Assembly (NCBI GenBank): GCA_035490055.1
Contig: DATHIB010000164.1
Coordinates: forward strand, 29,380 to 93,379
Source: Candidatus Limnocylindria bacterium
GTDB taxonomy: Bacteria; Acidobacteriota; Terriglobia; Acidiferrales; UBA7541
Reading direction: 5' to 3'
DNA: 64,000 nucleotides
The notes beneath the pieces were generated by a model that saw nothing but the letters and a program-made list of their open reading frames with translations, had not been told where the DNA came from and ran no database searches. The translations under genes and the position numbers were made by a program. Below are positions 1 to 64,000 of the stretch, one piece after another (the stretch's first letter is position 1; each line of letters starts with the position of its first letter).

Positions 1-909
1 CTGCCTTCCGGGAGCGGCGAGACCGAGGCGTCCACTTCTACAAGACAAGAAGCTACCGAGCAGCAGCCGCAGGACTTCAATGCGCGCTGCCACACGGCGG
101 GAGTCGTGGTATGCCAAGGTTTCGATTCTCCCCTCATCAATATTGCTGCAAGGTGGCCCGCTCCCGGCCTTTATCCGGGTGGAGACAATTCCATCCACGG
201 AAAGTTCGACCGATCAGAAAAAGCTTCCGGAGAAGGATCGCTGCAATTTGAAATTCTCACGCACACCGGGGCGAACGCAGCGGGGTACTGGCGGCAACCC
301 CTGGGCACGAATTTCGGGGCGGGCGCAACGTTTTATGTTCAGTTCCGTGAGCGTTTTTCTCCGGAAATGTTGACGAACAATTGGGGCGACACGACGTGGA
401 AACAGATCATCTTTCACAACGAGAGCGCCACATGCGGGCAAGTGGAGCTATCGACAGCGCAGTATTACCATGCAGGTTTTCCAATCATGTACACCGACTG
501 CGGCGGCCGCGGCGTGGTCACCAACGACGGCACACCCCCTTACAAACTTGAGCAAGGTGACTACAATTGCTGGTACGGAAGGACGAATGCGAAGGACTGC
601 TTCCTCTATCCCGCGAATCAGTGGGTGACTTTCTATTACCAAATTTCCATCGGACATTGGGGCAAGCCGGACAGCACTATCAACGCTTGGGTCGGCCTGG
701 ATGGAAAGCCGATGCAGGAATGGATCAAGATGGCAAACTTCATTCTGAAGAATGACAACCCAGGACACGACTACGATTGCGTGACGCTGCTCACTTACAT
801 GACGAACAAAAGCGCGGGCCTCGACCTTCCCACCGCCTATGCCTGGTACGATGAACTGATCGTTTCCACCAAGCCAATCGCCCCGCCAACGCCGACAAGA
901 GCGCATTGA
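1..909 (+). CDS. 5'-truncated protein with polysaccharide-lyase-like / ConA-type beta-sandwich domain
   Basis: Frame 1 is open from base 1 (LPSGSGETEAST...ARCHTAGVVVCQGFD), so the ORF starts before the window. Beta-strand motifs FYVQFRERF, WKQIIF, NQWVTFYYQI and AWYDELIVST resemble PF14099-like lyase/jelly-roll proteins. Confidence 0.5.
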   Translation: MPSGSGETEASTSTRQEATEQQPQDFNARCHTAGVVVCQGFDSPLINIAARWPAPGLYPGGDNSIHGKFDRSEKASGEGSLQFEILTHTGANAAGYWRQPLGTNFGAGATFYVQFRERFSPEMLTNNWGDTTWKQIIFHNESATCGQVELSTAQYYHAGFPIMYTDCGGRGVVTNDGTPPYKLEQGDYNCWYGRTNAKDCFLYPANQWVTFYYQISIGHWGKPDSTINAWVGLDGKPMQEWIKMANFILKNDNPGHDYDCVTLLTYMTNKSAGLDLPTAYAWYDELIVSTKPIAPPTPTRAH

Positions 910-959
910 GGTGCGCGCGGCGGGGAGCAGACTGGGGCGGGGATTTCAGAGCGGAAGCA

Positions 960-2912
960 TCAGGAATGTCTGGCGAAGACTACCTGCGGTGTGCGGACTG
1001 ATTCCCACTCATTGCCATCCAGAACAATCTGACACCAGAGTTCCAGCATGACGAGTGCAAACAAATGATCCGTGTGATCCGTGCGCTCAGCGCCATGGTC
1101 GGAAATCAGCCGCTGAATCGCCGGCCAGTGGAACAGTCCGCGGTGGCGAATTTGATCTTCGGAAAGCAGTTCAGAAACCATCGGCTGGAGATCCTTGCGA
1201 AGCCAGGCGCCGATCGGTGCGCCAAACCCACGCTTCTTTCGCTTCAGGATTTCGCGGGGCAGCCAGGGCGCTACCGCCTTTTTCATCAGATACTTCATGG
1301 TGAAGCCGCGGACTTTGAACGATGAAGGCATGCGAGCCATCAGTTCGACCAGTTCGTAATCCACCAGCGGTGCGCGGCATTCGAGGGACGCCGCCATGCT
1401 CATGCGATCGGTCATGGCCAGGAGATCATCCGGCAGGGAAGTCTTCAAATCCGCGTAAAGGATACGATTGAGGCTATCCGGATCAGTGCAGCGGGTGAAG
1501 CAGCCTTGGAGAGCAGCCGCGGCCAGATTCGAGACGCGAGAGTCCGTCGACGTTGCGTGCCGGAGTAGTTCGTGCTGCACTTGGGGAGCAAAGAGGGTGG
1601 CGTAGGCCATATAGCGCGAAGCGGGCTCAAGCTCGGCTGACTTCACGAATGCCGCGGCATACCGCGCATAGTCTTTCCAGGTGGAGTGGCGGTCCTGGGG
1701 TATCCGATCGAGCAGCGCTGGAAGCCATTTCCTGCGCAGGGGTCCGGGAAGGAAACTGTAATAGCGCATCAGACTGTTGCCGAGGTAACGACGGTAGCCG
1801 CCGAAGAGCTCGTCGCCTCCCACGCCCGAGAGAATCACCGTTACGCTTTCGCGCGCGAGCCTTGAAACGAGATAGGTGGTGAGACATGCGGAGTCGGCCA
1901 CGGGCTCATCGAGATGCCAGACAAGCTTCGGCAGGAGTTCGCTAACGGCGGGCCGCACCACGATCTCGTGATGGTCGGTGTTGAAAGCTTTTGCGACCAC
2001 ACTCGCGTACGGGAGCTCGTTGTAGTAGCTGTGCTCACCCTGATACCCAATCGAGTAAGTCTTCACGGGTCGGCCGGTCAGACCCGCCATTACCGCCACG
2101 ATGGTGCTTGAATCCAACCCGCCGCTCAGGAACGCACCGAGCGGCACGTCGCTGACCAATTGCATACGCACCGCTTCTTGAATCTTGACGCGAATTTGTT
2201 CGATCCATTCCTCTTCGCTGTGCTTTTCGGGCTGGCCAAAGGGCACATCCCAGTATTGGCGGATTTCTGTGCGGCCTTTTTCGGCGACGAGATAGTGGCC
2301 AGCTGGCAGCTTCTCCATTCCTTCAAGCAAGCACAACGGGGCGGGAACATAGCCTAGCGCAAGGTACTCTTCGAGGGCGGCGTGGTTCAAACGCCGCGGA
2401 ACATCCTGTACCTGCAAAATGGACTTCAGTTCCGACGCAAAGAGGAGCCGCCCTGGTTCGCGGCGGATATAGAGCGGCTTTTCGCCGACGCGGTCACGGC
2501 CAAGGACGAGACGTTCGAGTTTGGCATCCCAGATCGCGAGGCCAAACATCCCGCGAAGGCACTTGAAGAATTCAAGACCCTCTTGTTCGTAGAGATGGAC
2601 GATCACTTCGGTGTCGGTGAGCGTGCGGAAAATATGGCCTTTTGTCTCCAACTCGTCCCGGAGCGATTGGAAGTTGTAAATCTCACCATTGAGAACGATC
2701 CAGATGCTCTCATCCTCGTTGCTGATGGGCTGGTGGCCGCCGGAAACGTCAATGATGGAAAGCCGTCGCATGCCCAGCCCGATGCCGCGGCCGCGATATT
2801 GGCCGAAGTCGTCCGGGCCCCGATGCGTGATGACCCCTCCCATGGCGGCGAGAATGGAGTCGGAGGGCTGCTCAGGACGGTCGAAATTCAGGATGCCGTA
2901 GATTCCGCACAT
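960..2912 (-). CDS. asnB: Asparagine synthase (glutamine-hydrolysing)-family amidotransferase, paralogue 1
   Basis: N-terminal MCGI (Cys1), HRGPD, NGEIYN, PP-loop LSGGLDSS, SGVGGDELFGGY. Confidence 0.93.
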   Translation of the reverse strand: MCGIYGILNFDRPEQPSDSILAAMGGVITHRGPDDFGQYRGRGIGLGMRRLSIIDVSGGHQPISNEDESIWIVLNGEIYNFQSLRDELETKGHIFRTLTDTEVIVHLYEQEGLEFFKCLRGMFGLAIWDAKLERLVLGRDRVGEKPLYIRREPGRLLFASELKSILQVQDVPRRLNHAALEEYLALGYVPAPLCLLEGMEKLPAGHYLVAEKGRTEIRQYWDVPFGQPEKHSEEEWIEQIRVKIQEAVRMQLVSDVPLGAFLSGGLDSSTIVAVMAGLTGRPVKTYSIGYQGEHSYYNELPYASVVAKAFNTDHHEIVVRPAVSELLPKLVWHLDEPVADSACLTTYLVSRLARESVTVILSGVGGDELFGGYRRYLGNSLMRYYSFLPGPLRRKWLPALLDRIPQDRHSTWKDYARYAAAFVKSAELEPASRYMAYATLFAPQVQHELLRHATSTDSRVSNLAAAALQGCFTRCTDPDSLNRILYADLKTSLPDDLLAMTDRMSMAASLECRAPLVDYELVELMARMPSSFKVRGFTMKYLMKKAVAPWLPREILKRKKRGFGAPIGAWLRKDLQPMVSELLSEDQIRHRGLFHWPAIQRLISDHGAERTDHTDHLFALVMLELWCQIVLDGNEWESVRTPQVVFARHS

Positions 2913-2919
2913 GGCTTGT

Positions 2920-4281
2920 CTAGTGTCTCGATGTTTTCGCGTTGAGCGGGTGCACTGTCAACTCGCAACTCTCTCCGTCCGCACGATTTTCCGCGCGCGG
3001 CGACTTGCCGGTCAATCCATCCAAGACCTTCGCCAACTGGCCTGTCTGAGCCTCGCGTGTATAGCGCTGGATCTTATCCTTGTCGGGAAGAGGATGAGTG
3101 CCAACTCGCAAAGTATCAACAAATGTGGACAATCCCTCATAAATCTCATCTTCGGATGCGATGTTGACGACCGTGGCTCCGCCGACTTCGCGCAGGAGAG
3201 CCGCGGTGTCACCGGTCTGCGTTGTCAAACCAAGAATGGGCTTGCCAATTCGAAGGTACTCGTAGGCTTTCGCGGGAATCTGCTTATCGCAATCTGCGGC
3301 CTGGAAGAGCAAGAGCCCATCGGCGTCGGCACATTCCTGCAAAGCCTGACGGTAGGGCATGTGGGGTTCAAGAACGATCAGATCCTCGATGTCCCTCTCC
3401 GCGAGGAGCCTGCGGTACAAGTCTTCCGAGCCAGGTGCGCGAAAAACAATTTGAACTTTATCGGCGCTGAGGCGGCCCATCTTTTTCAGGCGACCGACCG
3501 CGCTGAACATAGGTCTTGGGTCACGCTCGACGGGATAGATCAGGCCGGAGTGAACGAGCCGGATGGGACGGCCCACCGGAACAGGACCTGGCGTGGGAAT
3601 ATGCAGGTATCGAAAATCTTCTTCGTCATAACCATTTGAAATGAGGACACACATGTCTGGCGTGAGCAAATCCGGGTAACGCTCGAGGTACATCTGCCGG
3701 GTAGCTTCCGCCGTAAAAATCACGCGGGAGACACGTCGCATGCAGGCGTGCTCAATGGCGCCCCACACGCGGCGGACCAGGAGATCGTGAGGGTAGTCGT
3801 CCTGGCGCATGGGATCGCGAAGATCGAGAACCCAAGGTAAACCGGTCAGGCGCTGCAATCCAAGCCCGATCGCAGCCGCCGACATAATCGGAAAGGTAGA
3901 GTAGAGCACGTCGGTCTTATGAACTCGAACCGCGCGCAATCCAGCAGGGACTCCTCCGAGAATCCAACTGACCCAGCGGTCCGGCAAGGCCATGTACCTG
4001 AGATAGCGGCCCCCGATGCCCATGTGCTTCTTTGTGTCTAACGCGAAAGCGCGAATGACCGGCACATTCCTGGGAATGGAATCCAGGCTCCTCTCGTCGA
4101 TTTTCTCATACGCACGGGCGTGCGGAGTCAGCACCGCGGGCTGCCAGCCGAAGGTGGGCAGGTAGCGGGAATACTTCAGCGATCGCAGTAGACCGCTGCT
4201 GCCTGCTTGGGGCGGAAAGTGGTACGCGATGATTAGAACATTTCCCAAGGGGTCCAATCTCACTATACCCGGCCGGTGCAA
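2920..4281 (-). CDS. Glycosyltransferase family 4 (GT-B)
   Basis: LIIAYHFPP N-terminus, LISNGYDEEDF, IPAKAYEYLRIGKPIL. The true start may be a few codons downstream of 4281. Confidence 0.85.
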   Translation of the reverse strand: MHRPGIVRLDPLGNVLIIAYHFPPQAGSSGLLRSLKYSRYLPTFGWQPAVLTPHARAYEKIDERSLDSIPRNVPVIRAFALDTKKHMGIGGRYLRYMALPDRWVSWILGGVPAGLRAVRVHKTDVLYSTFPIMSAAAIGLGLQRLTGLPWVLDLRDPMRQDDYPHDLLVRRVWGAIEHACMRRVSRVIFTAEATRQMYLERYPDLLTPDMCVLISNGYDEEDFRYLHIPTPGPVPVGRPIRLVHSGLIYPVERDPRPMFSAVGRLKKMGRLSADKVQIVFRAPGSEDLYRRLLAERDIEDLIVLEPHMPYRQALQECADADGLLLFQAADCDKQIPAKAYEYLRIGKPILGLTTQTGDTAALLREVGGATVVNIASEDEIYEGLSTFVDTLRVGTHPLPDKDKIQRYTREAQTGQLAKVLDGLTGKSPRAENRADGESCELTVHPLNAKTSRH

Positions 4282-4321
4282 TTTCTTTGAAGAGCCTATC
4301 TGGGGCCGTGTGTGCGTCTAT

Positions 4322-5596
4322 TCACCGTTCATTCCTAGTGTGTAGTTCTGCGTCAACCCAAATTTCCGCCGGCAAAGGGTGGCTGAGGAAACCCACCGGG
4401 CTCGCTGACCGGCCGTAAGCGCCGGACTGAAAGATGCCGACAAGGTCGCCGATTTCCGCGTGCGGGAGGACGATCCCGCGCGCGAGGGTATCGAGCGGGG
4501 TGCAGAGGGGGCCTACAATATCCACGGCTTCGTCCGCTGGCGCGGTCAGCTTATTCACCAGGGCTATGGGGTAATTTCGTTTGATAGTCTGGCCAAGATT
4601 GCCGGAAGCCGCCAAATGATGGTTCATTCCACCATCGACAATGAGGAATTTCTTGCCGCGTGAAATCTTGATGTCGCTGATGCGTGTCAGGTAGACGCCT
4701 GCTTCGCCGGCGAGAAATCTACCGGGTTCGACGAGAAACTGGGTGCCCTCGAAGCACCGATGGGCATCCACTTCCTCACAAAGCGTCAGCAGTCCTTTTC
4801 GCAAACAATCAAGATTCAGTTCCTGCTCATGCGCGAAGTACGGGATTCCCAGACCTCCGCCGAAATCCAGCGTGCGGAGCGGGCGGCCCAGCCGCTCAAC
4901 GACGCGCCGGGCGAGGCTCAACCCGTGGCGATACTGATTGTGCAGAGTTGCCGCATCCAGAATCTGAGTTCCGGTGAACAGGTGGATTCCGCAGAGATCG
5001 AGCGCTGGCTCGGCAAGAACAGCCTCCAGTACTTGATCGAGGATCTCTTCGTCCATGCCAAATGGCGCCGGGCGGCCACCCATGCGCATCGCTCCGCCTT
5101 CGGCTTCGGCTGCTGGATTGATGCGGACGGCAACCTGAGCGCGGCGACCAAGAGGTCGGCAAATTGTGGCGATGCGCTTGGCTTCTGTGAGCGACTCCAT
5201 GTGGATCTCACCGATGCCATTCAAGAGCACCAGTTCGAGTTCCGCTTCGGATTTTCCAGGTCCGGCAAACAAAATTCGTTCCGGTGGACAGCCCGCCTCC
5301 AGCGCTTTCCGGAACTCACCCGCCGATGCAATTTCGATCCCGCAGCCCCGGCTCAGGAAATGCTTCACAACGGCAAGACAAGGATTGGCCTTAATAGAGT
5401 AGTAGATGGCGAAGCGTTCCGGAAGAGTGGTACGAAGCGCGTCATACTTCAGATCCAGCACGGCACGGTCATAAACAAACAGCGGTGTGCCGTAGGATTC
5501 CACGAGTTGATTGACCGGCAACTCACCGATGACCAGTGACTTCCCAGACTTCGGGAAATACTTCGCTGTCAGATATGCCGCCAGATCAGCCATCAA
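4322..5596 (-). CDS. Fold-type III PLP-dependent decarboxylase (LysA/BtrK-like; exosortase-A-associated TIGR03099-like)
   Basis: PLP lysine in YYSIKANP, plus HLFTGTQ, DFGGGLG, EPGRF, GPLCTPLD and SGAYG. Start overlaps the ligase stop (TGATG coupling). Confidence 0.88.
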   Translation of the reverse strand: MMADLAAYLTAKYFPKSGKSLVIGELPVNQLVESYGTPLFVYDRAVLDLKYDALRTTLPERFAIYYSIKANPCLAVVKHFLSRGCGIEIASAGEFRKALEAGCPPERILFAGPGKSEAELELVLLNGIGEIHMESLTEAKRIATICRPLGRRAQVAVRINPAAEAEGGAMRMGGRPAPFGMDEEILDQVLEAVLAEPALDLCGIHLFTGTQILDAATLHNQYRHGLSLARRVVERLGRPLRTLDFGGGLGIPYFAHEQELNLDCLRKGLLTLCEEVDAHRCFEGTQFLVEPGRFLAGEAGVYLTRISDIKISRGKKFLIVDGGMNHHLAASGNLGQTIKRNYPIALVNKLTAPADEAVDIVGPLCTPLDTLARGIVLPHAEIGDLVGIFQSGAYGRSASPVGFLSHPLPAEIWVDAELHTRNER

Positions 5597-7161
5597 AGCC
5601 CTTCACGGCGCCGCAACGCTGGGTAGTCCACTTTTCCGCTCGAAGTTTTCGGCAGCTCGCCCAGGATTTCAAATGTTTTCGGAACCATATAGCGGGGCAT
5701 TTTCCCCGCGCAAAAAGCAAGTAGCGCGTTGATGTCCAAGGAATTGCCGTCTTTCGATACAACAAACGCTTTAATAGCCTGTCCGAGAGTGTCGTCGGGA
5801 ATGCCGATGACGGCTGCCCCGCGTAATTCTCCGCTCTGGAAGAGCACCTCTTCCACTTCGGTGGGGCTGATGCGAAATCCACTGGACTTGATCATCGTAT
5901 CGCGCCGGCCAATGAAATACAGAAAACCGTCTTCATCCATTTTTACGAGGTCGCCCGAATAGCAAACCTTTTCGCAGTCACCCAGTTCCGGTGACAACTG
6001 CGGATTCGGCCGAAGGGCACGGGCTGTGTCTTCCGGCCGGTTCCAATAGCCGAGCGAAACCGTCGGCCCGCGGTGCACAAGTTCACCAGGCTCGCCAGGT
6101 TTGCAAAGCTGACCTTGCTCGTTGAGCACAAGAATTTCAGTGTCTGGAATGGCTTTGCCCATCGAGGTCGGCCGCCGATCGAGTTCTTCCGGCGGAAGAT
6201 AAGTCGAACGGAAAGCTTCGGTGAGCCCGTACATCAGAAACACTTTCGTTGCGGGAAGCACTTCTCGCAACACTTTGAGGACCGCCTGCGGCATTGCGCC
6301 ACCCGTATTCGTGATGTAGCGCAAGTGAGGCACCGGTTGCTTGGCGAGAGTTGCATTGGGCTGCGTCAGCAGGCTCCACAAAGTGGGCACGCCCGCGAGA
6401 CCGGTGATTTTTTCCTTGAGCAGGACCTGAACGATTTCGCGCGCAAAAATAAAATTGATGAGCACGCAGGTGCCGCCCTTTTCGAACGCGGTCATCAATT
6501 GATTCATTCCGGCGTCGAAACTGAAAGGCAGAACGGCGAGGATACGCTCGCCGTCGGTGATGCCAAGATAAGTGGAGACGATCCGGCTGCCGGCGACCAC
6601 GTTCGCATGACTCAGCATCACGCCTTTAGGCTTGCCGGTTGAACCGGAGGTGTAGAGGATGGCCGCTAGATCCTTTTCGATGCTCGTCTCGCGCCAGTCT
6701 GCTGGGAGTGTCCGGGCGCAGAACTCATCAAAAGGGTGAACCGTGAGTTGCGCCGTCACTTCTCCAGAACCGACCACCACTAGAAACTCGAGCGAGGGAA
6801 TCTGTGGGAGCACCTCAGCAAGCGAAGCGAGTTTCGCTGCCGTGCTAATCAGACCTTTCATCCCGCAATCCCGAGCGATATGCATTACCTGCTCGGCGTG
6901 CAAAAGTGCGTTGATGGGAACATAGACAGCCTCTGCGCGCGAAATGCCAAAGATGGAGATGACCTGGGGGACAGAGGCTTCCAGATAGATGCCCATTCTG
7001 TCGCCGCGGCGGAGTCCGGCGCTTCGCAAGCCAACGGCGAGTCCTTCGACGCGGCGTGCAACTTGACCGTAAGTCAGCCGCTCTTCTCCGTGTGCGAGGG
7101 CTTCTTTTTCCGGTGAACGCCTAGCGCTCTCACGCAATAGATGCCAAATCAGGAAGTCCAT
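5593..7161 (-). CDS. Adenylate-forming (ANL) acyl/aminoacyl ligase (TIGR03098-like)
   Basis: ILYTSGSTGKPKGVMLSH, MYGLTE, SGDL, GRRDTMIKSSGFRISPTEVE, PKTSSGKVD. Start placed at ATG 7161 (MDFLIWHLL) rather than 7254. Confidence 0.9.
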   Translation of the reverse strand: MDFLIWHLLRESARRSPEKEALAHGEERLTYGQVARRVEGLAVGLRSAGLRRGDRMGIYLEASVPQVISIFGISRAEAVYVPINALLHAEQVMHIARDCGMKGLISTAAKLASLAEVLPQIPSLEFLVVVGSGEVTAQLTVHPFDEFCARTLPADWRETSIEKDLAAILYTSGSTGKPKGVMLSHANVVAGSRIVSTYLGITDGERILAVLPFSFDAGMNQLMTAFEKGGTCVLINFIFAREIVQVLLKEKITGLAGVPTLWSLLTQPNATLAKQPVPHLRYITNTGGAMPQAVLKVLREVLPATKVFLMYGLTEAFRSTYLPPEELDRRPTSMGKAIPDTEILVLNEQGQLCKPGEPGELVHRGPTVSLGYWNRPEDTARALRPNPQLSPELGDCEKVCYSGDLVKMDEDGFLYFIGRRDTMIKSSGFRISPTEVEEVLFQSGELRGAAVIGIPDDTLGQAIKAFVVSKDGNSLDINALLAFCAGKMPRYMVPKTFEILGELPKTSSGKVDYPALRRREGL

Positions 7162-7207
7162 AGCGACTATTCGAAAACCCTTTCTCCTTTGATTCAGCGA
7201 TTTCTGC

Positions 7208-8422
7208 TTATACCGTGCTGTTCCGCGATTTGCCGCGTCGGAATGGACTGGCAAGCGACATGGCTGCGCGCTTCACGGCGCGTCCACCGACGTGACGCGC
7301 GATGGCCAGAACGCCCCTTGGCGTGCGGGGGTTCAGCGCCAGAATTCCCCAGCGCTCCCGCCGCTGAGACATCCAATCTTTCTTGTACGCATCGTCTCCG
7401 GACAGGTAATCCACCTCGGTGACCTTATCCACGTCCAGAGCATGCTCGAAGAGTGCCGCGGAGAGAATCGTGCCCACGGACAATTCCCCGAAACGTTCGT
7501 CATAGGCGAGCTTGTAGATCAACGCGTTTCCGTGGTGAACGATCCAAAGTTGAACTGCCGCCGGCTCGCCGTCCACGTAGATGATCCCCAGACGCAACGC
7601 TCCCATTGCCGCGCACATGCGGATGAGTCCTGGGATGAATTGCGGGTAAAGCTCAGGTTGTTTCCAGCTTGAAAGATAAACTTTCATATAGGCATCAATC
7701 GCAGCATCGAGCCCTTGCCCCCCGGTCACGATTTCTATTTTCGCTCGTCCGCTCTTTCCCAGTTTCTTTCTTTTGCGGTTCAGTGTGTTTTTCAGCACCG
7801 AAGGCAGGCTTTCCGAGTATTGTGCGAAACTCCGTCCGTTCACGGGCAGGTACCAGTTGCCAAAAGAAAAGAATGTCTGCACGATGAATCCGGCCGCCTT
7901 AAACGCTCCGACGAGTTCGGGAAATTCTGTCGAGTTGACGTCCATTGGCTTGACTTCGACCGCGTCCCAACGTGGATTTTCCTGGGCCATCGCTAATGTA
8001 AGGGCCCGAATGGTCTGGTGTGATTCACTCGCAGAAACAGCAAGGTGCGGTGCGTAAAAACAGCTGTAATAGTTGGCCAGTGCTTCAAGCTTTCGGGGAG
8101 AAGAGAATGAGTTCGAATTGCTCGAGCCGCGCATTAGCAGCATTCCTGCAGGCGTTCCTTGCCCACCTACTGCTGTGGCACAATAAATCCGCACACGATC
8201 TTCAGGGCCCATCGCGGTCTGAATGAAATTTTGAAACCAAGGCTGGGCCAAGAAGATGCTTTGACGCCCTGCTTCCTCGAAAAGATTCAGGAAAGACTCG
8301 GGTAGTTCCTCCAATCCCGAGTACACCCGTACATGAGGGGGGACTCCGGCTCCGCGCGCCGTGAAATCGGCGGGCACCGCGCCCGTAATTTGATCTTCGG
8401 TCTTTGCCAGAGGAAGGCTCAT
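7208..8422 (-). CDS. GNAT-family (CelD/BcsL-like, Fem-fold) acyltransferase
   Basis: LPSVLKNTLNRKRKKL, YKLAYDERFGELSVGTIL and VDYLSGDDAYKKDW are typical of GNAT_6/CelD proteins. Confidence 0.8.
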   Translation of the reverse strand: MSLPLAKTEDQITGAVPADFTARGAGVPPHVRVYSGLEELPESFLNLFEEAGRQSIFLAQPWFQNFIQTAMGPEDRVRIYCATAVGGQGTPAGMLLMRGSSNSNSFSSPRKLEALANYYSCFYAPHLAVSASESHQTIRALTLAMAQENPRWDAVEVKPMDVNSTEFPELVGAFKAAGFIVQTFFSFGNWYLPVNGRSFAQYSESLPSVLKNTLNRKRKKLGKSGRAKIEIVTGGQGLDAAIDAYMKVYLSSWKQPELYPQFIPGLIRMCAAMGALRLGIIYVDGEPAAVQLWIVHHGNALIYKLAYDERFGELSVGTILSAALFEHALDVDKVTEVDYLSGDDAYKKDWMSQRRERWGILALNPRTPRGVLAIARHVGGRAVKRAAMSLASPFRRGKSRNSTV

Positions 8423-8724
8423 TCACTCTTTCCGGTCTTTTTCAGGACGAACGCAGAGAGAGTGCCGAGCGTATGAAAATTTTCCGGCATCAGCTCATCA
8501 TCGCTGACCACGATCGAGAATTCGGTTTCGAGAAAGCTCACCACGTCGAGAATTCCAAGGGAATCCAGGATTCCCTTTTCAAGCAGTGCCGTGTCTTTGC
8601 CGACTCCAGACTTCCGTGCGAGCGGGAATTTTTCCAGCAGAAACGCGTGAATTCTCTGTTCGATTGAGCCTGTTGTGGTCTGATTCATTTCTTCGTCCTC
8701 GCTGCTAACTTTCTCTGTCTCCAT
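8419..8724 (-). CDS. Acyl carrier protein
   Basis: Small acidic protein with phosphopantetheine-site motif GILDSLGILDVV and C-terminal PENFHTL. Alternative start MNQ at 8688. Confidence 0.9.
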   Translation of the reverse strand: METEKVSSEDEEMNQTTTGSIEQRIHAFLLEKFPLARKSGVGKDTALLEKGILDSLGILDVVSFLETEFSIVVSDDELMPENFHTLGTLSAFVLKKTGKSE

Positions 8725-9772
8725 GCGTTAGATACCAGTGATCGGCGCCCTGATCGTCTTGGCGATTCGCCGCCCAGGGCAGGGTAAGCAAGATGACGGG
8801 AGCCGACTCCCGCGGCTGGAATCCGCAATCTTCAAGAATCTCTCGGCCGGCATGCGAGAGAAACGGAGCGCTCAAGGTGCTGACGGCTTTGCGCCGCATT
8901 ATCGTAATCGTCTCAACGAGCAGCGCCTTACTGACCGGGTCTCCTTCCGCGAACAGATCAACAACGGTCGCATCCTCTCCGGCCCAATGATAAATCAGAA
9001 AGCCACAAAGCCTGCCGTCCTTACGAGCCGTCAGAAATTGGTAGCGTCGTTGCGGATGCTGCAAGAATCGCCAATTCAGGTAATCGGCGTTGCGGCCGGC
9101 GCATACACCCATTCCGGGAGCCCACCGCTGAGTTGCAAGCGTGAACTCTTCACCGCACGGTTCGCTCTCCTCCGAAATTTTCCATGCGCTGGATCGTCTC
9201 AGGCCAGCATCACGTAAACGCAATGCCGCATTCGCAGCAACAGCCAGAGTGCGTCCGGCTGCTTTGTTAGGGACGCGCTTCTGGACCTGTCGGTCCGCTC
9301 GCAACGGCTTGGCGAATCGGATCACTGATTCCTGAGGTTCGATGCGAAGTCGTTTGTAGATTGCCAGCATCGAAGTACTGGGAAAGTCAAATACAAATCC
9401 CGCGCCTTCCCTGGAGAGATCTTCAAGAGAGCTTCTTTGCAGAGCCAGGGCGGGCCCGAGACTGCGATAATCCGGATGAATACAAAAATCACCCAGAACG
9501 TAGCCCCGCACTTCTTTTCCGTGGCGGAGGATTCGCCTGGGGAATGCTGCCGCAACTCCGATAATCATGCCTGTCTCAAACTCGCAAGCAACCCACACTC
9601 GCGCCATCCCTTCGGGATTCTTGCAGTATAACCACTCGTAACGGGCCTCGTTCGCATCCGGCGAGAGATACCTTGAAAGAAAAGCGGTAAGGGTTGTTTT
9701 CTCCCGATCGACTCCTGCGCGACGAACTAGGTTGGCCATTTTTGGGACACTTTGATTGAAGCCTGCGGTCAC
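8705..9772 (-). CDS. GNAT-family N-acyltransferase
   Basis: YEWLYCKNPEG, GDFCIHPDYRSLG (motif A), RNADYLNWRFLQHP. Confidence 0.75.
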   Translation of the reverse strand: MTAGFNQSVPKMANLVRRAGVDREKTTLTAFLSRYLSPDANEARYEWLYCKNPEGMARVWVACEFETGMIIGVAAAFPRRILRHGKEVRGYVLGDFCIHPDYRSLGPALALQRSSLEDLSREGAGFVFDFPSTSMLAIYKRLRIEPQESVIRFAKPLRADRQVQKRVPNKAAGRTLAVAANAALRLRDAGLRRSSAWKISEESEPCGEEFTLATQRWAPGMGVCAGRNADYLNWRFLQHPQRRYQFLTARKDGRLCGFLIYHWAGEDATVVDLFAEGDPVSKALLVETITIMRRKAVSTLSAPFLSHAGREILEDCGFQPRESAPVILLTLPWAANRQDDQGADHWYLTHGDRES

Positions 9773-9881
9773 TCAGTCCGAAGAGCCTGAGATGCAGGGT
9801 CCGAAGCCATCGCTCCAATCGTGAACGACCGGAGTACAGCACACCTCTCCTGTCATGGAAGTGGGGCTCATGGACTTGGAA

Positions 9882-9897
9882 AGCACGCTGTCTGCCA
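9882..9897 (-). promoter_or_regulatory. sigma54-type -24/-12 box for the leftward tailoring operon
   Basis: Minus strand reads TGGCAGACAGCGTGCT (GG-N10-GC), ~110 bp upstream of the 9772 start. Confidence 0.55.
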
Positions 9898-10113
9898 AAG
9901 AGACTTATGTGTCTATGGCATTCATAAGATTGAACTTAACAAAACATTGCAGTCCTAAGCCAATCTTGAATCCAAGTTTGGCGACCTCCTCGACAATCCC
10001 GTGCCTCCATTGGCGCGGGTATGGGGACACTTTACGCCCAGATTTCGCGGTAAGTCCTTCAAATTCAATCCGGCGTAACAAAGTTGCAATCGTCTACACA
10101 GGAAGTTTGACCT

Positions 10114-10129
10114 GGAACAAATATTTCCC
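10114..10129. promoter_or_regulatory. Candidate enhancer palindrome (degenerate GGGAAA-N4-TTTCCC)
   Basis: GGAACA-AATA-TTTCCC, ~138 bp upstream of the sigma54-like box at 10267. Confidence 0.3.
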
Positions 10130-10204
10130 ATGTGAGTAAGTCGTTTCCCTGGAAAAGAAACTGAGATCTCGTGAGACGGTCCACAGGCTACCCATGAGAT
10201 TCTC

Positions 10205-10217
10205 TAAACTATTGACA
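10205..10217 (-). promoter_or_regulatory. IHF-like site
   Basis: Minus strand TGTCAATAGTTTA, one mismatch to WATCARNNNNTTR. Lies between the candidate enhancer and the sigma54 box. Confidence 0.3.
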
Positions 10218-10266
10218 ATAAATATACTTAGAGAGGTCTTAGTACGAGGAATCTTGGATGCCTCTT

Positions 10267-10282
10267 TGGATGGTGAGTTGCT
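10267..10282 (+). promoter_or_regulatory. sigma54-type -24/-12 box for the priming transferase
   Basis: TGGATGGTGAGTTGCT (GG-N10-GC, TTGCT), ~128 bp upstream of 10410. Confidence 0.55.
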
Positions 10283-10409
10283 TTCTTTCCAAACATGGTT
10301 GAGGGGCTGGTGTGCCGTCAGAGGCCCAGTCTCCTTATCAAAGATTCGAAGCGATTGAGAATCAATCTGGCGGAAGCGACGCTACTACCATAGTACCCCA
10401 ACAGAACCC

Positions 10410-11807
10410 ATGCTAAAAATTGGTGGCCAAAAGATTCCGATGACAACCAAAGTACTGATTGTTGGCGATGCATGCCTGATCGCACTCGGTCTTTGCTTGG
10501 CGATTTTGATTCGTTTACATGGTTACCACTCAGTGTTGCACTATCTCCGCCTGCCCGACATGCCCTTTCGATTTGGTATTGTCTTAGCAACATGCGGAAT
10601 ATCTCTCTATTACAATGATCTCTATGCTTCGCGTGTGGTGAATAGGCGCAGCGAGTTGTTTGTTTATCTCTTCCAGGCTGTGGGAACTGCCTGGGTCATT
10701 CTCGCGATTCTGTATTACCTAATCCCGGACCACAGTCTTGGACGGGGCATTGCTGTCCTCTCCGCGCCAACGGTACTCCTGTTCTTGCTGTGCTGGCGCC
10801 TGGTCTTGCTTGAAGCTGACTTTCTCTTGCCAAGACAGCAGCGCGTTCTCGTCGTTGGCACGGGGCCTCTCGGGATTTCTTTGGTTCGTGAGATCCTCCA
10901 CCGTCCTGAACTCCACCTCAAGGTCGTGGGTTTTCTCGATGAGCGTGGAGAGAACATTGGCAAGTCATTAGTCAATCCCGGCATCATTGGTGCGACAAGG
11001 GACCTAGAAGAGATAACCGCTCGGGAAAAGATCGATCGCATCGTGCTTTCCCTCAAAGAGAGGCGCGGTCAGACGCCCTTACGAGAACTCCTGCACCTAA
11101 AGTTCGCCGGCATAGCGGTGGAAGATGCTCACACGGTGAGCGAACAGATTGACGGACGAATTCGTCTGGAGCATTTGTCGCCGAGCTGGATGATCCTGTC
11201 GGAAGGTTTTCGCAAGTCCGCACTCTTGCTCGCCGCAAAGCGCATGTTGGATGTTCTGGTCTCGCTGCTCCTCCTGATCTTTGCCTTGCCAATGATGGGA
11301 ATCGTGGCGCTCGCGATTTGGCTGGAGTCGGGCAGTCCGATGCTCTTCCGTCAGGAACGAATCGGATTGGGCGGACGCCCGTTCCAAATCCTGAAGTTTC
11401 GCTCGATGAAGCACGATGCCGAGGAGCATGGCCCCAAGTGGGCCGCGGATGGCGATCAACGCATCACGCCGGTGGGCCGCATCATCCGCAAACTGCGTCT
11501 CGACGAGCTTCCACAGGTGGTGAACGTACTGCGGGGTGAAATGAGTTTTGTGGGGCCGCGACCTGAGCGAGCGATCTTCTGCCGGATGATCGAGACTGAG
11601 ACGCCATTTTATGCCTTGCGATATTCGGTTCGTCCGGGAATTACGGGCTGGGCCCAAGTGAAGTATCAATACGGGGCCAGCATCGAAGAGGCAAAGACAA
11701 AGCTCGAATACGATCTTTTCTACATCAAACACCTTTCTCTGACGTTGGATCTCGCCATTCTTTTTGAGACCGCGAAAGTTGTATTGTGGCAGCGCGGAGC
11801 GAAATAG
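10410..11807 (+). CDS. Priming undecaprenyl-phosphate sugar transferase (WcaJ/EpsL-type, TIGR03013-like)
   Basis: Four N-terminal TM segments, CoA-binding-like middle (RVLVVGTG), and Bac_transf C-terminus [44 protein letters not shown]. Confidence 0.93.
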
Positions 11808-11867
11808 AGACTCTGGGGCAGGGAACCTGCTGGATTTCAACTCAGTAAAGTTTCGAGGACACAAGAT

Positions 11868-12059
11868 ATGGCCTATCAGAGTCAGCCACGACGCGCCACA
11901 GACACTATGCTGCTTGCGGTTTGGTTCATCGGGTACCACGCGCTGATTCTGTCGTTTGCGGCATTGCAGCGAGTCGAGAGGCTGCTAGCTGGGTCCAAAC
12001 GAGAAGGCCCGAAAGAGGCCGCCGTTCTTGGTCACCGGAGAGAACGATTCGATCTCTAA
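11868..12059 (+). CDS. Possible small membrane protein (63 aa)
   Basis: GAGGA RBS at 11855-11859, 8 nt before the ATG. One hydrophobic segment (MLLAVWFIGYHALILSFAAL). A weak GG-N10-GC box at 11816-11831. Confidence 0.35.
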   Translation: MAYQSQPRRATDTMLLAVWFIGYHALILSFAALQRVERLLAGSKREGPKEAAVLGHRRERFDL

Positions 12060-12125
12060 GGGATTCTCGGTTCTTCGATCTTTAGGAGGGTGGCTTCCCG
12101 AGTCGTGGAGGCGACTTCATAATTC

Positions 12126-12141
12126 GGGAAACTGGTTTCCT
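12126..12141. promoter_or_regulatory. Candidate enhancer palindrome
   Basis: GGGAAA-CTGG-TTTCCT, 71 bp upstream of the sigma54-like box at 12212. Confidence 0.4.
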
Positions 12142-12211
12142 GTGGTGTTGAGCACACCCCGCCGGTGTCCTCTAAATGCCATCGCTTCAACAGATACGGG
12201 CAGAAAAGGTT

Positions 12212-12227
12212 TGGCCGGAACATTGCT
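12212..12227 (+). promoter_or_regulatory. sigma54-type -24/-12 box for wza
   Basis: TGGCCGGAACATTGCT, 35 bp before the TTG start, with a GGAGG RBS between. Confidence 0.6.
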
Positions 12228-12261
12228 CTTGAGCTTACATACTGTGGAACGGAGGTAGCGA

Positions 12262-12981
12262 TTGTCTTCTCGACACTTCATTGGAAGGGTAGCGGTTTCC
12301 CTCTTGTTTAGCTTCCCGGTTTCGGTGCTTCTGGCTTGGCCGTCTGAGAAACTTTCTACAGCGCATCAACAATCATCGCAGTCTGGCCCGAGTCCTACTC
12401 CGGCAGACGACAAGAATGACAAAGATAGAGCCGAAAAACAGCCGGCGGACAAGGCCGCGAAGCCGGAATCTGTACCGCAATCGGCGCTGACTCCCGAACA
12501 GAGACTGACGTATATCATCGGAGTCGAAGACGAACTTCAGATCTCCGTATGGCGCGAGCCGGAACTCTCGACCGTGGTCGTTGTCCGGCCGGACGGAATG
12601 ATCACGCTGCCTCTGGTAAATGATGTGAAGGCGGTGGGATTGAAGACCGAGGAATTGCAGAATGTCCTGATGGACAAGCTCAAGAACTTTGTCAACGAAC
12701 CGCAAGTCACTGTCATCGTTCGAGCTATCCGCAGCCGAAAAGTTTATCTGGTTGGCGAGGTCGGACATCAGGGAACGTATGCTCTCAATGGGGATATGAC
12801 GGCGCTGGAGTTGCTGGCCGTGGCTGGAGGAGTTGGACCTTTTGCAAAAGCGGACTCCATTTATATTCTCCGCGAACAGAATGGCAAAAAGATACGCATC
12901 CCATTCCACTACAAGAAAGCAGTGGCGGGTAAAAGCGAAAACGTAACGCTCGAGCCAGGTGACGTGGTTGTTGTCCCTTGA
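12262..12981 (+). CDS. wza: Polysaccharide export protein (Poly_export + SLBB)
   Basis: Signal-like N-terminus, YIIGVEDELQISVW, VRPDGMITLPLVNDV, LEPGDVVVVP. TTG start after GGAGG. Confidence 0.88.
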   Translation: MSSRHFIGRVAVSLLFSFPVSVLLAWPSEKLSTAHQQSSQSGPSPTPADDKNDKDRAEKQPADKAAKPESVPQSALTPEQRLTYIIGVEDELQISVWREPELSTVVVVRPDGMITLPLVNDVKAVGLKTEELQNVLMDKLKNFVNEPQVTVIVRAIRSRKVYLVGEVGHQGTYALNGDMTALELLAVAGGVGPFAKADSIYILREQNGKKIRIPFHYKKAVAGKSENVTLEPGDVVVVP

Positions 12982-13015
12982 TGGTGTGTTGCCTTAGCCG
13001 AATTCTTCGAGGTGA

Positions 13016-14416
13016 GTGAGAAACATGCAGGACAAGAAACATCTTCGTATCAGCATCTGGCTGATCTTCTTCCCGATCCTTGCGACTTTTTTGCTGCCGA
13101 ATTTGGGATCGGCGCAAGAAGCAGGTCAGGCCACGGGAAAACAAAAGCCTGCTGCACAGGACGCTTCAAAGGATACAGACCGCAAGGATGCCGAGCCCGC
13201 AAGTCCTTACGCGCTGGCCTGGGCGGATTCGTACATCCGGCAAATCGGAACTTCCGGATTATTGGCTGGAAACCGAGAAGGCGTTGGCTGGGGCAGCATT
13301 TACATCCCCTCGGCGGGAGTCAGCGGAATTGTGGACCAGTTTGAGGGAACGAAGACGGCGCCCGGCGCTTCGTATACAGCGACCGTTTTCCAGACTACCG
13401 TGGTCTACGACCACAAGATTGGCACCACCAGGCTTGCGCTCCAATACCAGCCGAGTATGGCTATCGCCCAAGGGCAGGTTGTTGGTAATTTTTCAAATCA
13501 GAATACCAGTTTGGACTGGTTGATTTACACCCGTCCACGATGGAACATAAGATTCAGCGATGGCTTTCGTTACTACTATACCCAGCAGTCGATTGGTTTG
13601 TCGTATCTCGATGTGAACACGGTTACCTCGGGCGTGGCCACCAACAATTTCCTCGATGGGCCCAGTCGTTGGCTCTCGAACAATGCCTATATGTCCGTGG
13701 CGTACGCTTTGTCCAGGCGATCATCGATTGCCATCACTCCGAACTATACTTTTTCAGAGGCTGGAGCGCATGCCAACCTCATCCGCGGTTCGTCCTACGG
13801 CGGCAGTGTGGGTTGGAACTACCGTATGAGCGAGAGGCAGACCGTCGGTATCCAATATACGGGCCAACTTCTCCATGAAGCGGGGCTGGGGACTTCGACG
13901 ACAGGTACGCCGACCGACACAATTTTTCACACCATCGCTGGCACTGCGGGACGCCAAATGAGCGCGACCTTGTTCGCGAGAGGTTCATTAGGTGTCACAA
14001 CTTCTGCGCTGGCTCAGAACACTCGGGAATGGTCTGTTTACGGAACATTCGGATTGGTAAAGCAATTGCGGCGATCTTCGCTGAGTCTCAACTACTCACG
14101 CGGAGACACACTCTCAAACGGATTGATCGCCAATCAATATGCGGATCGCGTCGACCTCACGTACCAAAATCAGATTAGCACCAGACTTAACTGGTCCGCC
14201 GGAGGCGGTTATTTGCGACAGGTTCAATCGGGAGGAGTCGCTGGTTGGTATGCAACATCCAATGTGCAATTTTTGCTGGCGCCCAGAACTGGTCTTTTTG
14301 CCACTTTCGATTATTACCGGAAGAATCAATCAGCGAGCACGACTAGCCTGTTCAGCGGCAATCGGAATATCTATTCTTTCGGACTGCGCTGGCAACCCGG
14401 TCGCGTGGCCAACTAA
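13016..14416 (+). CDS. Outer-membrane beta-barrel protein of the EPS export module
   Basis: Signal peptide, alternating aromatic beta-strands, C-terminal YSFGLRW, position directly after wza. Confidence 0.65.
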   Translation: MRNMQDKKHLRISIWLIFFPILATFLLPNLGSAQEAGQATGKQKPAAQDASKDTDRKDAEPASPYALAWADSYIRQIGTSGLLAGNREGVGWGSIYIPSAGVSGIVDQFEGTKTAPGASYTATVFQTTVVYDHKIGTTRLALQYQPSMAIAQGQVVGNFSNQNTSLDWLIYTRPRWNIRFSDGFRYYYTQQSIGLSYLDVNTVTSGVATNNFLDGPSRWLSNNAYMSVAYALSRRSSIAITPNYTFSEAGAHANLIRGSSYGGSVGWNYRMSERQTVGIQYTGQLLHEAGLGTSTTGTPTDTIFHTIAGTAGRQMSATLFARGSLGVTTSALAQNTREWSVYGTFGLVKQLRRSSLSLNYSRGDTLSNGLIANQYADRVDLTYQNQISTRLNWSAGGGYLRQVQSGGVAGWYATSNVQFLLAPRTGLFATFDYYRKNQSASTTSLFSGNRNIYSFGLRWQPGRVAN

Positions 14417-14562
14417 GTAATTCCCCTAATCTCTGTCGAAAGATGATTTTGCACTCTCATAGTGGCTGCTTGATTGTCAGATCCCATCTCTTCTTGGCTT
14501 CCCGAGCCTAACTAACTCATTCCTTATCTGGAGACAAAGCCTCGGATAGAAGATGGATATAT

Positions 14563-14578
14563 GGGAAATGGGTTTCCC
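14563..14578. promoter_or_regulatory. Candidate enhancer palindrome (perfect)
   Basis: GGGAAA-TGGG-TTTCCC, 112 bp upstream of the sigma54-like box at 14690. Confidence 0.45.
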
Positions 14579-14630
14579 TTGGGCGTGACTCCGCATCCGG
14601 ACACCAGGAAGACGAATGGGTCTCTGGCCA

Positions 14631-14643
14631 TAAGTATATGATA
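14631..14643 (-). promoter_or_regulatory. IHF-like site
   Basis: Minus strand TATCATATACTTA, one mismatch to WATCARNNNNTTR, between the palindrome and the sigma54 box. Confidence 0.3.
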
Positions 14644-14689
14644 ATGGGCTATTTAAATTTAAGGGCAAGAAAGTTCCGCCTCGAATTTC

Positions 14690-14705
14690 TGGAAGACAAC
14701 TTGCT
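14690..14705 (+). promoter_or_regulatory. sigma54-type -24/-12 box for the wzc operon
   Basis: TGGAAGACAACTTGCT, 58 bp before the 14763 start. Confidence 0.6.
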
Positions 14706-14762
14706 AGATGAGTTGTGTCGGAAATTTGTTGACAGAGCGAGCAACCACTTGGAGGAAGATCT

Positions 14763-16331
14763 TTGAACGAGCAACCAGTCTTCACCGCTTCCGGCGATGC
14801 GGCGATTAACGTGCAGATTCGAGAGTACTTAGATCTAGCCCGCCGCCGCAAATTGTGGATTATCCTGCTTACTCTGGGTATCTCGGTCTGTATTGCGGTG
14901 GTGGCGATACGGCTCCCGAGTATCTACCGAGCAGAAACTGTCATTCTGGTCGACCCTCAAAAGGTACCCGACAGCGTCGTTCCGACCAGCGTGAGCGGTA
15001 CTGTCGCCGATCGTCTCTCCACGATCCGCCAGGAAGTCATGTCCCCGACACAGCTCGGGTTGCTGACGAAGGAGATGGGTCTGTATCCCCAACTGCGCGA
15101 CAAGGTGTCCGAACAGGAGCTCGTCTCCCGCATGCAGAAGTCGACGACCATTGAGGTGGTGGACTCTGGGGGACAGCGGCTTAGCGCGTTTCGCATCGCC
15201 TTCACGGACACGGATCAGCATCAAGTGGCGCGCGTTGCCAATCGCCTCGCATCGTTGTTCATCGAGCGGAACCTCAAAGCCCGCCAGCAGCATTTCAACG
15301 GAACGTCCCAGTTCCTCGAAACTGAATTGCAGGAAACGAAACGTCAACTCGAAGAGAAAGAGCACCTTTTGCAGGACGTCAAGAGCCGCTACATCATGGA
15401 TCTACCAGAGTCCAAGCAGTATCACCTGGAAGCCATGAACACCCTTAGGGATCAGTTGCGGAACAGCCAGGATCAAGTGAACCGCGATCGCCAGAGCAAG
15501 GTATATATCCAATCCATGGCAGGGATGTCAGCGCAGACGATCGATCTCGATCAGCAGGCGGGTGCCTCCAAATCTCCTTATCAGGCGCAGTTGCAGAAGT
15601 TGGAACTGCAGCTAAAGGACATGCAGGTTCGCTACGGGCCAAATTATCCGGATGTTCGCAAGTTGCGCAATGAAATCAATCAATTGAAAGCCAAGGCGGA
15701 AAGTGAGAAAACCGCAACAGACGCTCCGGACCCGCAATTGAGTACCCCGACACATCAAGCTCACAATCCAGTGGTAGAAGCCGAAGTAAACAAACTCGAC
15801 CAAGACATCGAGGACCAAACCAAGATCCAGGCTGAACTCGAAAAGCAGATCCAATACCACGTTGGTAAGCTGCAGCAGGTTCCCGTGTTCGAACAACAGA
15901 TCGCCGGGCTGATGCGTGACTACGACACGCTGAGGAACCACTATAACCAGCTCCAGGCCAAGAAGCTGGACGCGGTGATGGCAGGCGAGCTGGAAACGCA
16001 TCAAGCCGGAGAGCGTTTCGAAGTATTGGACCCAGCGATTCCACCCGATGGGCCTGCGGGACCAAGGCGCGGAATCATGATCATCGGTGGCCTGTTTTTC
16101 GGACTGCTGTGTGGAGTTGGTGTGGCTTTCCTCGTCGAGGTCAGCGATGAATCTGTGAGGCACGAGAGGGAAGCGGCGCAAATCTTCGGTAAGCCAGTGC
16201 TCGCTGGAATTCCAATGATCACCAGCGATAAGGAACACGCCTGGGCCCTTTGGCGGATCGCGAGCTTGACGGCCGGCACCGCCGTCGCAGCCGTCGCATT
16301 CGGCCTGGCGATTTCTCGGTTCGTTTCGTAG
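14763..16331 (+). CDS. Polysaccharide co-polymerase / chain-length determinant (membrane part of a split Wzc; TIGR03007-like)
   Basis: N-terminal TM (LWIILLTLGISVCIAVVA), coiled-coil periplasmic region, YGPNYPDV, ERFEVLDPA, C-terminal TMs, no kinase domain. Confidence 0.88.
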   Translation: MNEQPVFTASGDAAINVQIREYLDLARRRKLWIILLTLGISVCIAVVAIRLPSIYRAETVILVDPQKVPDSVVPTSVSGTVADRLSTIRQEVMSPTQLGLLTKEMGLYPQLRDKVSEQELVSRMQKSTTIEVVDSGGQRLSAFRIAFTDTDQHQVARVANRLASLFIERNLKARQQHFNGTSQFLETELQETKRQLEEKEHLLQDVKSRYIMDLPESKQYHLEAMNTLRDQLRNSQDQVNRDRQSKVYIQSMAGMSAQTIDLDQQAGASKSPYQAQLQKLELQLKDMQVRYGPNYPDVRKLRNEINQLKAKAESEKTATDAPDPQLSTPTHQAHNPVVEAEVNKLDQDIEDQTKIQAELEKQIQYHVGKLQQVPVFEQQIAGLMRDYDTLRNHYNQLQAKKLDAVMAGELETHQAGERFEVLDPAIPPDGPAGPRRGIMIIGGLFFGLLCGVGVAFLVEVSDESVRHEREAAQIFGKPVLAGIPMITSDKEHAWALWRIASLTAGTAVAAVAFGLAISRFVS

Positions 16332-16338
16332 AGAGCAT

Positions 16339-17475
16339 ATGTACACCACCTTCTACAACCTTCGCGAAGAGCCTTTTCGGCTCACTTCGGATCCGAGGTT
16401 CTTTCACCTTGCGGAACCACATGCGGCCGCGCTGGCGACGCTGGTTGAAGCAGTGATGCGCCGCAAGGGCTTTGTCCTGCTGACTGGTCCGATTGGAACT
16501 GGCAAAACGACAGTTGTTCACACGGCTCTGCAAATCCTCACGGAGAGAGCCGCGACCAATCACCCAATTTCTTCGGCATTCATTCTTAACCCGACTCTCA
16601 GCCGCGAGGAATTCCTGGAAATGCTCCTCTCGGAATTTGAGATCCCGTGCACATCAACAAGTAAGCCGGCGCGTCTCTCCGCTCTTCAGCGGATGCTCCT
16701 GGAGACACAAAGAAAGGGCGGCACATCGCTCCTGCTGGTGGACGAGGCGCATTTGCTGACGCCCGAACTCCTGGAAGAAATTCGCCTGCTCAGCAACGCG
16801 GATACCTACCAGGAAAAACTGTTGCAGATCGTTTTGTGTGGTCAGCCGGAGCTTCTCGGCATACTTCGGAAGCCCGAATTGCGTGCACTCCGGCAGCGAG
16901 TCGCGAGCAGTTGCTCGCTTCGGCCCTTGAGTTTGTCCGAGGTACGCGCGTACATCGCCGAGCGGCTTCATTCCGCAGGTTTTCGCGGCGCCACTTCTCC
17001 ATTTCCTACCCAGGTGCTCGAAGAGATTGTGCGGCTTACCGAGGGCGTTCCCCGGCTCGTGAACTTGCTTTGCGATGCCTGCCTGGCCATCGGTTGCAAG
17101 GCACGCCGGGCGGTCATCGATCTGGTCATCGTAGCGGAGGCTGCGTCCGAGCTTGGATTGAACGAGACCCACATCGAGCCAGCGATTGAGGAGAGGAGTG
17201 CTGCTTCCGGAAACGGGACCGCCGGCAAAGGAGTTGCAGGGGATGCAGTCATTGGGTCGGCGCTTGACCTGCTGGTTCAAGCCATGAAGAGGCGCCGTGC
17301 TCTCGTGCCCGAGGTAAATGAAGTCCGTTCCGAGATGAGCATCAAGGAACAAGTCGCGGTGTCGGTGAACGCGGTGCACGAAAAAGACCCTGCCGGCGAC
17401 AAGGTCATCGAATCGGCTGTCGACGTTTTGGTTCAAGCCATGAAGCTGCGCCGTAATTCCACCCTGGAGTTATAA
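16339..17475 (+). CDS. ExeA/GspA-family AAA ATPase (PEP-CTERM-locus type)
   Basis: MYTTFYNLREEPFRLTSDPRFF, Walker A GPIGTGKT, Walker B LLVDEAH, IVLCGQPEL. Confidence 0.88.
   Translation: MYTTFYNLREEPFRLTSDPRFFHLAEPHAAALATLVEAVMRRKGFVLLTGPIGTGKTTVVHTALQILTERAATNHPISSAFILNPTLSREEFLEMLLSEFEIPCTSTSKPARLSALQRMLLETQRKGGTSLLLVDEAHLLTPELLEEIRLLSNADTYQEKLLQIVLCGQPELLGILRKPELRALRQRVASSCSLRPLSLSEVRAYIAERLHSAGFRGATSPFPTQVLEEIVRLTEGVPRLVNLLCDACLAIGCKARRAVIDLVIVAEAASELGLNETHIEPAIEERSAASGNGTAGKGVAGDAVIGSALDLLVQAMKRRRALVPEVNEVRSEMSIKEQVAVSVNAVHEKDPAGDKVIESAVDVLVQAMKLRRNSTLEL
17239..17454 (+). repeat. Duplicated 20-codon motif in the ATPase C-terminus
   Basis: GDAVIGSALDLLVQAMKRRR (17239-17298) and GDKVIESAVDVLVQAMKLRR (17395-17454). 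They share the exact 17-mer tggttcaagccatgaag. Confidence 0.85.
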
Positions 17476-18327
17476 ATGAGCAAGTTCTTCAACGAAACGC
17501 AGAAGGCAAATCAGTGGGCGCAGCAGAAACTTGCGAACCAGGACATGGACGTCAAGGAATTGCTGGAGTCGCTCAAGCGCGGGCCAGGCTCCGACACGCA
17601 GTTGGCGGACAAGGGTCTCAGCCAATGCCGGCAAGTTCACGTCGGAAATGGGAACGCCGCACGACTAGTCCTCCATCAAGGTGAAGCATCAAGGGCAGCT
17701 CTAGAGGCCTACCGTGGATTGCGCACGAGACTGATGCGCGCCCAGGCAAAAACCGGCTTGAAGTCGATCGCGATCACAAGCTCACTGCCGGGCGAAGGCA
17801 AGACTTTGACAACCATGAATCTAGGTTTGTGCTACGCGCAACTTCCTCAGCAACGCGTGCTGGTCATTGATGCTGATCTGCGGATGTGCGGGCTTACGTC
17901 GATGCTTGACCATCCGAGCACACCAGGACTGGCGGAAGTTCTGGCGGGCGATGTTAGCCCGGACGAAGCCATCGTGTCGACCAATCAAAAGAACTTGTTC
18001 GTTTTGCCTGCCGGGACCGTTTTGTCATCTCCACCGGAGCTTTTCATCGGATCGCGCTGGCAGGAATTCATGGGGCGCTGCAGCGAGCTCTTCAAACTCA
18101 TCCTTATCGATACGCCGCCGATTCTTCCTCTGGCCGATTTCGAGCTGATCAGCGCGGCCTGCGACGGTGTTGTGATGGTGGTGCGCGCGCACCATGGGCA
18201 GCGGGAAACGTTGCAGAAGACCGCAGGAGCGTTGGATCCAAAGAAATTACTCGGTGTGGTATTTAATGCCACCGATGTCAGTGGGAAGGACTACGACGGG
18301 TATGGTTACGGTTCCGGCAAGAGCTGA
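17476..18327 (+). CDS. BY-kinase (CpsD/CapB-type tyrosine autokinase)
   Basis: Walker A SSLPGEGKT, VIDADLR, ILIDTPP, C-terminal Tyr cluster DYDGYGYG. Confidence 0.9.
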   Translation: MSKFFNETQKANQWAQQKLANQDMDVKELLESLKRGPGSDTQLADKGLSQCRQVHVGNGNAARLVLHQGEASRAALEAYRGLRTRLMRAQAKTGLKSIAITSSLPGEGKTLTTMNLGLCYAQLPQQRVLVIDADLRMCGLTSMLDHPSTPGLAEVLAGDVSPDEAIVSTNQKNLFVLPAGTVLSSPPELFIGSRWQEFMGRCSELFKLILIDTPPILPLADFELISAACDGVVMVVRAHHGQRETLQKTAGALDPKKLLGVVFNATDVSGKDYDGYGYGSGKS

Positions 18328-18369
18328 CGCAAATTTTCAGCAAGGTCCCTATTCGTTCCGACTTGGATG

Positions 18370-18406
18370 TGGACAGTGTCCAATACAGCGTCGGCTGTAT
18401 TGGGCA
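18370..18406. promoter_or_regulatory. Overlapping inverted repeats before the HTH gene (operator or RNA hairpin)
   Basis: Perfect 10-bp stem CCAATACAGC-GTCG-GCTGTATTGG (18380-18403) overlapping TGGACA-G-TGTCCA (18370-18382), just upstream of the RBS of 18422. Confidence 0.5.
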
Positions 18407-18421
18407 GTTTGAGGCGATGCC

Positions 18422-18682
18422 ATGTATCCAAACTTAAAATTACAACTGTTTCGCAGCGCAGTTCGGCAGAACTTCCTGGCTCGCGAGCTGGGGATCGACG
18501 AGAGCATTCTGAGCAAAATCATTCACGGCTATCGCGAGCCCTCGCCAGAACAGCGGCAGAGGCTTTCCGGCTACCTAGGAGTGGAAGAGTCCTGGTTGTT
18601 TGAAAAGTACGAGAATGCCTCGCCGGCGCGCGCGGCGGGCAATCATGGTTCCCCCCACGGAATGAAAGATGACATCACTTAG
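18422..18682 (+). CDS. XRE-family helix-turn-helix protein
   Basis: QNFLARELGIDESILSKIIHGYREP is a classic XRE HTH pattern. Confidence 0.8.
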   Translation: MYPNLKLQLFRSAVRQNFLARELGIDESILSKIIHGYREPSPEQRQRLSGYLGVEESWLFEKYENASPARAAGNHGSPHGMKDDIT

Positions 18683-19763
18683 CGTTCAGGCGGCGAATTT
18701 CCCGATTACCGATCCTCCCGCTTCTCCCGCGCCGGTTGTGGTTCGCGCGTTTGAGAGTCAGGATGCGGAGCGCTGGGATCGCTTCGTTTTAGAGCATCCC
18801 CAGGGGACCTTTTTCCACCAAGTGGCATGGAAGCGGGTTGTCGAAAGAACATTTGATCATCAGGCCCAGTATGTTTTCGGAGAGCGCGATGGTCGAATCG
18901 TTGCGGTTGCACCTGTATTCAAGGTTTCGAATTGGATGGTGGGCCGGTGTCTAGTGTCATCTCCATTGGCTTCGTACGGTGGCATTTGCGCCGAGGACCC
19001 CGAGGCTGAAAAGGCCCTGCTCGAATTCCTCAAACGGCAGGCGCAAGAGCAGCAAGTGGACTATTTAGAATTGCGGAATCCGATCGGCGGGACGCTGCCT
19101 GGATTTGTTCCCAATCCGCGCTATTCCAGTTTTTCGATGGCTCTCTCGAAGGACCCGGAAGCGGTGCTGAAGGGACTTCCCAAAGATATCCGTTACATGA
19201 TTCGCAAGGCTGAAAAGGCGGACCTGCATGTGCATCGCGGCCCGGAACTTCTCGACGAATTCTATAAGCTCTTTACGATTAACATGCGCCGTCTCGGCAC
19301 GCCGGTGTTTCCTCGGGCGCTTTTCGTGAATCTTCTCGAGGAGTTTGGCAAGCAGATCGATGTGCTCGTTGTGTATGCGGGTTCGGAACCCGTGGCAAGT
19401 GCGGTGTCTTTTCTCTTTCGCGACACCATGCACCCGTACTATATCGGGGGCCTGCCGCTGGCGCGCGCGCTGGCCGCCAATAATTTCCTATGGTGGGAGC
19501 TCATGAAGTTTGCGGCCCAATCCGGCATGAACACCTTTGATTTCGGACGCAGTAAGAAAGGCACCGGAGCGTACGCCTTCAAGAAGAAGTGGAATCCCAA
19601 GATCACGGACCTGGACTACCAAGTATTTCTGGTAAAGCGCAAGACCGCTCCAAACTTTTCCCCTGCCAATCCCAAATTTGAAGTTGCGACCCGAGTCTGG
19701 AGCCGCCTGCCGTTGTGGCTGACGAACAGGTTGGGACCGCGAGTCGTACGCTGGATTCCATGA
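18669..19763 (+). CDS. FemAB-related protein (TIGR03019-like)
   Basis: WDRFVLEHPQGTFFHQVAW, LVSSPLASYGG, FDFGRSKKGTGAYAFKKKW. Confidence 0.87.
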   Translation: MTSLSVQAANFPITDPPASPAPVVVRAFESQDAERWDRFVLEHPQGTFFHQVAWKRVVERTFDHQAQYVFGERDGRIVAVAPVFKVSNWMVGRCLVSSPLASYGGICAEDPEAEKALLEFLKRQAQEQQVDYLELRNPIGGTLPGFVPNPRYSSFSMALSKDPEAVLKGLPKDIRYMIRKAEKADLHVHRGPELLDEFYKLFTINMRRLGTPVFPRALFVNLLEEFGKQIDVLVVYAGSEPVASAVSFLFRDTMHPYYIGGLPLARALAANNFLWWELMKFAAQSGMNTFDFGRSKKGTGAYAFKKKWNPKITDLDYQVFLVKRKTAPNFSPANPKFEVATRVWSRLPLWLTNRLGPRVVRWIP

Positions 19764-19831
19764 CCGGAATAGAGCGCCTTTGAATCGCCGGTAACCGGCC
19801 CGCGCGGGATTCCGGTGCGGATTCTCTGAAA

Positions 19832-21067
19832 ATGCAGACCCAACCTGAAATCGAACGCAATCTTACCTCGCATGCCGTCATCACCGGCACGCCTTCCGAG
19901 GATGCCAATCTTTTGCGTATTCTGCATGTCATCAGCTACATGGGCCGCGGTGGCGCAGAGATGGGTATTCTGAAACTTATCGCCGGCCTGGGCGAGGGGT
20001 TCGAACACCGGATCTGTACTACCCGTGGTTTCGATGCAGACTTTGTGCGATCGTCCTTTTCCGAGGAAAAGATGTATGTTGCAGGAAGCTCTGACCTCAA
20101 GTTGCAATTCCCGCTCTTCCGGCTGGCTCGCATCATGCGCCGATACCGCCCACATATCGTGCACGCGCGCAATTGGGGAGCGATCGAGGCCGTGGCGGCG
20201 GCCAAACTGGCCGGCGTTCCTGTGGTCATTCATAGCGAGCACGGATATGAAATCGACATGTTCGCTGGCCTGCCCATCCGCCGCCGTCTCTTTCGTCGCG
20301 CAGCTTACGCCATGACGGATGCAGTTTTCGCTGTCACTCGCGAACTGCGCAATTTTCATGCACGCCAAACGTGGATCCACCCAGAGCGCATCGGCGTGAT
20401 TTACAACGGCGTGGATACCCAGCGTTTTGCACCCCACAGAGAAACGCGGGTCGCGGTGCGCAAAGAATTGGGTTTGTCCGAAGAATCTTTCGTAGTTGGC
20501 GCCGTTGGACGATTGGTGCCGATCAAGGATCAACAGACGCTGCTCAAAGCGGTCGCGCTGCTATCGGGAACCGGGATTGATGTGCGAGTTCTGCTAGTTG
20601 GTTCGGGACCCGAGCGCGAAAAACTCCAGGGCCGGGCCACGGATGCTCTTGAAGGCCGAGTTTGTTTCGCAGGCGATTCCGACCGCGTCCCCGAGATGCT
20701 GAACGCTATGGACGTTTTCGTGCTGCCCTCGCTCGGGGAAGGGATGTCCAATACTTTGCTGGAAGCCATGGCCTGTGGCTTGCCGGTCCTCGCGACAAAT
20801 GTCGGCGGCAATCCAGAAATCATAGAAAACCACGTTAACGGCTGCTTATTTGCACCGGGAGACGCCGAATGGCTTGCAAGCATGCTGAAGCTCCTGGCGC
20901 GGGATCCAGCCCTCATTCACCAGTTGGGCACGGCGGCTAGGAACCGGGCTATCGAGTCGTTCAGCTTGAGCCGCATGCTGGAGACATACCGCAGCTTTTA
21001 TCTTGATCTCACTGCACGCCGGGGGATCGCGGCCGTAAGGACGGATACCGCACATGTGCGGAATTAG
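19832..21067 (+). CDS. Glycosyltransferase family 4 (TIGR03088-like)
   Basis: HSEHG, IYNGVDT, GRLVPIKD, PSLGEGMSNTLLEAMACGLPV. Confidence 0.9.
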   Translation: MQTQPEIERNLTSHAVITGTPSEDANLLRILHVISYMGRGGAEMGILKLIAGLGEGFEHRICTTRGFDADFVRSSFSEEKMYVAGSSDLKLQFPLFRLARIMRRYRPHIVHARNWGAIEAVAAAKLAGVPVVIHSEHGYEIDMFAGLPIRRRLFRRAAYAMTDAVFAVTRELRNFHARQTWIHPERIGVIYNGVDTQRFAPHRETRVAVRKELGLSEESFVVGAVGRLVPIKDQQTLLKAVALLSGTGIDVRVLLVGSGPEREKLQGRATDALEGRVCFAGDSDRVPEMLNAMDVFVLPSLGEGMSNTLLEAMACGLPVLATNVGGNPEIIENHVNGCLFAPGDAEWLASMLKLLARDPALIHQLGTAARNRAIESFSLSRMLETYRSFYLDLTARRGIAAVRTDTAHVRN

Positions 21068-22928
21068 CGGCATCTTCGAATTTGAGCGCCGGGAGCCATT
21101 CCCCCAGGAAGTCGTCCACCGGATGAACGAAACTATCGTTCATCGTGGCCCGGATGACGAGGGCATCTATTGCGGCGAAGGAATTGGCTTCGGATTCCGG
21201 AGGCTCAGCATCATCGATCTGGCGGGAGGCCACCAGCCAATCTCCAACGAGGACGGCCGCTTCTGGGTCATGTTGAACGGGGAGATCTACAACTATTCCG
21301 AACTGCGGCGTGAACTGGAGAGCCGCGGCCACCGCTTTGCCACACGTTCGGATACCGAGACGATCGTTCACCTCTACGAGGAATACGGTGAGGGCTGTTT
21401 TCGAATGCTCCGGGGAATGTTTGCCATTGCCCTCTGGGACTCAAAAGAGAGAAAGCTACTGCTCGCGCGGGACCGCGTGGGCAAAAAACCGCTGTTCTAT
21501 GCGGCGGACTCCAAACGCATCATCTTCGGCTCCGAGTTGAAAGTGTTGCTCGCCGCCGGCGGGATGTCCCGCGAGATCGACCGGGAAGCGCTGTGCGACT
21601 ACTTTTCGTGCGGCTATATTCCGGCGCCCAAGACCATCTATCGCGCTGCCCGCAAAGTTCGACCGGGGCACTATCTGGTGGCTTCGAACGGAAACATTCG
21701 CGAAGTCTGCTATTGGGATCTTTCCTTCGCCGAAGTGGAAAACCGCACCGAGGATGAATGGTGCGAACTACTGCGCCACGAATTGTGCGAAGCGACCCGG
21801 GTGCGCCTGATGAGCGACGTACCGCTCGGCGCTTTCTTGAGCGGCGGCATCGATTCTTCCGCGATCGTCGGCACGATGAGCCGCCTCATGAAGCGGCCCG
21901 TCACAACCTGCTCGATCGGATTTGAAGAAAAAGAATTTGATGAGGCCGGGTACGCCCGGGAAGTTGCGAATCTCTTCCATTCGGAGCATCACGAAGAAAC
22001 GGTGCGGCCCAGCGCGCTGGAGGTCATGGAGAAGTTGGTCTGGCACTTTGACGAACCGTTCGCGGATTCCTCTGCTATTCCCACGTATTACGTCTCCCGG
22101 GTGGCGCGGCGCCACGTGACGGTCGCTCTTGGCGGTGACGGAGGCGACGAGAATCTCGCGGGCTATCGCCGATACATGCTGGACTACTATGAAAACCGCC
22201 TGCGGAGCAACGTGCCGCAATTCGTGAGGTCGGCCGTGTTTGGTCCGCTCGGCCGCTGGTATCCCGCGCTTGCCTGGGCCCCGCGCGTCGTTCGCGGCAA
22301 GGCCACTTTTCAGAGCCTTTCACAAACGCCGTTGGAAGGTTATTTCAATTCGATTTCTTATTTCCGTCCCGACGAAAAGCAGCGGCTGTTCACACCAGAA
22401 TTCCAGAAGAGTCTCGGTGGTTACAACACCATCGAGGTTTTCCGCGAGCATTACAACCGCGCCGACACAGATGACCTCCTCTCGAGAATCCAGTACCTGG
22501 ACATCAAAACGTACCTGACAGACGACATCCTCGCGAAAGTGGACCGCGCCAGCATGGCCGTCTCGCTGGAGGTCCGAGCTCCCCTCCTCGACCATCAGTT
22601 GATGGAAAAAATCTCGCGCATTCCCTCTTCCCTCAAACTGAATGGCCGCTCCGGGAAGTACATTTTCAAGAAAGCCATGTCCTCCATGCTTCCGGACCAA
22701 ATCCTTCACCGCCGCAAGCAGGGCTTCGCCATTCCGCTGGGTCAATGGTTCCGCCAGGAACTCAAGGAAATGACGGAGAAAACGCTTTTCGATTCGAACG
22801 ACGGAATTCTCGATCCTGGTTTCCTCCGGAAGATCTGGAATCAGCATCAGCGCGGACACTATGACCGATCGGCGCACCTTTGGTCGGTCCTGATGTTCCG
22901 TAAATGGAAAGAAACGTTTGCAGTTTAA
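21054..22928 (+). CDS. asnB: AsnB-family amidotransferase, paralogue 2 (TIGR03108-like)
   Basis: MCGI, HRGPD, NGEIYN, LSGGIDSS, GDGGDENLAGY. Confidence 0.92.
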   Translation: MCGISGIFEFERREPFPQEVVHRMNETIVHRGPDDEGIYCGEGIGFGFRRLSIIDLAGGHQPISNEDGRFWVMLNGEIYNYSELRRELESRGHRFATRSDTETIVHLYEEYGEGCFRMLRGMFAIALWDSKERKLLLARDRVGKKPLFYAADSKRIIFGSELKVLLAAGGMSREIDREALCDYFSCGYIPAPKTIYRAARKVRPGHYLVASNGNIREVCYWDLSFAEVENRTEDEWCELLRHELCEATRVRLMSDVPLGAFLSGGIDSSAIVGTMSRLMKRPVTTCSIGFEEKEFDEAGYAREVANLFHSEHHEETVRPSALEVMEKLVWHFDEPFADSSAIPTYYVSRVARRHVTVALGGDGGDENLAGYRRYMLDYYENRLRSNVPQFVRSAVFGPLGRWYPALAWAPRVVRGKATFQSLSQTPLEGYFNSISYFRPDEKQRLFTPEFQKSLGGYNTIEVFREHYNRADTDDLLSRIQYLDIKTYLTDDILAKVDRASMAVSLEVRAPLLDHQLMEKISRIPSSLKLNGRSGKYIFKKAMSSMLPDQILHRRKQGFAIPLGQWFRQELKEMTEKTLFDSNDGILDPGFLRKIWNQHQRGHYDRSAHLWSVLMFRKWKETFAV

Positions 22929-22937
22929 AGGCACCAG

Positions 22938-24827
22938 ATGAGCGGCATTTGCGGAATCTGCGAACCGGGCCGGTCTCTGAGTCCGGCGGGCATCAAAGCG
23001 ATGCTCGCCGCTCTCAGTTTGCCGGACGAGACCGGTCAACTAGCGCCTGGCAAAGATTCCGTGGCGCTGGGTGTATCGCAGCGCTGGCACTTCCAGCAAG
23101 TGGCCAGTATTCCCGGCGTTCGTATCGCTGCAGACGCAGAACTCTTCAATCGCCAGGAACTCACAAAGTCTCTCCAAGGCGGAACTTACGATCCCGCCTG
23201 CCTTACATCCGCTGAATTGCTGGCACGCCTCTATCGAGAGCGCGGAGTTTCCTTCGTCGAACTGCTGGATGGCGTTTTCTCCTTCGCCCTCTGGGATGAA
23301 GTGCACCGCCGTTTAGTGCTGGCGATTGACCGCCTTGGGGTCAACAGTCTGTATTGGCGCAAGGAAGGTGACCGCATCCTTTTTGCTTCGCGGGTGGGAG
23401 CCATTCGCAGTACCCAGGAAGCGCAGGCGACAGTCAATCCGGCCGCACTTGTGCAGTACATGCTTTTCAGTGCCGTCCCTGCTCCAATGGTGATTTATCA
23501 GGGAATCGAGAAGATTCGCCCTGGGTTTTGCCTGGTGTATGAGGCTGGCCAGATTCGCCAGACTCGCTACTGGGATCTCGAATATCGTGAGAGCGACAAT
23601 CGGGACGTTGCCCACTGGGCGCACGAAGTCCGCGAAGGGATGCGCTCCGCAGTCCATCGTCAACTGGCCGATCTCGCTCCGGAAAATACGGGGGCCTACT
23701 TAAGTGGGGGCACGGATAGTAGCAGTGTGGTCGCCTTCATGAATGAGTATCAGTCTCCCGTCAACACCTACTCGATTTTTTTTGCCGAAGCGGTCTACAG
23801 CGAGGTCGGCTTTGCTCGCACCACAGCAAAGCATTTCCGCGCCAACCACCATGAACTTAGCCTGACTTCCCGTGATACGTACGACGCTATTCCGAAGATC
23901 ATGGAGTATTACGACGAGCCCTTCGCGAACTCTTCCGCCATTGGGGCCTACCATTGTGCCCGCATGGCACGCGAATCTGGTGTGACCACATTGCTTGCTG
24001 GAGATGGAGGCGACGAACTCTTCGCCGGCAACGAGCGTTACGCGACCGACAAGCGCTTCGCGCTGTATCAACAAGTGCCAGCCTGGCTCCGCAAGGGAGT
24101 CATCGAACCGATCGCCGCTTTGCTCCCACAAAATGAGAGCCATCTCAGTCTGCCTCGGCGCTACGTCCGGCGAGCCAACATTCCTCTCCCGCGGCGGATT
24201 TTTTCTTACCATCTTCTACTGAGCACTCCGCCGGAGGAAATGTTCGAGCAGGGTTTGCTGGAGAGCGCTCCGCCCGAAACATGGCTTGACGTTGCTGAGG
24301 GGCATTTTCGTTCCGCCGTGGCGGAAAGCGATCTGAACAGGCTGCTTTATCTCGACGTCAAGATGACTTTGGCCGACAATGACCTCCGCAAAGTGCTGGG
24401 CACTGCTGAATTGGCGGGTGTCCGCGCGCGCTTTCCGCTGCTCGATTACACGCTCGCCGAGCTTTCCGGACGCGTCCCCGCGGCGTTGAAGATGCGGGGC
24501 TTTGAAAAGCGCTTCATCTTCAAAGAAGCCATGAGGGAAATCCTGCCGCACAATATCCTTTACAAGAAAAAACACGGTTTTGGTGTGCCTGTCGCGCTAT
24601 GGTTTCTGCAAGATCCCCGACTGGAAACGCTCGTTGCGGACGTTTTGACGGATTCACGCACCCGGCAGCGAGGTTACTTTCGCCCCGCCTTTCTGGACCA
24701 TTTGCTGCGGCTGCACCGCGGCAAGGACGCCCACTTTTACGGCGAGATTCTTTGGTATCTGGTGGCCTTGGAGCTTTGGCATCGTCAGCACTTGGAGCGG
24801 TCTCTGGAGAGTGTTTGTGCGGATTGA
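22938..24827 (+). CDS. AsnB-like ATP-dependent amide ligase with degenerate glutaminase domain, paralogue 3
   Basis: Starts MSGICG (no Cys1). HRGPD is replaced by SLPDE and NGEIYN by DAELFN. The synthetase motifs LSGGTDSS and GDGGDELFAG are intact. Confidence 0.85.
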   Translation: MSGICGICEPGRSLSPAGIKAMLAALSLPDETGQLAPGKDSVALGVSQRWHFQQVASIPGVRIAADAELFNRQELTKSLQGGTYDPACLTSAELLARLYRERGVSFVELLDGVFSFALWDEVHRRLVLAIDRLGVNSLYWRKEGDRILFASRVGAIRSTQEAQATVNPAALVQYMLFSAVPAPMVIYQGIEKIRPGFCLVYEAGQIRQTRYWDLEYRESDNRDVAHWAHEVREGMRSAVHRQLADLAPENTGAYLSGGTDSSSVVAFMNEYQSPVNTYSIFFAEAVYSEVGFARTTAKHFRANHHELSLTSRDTYDAIPKIMEYYDEPFANSSAIGAYHCARMARESGVTTLLAGDGGDELFAGNERYATDKRFALYQQVPAWLRKGVIEPIAALLPQNESHLSLPRRYVRRANIPLPRRIFSYHLLLSTPPEEMFEQGLLESAPPETWLDVAEGHFRSAVAESDLNRLLYLDVKMTLADNDLRKVLGTAELAGVRARFPLLDYTLAELSGRVPAALKMRGFEKRFIFKEAMREILPHNILYKKKHGFGVPVALWFLQDPRLETLVADVLTDSRTRQRGYFRPAFLDHLLRLHRGKDAHFYGEILWYLVALELWHRQHLERSLESVCAD

Positions 24828-26052
24828 GCGCACTTCAACAAGCGGGCTCCCCGCTCTTCGGCCCGAAAGCCAGGGCTGGGTGCACGCTTCGATCCCGCGC
24901 AAGCCGCTGTTCGATTGGCGGGAACTCCTCATCAAGGGCATGCACTACAGTGGAGCCTTGAATCTCGCCCGTCGTCTCTCCAAGTCCCATGAAATTCACC
25001 CGCACTCTTCCCTTCCGTTTCCGCGCTTCGAACGCGTCAAGACTCCCAGATTTGTGATCCTGTGCTACCACGGAATTGGCGAGTCCGGAAATCCGCTCTG
25101 CGCTGCGCTCACCCGCGAACTCTTCGAAACGCAAATGCGTTTCCTGCGCGAGAATTATCGGGTAGTTTCCCTCGATGAAGCGTGTCGTGAATTACGCAGC
25201 GGCGCGAAGCCCGAGCCCGGAGTCGCTATTACCTTTGACGACGGCTATCGCAGCGCCTACACCGTAGCCTTTCCGATTCTGCAAAGGTACCGCCTGCCGG
25301 CCACGGTTTATTTGACTATCGAGCCCGTCGAGACCGGCCAGGTTGCCTGGTATGACCGCGTTTTCCTGGCCATGGCTGTGGCCCCCAGCGGCGAACTCAA
25401 GCTCAACCTCCAGGGCCCCTGGCTTTTCCAGGTGAATTCCCCGGAGGATCGCTTGCGCGCGGCTCTAGAAGTAGTTGCCTTCCTGCGTACACTTCCCAAT
25501 TCACAGCGTCGCGAGTGCTGCGCCTTACTGGAGAATAAGATTGGTCTGCCTCAAAATAAGCTCTCCAGCCGCGTTTTGACATGGGATGAGATTCACACCA
25601 TGCACCAGGCGGGAATTGCCTTTGGCTCGCACACCCTCACCCATCCGGTGGTGAGCCAGTTGGCGCCTCAGGAATTGGAGCAGGAGCTTGGCGCCTCCAA
25701 ACGCCTTCTTGAGAAAATGCTGGGAATTCCCGTCCTGGATTTTGCGTTTCCCTTCGGCAAAGCTTCCGATTGCAGCAGCGCAGCCCTCGATATGCTTGCG
25801 CGCTGCGGATATCGTTCCGCCGCAACCACCGTTCCCGGCGCGAATACTCCCCAGGTCAATCTTTTCGAACTGCGCCGCTTGCAAGTCGGCTTGGATGGCT
25901 CACTCGCCCGTTTTGCCTTCGATCTTGGCCGGGCGTTTCTGTGCGCCGAAGAGCTTCGTGCGTTGAACGTTTCGCCGGCCGGTTCTTACAGTGCTCAAGA
26001 AGTTCCCATCCCGGTCGGCATGGGCGGCGCATTGGGAGACTCCGATGCGTGA
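24811..26052 (+). CDS. Polysaccharide deacetylase (NodB/CE4)
   Basis: ITFDDGY, GSHTLTHP, FAFPFG. Confidence 0.87.
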   Translation: MFVRIERTSTSGLPALRPESQGWVHASIPRKPLFDWRELLIKGMHYSGALNLARRLSKSHEIHPHSSLPFPRFERVKTPRFVILCYHGIGESGNPLCAALTRELFETQMRFLRENYRVVSLDEACRELRSGAKPEPGVAITFDDGYRSAYTVAFPILQRYRLPATVYLTIEPVETGQVAWYDRVFLAMAVAPSGELKLNLQGPWLFQVNSPEDRLRAALEVVAFLRTLPNSQRRECCALLENKIGLPQNKLSSRVLTWDEIHTMHQAGIAFGSHTLTHPVVSQLAPQELEQELGASKRLLEKMLGIPVLDFAFPFGKASDCSSAALDMLARCGYRSAATTVPGANTPQVNLFELRRLQVGLDGSLARFAFDLGRAFLCAEELRALNVSPAGSYSAQEVPIPVGMGGALGDSDA

Positions 26053-27394
26053 CCTGATTCTGTTCATTATCATCGCGATCTCCATCCCGATCAGCTTTTT
26101 TCGGCCCTACTTCGGGATTTTGATCTGGACGTGGATTACATTCTTTAACCCACATCGATACACGTGGGGTTTCATGTATAACTTCCCGGTGGCGGCGGTC
26201 ATTGCCGTGCCCACTCTGATCGGCTGTCTGTTTACTTCCAACATCAACAAGCAGTTTCTGAAGCGGGAAACATTTTTACTGGCTGTCCTGTGGATCTGGT
26301 TTTGCATCACCTTTTTCTATGCGATGCAGGTCCCATTCTTTCAGGGACATATCCTGGACGCGAAGCTGGAGTGGGTGAGAGTCAGCAAAGTCCTGTTAAT
26401 CACATTCACTATGATTTTGTTGGTCACTTCGCACCAGAGATTGAAGTCTCTTGTCATGGTTACGGCATTGAGCTTTGGAGCCCTGGCCGTCAAAGGCGCG
26501 ATCTTCGGAGTTCGTACCGGCGGAGAGGCTCGCGTCTGGGGACCGCCGGATTCTTTCATTGCTGACAACAACTCATTTGCCCTGGCCGTCAATATGTCTC
26601 TTCCGATGCTCTTTTTCCTCGCGCGCGATGAGAAAACGCGCACTTACCGATGGCTTCTGCATTTAGCTTTTGCTTGCGGAGTTCTCTCCGTGGTGCTCAC
26701 TTATTCGCGCGGCGGCCTGCTCGGACTGGCCGCGGTGCTCCTCGCGATCACGTTTAAGTCGCGGTATAAACTTGTTGGCGTTTTTCTGGTGGCCTTATCT
26801 TTTGCCGCCGTGATCACTTTCGCGCCGCCCCAATGGATGAATCGTATGGGAGGGCTTGTCCGCGGCGATGTGGACATGTCCGGTCACCAGCGGCTCGTGT
26901 CTTGGGGAACTTCCTGGAATTTTGCAATGGACTACCCCGTCACCGGCGGTTCCTTCAATGCGCTTCCGGATGTCGAGATTTTCCAGCGTTACCAGAATGA
27001 GCCGTTGCCAGGAGGCTTCCTCTCTTCCGGTCCCCATAGCATTTATTTTCAGATCCTCGAAGAGCAGGGTTTCGTTGGGCTCGCGCTTTATCTCAGTCTC
27101 GTCGCCAGTTGCTGGGCAAGTCTGCTCGGCTTGCGGCGCCGCTCCGGACGTTCGCCTTCTAGCCGGTGGATCGTTCCCTATACCCATATGATCGAAGTCT
27201 CTCTTTTCGGTTTTCTGGTGAGCGGCGCATTTTTGGGTTTAGCCAATTTCGATCTTTTTTATCAGCTCGTCGCCATGGTCATCATTCTCAAAATGCTCTA
27301 TCGCTCCGAGACTCCGGTAGCGGCTCCCGTTCGTGCGGAGGAAACGGAGCCTATCAAAGTAGCGGAGGAATCGTTGATCGCTCGGGAAGCCTGA
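26045..27394 (+). CDS. O-antigen ligase/polymerase-family membrane protein (TIGR03097-like O-glycosylation ligase)
   Basis: Multi-TM, DNNSFAL, TYSRGGLLGL, HSIYFQILEEQGFVGL. Start at ATG 26045 (MRDLILF). Confidence 0.85.
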   Translation: MRDLILFIIIAISIPISFFRPYFGILIWTWITFFNPHRYTWGFMYNFPVAAVIAVPTLIGCLFTSNINKQFLKRETFLLAVLWIWFCITFFYAMQVPFFQGHILDAKLEWVRVSKVLLITFTMILLVTSHQRLKSLVMVTALSFGALAVKGAIFGVRTGGEARVWGPPDSFIADNNSFALAVNMSLPMLFFLARDEKTRTYRWLLHLAFACGVLSVVLTYSRGGLLGLAAVLLAITFKSRYKLVGVFLVALSFAAVITFAPPQWMNRMGGLVRGDVDMSGHQRLVSWGTSWNFAMDYPVTGGSFNALPDVEIFQRYQNEPLPGGFLSSGPHSIYFQILEEQGFVGLALYLSLVASCWASLLGLRRRSGRSPSSRWIVPYTHMIEVSLFGFLVSGAFLGLANFDLFYQLVAMVIILKMLYRSETPVAAPVRAEETEPIKVAEESLIAREA

Positions 27395-27449
27395 TCGAGC
27401 CCGCAGCAGCGGGGCGCGCTCGCAGAATTTCGGGAGGTTCTAAGTCGGG

Positions 27450-28637
27450 ATGTCAGAAATGTTGATTCGAACTCTCAAACTTGTTTCGCGCTCCGTCGCT
27501 CGGGCCGCTGCGCTGCTGTTTTTCTTTTTTCTCGTTTCCGGGAGCACTCGCGCCCAATCCTGGTCCTGGACCTATGATCTGATCGATCTGCCCGCCAAAT
27601 TTCCTTCCCTGGCTGTGGACTCCGGTTCGAATTTGCACATCAGCTACGCGGACAACACTGGCGCCCTCAAGTATGGATTTCGGCCTGCCGGATCGGCTAA
27701 ATGGTTCTTCATGGTGCTCGACAAGCAGCTCGGCGCGTTCACCACGAAGCTGACGCTCGATTCGAGCGACAATCCCCATGTCTGCTACACGCCTGGAATC
27801 ATCAAGTATGCCCATTTTGACGGCAAGCGATGGCAGTCCATTCAGATCGCAAAGGATAGCGGCGAAATCGGATACACCTGCTCGATCGTGATCTCCAAGG
27901 AGGGCGTCCCCCATTTGACTTGGTACCAGCTCTCCGGCCCAACTCCCAACTATCTGCACATCCGCTACGCCGTCTTCAAGGACAACGCGTGGCTGGCCCG
28001 CACTCTGGACTTCGACAATGAAACCGGCAAGTGGAATTCCATGGTCCTCGATGCCCAGAGCAATCCGCTCCTCTCTTACAGTGCCTGGTACGACGGCGAA
28101 CTGCGGCTCGCTCATTGGAATGGCAAGCAATGGGAGTTCAGCACCGTGGACTCTCGCACGCGAAGCCATGGAGAGTTCAACATCGGCGAAGGCAACTCTC
28201 TAATTCTTGATTCCGAGGGAAAACCGCACATTAGTTTTTACAGCGAAAAAGCGCTGAAATATGCCCATCTTGTGGGAGAAAATTGGAAAATCGAAACGGT
28301 AGACCAGTTCACTTGGCTCGGCGGCTGGGCGCATTTCCGGAGTGCCATCGTACTGGACAAGCAGGCACGTCCACACATCTGCTATGACGACGCCGGTCTG
28401 CTGAAGCATGCTTATTGGGACGGCAAGCAATGGCACATTCAGGTGCTCGCGAGAAACGGCATGGAATCGCTCCGCTACGCCACCATGGCCATCGGCCGGG
28501 ACGACACCATCTACATCGCCTTCCGGGATCCGGAGGACAACACATTGAAACTGGCGACCGGCCGGCCAACGCCAGGGCAAGAGGATACGGCGTCCAAGAA
28601 AGAAGAGAAACAGGCAGTGCCTCAGAAACAGGAGTAG
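27450..28637 (+). CDS. Secreted 7-repeat beta-propeller protein
   Basis: Signal peptide, then seven S-[LI]-x-[LI]-D-x3-P-H-I-x-Y...LKYA...W repeats. Confidence 0.7.
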   Translation: MSEMLIRTLKLVSRSVARAAALLFFFFLVSGSTRAQSWSWTYDLIDLPAKFPSLAVDSGSNLHISYADNTGALKYGFRPAGSAKWFFMVLDKQLGAFTTKLTLDSSDNPHVCYTPGIIKYAHFDGKRWQSIQIAKDSGEIGYTCSIVISKEGVPHLTWYQLSGPTPNYLHIRYAVFKDNAWLARTLDFDNETGKWNSMVLDAQSNPLLSYSAWYDGELRLAHWNGKQWEFSTVDSRTRSHGEFNIGEGNSLILDSEGKPHISFYSEKALKYAHLVGENWKIETVDQFTWLGGWAHFRSAIVLDKQARPHICYDDAGLLKHAYWDGKQWHIQVLARNGMESLRYATMAIGRDDTIYIAFRDPEDNTLKLATGRPTPGQEDTASKKEEKQAVPQKQE

Positions 28638-28852
28638 GCGCACCTGAAGAAATCGCTGGAAATGTCAGACCCGATGAACTTATTACTTGGGTGTCCTGCG
28701 AGCCGTTTGGCGCCGGCTCACTTTCGCCGCCTCTCTTCGTTAGGGCCACTTCACGATTCCCGAAGCGGCCGTGGCATTCTCACGCTCTGCAGAGAGGTCT
28801 GCCTCCGGCGAGGAAATCGCCCGAGCTGGCGCCCGAACAAGAGGCTGCACGC

Positions 28853-30031
28853 TTGGAACTAGCGAGAATATTCGAATTCGTCTTTTGGGTCTGTGCGGGA
28901 CTCTTGGCTTATATCTATTTCGGATACCTCGTTCTGCTGACGTTGCTAGCTCGCTTATCGGAGAAAGCTACGCCTTCGGCTGATGTTCCTGAACCTTCGG
29001 TTACTCTTCTCGTTTCCGCATTCAACGAAAGCCAGGTAATTGCCGCCAAGCTGGAGAACGCGCTTGCCCTGGAGTACCCCTCTGATCAGCTTGAGATCCT
29101 GGTGGTCTCAGATGATTCGGATGACGGGACGGATGAAATCGTTCAACAATTTGTTTCTCAATCGAATGTGCGCTTGATCCGCCAGCATCCGCGCATGGGA
29201 AAGACGGCTGGCCTCAATCTTGGAGTTCCTCAGGCAAAGGGTCAAGTCCTCGTCTTTTCGGACGCCAACGCCCTCTACCAATCGGACGCGATTCGGCGTC
29301 TCGTGCGACATTTTTCAAACCCCAAGGTGGGGTATGTCGTGGGGAACGCAAGGTACTGCGAAAAAAACACGGAATCGTCTTCAGCAGAATCCGAGGGGCT
29401 CTATTGGAAACTCGAGACGTATTTAAAGAAAAAGGAATCTCTCTTTGGCTCAGTCGTTGGCGGCGATGGCGCGATTTATGCTATCCGGCGTGAATTGTAC
29501 TCGCCACTCTTGCCCACCGACATCAACGACTTCTTGAACCCGCTTCAGATTATCGCTCGCGGTTACACCGGTGTGTTTGAGCCGGCAGCGGTGTGTTACG
29601 AGGAGGCCGCTGAGAATTTCAGCCAGGAATATCGCCGCAAAGTCCGGATCATCAGCAGGAGCTTGAACGCCCTGCGGCGCATCCCTTCCGTGCTGAATCC
29701 ATTGAACAACACGCGACATTGGTTTCTATTGGTTTCGCACAAACTGCTGCGCTGGTTCGCGCCATTCTTCATGATATTGCTATTTGTTTCGAGTCTCGCG
29801 CTCTTGCAGTTTCCGGTCTATCGGGCCGCTGCGTTGTTGCAAGCCATTTTTTACGGTATGGCGCTGGTAGGCTGGCTGTGGAAGCCGCAGAAGCTCGGAA
29901 AGATTTTCTCCCTGGTCTTTTATTTTTGTATGGTCAATCTTGCGTCGCTGGTCGGCTGTGTGAAGTGTTTTCGAGGCGACCTTTCAAGGCAATGGGCGCC
30001 GCCACGGCAAAAGGTGCAGAATCAAACATAG
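28853..30031 (+). CDS. Membrane glycosyltransferase family 2 (IcaA/PgaC-like)
   Basis: N-terminal TM, VSAFNES, VVSDDSDD, FSDAN, GDGAIYAIRR, RKVRII, C-terminal TMs. TTG start at 28853 preferred over the 28415 extension. Confidence 0.85.
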   Translation: MELARIFEFVFWVCAGLLAYIYFGYLVLLTLLARLSEKATPSADVPEPSVTLLVSAFNESQVIAAKLENALALEYPSDQLEILVVSDDSDDGTDEIVQQFVSQSNVRLIRQHPRMGKTAGLNLGVPQAKGQVLVFSDANALYQSDAIRRLVRHFSNPKVGYVVGNARYCEKNTESSSAESEGLYWKLETYLKKKESLFGSVVGGDGAIYAIRRELYSPLLPTDINDFLNPLQIIARGYTGVFEPAAVCYEEAAENFSQEYRRKVRIISRSLNALRRIPSVLNPLNNTRHWFLLVSHKLLRWFAPFFMILLFVSSLALLQFPVYRAAALLQAIFYGMALVGWLWKPQKLGKIFSLVFYFCMVNLASLVGCVKCFRGDLSRQWAPPRQKVQNQT

Positions 30032-30119
30032 AGTCTGATTGAGTCGGTGAATCGAAAAGTGCATTGGCGCAGTGGGAAAGTCGCAGTGAGGACTCTCCCG
30101 TATTAATCCGCGGAGCTCG

Positions 30120-31409
30120 ATGAATACGGAGACTTTACAAGAGAAAGTACAACAGCAGGCGGTGCGGCCCATCCGTGTGCTACACGTGCTGGACCACTCG
30201 TGGCCTGTGCACACGGGTTATAGCATCCGCAGTCTTCATTTGGTTGCCGCGCAATATCGCCTTGGACTGCGTCCAAGAGTGCTGACTGGTCCCCTCCAAC
30301 TGGTAGACGACCCTGAAGCCGCAGACGCCGTCGTGGAAGACATCTCTTACCGGCGAACCCCGTACAGCGGGAGTTTCTCGGAGTGGGCCATCGCCCATCG
30401 GCTGCCACTCATTCGAGGGGCGGCCGTTGTGCAGCTTATCCGCAACAGGATTCTCGAGTTGCTGGAGAGCGAGCCCGTCGACATCATTCACGCGCATTCG
30501 CCGGCCCTCTGTGGTTTGGGTGCGCTGCTGGCCGCTCGTTCGAAAAACCTCCCCTTCGTTTACGAGTTGCGCGCGTTCTGGGAGGACGCCGCCGTCGATC
30601 AGAATAAAACCACCACCCGTTCTCTCCGCTACCGCCTGAGCCAGAAGCTCGAGGACTACGTTGTGCATCGCGCCGACGCGGTCGTGGGAATTTCGCAATC
30701 GATACTGGACGAACTCAAGAAAAGAAAAACAGATTCTGCAAGACTTTTTCATGTCCCGAATGGGGTCGACGTGGAGAAATTCTCTCCGATTTCCCGCGAC
30801 GAAAGCCTTGCCGCGAAACTCGGGCTCGGCAGCGATCCCGTCCTGGGTTTCATCGGCTCCCTTTACCGTTGGGAAGGGATAGCCTGGCTGGTGCGGGCCG
30901 TCGCGGAGCTTCGCCGTCGCGGAACAGCTTGCAAATTGCTGATTGTCGGCGACGGCGAAGAAATGGCCGCGGTCCGCGAAGCGGTGCGCGAGTTGAATGC
31001 GGAAGACTTTGTTCAAATTTTGGGAAGAGTGCCGCACGATGAAATCGAGCGCTACTATTCTGTGGTCGACGTGCTGGTCTACCCGCGGCACAGCATCCGG
31101 CTGACGGAGCTAGTCACCCCTCTGAAGCCGCTGGAAGCGATGGCGCTCGGGAAGGCCATCCTCGGAAGCGACGTGGGGGGGATGCGCGAACTGGTAAAGT
31201 CTGAGAGGACCGGCATCCTGTATCGTGCTGATAACGTTGAAGATTTTTGCCTGCAGGCCAAAAGGCTCCTGTCGCAGCCTAGTTTGCAACGCAAACTAGG
31301 CGAGGAAGCCCGGGAATTCATTTTGCGCGAAAAAGACTGGAAAGTACTCGCCCAGCGCTACATAGGCATCTACGACTCCGCGATTCGCAATCGCCAATGC
31401 TCAAATTGA
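30120..31409 (+). CDS. Glycosyltransferase family 4 (TIGR04063-like)
   Basis: RVLHVLDHSWPVHTGYSIRS, YELRAFWEDAAVD, TPLKPLEAMALGK. Confidence 0.9.
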   Translation: MNTETLQEKVQQQAVRPIRVLHVLDHSWPVHTGYSIRSLHLVAAQYRLGLRPRVLTGPLQLVDDPEAADAVVEDISYRRTPYSGSFSEWAIAHRLPLIRGAAVVQLIRNRILELLESEPVDIIHAHSPALCGLGALLAARSKNLPFVYELRAFWEDAAVDQNKTTTRSLRYRLSQKLEDYVVHRADAVVGISQSILDELKKRKTDSARLFHVPNGVDVEKFSPISRDESLAAKLGLGSDPVLGFIGSLYRWEGIAWLVRAVAELRRRGTACKLLIVGDGEEMAAVREAVRELNAEDFVQILGRVPHDEIERYYSVVDVLVYPRHSIRLTELVTPLKPLEAMALGKAILGSDVGGMRELVKSERTGILYRADNVEDFCLQAKRLLSQPSLQRKLGEEAREFILREKDWKVLAQRYIGIYDSAIRNRQCSN

Positions 31410-31995
31410 TTTTCAACTGACTGGTTCGCGCAGATCCTCCCGGCCGTGCAGATGCCATTTTTGTTCTCGCTGGATTCAAGGTCCGCAAACTCTACGCAAT
31501 TCAACTCTTGCACCAGTCAATTGCGCCGCGCGTTCTCTTCAGTGTCGGCTGGTTCGAGATTCGCCGCTTTCCGGAATTGGGATTGCCGCAGAGAATCGAT
31601 TTGCTGCAGAGGGCGCAGAGCACCCCCCCGCCGCAACGCCATTTCTTTGTTCTGTTCGAGAATCAACAGTTCAGCGTACAGCGCATCCCCGTCAGGACTC
31701 TGGGCACGCTGGGCGAAATCGATGCTCTCGCGGATTGGCTCGGCGCGCATCCGGAAATTTCGTCGCTGCTGGTCGTTATTGCCGCGGCCCGCACCAGTGG
31801 CGCTTGCGCATCTGTTGCCGCGTGATACTGCCTCGAAATATAAAAACCGGTGTTCTCGTCGCGCCTGAAGAAAGCGCTGAACCGAATCAGCGAAATTGGT
31901 GGAATGACGCTCCAATGCGCAAGATCGTCTTTTCCGAATGGATCAAGATTCCCTGCTACCTGGTTTTTCTGCCGTTCTGGAAATTGGCGAGGTAA
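31397..31995 (+). pseudogene. YdcF/DUF218 (ElyC/SanA-like) pseudogene with a nonsense codon and a frameshift
   Basis: ATG 31397: MLKLIFN*LVRADPPGRADAIFVLAG (TGA at 31418 where Trp is expected) ...GTLGEIDAL...SLLVVIA. A 1-nt deletion near 31784 then shifts into GPHQWRLR...WW...FSEWIKIPCY, ending TAA 31995. Confidence 0.75.
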
Positions 31996-32053
31996 TAGCG
32001 ATCGAAAACGGTTTCATCGACCGCGCCCCACTGATTCTCGAGACTCGCTCTCG

Positions 32054-33253
32054 CTATTGCCGCACTTTCGATTCGAGAAAAGCTTGGACCTCCGCGGCAA
32101 CTGCATCCCAACTGCGCAATCGCGAGTGCCGTGCAATTTCCTCTCGATTCCACGTCTTGGTGAGAGCCCGTTCCAGTCCCGCCGCGATCGAATCCACATC
32201 TCGTTCGGCAAGAATTCCGAAATCGGAAGACGTGATAATTTCCGGAATTCCTCCCGTGCGCGTTGCCAAAACAGGCGTGCCGCAGGCGAGCGCTTCTGAA
32301 ACGACATTCGGCCAGCCTTCGCGCGAACTCATCAGACAACTAATATTCGCCGCGCTGAACCAGAGACTTAGTTCTTCATTTGGCCTATTGCCCAAGAGAA
32401 AGACGCGGTCTTGCAACTGCTGTTCGCGCACCAATTCTTCAAGTCTCGAGCGCAAGACTCCCTCGCCGATGACATATAGACGGAGTTTTGGTAAGCGCTG
32501 AGCGAGTTCGGCGACAGCAGCTATGAGCAGGTGATGCCCTTTGGATTCGATCAAGGAGCCGACCGAAAGGGCGATGGGTCCTTCTTCCGGCAGCCCTAAG
32601 CTTCTGCGCGATGCCTCGGCATTCTGGGGCTGAAAGCGCTCCACATCTACTCCATTGGAGATCACCCGAATTTTCTCATCGGGTACTCCCAATTGAGTCA
32701 TTTTGTTCTTCAGGTCCGCGGACACCGCAATGGCGCCAGCGGCGTTCCTAAGGGTCCACCGCAGCATCGGGCGAATGAGGGGAAAGGAAGGGTAAACATT
32801 GATGTCCGTGCCGCGCGCTGAAACGATGACTGGCAGGGCCAAGATTCTGCCAAGCAGAACAGCTGCAAACCCATCGGGATAGACGAAGTGAGCATCGATG
32901 CAGTCAAATTTCCTTTCCTTATGCAGCCGCTGCGCGAGTGCCAAGCATCCAAGGAATACCAGCATGCCGTGTAGTGGCATGCTGATACCTGTGGCGAGTG
33001 GATAGCGAGGATGATGGACGCGAATGCCGTCGATCTCCTCCAGGTGCGGGATCAGGCCGAAGTGTTGCCACCGTGTCAAGTGCCACCAAGATGGGAAATA
33101 GGGCACAGGAGCGATTACCTCTAGAGTATTTCCGGGACGGCGCGCGAGGTGGAGCCCACGTTGGTGGATGAAGACTCCCTGAAGGGGGTTGATCTTGTTG
33201 GGGTACAAACTTGTGAACGTCAGGATTCGCAAGCGCAATCCATAGGATCCCAA
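32054..33253 (-). CDS. Glycosyltransferase family 4 (TuaC-like)
   Basis: ILTFTSLYP, DAHFVYPDG, SARGTDIN, REGWPNVVSEALACGTPV. Confidence 0.9.
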   Translation of the reverse strand: MGSYGLRLRILTFTSLYPNKINPLQGVFIHQRGLHLARRPGNTLEVIAPVPYFPSWWHLTRWQHFGLIPHLEEIDGIRVHHPRYPLATGISMPLHGMLVFLGCLALAQRLHKERKFDCIDAHFVYPDGFAAVLLGRILALPVIVSARGTDINVYPSFPLIRPMLRWTLRNAAGAIAVSADLKNKMTQLGVPDEKIRVISNGVDVERFQPQNAEASRRSLGLPEEGPIALSVGSLIESKGHHLLIAAVAELAQRLPKLRLYVIGEGVLRSRLEELVREQQLQDRVFLLGNRPNEELSLWFSAANISCLMSSREGWPNVVSEALACGTPVLATRTGGIPEIITSSDFGILAERDVDSIAAGLERALTKTWNREEIARHSRLRSWDAVAAEVQAFLESKVRQ

Positions 33254-33572
33254 TTCGTTCCCGGAGGGACATCAAATTCGATCGCCCTGATACTTCCTAA
33301 AATTGCGAACGGTGGCATCACGACACCTTTTCGTTCCGTACTAGCGAGACTAGCATATTCGGACTGAGCCTTGACGAGGCTGCCGAGCCGGATCTTCCTC
33401 GCGACGCTATTTTCAGTCAGATCCCCGCACACCCGAGAAGGAAGTTGTTTTCTTATACTCTTCCAGATTGTGCTAAAAGATCCGCAGTTTCTTCGCTGGC
33501 GGCGCAAGCATCATTTCAATATCTTTTTTGTTTACAATCACTTATGGGCCTAGCCGGCTCTAGACCACCTCA

Positions 33573-33588
33573 TGGAAGGCCAATTGCA
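33573..33588 (+). promoter_or_regulatory. sigma54-type box for the deacetylase
   Basis: TGGAAGGCCAATTGCA. Confidence 0.55.
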
Positions 33589-33600
33589 CCATTTCTTCCA
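33585..33600 (-). promoter_or_regulatory. sigma54-type box for the leftward GT4
   Basis: Minus strand TGGAAGAAATGGTGCA. Shares its GC (33586-33587) with the plus-strand box. Confidence 0.5.
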
Positions 33601-33679
33601 AGTTGAAATATGAGCGAGAAACCAGCCGTTTGTACTGCAACAGGTGTCGGAGTCTAATGCTCAGATCTTGTCGCATTTG

Positions 33680-34537
33680 ATGAAAAACGCCCTCACAATC
33701 GATCTAGAAGATTACTTCCACGTCAGCGCCTACGCGGGTAAAGTGCGTATGGAGGAATGGGACTCTTATCCCAGCCGAGTGGAGCAAAACACCGATCGGC
33801 TTCTGGAGTTGCTGGCGGAGCATAACTGCCTGGCGACTTTTTTTGTTTTGGGTTGGGTGGCGGAGAAAAAGCCGGAGGTTGTGGCGCGCGTTGCCGACGC
33901 AGGGCATGAGATCGCCTGCCACAGTATGCTGCACCGACGCATTTTCGATTTGACACCCCAAGAATTCCGCGAAGATACGCGCCGCGCAAAAACCGTCATT
34001 GAGGACACGACGGGAAAGCAAGTTGTTGGATATCGAGCTCCAAGTTTCTCCGTGACAAAGAAATCGTCCTGGGCGCTGGATATTCTTGTCGAAGAAGGAT
34101 TTCAGTACGATTCGAGCATATTCCCGGTAGAGCACCCTTCCTATGGGATTCCCGATGCGCCTCGGACTCCTTACTGGATCTACACCGCCAGCGGACCAAT
34201 TCTAGAGTTCCCCATGCCGACGTTGGCGATGGGATCGAAGAGGTCGCCGATCGGTGGCGGAGCCTATCTACGGCTGCTGCCATATAGCTACACACTCAGA
34301 TCGATCCGGTACTTGAATCAGCACGAGGATTCTCCGGTCTGCGTCTACATTCATCCCTGGGAGCTGGATCCGGAGCAACCCCGGATGGGCGGGAGCCTCT
34401 CGGCGCGAGCGCGACACTATTTCGGTCTAGGAGGGACAGAAACCAAGTTGCGAAAGCTAATCCGAGACGTGGAGTTTTGCCCCCTTGCCGCGCTCGTCAG
34501 CCAACTCAGCCATGTCGAAGACCTTGTGTCGGTTTAG
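33680..34537 (+). CDS. Polysaccharide deacetylase, PEP-CTERM-locus subfamily (DUF3473, TIGR03006-like)
   Basis: NALTIDLEDYFHV, ATFFVLGWVAE, GYRAPSFS, GGGAYLRLLPY, YIHPWELDP. Start at ATG 33680 (GTG 33644 alternative). Confidence 0.9.
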   Translation: MKNALTIDLEDYFHVSAYAGKVRMEEWDSYPSRVEQNTDRLLELLAEHNCLATFFVLGWVAEKKPEVVARVADAGHEIACHSMLHRRIFDLTPQEFREDTRRAKTVIEDTTGKQVVGYRAPSFSVTKKSSWALDILVEEGFQYDSSIFPVEHPSYGIPDAPRTPYWIYTASGPILEFPMPTLAMGSKRSPIGGGAYLRLLPYSYTLRSIRYLNQHEDSPVCVYIHPWELDPEQPRMGGSLSARARHYFGLGGTETKLRKLIRDVEFCPLAALVSQLSHVEDLVSV

Positions 34538-34596
34538 AGCAGCCCGTCCTATAAGTGCCTCATTTCCCGCGTAGTGTGGGTCGAATTGAAGTAATT

Positions 34597-34721
34597 CTTT
34601 AGAATCAGCAAGAACTACCCCTCTACCCCTATATTTGATAAAGAGTGTGGAATTGATTGATTCTAAAAGAATTCACGAAAACGCCTCTGCAAAAGAGTGC
34701 GTAACTGACTGATTCTAAAGG
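34597..34721. repeat. Intergenic ~27-bp direct repeat plus an inverted core copy
   Basis: AAGAGTGTGGAATTGATTGATTCTAAA (34641) and AAGAGTGCGTAACTGACTGATTCTAAA (34693), 52 bp apart. CTGATTCTAAAG also occurs inverted at 34597-34608. Confidence 0.75.
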
Positions 34722-35149
34722 ATCAAGAATTGCATACGACCTCGCGCAAGGAGAGGAGTGCGCAATAGACAGAAAAGAAATAGGATACTTCAAAATTAAG
34801 AATAGGGTTGGGAATTGCCCCCGGAGAGGGCCGCAAATTCTGCGATGACTGGCAGTGCTCCCTAGCAGCAATTATGGCGCACAGGAATGCGAAGTCAAAG
34901 ATCACTCCAGCCATGTAGAGGCGAATTTGCCTCGACGGTGAAGCACCGGAAAGGGATTGCGACTCGAGAAGGCGGGGGTAGAGGCGGGATTCCTGCGCCA
35001 GGTCTCGGACGGTGGCGAGCGAGTGAAAATGGGTGCCGCTAAGGGGAAAGCGGTTGGACGTATCCTTTTGGAGTCCGCCTGGTAATTTGAGCGAATTTTC
35101 CTAAGTCCATATTATACAATGGTTTAGAATGTGCGAGACGAGGACCTGC

Positions 35150-35165
35150 TGGTACGCTGCATGCT
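35150..35165 (+). promoter_or_regulatory. sigma54-type box for the nucleotide-sugar/ABC operon
   Basis: TGGTACGCTGCATGCT, near-canonical TGGCACG-N4-TTGCT, ~160 bp before 35328. Confidence 0.55.
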
Positions 35166-35327
35166 TACTTGAAGGGGAGTGTGGGTGTCAGTCTGACTAG
35201 TCATTATGGTACAGGTTAGACTAGCTAGAACTGGCGCGGCCGACAGTCCGAGCAAGCACAATTCAATTGCTTTCGGTTTCAAGAGTTGGCGGGTTGATGG
35301 AATTCCCGAGAATCCAGGAATGGTGGA

Positions 35328-36389
35328 ATGCGGATACTTATCACGGGTCATAAAGGCTATATCGGAACGGTGATGGCGCCGCTGCTGGCGGATGCCGGGC
35401 ACGAAGTCGCCGGACTGGACAGCGATCTCTTCGAGAAATGCACATTTGGAGAGGCCCCGCGGGAGTTTCCTTCGGTACGAAAAGACCTGCGTGATGTTCA
35501 GGCTGCGGACCTGAAGGGATTCGACGCTGTGATTCACCTGGCGGGGCTCTCGAACGATCCGCTGGGCAACCTGAATCCGAACTTGACGTACGACATCAAT
35601 TACCACGCCTCGGTGCGGCTCGCGCGGCTTGCAAAGGAAGTTGGGGTCGAGCGCTACTTGTTTTCCTCATCCTGCAGCACGTATGGCGCGGCGGGCGACA
35701 AGATTCTGGATGAGACGGCGGAATTCAATCCAGTCACGCCCTATGGGCGCTCGAAGGTGCTGGTGGAACAGGAAGTGTCGCAACTGGCGAGTGCGGAATT
35801 CAGCCCGGTGTTTCTGCGCAACGCGACGGCGTACGGTGTGTCGCCGCGCTTGCGGTTTGACCTCGTGCTGAACAACTTGACGGCGTGGGCGCTGACGACG
35901 GGCCGCGTGTTCATCAAGAGCGATGGGACGCCGTGGCGGCCGATCGTGCATATCGAAGACATCTCTAGCGCATTTCTGGCAGCGCTCGAAGCGCCGCGCG
36001 AGCTGATTCACAATCAAGCCTTCAACGTGGGCCGCAGCGAAGAGAATTACCAGATCCGCGACCTGGCCGAGATCGTGAAGGAAACGGTTCCGGGCTGCAC
36101 GATTGAGTTTGCGGCGGATGCGGGTCCAGACAAGCGCTGTTACCGCGCTGATTTCTCCCGCATTGCCAGGACGCTGCCGGCATTTCAGCCGAAGTGGGAC
36201 GCCCGGCGCGGCGCGCGCGAACTTTACGAGGCCTACAAGAAGGTGGACCTGCGCGTCGAGGACTTCGAAGGTGCGCGCTACAAGCGCATCGACCATATTC
36301 AAGGATTGCTGGCATCGAGACGCTTGAATGCGGACCTGCGCTGGCAGGCTGTGGAAACCGAACACGTGCTGCAAGCGAAGAATTCCTGA
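35328..36389 (+). CDS. NAD-dependent epimerase/dehydratase (extended SDR)
   Basis: TGHKGYIG (GxxGxxG), SSCSTYG, YGRSK (YxxxK). Confidence 0.9.
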   Translation: MRILITGHKGYIGTVMAPLLADAGHEVAGLDSDLFEKCTFGEAPREFPSVRKDLRDVQAADLKGFDAVIHLAGLSNDPLGNLNPNLTYDINYHASVRLARLAKEVGVERYLFSSSCSTYGAAGDKILDETAEFNPVTPYGRSKVLVEQEVSQLASAEFSPVFLRNATAYGVSPRLRFDLVLNNLTAWALTTGRVFIKSDGTPWRPIVHIEDISSAFLAALEAPRELIHNQAFNVGRSEENYQIRDLAEIVKETVPGCTIEFAADAGPDKRCYRADFSRIARTLPAFQPKWDARRGARELYEAYKKVDLRVEDFEGARYKRIDHIQGLLASRRLNADLRWQAVETEHVLQAKNS

Positions 36390-36417
36390 AGTGCCCTCGA
36401 CGAGCGGCTGGTGAGAT

Positions 36418-36948
36418 TTGATTTTTACGGAGACTAAGCTGGCCGGCGCATTCCTCATCGAACTGGAACGACGCACGGACCGCCGCGGTTTTTTCGCCCG
36501 GACATTTTGCCAGAAGGAATTCGAGGCATACGGCCTGAATACCCAAGTAGTGCAGTGCAACGTTTCCTTCAACAAGCGGAAAGGCACGCTGCGAGGAATG
36601 CATTACCAGGCAGCGCCGTTCGCGGAGGCGAAGCTGGTGCGGTGCGCTTCGGGGTCAATCTATGACGTCATCATCGACTTGCGGCCTGCCTCGCCGACGT
36701 TCAAGCAGTATTTCGCGGTGGAACTCTCCGCGGAAAACCGCAGGATGCTGTACATCCCGGAAGCTTTTGCACACGGGTTTCAAACATTGCAGGACGACAC
36801 CGAAGTTTTCTACCAGATGGCGCAGCAATATTCGGCGGAACATGCGCGAGGCGCGCGCTGGAACGATCCAGCTTTCGGAATTGAATGGCCTGAGGGCGAG
36901 CGGATTATCATCGATCGAGATCAAAACTATCCCGACTTCGTTTCATGA
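36418..36948 (+). CDS. rfbC: NDP-4-keto-6-deoxyhexose 3,5-epimerase
   Basis: DRRGFFAR, GTLRGMHYQ, LYIPEAFAHGFQTL, ARWNDP. Confidence 0.92.
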   Translation: MIFTETKLAGAFLIELERRTDRRGFFARTFCQKEFEAYGLNTQVVQCNVSFNKRKGTLRGMHYQAAPFAEAKLVRCASGSIYDVIIDLRPASPTFKQYFAVELSAENRRMLYIPEAFAHGFQTLQDDTEVFYQMAQQYSAEHARGARWNDPAFGIEWPEGERIIIDRDQNYPDFVS

Positions 36949-36964
36949 GAGCGGCCAGGAAATC

Positions 36965-38302
36965 TTGAATCTAAGCGAACTCCAAAGCGGTTTAGATCCC
37001 CTGGCTGAGGGCCAAGCGATGTACAGCTTGATCTCCGAGCTCTATCCCATCTGCCGCAGCATCACCGGCAATGGCCTCCGGCAGAGCCTCCGGCTGCTCC
37101 AGCGGCAAATCCCCCTTGAGCTGCGAGAAGTTCCCACCGGCACGCTGGTGTTTGATTGGAGTGTGCCAAAAGAATGGAATATCCGCGATGCCTATGTGAA
37201 AAACTCCCGAGGCGAGCGGGTCATAGATTTCCAGAAGTCGAATTTGCACGTCGTCAACTACAGCGTTCCCGTCCGCGAGCGGATGCCGCTGTCTGAATTG
37301 AAAAAGCACTTGTTCACGCTCCCCGCTCATCCCCAATGGATTCCTTACCGGACTTCCTACTACAAGGAGACCTGGGGATTCTGCCTTTCCGAACGGCAGC
37401 TGACGGAGCTGAAAGACGAGGAGTACGAAGTCTGCATCGACTCCAGCTTGGAAGACGGTCAATTGACCTACGGCGAGTGCTACTTGCCGGGAGAGACGCA
37501 CGATGAATTTTTGATTTCCTGCCACGCGTGCCACCCGTCACTGTGCAATGACAATCTTTCCGGGATAGCGCTTGCCGTTTCGCTCGCGCGCTTCCTGGGA
37601 TCCGCGCCGCGCCGCTATTCCTATCGCTTTCTTTTCATTCCAGGCACGATCGGCGCCATCACGTGGCTCGCGAAAAATGAAGACAAGATTTCCCACATCA
37701 AGCACGGACTGGTGCTAACGGGCGTTGGCGATGCCGGACCGCTGCACTATAAGAAGAGCCGCAAGGGCACGGCAGACATCGATCGGGCGGCGGCCCATGT
37801 ACTCCAGCGTTTTGGACAACCGCACCAGGTTCTGGATTTCTCGCCCTACGGCTACGACGAGCGCCAATACTGCTCGCCGGGAATCAATCTCCCTGTTGGA
37901 AGGCTGTCACGCACTCCCCACGGTACCTTTCCGGAATACCACACTTCCGCCGACAACTTGGAATTCGTCCACCCCGATAAACTGGGTGAAGCATTGATGG
38001 TTAGCCTGGAAATTTTGTCAGTCCTGGAGAATAACGGAACTTTTGTGAATGTAAACCCCAAGTGCGAGCCGCAGCTTGGAAAGCGAGGCCTGTACCGCAT
38101 GGTTGGAGGCTCCGCCGACGCCGGACTGAGCGAAATGGCGATGCTGTGGGTTCTCAATCAATCCGACGGGAAAAACTCGCTGCTCGATATCGCGGAGCGG
38201 GCGGGAATGAGTTTCCATGTCATTCGCAGGGCTGCCGAAGCCCTTCAGGAACACCAATTGTTGCGGAAAGATTTCAAGTCTGTGCCGCAGGCCGCACGTT
38301 GA
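36965..38302 (+). CDS. DUF4910 / DUF2172 M28-like protein with C-terminal wHTH
   Basis: ELYPICRSITGNG, HACHPSLCNDNLSG, GYDERQYCSPG, EYHTSAD. TTG start at 36965 (ATG 37019 alternative); the 36662 extension overlaps rfbC. Confidence 0.82.
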   Translation: MNLSELQSGLDPLAEGQAMYSLISELYPICRSITGNGLRQSLRLLQRQIPLELREVPTGTLVFDWSVPKEWNIRDAYVKNSRGERVIDFQKSNLHVVNYSVPVRERMPLSELKKHLFTLPAHPQWIPYRTSYYKETWGFCLSERQLTELKDEEYEVCIDSSLEDGQLTYGECYLPGETHDEFLISCHACHPSLCNDNLSGIALAVSLARFLGSAPRRYSYRFLFIPGTIGAITWLAKNEDKISHIKHGLVLTGVGDAGPLHYKKSRKGTADIDRAAAHVLQRFGQPHQVLDFSPYGYDERQYCSPGINLPVGRLSRTPHGTFPEYHTSADNLEFVHPDKLGEALMVSLEILSVLENNGTFVNVNPKCEPQLGKRGLYRMVGGSADAGLSEMAMLWVLNQSDGKNSLLDIAERAGMSFHVIRRAAEALQEHQLLRKDFKSVPQAAR

Positions 38303-38323
38303 GCTTGCGGAAAGGATAACGTC

Positions 38324-39247
38324 ATGAATTCGATCATCATCGATGCGCCCATCCCAGATGACAAACGTCGCGAACTACTCTATCGCGGCCAATTGCTCGT
38401 CTATTCCCCCACGCCGAGCTCTCTCGCGCTCGTTGATTTTGCCCGCAAGATGGCCGAGGAGGCGTTCCACCCCCTCGACCCGGAAACCGCTCAATTCCAT
38501 TTGGCGGTGGAGCGTTACGCGGCAATCCTTTCCGAGCTTAAGCCAAAATTCATTCATGCTGCGGAATCCAAGAAATGTATCCAAGGGATGTTGCGCGAAC
38601 TCGGCGCCGATCCGGAGAAGACGTACTTTGACGTGCCGCGGATGCGCTCTTCCACAAGCGATGATTTCCTTACGTCCGGTATTGCCTACGCTTTCCACCC
38701 GCACCGCGACACGTGGTATTCCGCGCCGATGTGCCAGATCAATTGGTGGATGCCGATTTATCCGATCGTTTCGGAGAATGCGATGGCTTTTCATCCACAC
38801 TATTGGAGCCAGGCGGTACGCAACGGTTCCGCCGAATACAACTACGCCGAGTGGAACCGCACCAGCCGGCAGAACGCGGCTCAATTCCTCAAGCAAGACA
38901 CTCGAAAGCAACCCAAGCCAGAAGAGCCGATGGAACTCGATCCTCAAATCCGAGTGATCGCACCGCCGGGTGGAGTTCTGCTTTTCTCCGCCGCCCAAAT
39001 GCATTCCAGCGTGCCCAATAATTCGGGCCGCACGCGGTTCAGCATCGATTTTCGTACCGTCAACGTGGATGACGTTGTCGCACGGCGGGGCGCTCCGAAC
39101 GTGGACTCGGCTTGCACGGGAACGACGATGGGCGATTACCTGCGCGGGACAGACTTGGCTCACTTGCCGGAAAAATATTTTGAGTTGTACGAGACGCAGC
39201 CGCCGTTCGCGAAGCCGGAGGAATTCGAGACCGCGACGTCGGCATAG
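38324..39247 (+). CDS. Putative Fe(II)/2-oxoglutarate-dependent oxygenase
   Basis: HxD (HRDTWY), distal His (QMHSS) and RFSIDFR give the DSBH facial-triad pattern. Confidence 0.6.
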   Translation: MNSIIIDAPIPDDKRRELLYRGQLLVYSPTPSSLALVDFARKMAEEAFHPLDPETAQFHLAVERYAAILSELKPKFIHAAESKKCIQGMLRELGADPEKTYFDVPRMRSSTSDDFLTSGIAYAFHPHRDTWYSAPMCQINWWMPIYPIVSENAMAFHPHYWSQAVRNGSAEYNYAEWNRTSRQNAAQFLKQDTRKQPKPEEPMELDPQIRVIAPPGGVLLFSAAQMHSSVPNNSGRTRFSIDFRTVNVDDVVARRGAPNVDSACTGTTMGDYLRGTDLAHLPEKYFELYETQPPFAKPEEFETATSA

Positions 39248-39289
39248 CACCGTCGAGGTCATGCCTTTACTCAAATTCGACCAGGACTA

Positions 39290-40537
39290 TTGATGACTCC
39301 AGAGAACCAATCCGGATGCAGATTTTGCGGGACGAAGCTCGAACACACGTTCGTGGATCTGGGAATGTCGCCGTTGTGCGAGAGCTTTCTTCCCGGGGAC
39401 CACTTGAATCAGATGGAAGCGTTCTATCCGCTGCACGCATATGTTTGCGGTAAGTGTTTTCTGGTACAGCTGGAAGCATACGTCACGCCGGAACACATCT
39501 TCAGCGACTACGCATATTTTTCGTCATATTCGGACTCGTGGCTGGCGCATGCAAAGAAGTACACGGGCGGGATGATGGAGCAGTTTGGAATCGGCGAAAA
39601 GAGTTTTGTGGTGGAACTGGCCAGCAACGACGGATATCTGCTGCAGTACTTTGTCGAGAAGCGTGTGCCGGTGCTGGGAATTGAACCAGCGGCAAATGTT
39701 GCGGCGGTGGCGGTGAAGAAGGGTGTGCCGTCGCTAGTGAAGTTTTTTGGGAGAGAGACGGCCCGGGAGCTGGCGGTAGCGGGAAAACAGGCGGATTTGC
39801 TGCTCGGGAATAATGTTCTCGCGCAAGTGCCGGACCTGAACGACTTTGTGGCGGGTATGAAAATCCTGCTGAAGCCGTCGGGCGTGATCACCATGGAGTT
39901 TCCCCACCTGCAGCGGCTGATGGAAGAAAACCAGTTCGACACGATTTATCACGAACATTTTTCCTACTTTTCCTTTTTGACGGTGGAGAAGATCTTCGCA
40001 GAGCATGGAATCACGCTCTTCGACGTTGAGGAACTGCCGACGCATGGCGGATCGCTGCGGATTTACGGGCGGCATGCAGAAGATTCATCGAAACCGGTGG
40101 CGGAGCGAGTCAGGGAGTTGCGTAGGCGAGAAGAAGCGGCCGGAACCACGCGTCTGGAGACGTACTCGCGTTTTGCGGAGCAGGTGAAGGAGACGAAGCG
40201 GAAGCTGCTGGAGTTTTTGATTTCCGCGAAACGCAATGGGAAAAAGATCGCGGGGTACGGAGCGCCAGGGAAGGGCAATACTCTGTTGAATTACTGCGCC
40301 ATCCGCACGGATTTCCTGGATTACACTGTGGACAGAAATCCTTACAAGCACGGCAGATTCTTGCCGGGGACCCATGTTCCGATTTTTCCGCCGGACCGCA
40401 TCCGGGAGACGAAGCCGGACTTTCTGCTGATTCTTCCCTGGAATTTGAAGGACGAAATCATCAAGCAGAACGCGTTTATTCGCGAGTGGGGCGGGAAGTT
40501 CGTCGTGCCGATTCCGGAGGTGCAAGTTCATGAGTGA
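39290..40537 (+). CDS. SAM-dependent NDP-sugar C-methyltransferase
   Basis: Zn motifs CRFCG and CGKC, VELASNDG, HEHFSYFS, HGGSLR, YGAPGKGNTLLNY. Confidence 0.9.
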   Translation: MMTPENQSGCRFCGTKLEHTFVDLGMSPLCESFLPGDHLNQMEAFYPLHAYVCGKCFLVQLEAYVTPEHIFSDYAYFSSYSDSWLAHAKKYTGGMMEQFGIGEKSFVVELASNDGYLLQYFVEKRVPVLGIEPAANVAAVAVKKGVPSLVKFFGRETARELAVAGKQADLLLGNNVLAQVPDLNDFVAGMKILLKPSGVITMEFPHLQRLMEENQFDTIYHEHFSYFSFLTVEKIFAEHGITLFDVEELPTHGGSLRIYGRHAEDSSKPVAERVRELRRREEAAGTTRLETYSRFAEQVKETKRKLLEFLISAKRNGKKIAGYGAPGKGNTLLNYCAIRTDFLDYTVDRNPYKHGRFLPGTHVPIFPPDRIRETKPDFLLILPWNLKDEIIKQNAFIREWGGKFVVPIPEVQVHE

Positions 40538-40705
40538 TGCACCGCTGGCAGAAATCGTGAGCGCCGGGGAAGTTCCTGGCCCGTGTGCGCACCTCGTTTT
40601 CGAATCGGGACAGGGAACGAAGAACCAGATCAAGATCTATCGCTGGTATGGAAACAGCGCGTCCAGAGTTCTCGCGAGTTCTCAAGCGGTGAAGGAGTAA
40701 CGCAG

Positions 40706-41572
40706 ATGAAAGTGGTCATTTTTTGCGGCGGACTTGGGATGCGCTTGCGGGAATATGCCGACAATGTTCCCAAGCCAATGGTGCCCATTGGCTACCGGCC
40801 AGTGCTGTGGCACGTCATGAAGTACTACGCGCACTTTGGTCACAAGGATTTTATTTTGTGCCTGGGTTATCGCGCGGACGCCATCAAGCAGTACTTCCTC
40901 CATTACGACGAGTGCGTGTCCAACGATTTTTCGCTCTCAAAGGGCGGCAAGGACCTGCAACTCTTCAACAGCGATATTCACGATTGGAACATCACGTTCG
41001 CTGAAACCGGTATGCATTCGAACATTGGGCAGCGGCTCAAAGCCGTGGAAAAATACCTCGTGGGCGAGGAGGCATTCCTAGCGAATTATGCCGACGGCCT
41101 TACCGACCTGGAGCTTCCGAGACTCATCGAGTTTTCAAAGCAACACGACAAGATTGCCACGTTTGTTTCCGCGAAGCCGAATTTGACTTATCACCTTGTT
41201 TCTGCCGGGCCGGACGGTGTGGTGAGCGATATCAAATCCATTCGCGATGCTGAACTTCGTATCAACAGCGGATATTTTGTTCTCAAGCAGGATATTTTCA
41301 AGCATATGCGCGATGGAGAAGAACTGGTCCTCGAGCCTTTCAGGCGATTGATCCAGGAAAAGCAGTTGATGGCGTACGAACACAACGGCTTTTACGCCTC
41401 CATGGATACATTCAAGGACAAGCAGCAATTGGATGATTTGTATGCGCGGGGAGACGCGCCCTGGGTGGTTTGGAAATCCAACTCCCCGCAAGGTGCCGCT
41501 CCGGCGCCGGAGACCGTGAAAACCTCCGCTGGTGATTCTGCCGGCTACGTCGTGAGTCGTCGTGATGGTTGA
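40706..41572 (+). CDS. rfbF: Glucose-1-phosphate cytidylyltransferase
   Basis: MKVVIFCGGLGMRL, PKPMVPIG, NYADGL, MDTFKD. ATG 40706 follows an AAGGAG RBS. Confidence 0.88.
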   Translation: MKVVIFCGGLGMRLREYADNVPKPMVPIGYRPVLWHVMKYYAHFGHKDFILCLGYRADAIKQYFLHYDECVSNDFSLSKGGKDLQLFNSDIHDWNITFAETGMHSNIGQRLKAVEKYLVGEEAFLANYADGLTDLELPRLIEFSKQHDKIATFVSAKPNLTYHLVSAGPDGVVSDIKSIRDAELRINSGYFVLKQDIFKHMRDGEELVLEPFRRLIQEKQLMAYEHNGFYASMDTFKDKQQLDDLYARGDAPWVVWKSNSPQGAAPAPETVKTSAGDSAGYVVSRRDG

Positions 41573-42218
41573 GTTTCAACTGGGTTCTGCCCGGCAACCC
41601 CTGCGCCGAATCCTGTGCCTGGGTTCGCACTGCGATGACATTGAGATTGGGTGCGGCGGAACGATTCTGCACCTCCTGCGTGAACGTCGGGAAGTCGAAA
41701 TCTACTGGCTGGTATTCAGCTCGACTCCAGTTCGAAAGAAGGAAGCTCTGCGAGCGGCGAATCTCTTTCTTGCGTCTGCAAAGAAAAAGAGAATTGTGAT
41801 TCGCAGCTATCGCGACAGTTTTTTCCCTTCGCTTCACGCGCGGATCAAAGTGGAGTTCGAAAAACTTAAAAAAGAGTTTGTTCCCGATCTCATTCTGACG
41901 CACTACCGCCACGATCTGCATCAGGATCATCGAGTGGTTTGTGAACTGACTTGGAACACGTTTCGCAGCCATCTGATCTTGGAATACGAGATTCCCAAGT
42001 ACGATGGCGACCTGGGAATCCCGAACTTCTTTGTCGCACTGGATCGCGCCACTTGTGAACGGAAGTCGAAGCATATTCTGGACGCGTTTGCGTCTCAGCG
42101 GGCAAAGCAGTGGTTCACTGCGGACACCTTTATGGGTTTACAGCGAATCCGGGGCATCGAAGCGAATAGCCCAGGCGGATACGCGGAAGGTTTTCATTGT
42201 CGAAAGCTAGTATGGTGA
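41565..42218 (+). CDS. PIG-L/LmbE-family deacetylase
   Basis: LGSHCDDIEIGCGG (HxDD), THYRHDLHQDH. Confidence 0.87.
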   Translation: MVEFQLGSARQPLRRILCLGSHCDDIEIGCGGTILHLLRERREVEIYWLVFSSTPVRKKEALRAANLFLASAKKKRIVIRSYRDSFFPSLHARIKVEFEKLKKEFVPDLILTHYRHDLHQDHRVVCELTWNTFRSHLILEYEIPKYDGDLGIPNFFVALDRATCERKSKHILDAFASQRAKQWFTADTFMGLQRIRGIEANSPGGYAEGFHCRKLVW

Positions 42219-43060
42219 TACCGGATCAGAAATCGCTCCCGTCCATTCCGCAAGCTCGCGAAGAAATCACCGCCACAAAAGCGGAATGGATGTCGGAACT
42301 CTGGCATTTTCGCGAGCTGCTCTATTTCCTCGCGTGGCGTGACGTGAAGGTGCGGTATAAACAAGCCGCTTTCGGCGCTGCGTGGGCCATCATCCAGCCG
42401 CTTTTTACGATGCTGATTTTCACGTTCTTTTTTGGCCGGATGGCGAATATTCCCAGCGGCGGCATCCCCTATCCTCTTTTTTTCTACACCACGCTCGTTC
42501 CTTGGACATATTTTGCAGGAACGCTCGGCCAGGGCGGAAATAGTCTCGTGAGCAACGCTCCATTAATCACGAAGATCTATTTTCCGCGAATTCTGCTGCC
42601 TGCCTCTTCGGCATTGAGCAGCTTGTTGGACTTCGGTGTCGGCTCGTCCTTCCTGGTTGTAATGATGGCGTATTACCGGGTGAAACCCAGCTGGACGCTC
42701 GTGTTCTGGCCGCTGGCCGTTCTGGAAATGCTGCTGGTCACCCTGGGGATTAGCATGTGGTTCGCAGCGCTCAATGTCCGCTATCGCGACATCAAGCACG
42801 TCATTCCCTTCATGATCCAGCTCGGGCTCTGGGTGAGTCCTGTTCTTTACCCGGTGAGTTATCTCTCTCCCCGTTGGCGGCCGTTGCTTGCTCTCAATCC
42901 GCTTTCCGCCGTTATGGAAGGATTCCGCGCCTGTATTTTCCCCAGTCATCAGCTGGACTGGAAATTGATGGCAACTTCGCTGGGCACTTCGCTTCTTTTC
43001 TTCGTGATCGGAGTTCTCTATTTCCGCAAGGCGGAGCGGACCTTTGCCGACATTATTTGA
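42212..43060 (+). CDS. wzm: ABC-2 polysaccharide exporter permease
   Basis: RDVKVRYKQ, WAIIQPL, ITKIYFPR, VRYRDI, ERTFADII. Confidence 0.92.
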   Translation: MVIPDQKSLPSIPQAREEITATKAEWMSELWHFRELLYFLAWRDVKVRYKQAAFGAAWAIIQPLFTMLIFTFFFGRMANIPSGGIPYPLFFYTTLVPWTYFAGTLGQGGNSLVSNAPLITKIYFPRILLPASSALSSLLDFGVGSSFLVVMMAYYRVKPSWTLVFWPLAVLEMLLVTLGISMWFAALNVRYRDIKHVIPFMIQLGLWVSPVLYPVSYLSPRWRPLLALNPLSAVMEGFRACIFPSHQLDWKLMATSLGTSLLFFVIGVLYFRKAERTFADII

Positions 43061-43167
43061 TTTGGTTTTAAAGAAGGAAAGCTGCCGATGATAATTCAAC
43101 GCGCACACCGGGCAATCGAACAAGGAGAATGCACGCGCCCTCCTGCCAGAATGATCAAGGGACTCGC

Positions 43168-44493
43168 ATGAACGATTCGATTCGCGTCGAACATCTTTCG
43201 AAGGAGTACCGCCTGGGGAAAATGAGCCAGGAGACGATGCTCCGCGAGCGCCTGGCCAGCTTCCTGAAGAATCCCTTCACCAGGGAATCCGCTATTGCCG
43301 AGACGTTATGGGCGCTGCGAGATGTTACGTTCTCCATCAAACAAGGAGAAGTCGTCGGCATAATCGGCCGCAACGGAGCCGGTAAGAGCACCTTGTTGAA
43401 AGTGCTTTCCAAGATCACCTATCCGACCTCCGGCCGGGTAAAGGTTCGCGGCCGGGTCGCTTCCTTACTCGAGGTTGGCACTGGCTTTCACGAAGAGCTC
43501 ACCGGAAGAGAAAACATCTTTCTGAACGGCTCTATTCTTGGGATGAAGCAGAAAGAGGTCGAAGCCAAGCTCGACCAGATTATTGAATTCGCCGGAGTGG
43601 AACGTTTCATTGATACTCCCATCAAACGCTATTCCTCCGGCATGCGATTGCGGCTGGGTTTTGCAGTTGCTGCGCACTTGGAACCTGACGTTCTGATCGT
43701 CGATGAGGTGTTGGCCGTCGGTGACGCGGGCTTCCAGAAAAAATGCCTGAGCGTCATGGAAGATCTGCGAAAAGGCGGTAGAACCGTCTTGTTCGTCTCG
43801 CACAACATGGCGGCCGTGGAAAATCTTTGCACGCGCGGCATCTGGATCGACAGTGGCGGTGTCCGGCAAGACGGGCCGACCCGCCAGGTCATCGAATCGT
43901 ATTTGTCATCTTTCGCGGAGACTCAGCAGAGCGCTTCGGACTTGAGCGTGGTGGAATCCCGCCACGGCAACGGCGATATTCGCTACACGGGCATCTCGTT
44001 TCTCGGTCTGGATGGGCAGCCACAATTGGTTACGCGAAGCGGCGACAGCATCCGGTTGCGATTCCACTTTCATGCCAAGAAAACAATTCCGTACCCAAGT
44101 TTTGGATTCCGGCTTCTGACCGAGATGGGGACCCTCGTCACCGATACCAGCACCTGGCATCACAGCCTGGACATTCCTGAAATTGCTCCAGGAGAGGGCT
44201 ATCTAGACCTGGAGATCGATTTCCTGAATCTCCTCCCCGGCCGTTACGATTTGTCGCTCTGGATCACCGGCCTTAGCCAGATCGTCTACGACGGCGTTGA
44301 ACATTGCGCAAAGCTCGAGGTTGAATTGGCGAATGTCTACCGCTCCGGGAGACAGCTCGATTCGCGGTCCGGCATCGTCTACTTTCCTCAGAAATGGAAT
44401 TTGCAGGGACTGCACAGCGAGCGGCTGAGCCGCGCGGACGAGCCGTCTGAAGAGGAGCGCGAAAAGTGGAGCGCGCACCGAACACAACTCTAG
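43168..44493 (+). CDS. wzt: ABC polysaccharide exporter ATPase with C-terminal carbohydrate-binding domain (Wzt-C)
   Basis: GRNGAGKS, YSSGM, LIVDE, HNM, followed by a ~190-aa beta-sandwich extension. Confidence 0.92.
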   Translation: MNDSIRVEHLSKEYRLGKMSQETMLRERLASFLKNPFTRESAIAETLWALRDVTFSIKQGEVVGIIGRNGAGKSTLLKVLSKITYPTSGRVKVRGRVASLLEVGTGFHEELTGRENIFLNGSILGMKQKEVEAKLDQIIEFAGVERFIDTPIKRYSSGMRLRLGFAVAAHLEPDVLIVDEVLAVGDAGFQKKCLSVMEDLRKGGRTVLFVSHNMAAVENLCTRGIWIDSGGVRQDGPTRQVIESYLSSFAETQQSASDLSVVESRHGNGDIRYTGISFLGLDGQPQLVTRSGDSIRLRFHFHAKKTIPYPSFGFRLLTEMGTLVTDTSTWHHSLDIPEIAPGEGYLDLEIDFLNLLPGRYDLSLWITGLSQIVYDGVEHCAKLEVELANVYRSGRQLDSRSGIVYFPQKWNLQGLHSERLSRADEPSEEEREKWSAHRTQL

Positions 44494-45587
44494 AGAGCGA
44501 AAGACCGCTGGATCTCATTACCATGTCCTCCTATTCCATTGCCGATTTCTACGCTCACATACTGAGCCCAGCGCAACAGCCGCTCGTGAGTGTGATCACG
44601 CCGGTCTATAATGGCGAGGAATTCCTGCCGGAATGCATCGACAGTGTGCTTGCGCAGACCTATCAGAATTGGGACTACACCATCGTCAATAACCGCAGCA
44701 CGGATCGCACACTCGAGATCGCGAAGAGCTACGCGGCCAAAGATTTGCGGATTCGAGTCCGCGACAATCGCGATTTTTTGCCCATCATTCAGAATCACAA
44801 TCACGCGATCAGCCAGATTTCTCGCCTGAGCAAGTACTGCAAAGTCGTACTGGCCGATGACTGGCTCTTTCCTGAATGCATCATGAAAATGGTGGCTCTT
44901 GCCGAAGCGCACCCATCCGTCGGTCTCGTCGGGGCGTATGGCCTCTACGGCGACGGCATGCACGTGATGTGGCGCGGTCTGCCTTTCCCGCGGACCGTGG
45001 TGACTGGCAGGGAAGTCTCCCGATTGCGACTGCTCAACGGTCGCTATGTTTTCGGCGCACCGACCGCGACGCTCGTTCGTTCGGATTTTGTTCGCAAAGA
45101 GAAAAAGTTCTACGACGAGTCCAATCTTCATGCGGATTCTACAGTTTGTTTCAGAATTCTTCAGGAATCTGATTTTGGCTTCGTTCACCAGTTGCTGACG
45201 TTTACCAGAACGCAGGGCGAATCCAATACGACCTTCGCGGAGCAAATGAACAGTATTCAGTTGTCCTTTCTGACGGAACTCGTTCAGTACGGCCCATCCA
45301 GTCTCGACAAGAACGAGTATGAGGATCGTATGCGGGTCCGCCTGCGCGAGTACTACCAGGTTCTTGCGGAAGGACTCTTGCAGTTGCGCGGCAAGAACTA
45401 TTTTGAATTTCACAAAAACTGGCTGCGCAACCTGGAAATGCCTTTGAGCTGGAGCAGGCTCCTCCGCGGATTCTGCATGGCCGCCTGGAACGGCATATCG
45501 CACCCGGTAGCAGCCGTGAGAAGTCTTGCCCGCTGGTGGGGCAAAGCAACGGCCTCCAAGAAGACCAACACCGGGGCTCGGACATAA
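44466..45587 (+). CDS. Glycosyltransferase family 2
   Basis: VSVITPVYNG, NNRSTD, LADD. Start is GTG 44466 or ATG 44523. Confidence 0.88.
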   Translation: MERAPNTTLESERPLDLITMSSYSIADFYAHILSPAQQPLVSVITPVYNGEEFLPECIDSVLAQTYQNWDYTIVNNRSTDRTLEIAKSYAAKDLRIRVRDNRDFLPIIQNHNHAISQISRLSKYCKVVLADDWLFPECIMKMVALAEAHPSVGLVGAYGLYGDGMHVMWRGLPFPRTVVTGREVSRLRLLNGRYVFGAPTATLVRSDFVRKEKKFYDESNLHADSTVCFRILQESDFGFVHQLLTFTRTQGESNTTFAEQMNSIQLSFLTELVQYGPSSLDKNEYEDRMRVRLREYYQVLAEGLLQLRGKNYFEFHKNWLRNLEMPLSWSRLLRGFCMAAWNGISHPVAAVRSLARWWGKATASKKTNTGART

Positions 45588-45590
45588 GCC

Positions 45591-46553
45591 ATGGACTTGA
45601 CGGTCATCATCTGCACCTGGAATCGCTCGAAGTCCCTTGCTGTCGCTTTGAATAGTCTCAAGGCTTCCGTTGTGCCCGAAGGGCTCGAATGGGAAGTGCT
45701 GGTCGTTGACAACAATTCGAAGGACGATACCCGTGCGGTTTGTGAATCCTTTATCGCGAAAAACTCGCACCGGTTCCGGTACTTTTTTCATGGCACGCAG
45801 GGCAAGACCAACGCCTTGAATGCCGGCATTCGGGAAGCCCGCAGCGAGATTCTCGCTCTGACGGATGACGATCTGACCGTCGATCATCACTGGGTCGCCG
45901 AAATGTACGATGCGTTCCAGAAATATGATTGCGCGGCGGTTGGCGGAAAAATCATCCCTGTGTGGAGCTGCAAGAAGCCTTCCTGGATTGTCTTCGACGG
46001 TCCCTACCGTCACCCTGCCTACGGTGGGATCGTGAATTTTGACAAGGGCGATGTGCCGTGCCAACTCACGGCGACGGCGATCGGCGCAAACATGGGCCTT
46101 CGCAAATCCATTTTTAAAAAGTATGGTCCCTACCGGACCGACCTCAACCGAATCAATGACCTGTTGGGTGGAGAGGACACTGAGTATTGCCGGAGACTTA
46201 TGCACGCGGGCGAACGCCTGATGTACGCTTCCAAGGCTGTGGTTTACCACCCGGTGGAAGAGTACCGCACCACGCGAAAGTATTTTCGGTCCATGGCGTT
46301 TCACTATGGCCGGTGGTCTATTCTCGTCGAGGGAGTTCCGGACGGCGCGAAATGCTATTTCGGCGTTCCGCGTTACCTGTTCCCGATCGCTCTGCGGTTT
46401 CTCGGGAAGTGGATGTTTTCGCTGGGGGAGCAACGCCGTTCTTTTTACAGGCTGGAGTTATTTCAGACCTTTGGGAGAATGGCCGAAAGCAAGAAATGGT
46501 TGCGGAATCGTCAAATGCAACAACACCTTCAGGGACTCCATCCGGCAAAATGA
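45591..46553 (+). CDS. Glycosyltransferase family 2
   Basis: VIICTWNRS, VVDNNSKD, LTDDD, GGEDTE. Confidence 0.9.
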   Translation: MDLTVIICTWNRSKSLAVALNSLKASVVPEGLEWEVLVVDNNSKDDTRAVCESFIAKNSHRFRYFFHGTQGKTNALNAGIREARSEILALTDDDLTVDHHWVAEMYDAFQKYDCAAVGGKIIPVWSCKKPSWIVFDGPYRHPAYGGIVNFDKGDVPCQLTATAIGANMGLRKSIFKKYGPYRTDLNRINDLLGGEDTEYCRRLMHAGERLMYASKAVVYHPVEEYRTTRKYFRSMAFHYGRWSILVEGVPDGAKCYFGVPRYLFPIALRFLGKWMFSLGEQRRSFYRLELFQTFGRMAESKKWLRNRQMQQHLQGLHPAK

Positions 46554-46615
46554 TTGTAGCAAGCGAAAGAACAGGGAAAGGCGAAAGTCAGCACCACGAT
46601 TCGCAAAGTTTCAGG

Positions 46616-47515
46616 ATGAAGCTCAGCATCATCATCGCCAGCTACAATCGAGCCGATAGCTTGCTCAAGTTTCTGCGCGGACTTTCGCATCAGGTTGTGC
46701 CGGACGGCGTGGATTGGGAGGTTGTGATCGTCGATAACAATTCCTCGGACGGGACAAAAAGTGCGATTGTGCCGTTCGTCCAAGAAACCCCGCCACGATG
46801 CATTTACCTGCTGGAAAGCCGGCAAGGAAAGTCAATCGCGCTCAATGCCGGGCTTCGCGCAGCCACCGGCGAAATTCTGGTTTTTACCGATGACGATTGC
46901 ATACCCGATCCGAAGTGGCTGGCCACGATTGCGCGGGAATTCGCCTCCGACCCCTCCCTGGGCGTGCTCGGAGGGAGAGTCGAGCTTTTTGATAAACAAG
47001 ATCGGCCCATAACCATCCGGAGCTTCCCCGAGAGGACGCCCATTGAATCGCGCGATCAGCTTTTCTTGTTCCTGATTGGCGCCAACATGTCGATTCGCCG
47101 GAAGATTTTTGATGTGGTGGGAGATTTCGATCCCTTCCTTGGTCCTGGATCAAGAATCGGCGCGGTGATGGAAGATCTCGATTTTCTCTATCGAGTCTTC
47201 CGGGAAAAATTCAAGATCATCTATTCGCCCGACGTCCTTGTCTATCACAATCATGGGCGAACCACCGACGCTCAAATTCAGGCTCTGAATCACCGGTACG
47301 TTGTGGGCCGCGGGGCGTTCTACTGCAAGCACATCCTGGGAGGCGACCGGAAAGTACTCAAAATGGCCTACTGGGAGGTCTCCTCTTTAACCAAAGGCAT
47401 GCTGAAGGATTTTTTCGCAGGCAGGAAGTTCCGGGAGCAGCGCAGCCTTCTCTGGGCACTATTGGTGGGCGCCGGTGGCCGTCTCGCGTGGAATCCCAAG
47501 GTCCGCCGGATTTGA
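46616..47515 (+). CDS. Glycosyltransferase family 2
   Basis: MKLSIIIASYNR, IVDNNSSD, FTDDD, EDLDF. Start at ATG 46616; the 46187 extension overlaps the previous gene. Confidence 0.9.
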   Translation: MKLSIIIASYNRADSLLKFLRGLSHQVVPDGVDWEVVIVDNNSSDGTKSAIVPFVQETPPRCIYLLESRQGKSIALNAGLRAATGEILVFTDDDCIPDPKWLATIAREFASDPSLGVLGGRVELFDKQDRPITIRSFPERTPIESRDQLFLFLIGANMSIRRKIFDVVGDFDPFLGPGSRIGAVMEDLDFLYRVFREKFKIIYSPDVLVYHNHGRTTDAQIQALNHRYVVGRGAFYCKHILGGDRKVLKMAYWEVSSLTKGMLKDFFAGRKFREQRSLLWALLVGAGGRLAWNPKVRRI

Positions 47516-47563
47516 ACGCTCTTCTTTTTTTAAGGACGATGAGAGGAAGGATCGCGAGATAGG

Positions 47564-48835
47564 ATGATCTCCATGCAGGTTGACGTAGCTCCTCCAAAAA
47601 AAACGGCCAGCAAGCCCGTGCTGGAAGACGTCGGCATCCTTGCGCTTGTTCCTGATCACTGGAACCCGCGCTGGATGGTGCGCCATCACATCATGGCGCG
47701 CCTGGCGAGCTACTTTCATATGGTCTGGGTAAATCCCGCGCACCACTGGCGGGATACTCTCAAGAGCCGGCCAGAACCATCACAAACATCCGGCATGGCC
47801 CAATATCCGGGGTTTGCCGAATATACTCCGGAATTCTGGCTTCCGGACTTCTACCGGCCAGCCTGGCTGGCGCGATTTACGTTGCAGCAGCGCCTCTTGC
47901 AGGCTAGCCGCATCCTTCGGGACCGTGGCTGCCAGAAGATCATTCTCTATCTCTGGCGTCCCGAATTTGAACCCGTCCTTCGGATGATTCCTTTCGATCT
48001 GAGCTGTTATCACCTCGAAGATGAATATTCTTTTTCGCGCGTGGAGTGCCCCATAGATCCTGTCGAAGCCCGATTGCTCGCTGCCGTGGATCACGTATTC
48101 ATCCTTTCACCTGCTCTCTACGAGAAAAAGGGAAAAATCAATCCACAAACCACCTATCTTCCCGGCGGCGTTGATTTTGAAGCCTATTCGCGGCCGTTCG
48201 ACGAACCCAAGGATCTTGCGCCCATTCCTCATCCCCGCGTCGGGTACGTGGGATCCCTCAAATGGCAAATCGATTGGGACCTGCTTCTCAAGCTGACTTG
48301 CGAGCATCCGGAATGGTCATTCGTGTTGGTGGGACCCGCAAGCCCGCATCCGGAAATTGACGGCGCTCTTCAGGAACTCATGGGACGCCGCAACGTTCAT
48401 TTCCTCGGAGGAAAGCCTTCAGCTGAGATGATGGCGTACCCGCAGCATTTCGATGTGTGCATCATGCCTTACGGGGATAATGACTACACCAAGTACATTT
48501 ATCCGCTCAAATTGCATGAATATCTGGCGAGCGGCAAGCCACTCGTGGGAACGCCAATCGCGTCGCTCGCGACCCTTGGGGACATCGTGTTGCTTCCAAG
48601 AAGCGCCGAACAATGGTCCTCCATGCTCGCACAAGCCCTAAGCCGGGCGGAAAACACGGAAGAGCGGCGCGTAGCCAGGCAGAATTTCGCGCGGCAGCAT
48701 GATTGGTCGAATCTCACGCGGCAGATCGCCGGCACAATGGCCCGGCGGCTCGGCCCTGCGTGCTCCGCTCGCGTTGAACGTCATTTTCAAGAGAGTACTG
48801 GAAAGACGGTCCCGGAAGAGACTGTCCAGTTGTGA
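47564..48835 (+). CDS. GT-B glycosyltransferase (TuaH-like)
   Basis: GGVDFEAY, GYVGSLKWQID, IYPLKLHEYLASGKP. Confidence 0.85.
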   Translation: MISMQVDVAPPKKTASKPVLEDVGILALVPDHWNPRWMVRHHIMARLASYFHMVWVNPAHHWRDTLKSRPEPSQTSGMAQYPGFAEYTPEFWLPDFYRPAWLARFTLQQRLLQASRILRDRGCQKIILYLWRPEFEPVLRMIPFDLSCYHLEDEYSFSRVECPIDPVEARLLAAVDHVFILSPALYEKKGKINPQTTYLPGGVDFEAYSRPFDEPKDLAPIPHPRVGYVGSLKWQIDWDLLLKLTCEHPEWSFVLVGPASPHPEIDGALQELMGRRNVHFLGGKPSAEMMAYPQHFDVCIMPYGDNDYTKYIYPLKLHEYLASGKPLVGTPIASLATLGDIVLLPRSAEQWSSMLAQALSRAENTEERRVARQNFARQHDWSNLTRQIAGTMARRLGPACSARVERHFQESTGKTVPEETVQL

Positions 48836-48901
48836 ATTGCCCTCTCTCTGGCTCTTTTACGACCGCGACCCTTTGACCCAAGGAAAGAGAGACAAACGGA
48901 A

Positions 48902-49957
48902 ATGGGACGATCAATCCCCGATCAGGAGCTCAACCTTCAGGCGGGAGAACTCGTCGAGGTTCGCTCTGAGGACGAAATCCTCGCGACACTGGACGATAAC
49001 GGCAGGCTCAATGCAATGCCGTTCATGCCGGAGATGCTCAAATATTGCGGGAAACGCTTTCGAGTCTATAAAATCGCGCATAAGACGTGCGACAACATCC
49101 AGCCCTGGAACATGCGGCAAGTGAAAAACGCTGTGCACCTGACGGGTGTGCGCTGCGACGGGAGAGCTCACGGGGACTGCGACGCCGGCTGCTTGATTTT
49201 TTGGAATGCGGCCTGGCTCAAGAGAGCCGTGGCGCCGTTCACGCAAGAGTCGCAGCTTGGTGAATGTGGTTCGTCCTTACAAAAGAGCCCTGTGGACCTG
49301 AAATCAGGAGCATCTATTCAAACCCCCGGAGTCCTGCTGAGAGGGAGCCGCGGGGGAACGGATCCAGCTACTGCAGAAGCAATCTATTCTTGCCAAGCGA
49401 CGAATCTAAGGGAGTTTACTTCGGATCTCCCCTGGTGGAATTTATGGCAATACATCAGGGATATTCGCTCCGGAAACTTGCACCGGGGATTGGGCGATTC
49501 CAAGGGCGAGAAGCTGTTGGAGACGTTGCTCGGTATTGTGGACGTGTTTCGCACTATCCTGATCGAAGTTTTCAACAAGTTTCAGTCCGTTCGCAAGGGT
49601 GTGCAGTATCCTCACATCCAGGCATTGCCTGCCGCCTCTCCGGCTGGTGAGTTGAAACTCCAGCCTGGCGAATTTGTCCAAGTAAGATCAAGGCAGGAAA
49701 TATTCGCCACCCTAGACCAAAAGAATCGCAACCGCGGCCTTTTGTTCGATTCTGAAATGCTCAAGTATTGCGGGGGGACGTATCGCGTTGCAAGACGCGT
49801 AAATCAGATCGTGGACGAAAAGAATGGCAAGATGCTCCGGATGAAGTCCTCTTGCATCATCTTGGATGGTTCCGCGTGCGCCGCCGATTACCACCGGCTG
49901 TGCCCAAGAGCGATTTACCATTACTGGAGAGAGGGATGGCTTCGTCGCGCGGACTGA
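48902..49957 (+). CDS. Hypothetical protein with two tandem Cys-rich SH3-like domains
   Basis: Internal duplication: LQAGELVEVRS..ILATLD..EMLKYCG..W..AWLKR and LQPGEFVQVRS..IFATLD..EMLKYCG..WREGWLRR. Confidence 0.8.
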   Translation: MGRSIPDQELNLQAGELVEVRSEDEILATLDDNGRLNAMPFMPEMLKYCGKRFRVYKIAHKTCDNIQPWNMRQVKNAVHLTGVRCDGRAHGDCDAGCLIFWNAAWLKRAVAPFTQESQLGECGSSLQKSPVDLKSGASIQTPGVLLRGSRGGTDPATAEAIYSCQATNLREFTSDLPWWNLWQYIRDIRSGNLHRGLGDSKGEKLLETLLGIVDVFRTILIEVFNKFQSVRKGVQYPHIQALPAASPAGELKLQPGEFVQVRSRQEIFATLDQKNRNRGLLFDSEMLKYCGGTYRVARRVNQIVDEKNGKMLRMKSSCIILDGSACAADYHRLCPRAIYHYWREGWLRRAD

Positions 49958-50636
49958 GCAGAGCCACGTTTCAAGACTGCTTTGAGGCGTTGCCACGACT
50001 TCGCTAACTAAGCGCATCCCTGAGAACTCCCTGCAGCGCGCTCTGGAAGTGGAATACAGGAATTCGCCATTCTGTTTCCCGCGAGTTCCACTGCCCTCGT
50101 GTAAAGTCCATGTTAACATCCTCTTTTTCAATAAGTTACGAAGAGTCATCTTTGGCTGACAAGTTGCACCGCATAGGGTGTGCATATCATCCTAGCATCA
50201 CTCTCAAACCTTCCCGAGACCATGGGGCTATTCCTAATTGGGCTTGTACTGATTCTTTCCGGTGTAGTGCTTCGCCGCGTATTCTTGACCTTCGAAACCG
50301 CAATACCCGCGCCAGCTCGGAGCTCAGAGTCGAACGAGCATCCCCTGAAGTAGCAAAACTCCTTCTTCTTTCCGATAGCTTTAGGAAAAAGCGCAACGGG
50401 AACATCTTTGCTGGGCGAAGCTGCCCATAGATTTAAGGAAAATTCTAATTCTGTGGAACGATCGGCAGAATCTGCTTGATTCGAAGCGTTTTTTTATCAG
50501 ATTGAAAGATCAACGCAGACTTCAATCCGTACATTAGCCCGTCTGCCCCATTTTATGGAAGCGGCCTGCACAATGATGCCCGTGAGTTTCTCTCGAACCT
50601 TGCGAGGGTGTTTTGGACCATGGCTAAGTCCAAATG

Positions 50637-50649
50637 AATCAATGAATTG
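50637..50649 (+). promoter_or_regulatory. IHF consensus site
   Basis: AATCAATGAATTG is an exact match to WATCARNNNNTTR, 14 bp upstream of a sigma54-like box. Confidence 0.45.
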
Positions 50650-50662
50650 GTCTTGCTGAATT

Positions 50663-50678
50663 TGGAAGGCGGGGTGCT
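50663..50678 (+). promoter_or_regulatory. sigma54-type box for the giant IPT protein
   Basis: TGGAAGGCGGGGTGCT. Confidence 0.5.
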
Positions 50679-50909
50679 TTGTCATTCTGCACTACTTAAC
50701 GGTTGGAGGTCTGTCGTTAGGGCACGAAACCAGGTCTTGAGCGGTAGCTGTATAGCAAGAGGGGAACCCAGCAGCCAGCAGGCGTGTCGCGATTCTGGAT
50801 GCGGCCGTACTTGCCAACCGTTGGTTCAGCCAAAGCTTCCTTACTCGCTCGTTGGCAGTCTTATTTACCGGAAAATTTTATTTGCTGCGTCTCCCGCGGA
50901 GGATGCTTC

Positions 50910-53900
50910 ATGTTGATTTGCTCGCGTCGTCACAATGGATCGACGCTTCAGGTTCGGCTCGCCCGATCGCTCGCGCTGCTCGTTCTCCTACTCGCGGCCG
51001 CTTCGGGACAGGCGCTGGCTGCCTCTGTCGCCTTCGTGCAGAGCAACTCCGCGACACCTCAGTCGCCGCAGGCAACGGTAACGGTCACTTACGCCGCAGC
51101 TCAGACGCTCGGAAATTTGAACGTCGTTGTCGTCGGCTGGAATGACTCGATTTCAACTCTCAGTTCCGTGACCGATTCACTTGGCAACGCGTACGTTCTG
51201 GCAGCTGGTCCGCTCGTACAGACTGGAACTGCTTCGCAGGCCATCTATTACGCAAAGAACATCTCCGCGGCCGCAGCGAGTGCGAACAGTGTCACCGTGA
51301 CCTTCAGCGTCGCAGCAGCTTTCCCGGACATTCGCATCGCAGAGTACGGCGGCTTGGATACCGTAAATCCTCTGGACGTTTCTGCCGGCGCGCAGGGCAC
51401 TACGACGTCAACGAGCAGTAGCGGATCAGTGACCACTAGCAGCGCGAACGATCTGCTCGTTGGTGCGAACCTGGTTCAGTCGACCACTACGGGAGCGGGA
51501 GCTGGTTATACCAGCCGGGGCATCACTGGCGATGGCGACATTCTTGAAGATCGCATCGTGACCGTGACCGGCAGTTACAACGCCACTGCCGCCCTGGACA
51601 AAGTCCAGTCGTGGATCATGCAGATGGTGGCCTTCCGCGCGGCTGGAGGCAGCACTCCCGCACCGTCCATTACCAATCTGAGTCCGACCACCGGGCCCGT
51701 CGGTACCTCTGTCACCATCGCGGGTGTAAATTTCGGCGCTTCCCAAGGAAGTAGCACGGTCACCTTTAACGGCACAGCAGCGACACCGACGGCATGGGGC
51801 GCCACGAGCATCACGGCTCCGGTTCCCACAGGTGCGACGACCGGCAACGTTGTGGTCACCGTAAGTGCGCAACCCAGCAACGGAGTGAACTTCACGGTTG
51901 GCGCAGGCTCTCCTATCGTCTTCATACAAGCCAATTCTGCGAGCCCACAGGCAACGCAAACGCCCGTGACGGTCACCTATACCGGCGCCCAGACAGCGGG
52001 CAATCTGAACGTCGTGATCGTCAGCTGGAATGATTCGACGGCGACCATCAGCTCCGTAACGGACTCCATCGGCAATACCTACGCCGTGGCGGCGGCTCCG
52101 GTTGTGCAAAGTGCTACGGCTTCGCAGGCCATCTACTACGGAAAGAATATCGCGGCGGCTGCGGCCGGCGCGAACACCGTGACCGTGACCTTCAACGTCG
52201 CCGCGCGCCACCCTGACATCCGCATCGCCGAATACAGCGGCGTCGACCCGTTAAATCCGCTGGATGCTTCGGTGGGCGCACAAGGAAATACGGCGACGAG
52301 CGACAGCGGCCCAGTCTCAACGACAAACGCAAACGACATTCTCATCGGCGCGAACGTTGTGCAGGCGACCTCAACAGGTCCGGGAACTGGATATAGCAGC
52401 CGCGGAATCACTGTGGACGGCGACATTCTCGAAGACCAAGTCGTCTCCGTGACGGGGAGCTATAGCGCCACCGCTACTTTGGACAAAGTGCAGCTTTGGA
52501 TCATGCAGATGGCCGCCTTCCGTGCCGCCACGAGCGGCGGCAGTCCGGCGCCGAACATCGCTAGCCTGAATCCAACGACGGGACCAGCAGGCACGTCAGT
52601 AACAATCACGGGCTCCAATTTTGGAACGTCGCAGGGGACAAGCATCGTCAACTTCAACGGGACGACCGCAACACCCACCAACTGGTCCGCTAACAGCATT
52701 GTGGTCGCGGTTCCCGCCGGCGCAACTTCCGGCAATTTGGTTGTAACTGCAGGAGGCGTGGCCAGCAATGGTGTGACCTTCACTGTCATTTCCACACCCA
52801 GTATTTCAAGTCTCAACCCCTCATCGGGTCCGGTGGGCGCCTCTGTCACAATCACCGGCGCAAACTTCGGCGCCAGCCAGGGAACCAGCACCGTTACGTT
52901 TAACGGGACCCCGGCGTCTCCAACGAGCTGGACGGCGACCAGCATCACTGTTCCCGTGCCGACGGGAGCCACCACGGGCAATGTCATTGTCACCGTCGGT
53001 GGACTACCCAGCAACGGGCTCAGCTTCATCGTCATGCCGATTCCGACAATCACCAGTCTGAATCCGGCTTCCGGCGCTATTGGCGCATCGGTCACAATCG
53101 CGGGCGCCAATTTCGGTGCTTCTCAGGGCACCAGCGCCGTAACGTTTAGCGGAATCGCCTCGACGCCCACGAGCTGGAGCGCTACCAGCATTGCGGCTCC
53201 CGTGCCGAACGGCGCAACGACCGGCAATGTCTTGGTGACCGTCAACGGCTTGGCGAGCAACGGTGTCTCCTTCTCCGTGACTTCGACCGCTCCCAGCATC
53301 ACCAGCCTCAATCCGACCTCTGGACCGATCGGCACCTCCGTTACGATTGCAGGCGTGAACTTCGGAGCCAGTCAGGGAACAAGCACAATCACGTTCAATG
53401 GGACCACTGCAACACCGACGAGTTGGAGCGCCACCAGCATCGCTGTGCCAGTGCCTACGGGCGCCACCACGGGCAATATAGTTGTCACTGTCGGAGGTCA
53501 GGTCAGCAATGGCCTAAACTTCACGGTCACAATTCCCGCGCCAAGCATCACCAGCCTCAACCCTGCGTCAGGAGTTGTAGGTACTTCCGTTACCATCGCG
53601 GGCACAAACTTTGGCGCAAGCCAAGGCACCGGCACCATCACATTTAATGGAACGGCGGGAACTCCCGCAGCATGGAGCGCCACCGGCATCACCGTCCCAG
53701 TGCCCACCGGCGCCACCACCGGCAATATCGTGGTCACCGCTGGCGGCGTCGCCAGCAACGGCATCAACTTCACCGTCACTACTCCACCAAGCATCACCAG
53801 CCTCACTCCAGCTTCTGGTCCCGTGGGGACATCGGTCACCGTTGCGGGCGCCAATTTTGGACCGACGCAGGGCACCAGCACGGTCACCTTCAACGGCATC

Positions 53901-56900
53901 TCTGCCACTCCCACAAGCTGGGGCGCGAGCGGCATCGTCGTTCCGGTTCCGGCCGCCGCAACAACAGGCAATGTTGTCGTGGCGGTCGGAGGTCAAGCCA
54001 GCAATGGCTCGAACTTCACGGTGACCACGTCAACTGCGGGGATCGCAGTCGTCCAGCATCGAAGCAAGGATGCCGGCGTCACCGCTTCTTCGACCCTGGC
54101 GTTTAATTCGACCAATTCCGTCGGGAACTGGATCGCCGTAGTCATTCGCGCGGGCAAGACAGGGCAAGTCTTGACGGTCTCAGACACGCGCGGAAATACC
54201 TACCGCAAAGCGATCCAATTTAACGTCACCACGGACACCCCGAACGGCGACACGCTCGGAATTTTCTACGCTGAAAATATCGCCGGCGGAGCGAACACGG
54301 TTACGGTAGCGGAGAGCATTAATGGCAATACCTTGCGGTTCGCCATACTCGAGTACTCGGGTGTTGCGCTCGCCAATTCGCTCGACGTGGTTTCCACCGC
54401 GCAAGGAACGAGCGCGACCGCCAATGGCGGCAGCGTGCTCACGACTGCCAATGGCGACCTGCTGCTCGGCGCGGTCCTGACGGGCAATCCCGCGACCTTC
54501 ACCGCGGCAACCGGCTATGCGATCGAAGAGAGAGTTCCCGCATCTCCGAACACCAAATTGGCCGCAGAAGACCAGATTCAGGCGACTGCCGGAACCGTTT
54601 CTGCGGGCGTCACGCTGGGCTCATCCGATAGCTGGGGTGCCGGACTGGCCGCGTTCAAGGCCGTCAGCGGCGGCGGGACCACCGGCCCATCAATCACGAG
54701 CTTGAATCCAACTTCGGGTGTCGTCGGCACATCCATAACCATCATGGGCGCAAACTTTGGCGCCAGCCAAAGCACCAGCACCGTGGCCTTCAACGGGACT
54801 GCCGCGACTCCCACAAGCTGGAGCGCGACGAGCATCGCCGTTCCGGTTCCGACGGGCGCGACCACCGGCAACGTCCTCGTAACAGTTGGCGGCGTGGCCA
54901 GCAACGGAGTCACGTTCAACGTCACCGTACCGCCGCCGAGCATCACGAGTCTAAATCCCACGTCGGGTCTAGTAGGGGCGTCCGTCACGATCACGGGCAC
55001 AAATTTCGGTGCTTCGCAAGGCACCAGCACGGTGAAGTTCAACGGGACCTCGGCTTCACCCACCAGTTGGAGCGCAACGAGTATCGCTGTGCTTGTTCCC
55101 ACAAGCGCCACGACCGGCAATGTCGTAGTGACCGTGGGCGGAGCGTCGAGCAACGCAGTCAATTTTACTGTCCTCGTTCCACCGAGCGTCACCAGTTTGA
55201 CCCCGAATTCGGGAATGGTCGGGACATCCGTGACCGTCGCGGGGGCGAACTTTGGAACGGCGCAGGGAACTAGCGCACTTACATTCAATGGGACTGCGGC
55301 GACACCGACAAGCTGGAGCGCGACCAGCATCGCGGTGTCCGTGCCTACTGGAGCGACGACTGGCAATGTTGTCGTCACTGTCGGCAGTTTGGCGAGCAAT
55401 GGTGTGAACTTCACAGTCGTTGTTCCGCCAAGCATCACCAGCTTGACTCCTAATTCCGGAACGGCCGGGACGTCTGTGACACTCGCCGGGGCAAATTTCG
55501 GCGCAACTCAGGGAACCAGCACGGTGACGTTCAACGGCATCGCCGCGACTCCTACAAGCTGGAGCGCGACGACCATTGCCGCCCTGGTTCCGAACGGCGC
55601 GACCACTGGCAACGTCATCGTGACGGTCAACGGTGTCGCCAGTAACGGCGTATCGTTCACGGTCACTTCGCCGGGTCCGAGTCTCACCTCGCTTGGCTTA
55701 ACCCAGGGTCCCGTGGGAGCGACCGTGACGATCACCGGTACGAACTTCGGCGCGACTCAGGGCACCAGCACTGTCACGTTTAATGGCGCCGCGGGAACAC
55801 CTTCCAACTGGACCGCCACGGGTATTGACGTGCCGGTTCCGACTGGCGCAACGACGGGAAATGTTGTCGTTACCGTTGGCGGCGTGGCCAGCAACGGACT
55901 GCCTTTCACGGTTACACCGCCCCCGAACATTTCGAGCATTAGTCCGCTATCGGGGCCAATCGGTGCTGTCGTCGCCATCAACGGCACGAACTTTGGACCC
56001 ACGGTCGGTACAAGAGTGAGCGGCGTGACGTTCAACGGCGTTGCCGCAAGAACGAACAGCTGGAATGACACGCAGATTCTCGTACCCGTGCCCGCAGGCG
56101 CGACCACTGGAAACGTGATCGTTTCGATCAGCGGTGTTGCCAGCAACGGCGTTCTCTTCACCGTCACGGCGGCCCCGGCGATCACAACAGTGGGCCCGAC
56201 AGGCGGACCCGTCGGCACATCGGTCACCATCAGCGGTACCAGCTTCGGCTCAAGTCAGGGCACCAGTACGATTACATTTAACGGCACGACCGCGACACCC
56301 ACGAGTTGGAGCGACACCAGCATCGTGGCGCCGGTTCCAACGGGCGCAGCAACCGGCAACGTCGTCGTATCCGTCGGCGGAGTCGCCAGCAATGGTGTCG
56401 CCTTCATCGTGACCGCAGGGTCGGGGACCATCAAGCTGGTTCAACACACCGGCAAAGACGCGGGCACCACCAACTCTTCTTCTTTGGCGTTCACTTCGAA
56501 TAACACTGCAGGAAACTTTATCGCCGTGGTCATCCGCGCCGGCAAATCAGGCCAAGTGCTAAACGTTTCGGACTCTCACGGGAACACTTATAAACAAGCA
56601 GTCCTTCTCAATATGACCCTAGATGGCGAAACGAACGCTGTCTACTATGCCGAGAACATTGCCGGTGGTGCGAACACCGTCACCGTCTCCGATAACATCT
56701 CGGCCGCAACGCTGCGCTTCTCCATCATGGAATACTCAGGAGTGGCACTGACCAACTCTCTAGATAACGCCTCTGCGGCAGAGGGCACGGGTACGGCGCC
56801 GAGCACGGCAAATGCTCCCACGTCGTGGGGCGGCGATTTGCTCCTTGGCGAAATCGTCACCGCAAATCCCGCCGCCTACACAGCCGGCGCCGGTTACAAG

Positions 56901-59135
56901 ATCGAAGATTTTGTTCCCGCGGAACCCAACACCAAGTTGATCGGCGAAGACCAGATCCAAACTACTGCCGGAAACGCCTCAGCGAACGCAACGATCGGCG
57001 CCTCCGACAATTGGGGGGCGGTTTTCGCGGCGTTCAAATCGGCCAATGGCATTCCGGCTCAACCCATCAGCGTTAGCATCTTACCCGTCAGCGCCAGTGT
57101 TCCAGCGACCTTTGGGACGCAGGTATTCACGGCGCAGCTGACCAACGATGTCCAAAACAAGGGCGTGACGTGGTCGATCTCCGGCACCGGTTGCAGTGGA
57201 AGCACGTGCGGCACGCTGACAAACGCAACCTCGACGTCCGTGACTTACAACGGGCCCTCAGCTATACCGAACCCAGCCACCGTCACACTTAAGGGCACTT
57301 CTCTCTCGGACAACACCAAATCGAGCACCGCGACGATCACTGTCGTCCAAGGCCTGCTCACCGTTTTCGTCAGTCCGAAGCGCGGCTCGATTACCACTTC
57401 TCAGGCGCAGCAATTTATGCCCACTGTCTTCAACGACCCGAATAACGCTGGCGTAACCTGGCAAGTAGATGGCAGCACAGGCGGCAATAGCACCACCGGC
57501 TCCATTAGCACATCGGGTCTCTTCACGCCGGGGACACAGCCAGGAGTGCATACCATTACGGCGGTGAGCGTCACAAACGCTTCGGTGACTGCTTCGGTGA
57601 CCTTTGCCGTCAGCGACATCGCGGGTGTTTTCATGCACCACAACGACGTCGCTCGCACCGGTCAAAACTTGAAAGAGTATGCATTGACGACCTCCAACGT
57701 CAATTCGTCTACGTTCAAGCAGCTCTTCTCTTGCCCGGTGGACGGTCAGATCTACGCCCAACCGCTCTACATGGCCAACCTGTTGGTCGGCTCCACCACG
57801 CGCAACGTCGTGTTTGTCGCCACGGAGCACGATAGCGTCTACGCCTTCGACGCTGATTCCCCCTCTTGCGTACAGCTCTGGAAGACCAGCTTTCTAGCGA
57901 CCGGGGTCACCACTATGTCTTGGCTCGATACTAGTCCTACTTACCCCACCAACGACGTATTCCCCGAGATCGGCATCACATCAACGCCGGTCATTGACAC
58001 GGCGACGAACACTATCTATATCGAGGCCAAGACGAAGGAATCGGTGGGCACAGGTTGTTCCACGAGCTCTCCTTGCTACGTTCACCGCTTGCATGCCCTG
58101 AACATCACCACGGGCGCAGAAAGATTTGGGGGCCCCGTTGTAATCTCGGATCCAAACTTTGTCTCGTTGCGCCATTTCAACAGGCCTGGTCTGCTATTGG
58201 CCAATGGCACCGTTTACATCGGCTTCGGATCACACGGCGATATATCAAACTGGCAGGGTTGGGTGTTTGGCTATGACCCAGCCACCCTGGCGCAGAAGTT
58301 CGTGTTCTCAACCTCGGATCCCAGGAGTGGGAGCAACGGCGCGTCCGTTTGGGATGCCGGCGCAGGTCCCGCTGCCGATGCGAGCGGTAACATCTACGTC
58401 ACGACCGGCAACGGCTCCTATGATGGTACGAAGAATTTCTCCGAGTCGGTATTGAAGCTTAGCCCCTCGGGAGCGTTGCTCGATTGGTTCACTCCGTTTA
58501 ACCGCAGCGTTCTCGACGCCAATGACGTTGACATGGGCTCCGCAGGCATCGTGGTTCTGCCCGACTCTGTCGGTTCCGCAACCCACCAACATTTGGTCCT
58601 CGCTACTGGCAAGATTGCCATTCTTTACCTGCTGGATCAGATCAGCTTGGGCAAGTTCAATTCCGGGAGCAACCAGGACGTGCAGGAAGTAATTCCTGTT
58701 CCTCCTCCCAACACCACGCAACTGGATGGCGGTATCTACGGCCTGCCAGCCTATTGGAACGGAAACATATACGTGACGGGACAGAACTTCCCATTGAGCC
58801 AATTCACGATCGCGAATGGCGCCATGTCCACAACGCAATCTGCCGTTTCGAGCAACACGTTCCCGCCGCGAGGCGCGATACCTGCCGTCTCCGCTAATGG
58901 GAATACCAATGGCATCGTTTGGATCCTGGATCTGAGCGCCTGGCCGTCAAACGGCGCGGCCGTCCTGTACGCTTACGATGCAACCAATGTCGCCAACTTG
59001 CTCTACAGCAGTCCTGCAAGCGGGACTGGCGCTGCCGGGGCCGCCGTAAAATTCACCGTGCCGACTGTCGCCAACGGCAAGGTTTACGTTGGCGGACAGA
59101 CTTCGTTCACTGTTTTCGGTCTGCTGCCGAACTAA
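50910..59135 (+). CDS. Giant secreted surface protein: 4 uncharacterised ~200-aa beta domains, 14 IPT/TIG repeats, 2 Ig-like domains, C-terminal PQQ-like beta-propeller
   Basis: GGAGGA RBS before ATG 50910, signal peptide ending GQALA, repeats PSITSLNP..G..GTSVTI.G.NFG, C-terminal HNDVARTGQN...PTVANGKVYVG. No PEP-CTERM or LPxTG tail. Confidence 0.9.
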   Translation: MLICSRRHNGSTLQVRLARSLALLVLLLAAASGQALAASVAFVQSNSATPQSPQATVTVTYAAAQTLGNLNVVVVGWNDSISTLSSVTDSLGNAYVLAAGPLVQTGTASQAIYYAKNISAAAASANSVTVTFSVAAAFPDIRIAEYGGLDTVNPLDVSAGAQGTTTSTSSSGSVTTSSANDLLVGANLVQSTTTGAGAGYTSRGITGDGDILEDRIVTVTGSYNATAALDKVQSWIMQMVAFRAAGGSTPAPSITNLSPTTGPVGTSVTIAGVNFGASQGSSTVTFNGTAATPTAWGATSITAPVPTGATTGNVVVTVSAQPSNGVNFTVGAGSPIVFIQANSASPQATQTPVTVTYTGAQTAGNLNVVIVSWNDSTATISSVTDSIGNTYAVAAAPVVQSATASQAIYYGKNIAAAAAGANTVTVTFNVAARHPDIRIAEYSGVDPLNPLDASVGAQGNTATSDSGPVSTTNANDILIGANVVQATSTGPGTGYSSRGITVDGDILEDQVVSVTGSYSATATLDKVQLWIMQMAAFRAATSGGSPAPNIASLNPTTGPAGTSVTITGSNFGTSQGTSIVNFNGTTATPTNWSANSIVVAVPAGATSGNLVVTAGGVASNGVTFTVISTPSISSLNPSSGPVGASVTITGANFGASQGTSTVTFNGTPASPTSWTATSITVPVPTGATTGNVIVTVGGLPSNGLSFIVMPIPTITSLNPASGAIGASVTIAGANFGASQGTSAVTFSGIASTPTSWSATSIAAPVPNGATTGNVLVTVNGLASNGVSFSVTSTAPSITSLNPTSGPIGTSVTIAGVNFGASQGTSTITFNGTTATPTSWSATSIAVPVPTGATTGNIVVTVGGQVSNGLNFTVTIPAPSITSLNPASGVVGTSVTIAGTNFGASQGTGTITFNGTAGTPAAWSATGITVPVPTGATTGNIVVTAGGVASNGINFTVTTPPSITSLTPASGPVGTSVTVAGANFGPTQGTSTVTFNGISATPTSWGASGIVVPVPAAATTGNVVVAVGGQASNGSNFTVTTSTAGIAVVQHRSKDAGVTASSTLAFNSTNSVGNWIAVVIRAGKTGQVLTVSDTRGNTYRKAIQFNVTTDTPNGDTLGIFYAENIAGGANTVTVAESINGNTLRFAILEYSGVALANSLDVVSTAQGTSATANGGSVLTTANGDLLLGAVLTGNPATFTAATGYAIEERVPASPNTKLAAEDQIQATAGTVSAGVTLGSSDSWGAGLAAFKAVSGGGTTGPSITSLNPTSGVVGTSITIMGANFGASQSTSTVAFNGTAATPTSWSATSIAVPVPTGATTGNVLVTVGGVASNGVTFNVTVPPPSITSLNPTSGLVGASVTITGTNFGASQGTSTVKFNGTSASPTSWSATSIAVLVPTSATTGNVVVTVGGASSNAVNFTVLVPPSVTSLTPNSGMVGTSVTVAGANFGTAQGTSALTFNGTAATPTSWSATSIAVSVPTGATTGNVVVTVGSLASNGVNFTVVVPPSITSLTPNSGTAGTSVTLAGANFGATQGTSTVTFNGIAATPTSWSATTIAALVPNGATTGNVIVTVNGVASNGVSFTVTSPGPSLTSLGLTQGPVGATVTITGTNFGATQGTSTVTFNGAAGTPSNWTATGIDVPVPTGATTGNVVVTVGGVASNGLPFTVTPPPNISSISPLSGPIGAVVAINGTNFGPTVGTRVSGVTFNGVAARTNSWNDTQILVPVPAGATTGNVIVSISGVASNGVLFTVTAAPAITTVGPTGGPVGTSVTISGTSFGSSQGTSTITFNGTTATPTSWSDTSIVAPVPTGAATGNVVVSVGGVASNGVAFIVTAGSGTIKLVQHTGKDAGTTNSSSLAFTSNNTAGNFIAVVIRAGKSGQVLNVSDSHGNTYKQAVLLNMTLDGETNAVYYAENIAGGANTVTVSDNISAATLRFSIMEYSGVALTNSLDNASAAEGTGTAPSTANAPTSWGGDLLLGEIVTANPAAYTAGAGYKIEDFVPAEPNTKLIGEDQIQTTAGNASANATIGASDNWGAVFAAFKSANGIPAQPISVSILPVSASVPATFGTQVFTAQLTNDVQNKGVTWSISGTGCSGSTCGTLTNATSTSVTYNGPSAIPNPATVTLKGTSLSDNTKSSTATITVVQGLLTVFVSPKRGSITTSQAQQFMPTVFNDPNNAGVTWQVDGSTGGNSTTGSISTSGLFTPGTQPGVHTITAVSVTNASVTASVTFAVSDIAGVFMHHNDVARTGQNLKEYALTTSNVNSSTFKQLFSCPVDGQIYAQPLYMANLLVGSTTRNVVFVATEHDSVYAFDADSPSCVQLWKTSFLATGVTTMSWLDTSPTYPTNDVFPEIGITSTPVIDTATNTIYIEAKTKESVGTGCSTSSPCYVHRLHALNITTGAERFGGPVVISDPNFVSLRHFNRPGLLLANGTVYIGFGSHGDISNWQGWVFGYDPATLAQKFVFSTSDPRSGSNGASVWDAGAGPAADASGNIYVTTGNGSYDGTKNFSESVLKLSPSGALLDWFTPFNRSVLDANDVDMGSAGIVVLPDSVGSATHQHLVLATGKIAILYLLDQISLGKFNSGSNQDVQEVIPVPPPNTTQLDGGIYGLPAYWNGNIYVTGQNFPLSQFTIANGAMSTTQSAVSSNTFPPRGAIPAVSANGNTNGIVWILDLSAWPSNGAAVLYAYDATNVANLLYSSPASGTGAAGAAVKFTVPTVANGKVYVGGQTSFTVFGLLPN
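51657..56414 (+). repeat. 14 diverged IPT/TIG repeats (~245 bp) in blocks of 1, 6 and 7
   Basis: Counted by hand from the translation; blocks at ~51657-51902, ~52545-54026 and ~54678-56414. Confidence 0.85.
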
Positions 59136-59140
59136 CTAGA

Positions 59141-59174
59141 TCGAAAGCGCAGTCCGCAAGGATTGCGGTTTCGG
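59141..59174 (+). terminator. GNRA-capped hairpin after the giant IPT gene (terminator or processing stem)
   Basis: TCGAAA-G-CGCAGTCC-GCAA-GGATTGCG-G-TTTCGG; only a short U-tract. Confidence 0.45.
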
Positions 59175-59302
59175 AACTGCTCGCAAGTGCTGATGTGCGG
59201 CTACCTTTCAGCCGAGGTTTCTTCCGCTTGCCCAGAGATTGGTGCCTGCGAACGGCTTAAACGGCTTTTATGATCGAACGCTACAGGCCGAAAGGATTTC
59301 CC

Positions 59303-62300
59303 ATGACCCCAGCGAGCAGACGCCGACTCGTTGCACTAGCACTCTTAACGTGCTCGCTATCCTCAATTCTCCTGGCTCCGCAGGCCGCTGGGCAGGCGAG
59401 CGTCCAGGGTCAATGGCAGACCTTGGTGACTCTGGCGCCGATTAATCCCGTTCACCTAGCGCTGATGCACAACGGGAAGATCCTATTCGCTACAGGGTCA
59501 GGAAACGACAAGACCGTTACGTTCTTTCAGGGGGGGGTCTTCGACCCGGTCACGGACACAACGACGACCCAGCCACTGACATGGGATCTGTTTTGCAACG
59601 GAATGGTGGTCTTGCCTGACGGTCGGCCATTCATCATGGGTGGCACGATCAATTACAACCCTTTCCAAGGCTCGAATCGCACCACTGCCTTTGATCCCGC
59701 CAGCGGAAACTTTGTTGATCTCCAATCGATGGCCCACGGTCGATGGTACCCAACGAGCACGGTGCTTCCGGACGGTCGCGTCATGGTGTTCTCTGGTTTG
59801 ACGGAAACCGGGGGTACGAATGTCGCAGTCGAGATCTACAAGGTCGGCGCCGGATGGAGCCAGCAGTACATGGCGCCGTTCACACCTCCTCTCTATCCCC
59901 GAATGCACGTGCTTCCGAATGGCAAAGTGTTTTTCTCGGGCTCGACCGCCCAGTCGTGGACCTTCGATCCCTCCAACCAAAGCTGGACCGCCGGCCCCAC
60001 CACGAACTATGGCAACACCCGAACCTACGGGTCTTCCGTTCTTCTTCCATTGACGCCCGCAAACGGCTACAACCCGAAAGTTCTGATCTTAGGAGGGGCT
60101 AGCCCTTCAACCGCAACAACGGAGCTGATCGATCTTTCCGCGGCCAGCCCAAAGTGGGTGAACGGCCCCAGCATGGTTCAGCCTCGCATCGAGATGAACG
60201 CGACCATCTTGCCAAATGGAAAGATTCTGACCTCGGGCGGCTCCCAGATTGATGAAGATGGCACAACTGCCAGTCTCAAGGCGGAGTTGTACGACCCAAC
60301 TGCCGGCGCTACCGGCGCATTCACTTCGGCCGGCTCAAATACCTACCCCCGTCTCTATCATTCCAACACCATCTTATTGCCTGATGCGACCGTGCTCATG
60401 GCAGGCAGCAATCCACGTCAGGGAGCCTACGACCCGCACATGGAAATTTACTCGCCTCCCTATCTGTTCAATTCGAACGGAACGCTGGCGACCCGGCCGA
60501 CAATTGCGAGCGTGACTCCTGGTGTGATTGGCTACAACGGCGCCTTCCAAGTGCAAACCCCCGATGCTGCAAATATCACCTCCGCTGTTTTGATCCGCGC
60601 CGGAGCCGTTACTCATTCCTTCGACATGGATCAACGGCTTGTCGGGTTGGTATTCACCGCGGGAAGTGGCGTGCTCAATCTCACATCGCCGCCGAATTCC
60701 AATATCGCGCCTCCAGGCTATTACCTGCTTTTCATTCTCAATTCTTCCGGCGTGCCTTCGGGCGCTCAATTCGTCCAGCTCTCCTTAACCCCCACGGACC
60801 TGTCGCCGACGGGGACGATTGTTACTCCCACTTCGAACGTGGCGATTGGCCCTGGACAGTCGGTTTCTTTCTCTGGAACAGGAAGCGACCCCGATGGCAC
60901 AGTTGCTGCATATAACTGGGTGTTTCCGAGCGGAAGTCCGAGCTCGAGTTCGTCGCAAAATCCCGGCTCGGTTAGCTTTGCGAATCCCGGTACCTACATC
61001 GCATCCCTTACGGTGACGGACAATGTTGGTCTGACGGATCCAAGTCCTGCGACACGCACAATCACCGTTACGCCGGATTTCTCTCTGACTTTTTCGCCGG
61101 CGACGCAAACTGTGGTCGCTGGCAACGGCACGAGCTACACCATCAACGTTGTTCCCGGTCCCAATTTCACCGGTTCCGTCAGTTTCTCGGCTTCGGGCCT
61201 TCCTTCCGGTGCCTCTGCCACTTTCAACCCTGCGACCGTCACTACCTCCGGTTCGACGACGATGACGGTATCGACGTCCGCGGGCACGCCGATCGGCAAT
61301 TCCAACCTGACTGTGACGGGAACGAGCGGTGCGTCAAGTCATTCGGTAACCCCCGTGCTTTCGGTGATCGTTTCGGCGGACACCATTCCGCCGACCGCGC
61401 CAACGAACCTGACGGCGACCGCATCATCCAATCTGCAGATCAACCTGTCCTGGACGGCAGCGACCGACAACGTCGGAGTGACCGGAAACAAAGTGGAACG
61501 CTGCCAGGGGGCGGGTTGTACCAATTTCGGGCAGATCACGACGCTGGGAGCAGTCACAAGCTACACCGACACGAGCTTGCAGCCCTCGACGTCCTACAGC
61601 TACCGCATCAGGGCCAATGACGCCGCCGGAAACATCGGTGCGTATTCGAATGTCGCCAGCGCAACGACGCCCGCGGCTCCCCCTCCGCCGATCAAGTTTG
61701 TGCAGCAAGTGGCATTGACGACGGGCTCCGGCGTCAGCACCGCCTCGCAAACTTTTACTATCCCGAGCGTCAGCGGTGACCTCATCGTTGTTGGCGTCAA
61801 GTGGGGCAACCAGGCCATATCCGTTGCCTCTATCGGGGACGACAAGGGCAACAACTACACCAACGCCGTCGGCCCCACCAACTGGAGTGGCACGGCGAAA
61901 CGCGCCCAGATCTTCTACGCCAAGAACATCATCGGCGGCGGTGCCCCGATCACCATCACGGTGACATTGACCGGAATCGCCACCAGTTCTTTCTACATTT
62001 ATCAGCTTGAATATTCGAACGCGGATATCAACGCGCCTCTCGATGTGGTCTCCGCCGCGATCGGCACGTCCACTTTCGTCAGTAGCGGATCCGCCACGAC
62101 CAATTTCCCGAACGAATTGATATTTGGCTTTTCCATTGCGGATTCTGTGGGGATAAACCCGGGACCGGGATTCACCGCCGAGTCCACGTTCCGCGGAAAC
62201 CTGGTCGAAGACATGACCGTCAGCACCACCGGATCTTACGCGGCACTCGGCACGGAGACCGGCGTCTCCAACTGGTTCATGCTGATGGCTGCGTTCAAGG

Positions 62301-64000
62301 CCGCCAACGCCGACACGACTCCACCGACCACGCCTTCCGGCTTGACAGCGCTCGCAACCGGCCCAACCCAGGTCAATCTCTCCTGGACCGCCTCGACCGA
62401 CAACGTTGGAGTCTCGGGCTACGTTGTGCAGCGTTGTTCGGGCTCGGGCTGCACGAATTTCGCTCAAGTAGCTTCTTTGCCGGGCAACACAACCGCGTAC
62501 GACGACACCAGCCTGGCGCCTTCCACAACCTACACCTATCAAATCGTTTCCACGGACGCAGCGGTCAATCTCAGTCTGCCTTCGAATCCAGCGAGCGCCA
62601 CGACGCAGGCAGACACCACTCCGCCGACCGCGCCAACCAACCTCGCCGCCACGGTCGCCGGCAACACTCAAATTAATTTGTCTTGGACGGCCTCGACGGA
62701 CAACGTTGGCGTCACCAACTACCTGATTCAGCGCTGCGCAACGCCCGGATGCTCAAATTTCGCTCAGATTGGAACCACCGGTGGTCCGGGAACAACCTAC
62801 AACGATGCGGCTGCTTCGGCCTCCACCAGCTACACCTATCAAGTGATCGCCACGGATGCGGCTGGTAATCCCGGCTTGCCCTCGAATACTGCCACGGCCG
62901 TCACCATGGGACCGCCAGCCACGCCTTCTGCTTTGACAGCTACTGCGGCCTCGGCTACGCAAATCAACCTCTCGTGGACCAACGACGCCATCAATCAATC
63001 TGGTTTTAAGGTGGAACGTTCGCCGGACAACGTTACATTTACCCAGATCGGCACAACCAGCGCCACCGCCTACTCGGATCCAAATTTGGCGCCGAAGATC
63101 CTCTACTATTACCGCGTTCGGGCCACGAACGCCTCCGGAGACTCCGGCTACTCCAATGTTTCCAGCGCCACAACGCTGCCAGACACGACCCCACCAACCG
63201 CGCCATCCAATCTGACGGCGACTGCCGCCAGCAGCACGCAAATTAATCTTTCCTGGACAGCCTCGACGGACAATGTCGGCGTGACCGGATACCAGATCCA
63301 ACGCTGCCAGGGTGTGAGCTGCACCACCTTGTCGCAAATCGCAGCACCCACGGGAACCGGCACAACTTATGTCGACACCGGCCTTTCACCTTCGACGAGT
63401 TATAGCTATGAAATCATTGCCGCGGACGCCGCGGGGAATCAGAGCCTGCCATCCAACCTTGGAACGGCAACGACGCTTGCCGGTCCGCCTGCCATACCTT
63501 CCAATTTGACCGCGACCGCTGCCGGTGCGACGCAGATCAATCTTTTGTGGACTAACAACGCCACCAATCAAACCGGGTTCAAGGTTGAACGCTCGCCGGA
63601 CAATGTGACCTTCACGCAAATTGCCACGACCGGCGCAACGATTACAACGTATTCCGACAGTCCTCTCGCACCCGTGACCCTTTACTACTATCGTGTGCGG
63701 GCCACCAACGGCTCAGGTGACTCGACCTATTCAAACCTGGCCAGCTCCACCACGCTTGCGGATACAACGCCGCCAACGGCCCCAACAAACTTGACGGCGA
63801 CGGCCACGAGCAGTTCGCAGAACGATCTTTCCTGGACCGCCTCGACGGACAACGTCGGCGTCACCGGTTATAAGATTCAGCGCTGTCAGGGGACGGGATG
63901 CACCACCTTTGCGCAGATTGCCACGCCGCCGGGAACAGGCACAACCTTCAGTGACACTGGTCTCTCTCCATCCACCAGCTACAGCTACGAGATCATCGCT
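59303..64000 (+). CDS. 3'-truncated giant secreted copper-radical oxidase (galactose/glyoxal oxidase, AA5-like) with DUF1929, PKD, Ig-like, one ~200-aa beta domain and >=7 FN3 repeats
   Basis: Hand-translated, open from ATG 59303 (AAAGGA RBS) to the window end (1566 codons). Signal peptide. Kelch repeats with DLFC (Cys 59594), RWYP (Tyr 59747), RLYHS (60356-60361) and VTHS (His 60614). Confidence 0.92.
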   Translation, partial: MTPASRRRLVALALLTCSLSSILLAPQAAGQASVQGQWQTLVTLAPINPVHLALMHNGKILFATGSGNDKTVTFFQGGVFDPVTDTTTTQPLTWDLFCNGMVVLPDGRPFIMGGTINYNPFQGSNRTTAFDPASGNFVDLQSMAHGRWYPTSTVLPDGRVMVFSGLTETGGTNVAVEIYKVGAGWSQQYMAPFTPPLYPRMHVLPNGKVFFSGSTAQSWTFDPSNQSWTAGPTTNYGNTRTYGSSVLLPLTPANGYNPKVLILGGASPSTATTELIDLSAASPKWVNGPSMVQPRIEMNATILPNGKILTSGGSQIDEDGTTASLKAELYDPTAGATGAFTSAGSNTYPRLYHSNTILLPDATVLMAGSNPRQGAYDPHMEIYSPPYLFNSNGTLATRPTIASVTPGVIGYNGAFQVQTPDAANITSAVLIRAGAVTHSFDMDQRLVGLVFTAGSGVLNLTSPPNSNIAPPGYYLLFILNSSGVPSGAQFVQLSLTPTDLSPTGTIVTPTSNVAIGPGQSVSFSGTGSDPDGTVAAYNWVFPSGSPSSSSSQNPGSVSFANPGTYIASLTVTDNVGLTDPSPATRTITVTPDFSLTFSPATQTVVAGNGTSYTINVVPGPNFTGSVSFSASGLPSGASATFNPATVTTSGSTTMTVSTSAGTPIGNSNLTVTGTSGASSHSVTPVLSVIVSADTIPPTAPTNLTATASSNLQINLSWTAATDNVGVTGNKVERCQGAGCTNFGQITTLGAVTSYTDTSLQPSTSYSYRIRANDAAGNIGAYSNVASATTPAAPPPPIKFVQQVALTTGSGVSTASQTFTIPSVSGDLIVVGVKWGNQAISVASIGDDKGNNYTNAVGPTNWSGTAKRAQIFYAKNIIGGGAPITITVTLTGIATSSFYIYQLEYSNADINAPLDVVSAAIGTSTFVSSGSATTNFPNELIFGFSIADSVGINPGPGFTAESTFRGNLVEDMTVSTTGSYAALGTETGVSNWFMLMAAFKAANADTTPPTTPSGLTALATGPTQVNLSWTASTDNVGVSGYVVQRCSGSGCTNFAQVASLPGNTTAYDDTSLAPSTTYTYQIVSTDAAVNLSLPSNPASATTQADTTPPTAPTNLAATVAGNTQINLSWTASTDNVGVTNYLIQRCATPGCSNFAQIGTTGGPGTTYNDAAASASTSYTYQVIATDAAGNPGLPSNTATAVTMGPPATPSALTATAASATQINLSWTNDAINQSGFKVERSPDNVTFTQIGTTSATAYSDPNLAPKILYYYRVRATNASGDSGYSNVSSATTLPDTTPPTAPSNLTATAASSTQINLSWTASTDNVGVTGYQIQRCQGVSCTTLSQIAAPTGTGTTYVDTGLSPSTSYSYEIIAADAAGNQSLPSNLGTATTLAGPPAIPSNLTATAAGATQINLLWTNNATNQTGFKVERSPDNVTFTQIATTGATITTYSDSPLAPVTLYYYRVRATNGSGDSTYSNLASSTTLADTTPPTAPTNLTATATSSSQNDLSWTASTDNVGVTGYKIQRCQGTGCTTFAQIATPPGTGTTFSDTGLSPSTSYSYEIIA
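61380..64000 (+). repeat. Seven fibronectin type III repeats of two subtypes
   Basis: Type A: DTTPPTAP.NL...WTASTDNVGV...RCxGxGC. Type B: PP..PS.L...WTN...GFKVERSPDNVTF. Order A,(insert),A,A,B,A,B,A. Confidence 0.88.

Follow-up and report, generated by a model that had tools for sequence, protein, structure and literature searches.

The open frame at the 3′ end of the window (the whole 64,000-nt stretch of DNA analysed here) encodes a secreted acidobacterial enzyme of about 2000 residues, of which the window holds the first four-fifths and whose head is predicted, by its fold and a full set of first-sphere residues, to be an AA5-type copper-radical oxidase (CRO). Our preferred reading, to which we give a probability of roughly 60 %, is that this is a Sec-exported modular CRO of an Acidiferrales-like acidobacterium, with the neighbouring glycan as candidate substrate. 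Soil Acidobacteriota play a major, poorly understood part in making and degrading soil polysaccharide, and the CRO clade comprises thousands of their genes; to our knowledge bacterial CROs are almost unstudied apart from a galactose oxidase of one actinobacterium and GlxA of Streptomyces. The gene and its signal peptide are as follows.

59303..64000 (+), CRO giant gene, 5′ 79 % (frame listing and genome contig)
G000:C164:88682-94651, full CRO giant gene, 1989 aa from M12 or 2000 aa from the upstream ATG at 59270
59303..59398 (+), Sec-type signal peptide, M12-A43 (orthologue comparison)

The sequence-only reading had described an uninterrupted frame of 1566 codons, and this count is exact from the ATG at 59303 (M12) on the forward strand, the frame being 3′-open at the window end; with its upstream part it spans 59270..64000, or 1577 codons in an ORF listing that admits open ends. 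Its absence from the original ORF track, which that reading had also pointed out, arose because the frame runs beyond the window. Extension along the genome contig, as had been proposed, recovered the complete gene, which closes 1.27 kb further on, at C164:94651. In public gene calls it is P0154, 1948 aa long and cut short at the N-terminus. Translation probably starts at M12, since AAAGGA lies 8 nt 5′ of its codon and CRO orthologues begin MxxAS, and the A-x-A cleavage site ahead of S/N-VQGQW is kept across these orthologues. Tat export was considered for the oxidase and rejected: the window copy has SRRRL in its signal, yet the arginines are not conserved among orthologues, and Sec is therefore preferred. 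A repeat-driven assembly artefact was likewise rejected and the frame taken as real, because TRF detected nothing on the gene, its 579-nt repeat units (each a pair of FN3 domains, B-A) are only 67-78 % identical in nucleotide sequence, and orthologues of 1606, 1798 and 1991 aa each come from independent assemblies. Chance is ruled out by the matches to Pfam GO-like_E_set (E 3e-26) and fn3 (E 3e-55) and to GlxA in the PDB (E 7e-59). Scanned for promoters, hairpins and terminators, 49800-59500 and the 3′ end of the gene gave signals at or below chance.

The catalytic head, residues 44-503, consists of a Kelch propeller followed by an E-set domain.

59399..60484 (+), seven-bladed Kelch propeller, aa 44-405, with C109, W159-Y160 and Y363-H364 (Pfam, alignment, AF2/Foldseek)
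59594..59596 (+), Cys109 codon, thioether partner (alignment and codon check)
59744..59749 (+), Trp159-Tyr160 codons, equivalent to GlxA W288-Y289 (alignment and codon check)
60356..60361 (+), Tyr363-His364 codons, axial Tyr and His ligand (alignment and codon check)
60494..60778 (+), GO-like E-set domain, aa 409-503 (Pfam)
60614-60616 (+), His449 codon, ligand inside the E-set domain (alignment and codon check)

Pfam placed Glyoxal_oxid_N (PF07250, 47 bits against a cut-off of 37.5) and GO-like_E_set (PF09118, 92 bits) on the head, and the closest solved structure was Streptomyces GlxA (4unm, E 7e-59, TM 0.84). An AF2 model (pTM 0.85) superposed in Foldseek on GlxA, galactose oxidase (GalOx), AlcOx and GLOX with TM values of 0.82-0.84. 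HMMER alignments to GlxA 4unm and AlcOx 6ryw set the active-site equivalences: C109 corresponds to GalOx C228 and GlxA C121, Y160 to GalOx Y272 and GlxA Y289, Y363-H364 to GalOx Y495-H496 and GlxA Y501-H502, and H449 to GalOx H581 and GlxA H589. All of the cofactor and copper-ligand residues reported earlier thus align, with their codons confirmed, and the pairing of C109, the sole Cys of the mature head, with Y160 predicts a Cys-Tyr thioether cofactor. The earlier suggestion about the stacking Trp held in part. The GalOx W290 position does align to L177/T178 (SGLTET), being Thr178 here and Asp in most relatives; the Trp itself is not missing, as W159, immediately before Y160, matches the GlxA-type stacking Trp W288. 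Across 213 aligned heads spanning 40-95 % identity, C109, Y160, H364 and H449 are each conserved in 212, Y363 in 210 and W159 in 208. That the protein might be a non-catalytic adhesin that merely retained its propeller would suit its bulk of adhesin-like repeats, but the near-invariance of these six positions over so wide a range of identity makes this hardly credible.

Behind the head stand a PKD domain, an Ig-like domain, nine FN3 domains and two copies of a 195-aa module, X, in agreement with the PKD/Ig/FN3 stalk recognised earlier.

60836..61066 (+), PKD domain, aa 523-599 (Pfam)
61076..61384 (+), Ig-like beta-sandwich, aa ~603-705 (sequence pattern only, without a Pfam match)
61388..61684 (+), FN3 no. 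1, type A, with a CxxxxC pair (Pfam)
61703..62287 (+), module X copy 1, aa 812-1006 (self-comparison, genome search)
62303..64000 (+), FN3 array, in the order A A B A B A B A in the full protein
L002:6068-6649, outside the window, module X copy 2, aa 1807-2000, forming the C-terminus

The FN3-A domains carry the CxxxxC pairs, and together the approximately 11 beta-sandwich domains (PKD, Ig and nine FN3, with disulfide pairs) would be expected from this anatomy to form a rod tens of nm long. Module X had no match in Pfam and no sequence match in the PDB, and Foldseek returned no structural neighbour (best E 0.011, TM ≤0.36) although the model is confident (pLDDT 87.6). Within the window genome it occurs twice in the CRO giant, four times in the TIG giant encoded just upstream, and nowhere else. 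A module exclusive to CROs was considered and discarded, as X was also found in same-genus genomes that have no CRO head. Shared by the two giants only, the X modules might direct both to one ligand or matrix, and the TIG giant is the predicted partner scaffold of the CRO giant. The neighbouring features are listed below.

50910..59135 (+), TIG giant, 2783 aa, 14 IPT/TIG repeats and 4 module X copies (Pfam and X search)
41562..49957 (+), glycan cassette: PIG-L, Wzm, Wzt, three GT2, GT4 and a 351-aa unknown, U351 (profile search)

In the numbering of the frame that opens at 50784, the TIG giant's X copies lie at aa 86-288, 382-583, 1091-1295 and 1887-2088, and its C-terminal 578 aa had no PDB sequence match. 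The CRO gene sits at the 3′ end of this glycan locus, between the TIG giant and metH, and the order TIG giant-CRO-metH is kept in close relatives, at L003 and L004/5. In L004 a reverse-strand gene lies between TIG giant and CRO, so their co-transcription is not obligatory. The PIG-L/Wzm/Wzt/GT2/U351 cassette recurs by CRO homologues in at least five other genomes: its genes adjoin the CRO, in varied arrangements, at L007, L071, L077 and L120, and the cassette is also present at L011. One homologue, P0194, joins X and TIG to a CRO head in a single protein directly 3′ of an orthologous cassette (PIG-L 90 %, Wzm 94 %, Wzt 86 % and U351 76 % identical), a fusion that favours the TIG giant as partner scaffold. 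The linkage to glycan genes on which the sequence-only reading depended therefore holds at L003 and L004/5 and reappears with the cassette elsewhere, and across the CRO family it is the exception. At least three glycan genes were present at 3/44 to 4/17 CRO loci (7-24 %), an enrichment in the latter sample (4/17 versus 4.2 %, p 0.005) that was also seen for two or more glycan matches (7/44 loci versus 4.7 %, p 0.004); about 75-90 % of CRO loci had no glycan genes inside 10-20 kb. P0169, 76 % identical and of the same architecture, is surrounded by c-di-GMP/sigma54 regulators instead.

CRO-head homologues number in the thousands, mostly in Acidobacteriota, with a patchy, accessory distribution (14/41 relatives and 25/401 genomes of the class) and interchangeable lectin- or CBM-like tails (legume lectin, LamG, chitobiase-C, Big_2, TIG). 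These two traits, the missing glycan genes at most CRO loci and the preference of GlxA and SCO2837p for glycolaldehyde (PMC11611005) would also suit a degradative or antagonistic generator of H2O2 that would oxidise small alcohols or aldehydes, as fungal glyoxal oxidase does, and whose tail would attach to foreign polymers, for example the cell walls of plants, fungi or microbes. We consider this unlikely here: the CRO flanks showed neither a peroxidase nor an LPMO as partner, only the two giants of this locus carry X modules in the window genome, and one and the same biosynthetic cassette reappears next to CRO homologues. The most likely substrate, at somewhat less than even odds, is the polysaccharide produced by the neighbouring PIG-L/Wzm/Wzt/GT2 cassette.

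The most constant gene neighbour of the CRO family is an exported transaminase, not sugar-polymer genes. It lies within 10 kb of the CRO in 58 of 75 loci (36/44 among loci with full flanks), and in an unbiased clustering of neighbours it was the only widely conserved family, appearing at 53 loci compared with 10 for the next. The genes mostly abut the CRO in the same direction, and their products have canonical RR signals and invariant PLP-binding residues and match PRK09105 and PtaA (NCBIfam PtaA 237-254 bits, below the cut-off of 500). The Schiff-base Lys is present in 36 of 56 of them, including the single copy in the window genome, which is on another contig (C147), unlinked to the CRO. 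It is possible, if on balance doubtful, that the real partner of the oxidase is this Tat-exported PtaA-like transaminase, the two forming a tailoring or salvage pair not tied to the neighbouring glycan, in which the CRO makes or consumes a periplasmic aldehyde or 2-oxo compound that the transaminase aminates or produces, the genes having merely become unlinked in the window genome. Beyond this conserved adjacency, PtaA-type enzymes act in the periplasm, where their PMP-to-PLP recycling is unexplained (PMC6206403). However, the gene is not adjacent to the CRO in the window genome or at L003, orthologues occur in same-genus genomes without a CRO (G008, G012, G022), 20 of the 56 enzymes have no Schiff-base Lys, and HisC-like enzymes normally take alpha-amino or oxo acids rather than sugar aldehydes. 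The pairing is moreover compatible with a glycan substrate, as all three, cassette, transaminase and CRO, meet at L071, L077 and L120. No relevant report was found in the literature on Acidobacteria with galactose oxidase or on CROs with a Tat aminotransferase.

The conserved transaminase neighbour hints at aldehyde/amine chemistry, and a more speculative proposal, which we regard as unlikely to hold as a whole, is that the acidobacterial giant CROs work outside the cytoplasm as a natural oxidase-transaminase pair with their PtaA-like, Tat-exported partners. On a glycan already exported, here the Wzm/Wzt product, a hydroxymethyl group would become an aldehyde and next an amine, or in the other direction an amine would be removed before oxidation; X would be a new glycan- or matrix-binding fold placing oxidase and TIG scaffold on the same polymer, and the Lys-less transaminases would serve as PMP carriers or regulators. 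If functional, the pairing would mirror in nature the oxidase/transaminase cascades that biocatalysis has assembled, and may explain cofactor recycling by periplasmic transaminases.

The sequence-only reading had proposed instead that glycan aldehydes form Schiff-base cross-links with amines installed by a decarboxylase cassette. The chemistry is plausible, the decarboxylase and the acyl-CoA ligase correspond to TIGR03099/TIGR03098, a pair associated with exosortase A, and three de-N-acetylases lie within the locus. The decarboxylase pair, however, is 54 kb upstream of the CRO on the opposite strand, in a separate XrtA-type sub-locus, and was absent from every homologous CRO locus examined; nothing connects it to the oxidase, and this model is very unlikely. 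Amines could more simply come from the de-N-acetylases encoded in the locus. Under the preferred reading of an exported, glycan-directed oxidase, established CRO chemistry suggests that on binding copper C109 and Y160 would self-process to the thioether radical cofactor, and that the enzyme would oxidise primary alcohols to aldehydes (or aldehyde hydrates to acids) outside the cytoplasm, with reduction of O2 to H2O2. The aldehydes might then be cross-linked, oxidised further, or transaminated by the Tat-exported transaminase, which is unlinked here. A stalk-mounted oxidase ending an EPS locus offers a specific candidate for an enzyme that modifies a bacterial matrix by oxidation after export.

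Among known systems GlxA (SCO2837/SLI_3188) is the best match in sequence and fold. It shares the copper ligands, the Cys-Tyr pair, the Trp directly ahead of the equatorial Tyr, an extracytoplasmic location and a glycan-synthesis gene context. Orthology was nevertheless rejected: the NCBIfam GlxA equivalog NF052501 scored 257 bits against a cut-off of 800, cslA and cslZ are not among the neighbours, and GlxA domain 2 is missing. The 4unm alignment splits, query 46-135 matching chain 23-117 and query 129-503 matching 228-613, so that about 110 residues (4unm chain ~118-227, about GlxA residues 148-257) are absent from the CRO head; in GlxA this domain is inserted in the propeller and shields the copper site (PMC11611005). 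Unlike membrane-anchored GlxA, the CRO giant has a cleavable Sec signal with A-x-A and a 1500-aa stalk. The parallel drawn earlier with GlxA and CslA holds only in part, the oxidase being no GlxA orthologue and having no CslA-like partner adjoining it. Glycan deposition requires GlxA, which in vitro turns over glycolaldehyde only (PMC11611005); even for this closest relative a polymer is therefore no more than a candidate substrate. The uncapped GlxA-like head is itself a candidate biocatalyst.

The fungal AA5_2 galactose 6-oxidase and alcohol oxidases (1gof, 5c92, 6ryw) share the propeller and E-set domain (TM 0.82-0.84) and the same five catalytic residues, the two-domain head being equivalent to CgrAlcOx; the CRO giant differs in being bacterial and giant, in having no CBM32 and in carrying Thr178 at the W290 position. 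In galactose 6-oxidase (EC 1.1.3.9) a W290/R330 pair is the mark of galactose activity (PMC11267884); judged on the W290 position, the one that was compared, the head lacks this signature. The AA5_1 glyoxal oxidase (9n3u) and the Pseudoarthrobacter GalOx (9g43) have the same fold (TM 0.82-0.83) and chemistry class, but are 24-26 % identical to the head, differ in the second sphere and have no stalk. The CRO-linked transaminases resemble Pseudomonas PtaA in their Tat signal and HisC-like PLP fold, and differ from it in being paired with a CRO outside any pyoverdine context, one third of them without the catalytic Lys. A precedent for the stalk is offered by the carbohydrate-binding WSC domains of PorAlcOx and TrLOx (PMC11611005), in which non-catalytic modules likewise target a catalytic head to polymers, whereas the CRO giant uses PKD/FN3 domains and the unannotated module X on a scale about 10 times larger.

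The frame encoding the copper-radical oxidase (CRO) giant runs from 59270 to 64000 on the forward strand and is stop-free within the window over 1577 codons (ORF listing, open ends allowed). Counted from ATG 59303 it comprises the 1566 uninterrupted codons described in the sequence-only reading, and the contig extension suggested there placed its terminus at position 94651 of the same contig, giving 2000 aa from M1 (ATG 59270, used here for residue numbers) or 1989 aa from M12 (ATG 59303). Since AAAGGA lies 8 nt 5′ of ATG 59303 and orthologues begin at the Met equivalent to M12, the latter is the likely start. The gene was absent from the ORF track because its frame continues past the window edge; the public gene call (P0154, 1948 aa) is truncated at the N-terminus and would lose the signal peptide.

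The signal peptide has an A-x-A site preceding S/N-VQGQW that is conserved in orthologues, and Sec export appears likelier than Tat because the twin Arg found here is not a conserved feature of those orthologues. Mapping of the domain order upheld the proposed PKD/Ig/FN3 stalk behind the catalytic head: PKD (523-599), an Ig-like domain (~603-705), a first FN3, module X (an unannotated repeat of 195 aa; 812-1006), eight more FN3 domains (A A B A B A B A) and another X copy (1807-2000) forming the C-terminus. Neither this protein nor the TIG giant, a 2783-aa protein encoded upstream, carries a C-terminal PEP-CTERM motif. Each type-A FN3 domain contains a CxxxxC pair, consistent with an oxidising compartment. 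Orthologues fall into length classes of ~1600, 1798 and 1990 aa, the step being one B-A FN3 pair (193 aa/579 nt). An assembly artefact was rejected as the origin of the FN3 array, since its 579-nt units are merely 67-78 % identical at the DNA level.

Repeat features of the two giants (L002, a locus of the source genome)
window 62303-64000 and L002:3600-6100, FN3 array, region of stalk-length variation
window 61703-62287 and L002:6068-6649, X copies of the CRO giant
window 51039-51647, 51927-52532, 54054-54668 and 56442-57047, four X copies of the TIG giant

Pfam matches in the head were Glyoxal_oxid_N (aa 91-276) and GO-like_E_set (aa 409-503), and its best PDB match was Streptomyces lividans GlxA (4unm, E 7e-59); fungal alcohol, galactose and glyoxal oxidases came next (about 1e-33 to 1e-27). 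The galactose-oxidase Cys-Tyr pair and copper ligands recognised earlier all align.

Active-site residues of the head (PDB-hit alignment, codons checked; GlxA numbering is chain index + 30, which gives the published C121/W288/Y289)
C109, GlxA C121, galactose oxidase C228
Y160, GlxA Y289, galactose oxidase Y272
Y363-H364, GlxA Y501-H502, galactose oxidase Y495-H496
H449, GlxA H589, galactose oxidase H581

The position equivalent to W290 is T178, preceded by L177, as had been claimed, but the second-sphere aromatic is not missing: W159 immediately precedes Y160 in the same order as W288-Y289 of GlxA, indicating the GlxA arrangement, in which W288 stacks on the Tyr ligand (PMC11611005). Across 213 aligned heads, C109, Y160, H364 and H449 were each conserved in 212, Y363 in 210 and W159 in 208; C109 is the single Cys of the mature head. 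An AF2 model of the head (pTM 0.85, pLDDT 75.5) gave TM scores of 0.82-0.84 to every solved CRO, with GlxA at the top. A functional, exported and long-stalked copper-radical oxidase is a well-supported prediction from the sequence.

The head family comprises 4546 representatives of 50 % clusters at E ≤1e-30, and in species genomes at least 587 of 599 motif-matching stretches, among the matches listed, encode a CRO relative. Acidobacteriota is the label on most records (Acidoferrum/Acidiferrales, Terriglobia, Vicinamibacterales), and a minority bear labels of other phyla; occurrence is patchy (14 of 41 relatives; 25 of 401 genomes in the class), and tails vary as exchangeable combinations of FN3, PKD, TIG, lectin, LamG, chitobiase-C and Big_2 domains. 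Heads 61-68 % identical to that of the CRO giant lie on contigs labelled Dormiibacterota, Verrucomicrobiia, Saccharimonadales, Rokuibacteriota and Betaproteobacteria, among others (loci L067, L068, L071, L076, L084, L085, L087-L089, L100, L109, L118, L120 and L129), a pattern that mis-binning of MAG contigs or recent transfer may explain.

Within the window, two glycan loci precede the giants, which are followed by a convergent metH.

Gene context in the window
960-34537 (1-34.5 kb), exosortase-A/PEP-CTERM-type EPS locus: TIGR03098 ligase, TIGR03099 decarboxylase, TIGR03097 ligase-like protein, TIGR03006 deacetylase, XrtA-associated ATPase, amidotransferases; further matches to TIGR03015 and TIGR03108
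35-50 kb, sugar-nucleotide tailoring and ABC-transporter cassette: SDR, DUF4910, C-methyltransferase, NTP-transferase, PIG-L, Wzm, Wzt, three GT2, GT4, U351
48902-49957, U351, a 351-aa protein with no family match that travels with the cassette and adjoins oxidase homologues in L011, L071 and L077

The order TIG giant-CRO-metH is kept in L003 (head 90 % identical) and L004/5 (79 %), with a reverse-strand GH140-like gene (Apiosidase + Collagen_bind_2; L004:8116-9642) separating TIG giant and oxidase in L004. A 76 % homologue, P0169, is instead surrounded by GGDEF/PilZ/sigma54 regulators. GGDEF, PilZ and sigma54-activator genes flank several oxidase loci without glycan genes (L052:2673-9752; L009:4898-7051 and 20221-21651; L010:2567-5170), which hints at c-di-GMP/sigma54 control of these loci.

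Glycan-gene hits near family members, in phylogenetically non-independent loci, against random same-size windows of the source genome alone
17 usable genome loci, ±20 kb, ≥3 hits: 4/17 vs 4.2 %, p 0.005
44 full-flank loci, ±10 kb, ≥3 hits: 3/44 vs 2.5 %, p 0.09
44 full-flank loci, ±10 kb, ≥2 hits: 7/44 vs 4.7 %, p 0.004

By these counts against a one-genome background, glycan linkage of the family is real, yet a minority trait. It is also specific, since PIG-L, GT2_b, GT2_c/d, U351, NTP-transferase and C-methyltransferase recur, in differing arrangements, near CRO homologues in five loci (L007, L011, L071, L077 and L120).

An HMM run over all six frames of the entire source genome detected module X only in the CRO and TIG giants. 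The two copies of the CRO giant are 56 % identical to each other. X had no Pfam or PDB sequence match, and its confident all-beta AF2 model (pLDDT 87.6) had no significant structural neighbour among PDB structures (Foldseek); invariant residues include D46, Y52, Y72, E103, D114 and E169. Copies are mostly paired and frequently form the extreme C-terminus. As X also occurs in same-genus genomes without the oxidase, it is better regarded as a lineage-specific module of giant surface proteins than as an oxidase accessory as such.

The TIG giant likely starts at ATG 50910 (region 50784-50910), which has GGAGGA upstream and yields the same N-terminus as P0194, a related fusion protein; its C-terminal ~430-580 aa (57399-59132) look propeller-like, with no Pfam or PDB sequence match. 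P0194 (2014 aa, L011:10001-16045) begins like the TIG giant with signal, X and TIG (77 % identity); its CRO head spans aa 654-1128 and is followed by X and TIG once more. It lies directly behind an orthologous cassette (PIG-L 90 %, Wzm 94 %, Wzt 86 %, GT2 64-76 %, U351 76 %; GT4 also present), so modules of both giants can be combined in a single polypeptide at the same locus position. Given this fusion, the synteny seen in several loci, the X module that this genome confines to its two giants and the precedent of GlxA, the product of the adjacent cassette would be the best single guess for the substrate in this sublineage, at a probability of about 35-40 %.

A different neighbour predominates across the family. 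A HisC-like aminotransferase of ~380 aa abuts the oxidase in 6/10 metagenome and 13/20 genome loci, mostly co-directionally. Among 75 species-genome loci it is found within 10 kb either side of the head in 58, and among the 44 of these with complete flanks in 36. In unbiased clustering of all neighbours it was the sole widely shared family (53 loci; the next, 10). It is not next to the oxidase in L003 and lies between oxidase and metH in L004/L055; the source genome has a single copy on another contig (C147:10148-11290, L054), unlinked to the CRO giant.

Representative aminotransferase genes
L004:15019-16149
L006:14486-15619, reverse strand
L007:8410-9585
L009:8581-9783
L010:14748-15965
L053:14055-15197

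A canonical twin-arginine signal (e.g. MSITRRxLL) is present in 55 of 64 oxidase-adjacent copies and in the source-genome copy. These proteins match, below cut-off, PRK09105 and the periplasmic pyoverdine transaminase PtaA, which is Tat-exported together with PLP, occurs in non-pyoverdine species and relies on an unknown route for PMP recycling in the periplasm (PMC6206403). In 20 of 56 aminotransferases (L010, L060, L061, L062, L064, L065, L074, L076, L077, L082, L089, L093, L100, L102, L104, L107, L110, L112, L116 and L124) another residue (A/T/G/S/E/V/M/N) takes the place of the Schiff-base Lys (RTFSK), the other PLP-binding residues being invariant; nine of these 20 loci hold two tandem oxidase paralogues. 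The family-wide partnership suggests that the CRO aldehyde, or a 2-oxo product of its further oxidation, encounters amine chemistry outside the cytoplasm. Schiff-base cross-linking with decarboxylase-derived amines, as envisaged in the sequence-only reading, found no supporting linkage and is speculation.

The CRO giant scores 257 bits against the GlxA equivalog model (NCBIfam; cut-off 800), and orthology to GlxA was rejected. Its head-GlxA alignment is split, leaving unmatched ~110 GlxA residues that correspond to domain 2, which caps the Cu site (PMC11611005); the head is probably more open than GlxA. It differs from galactose 6-oxidase in lacking the W290 half of the W290/R330 activity signature, and resembles CgrAlcOx in being likewise of the minimal two-domain type.
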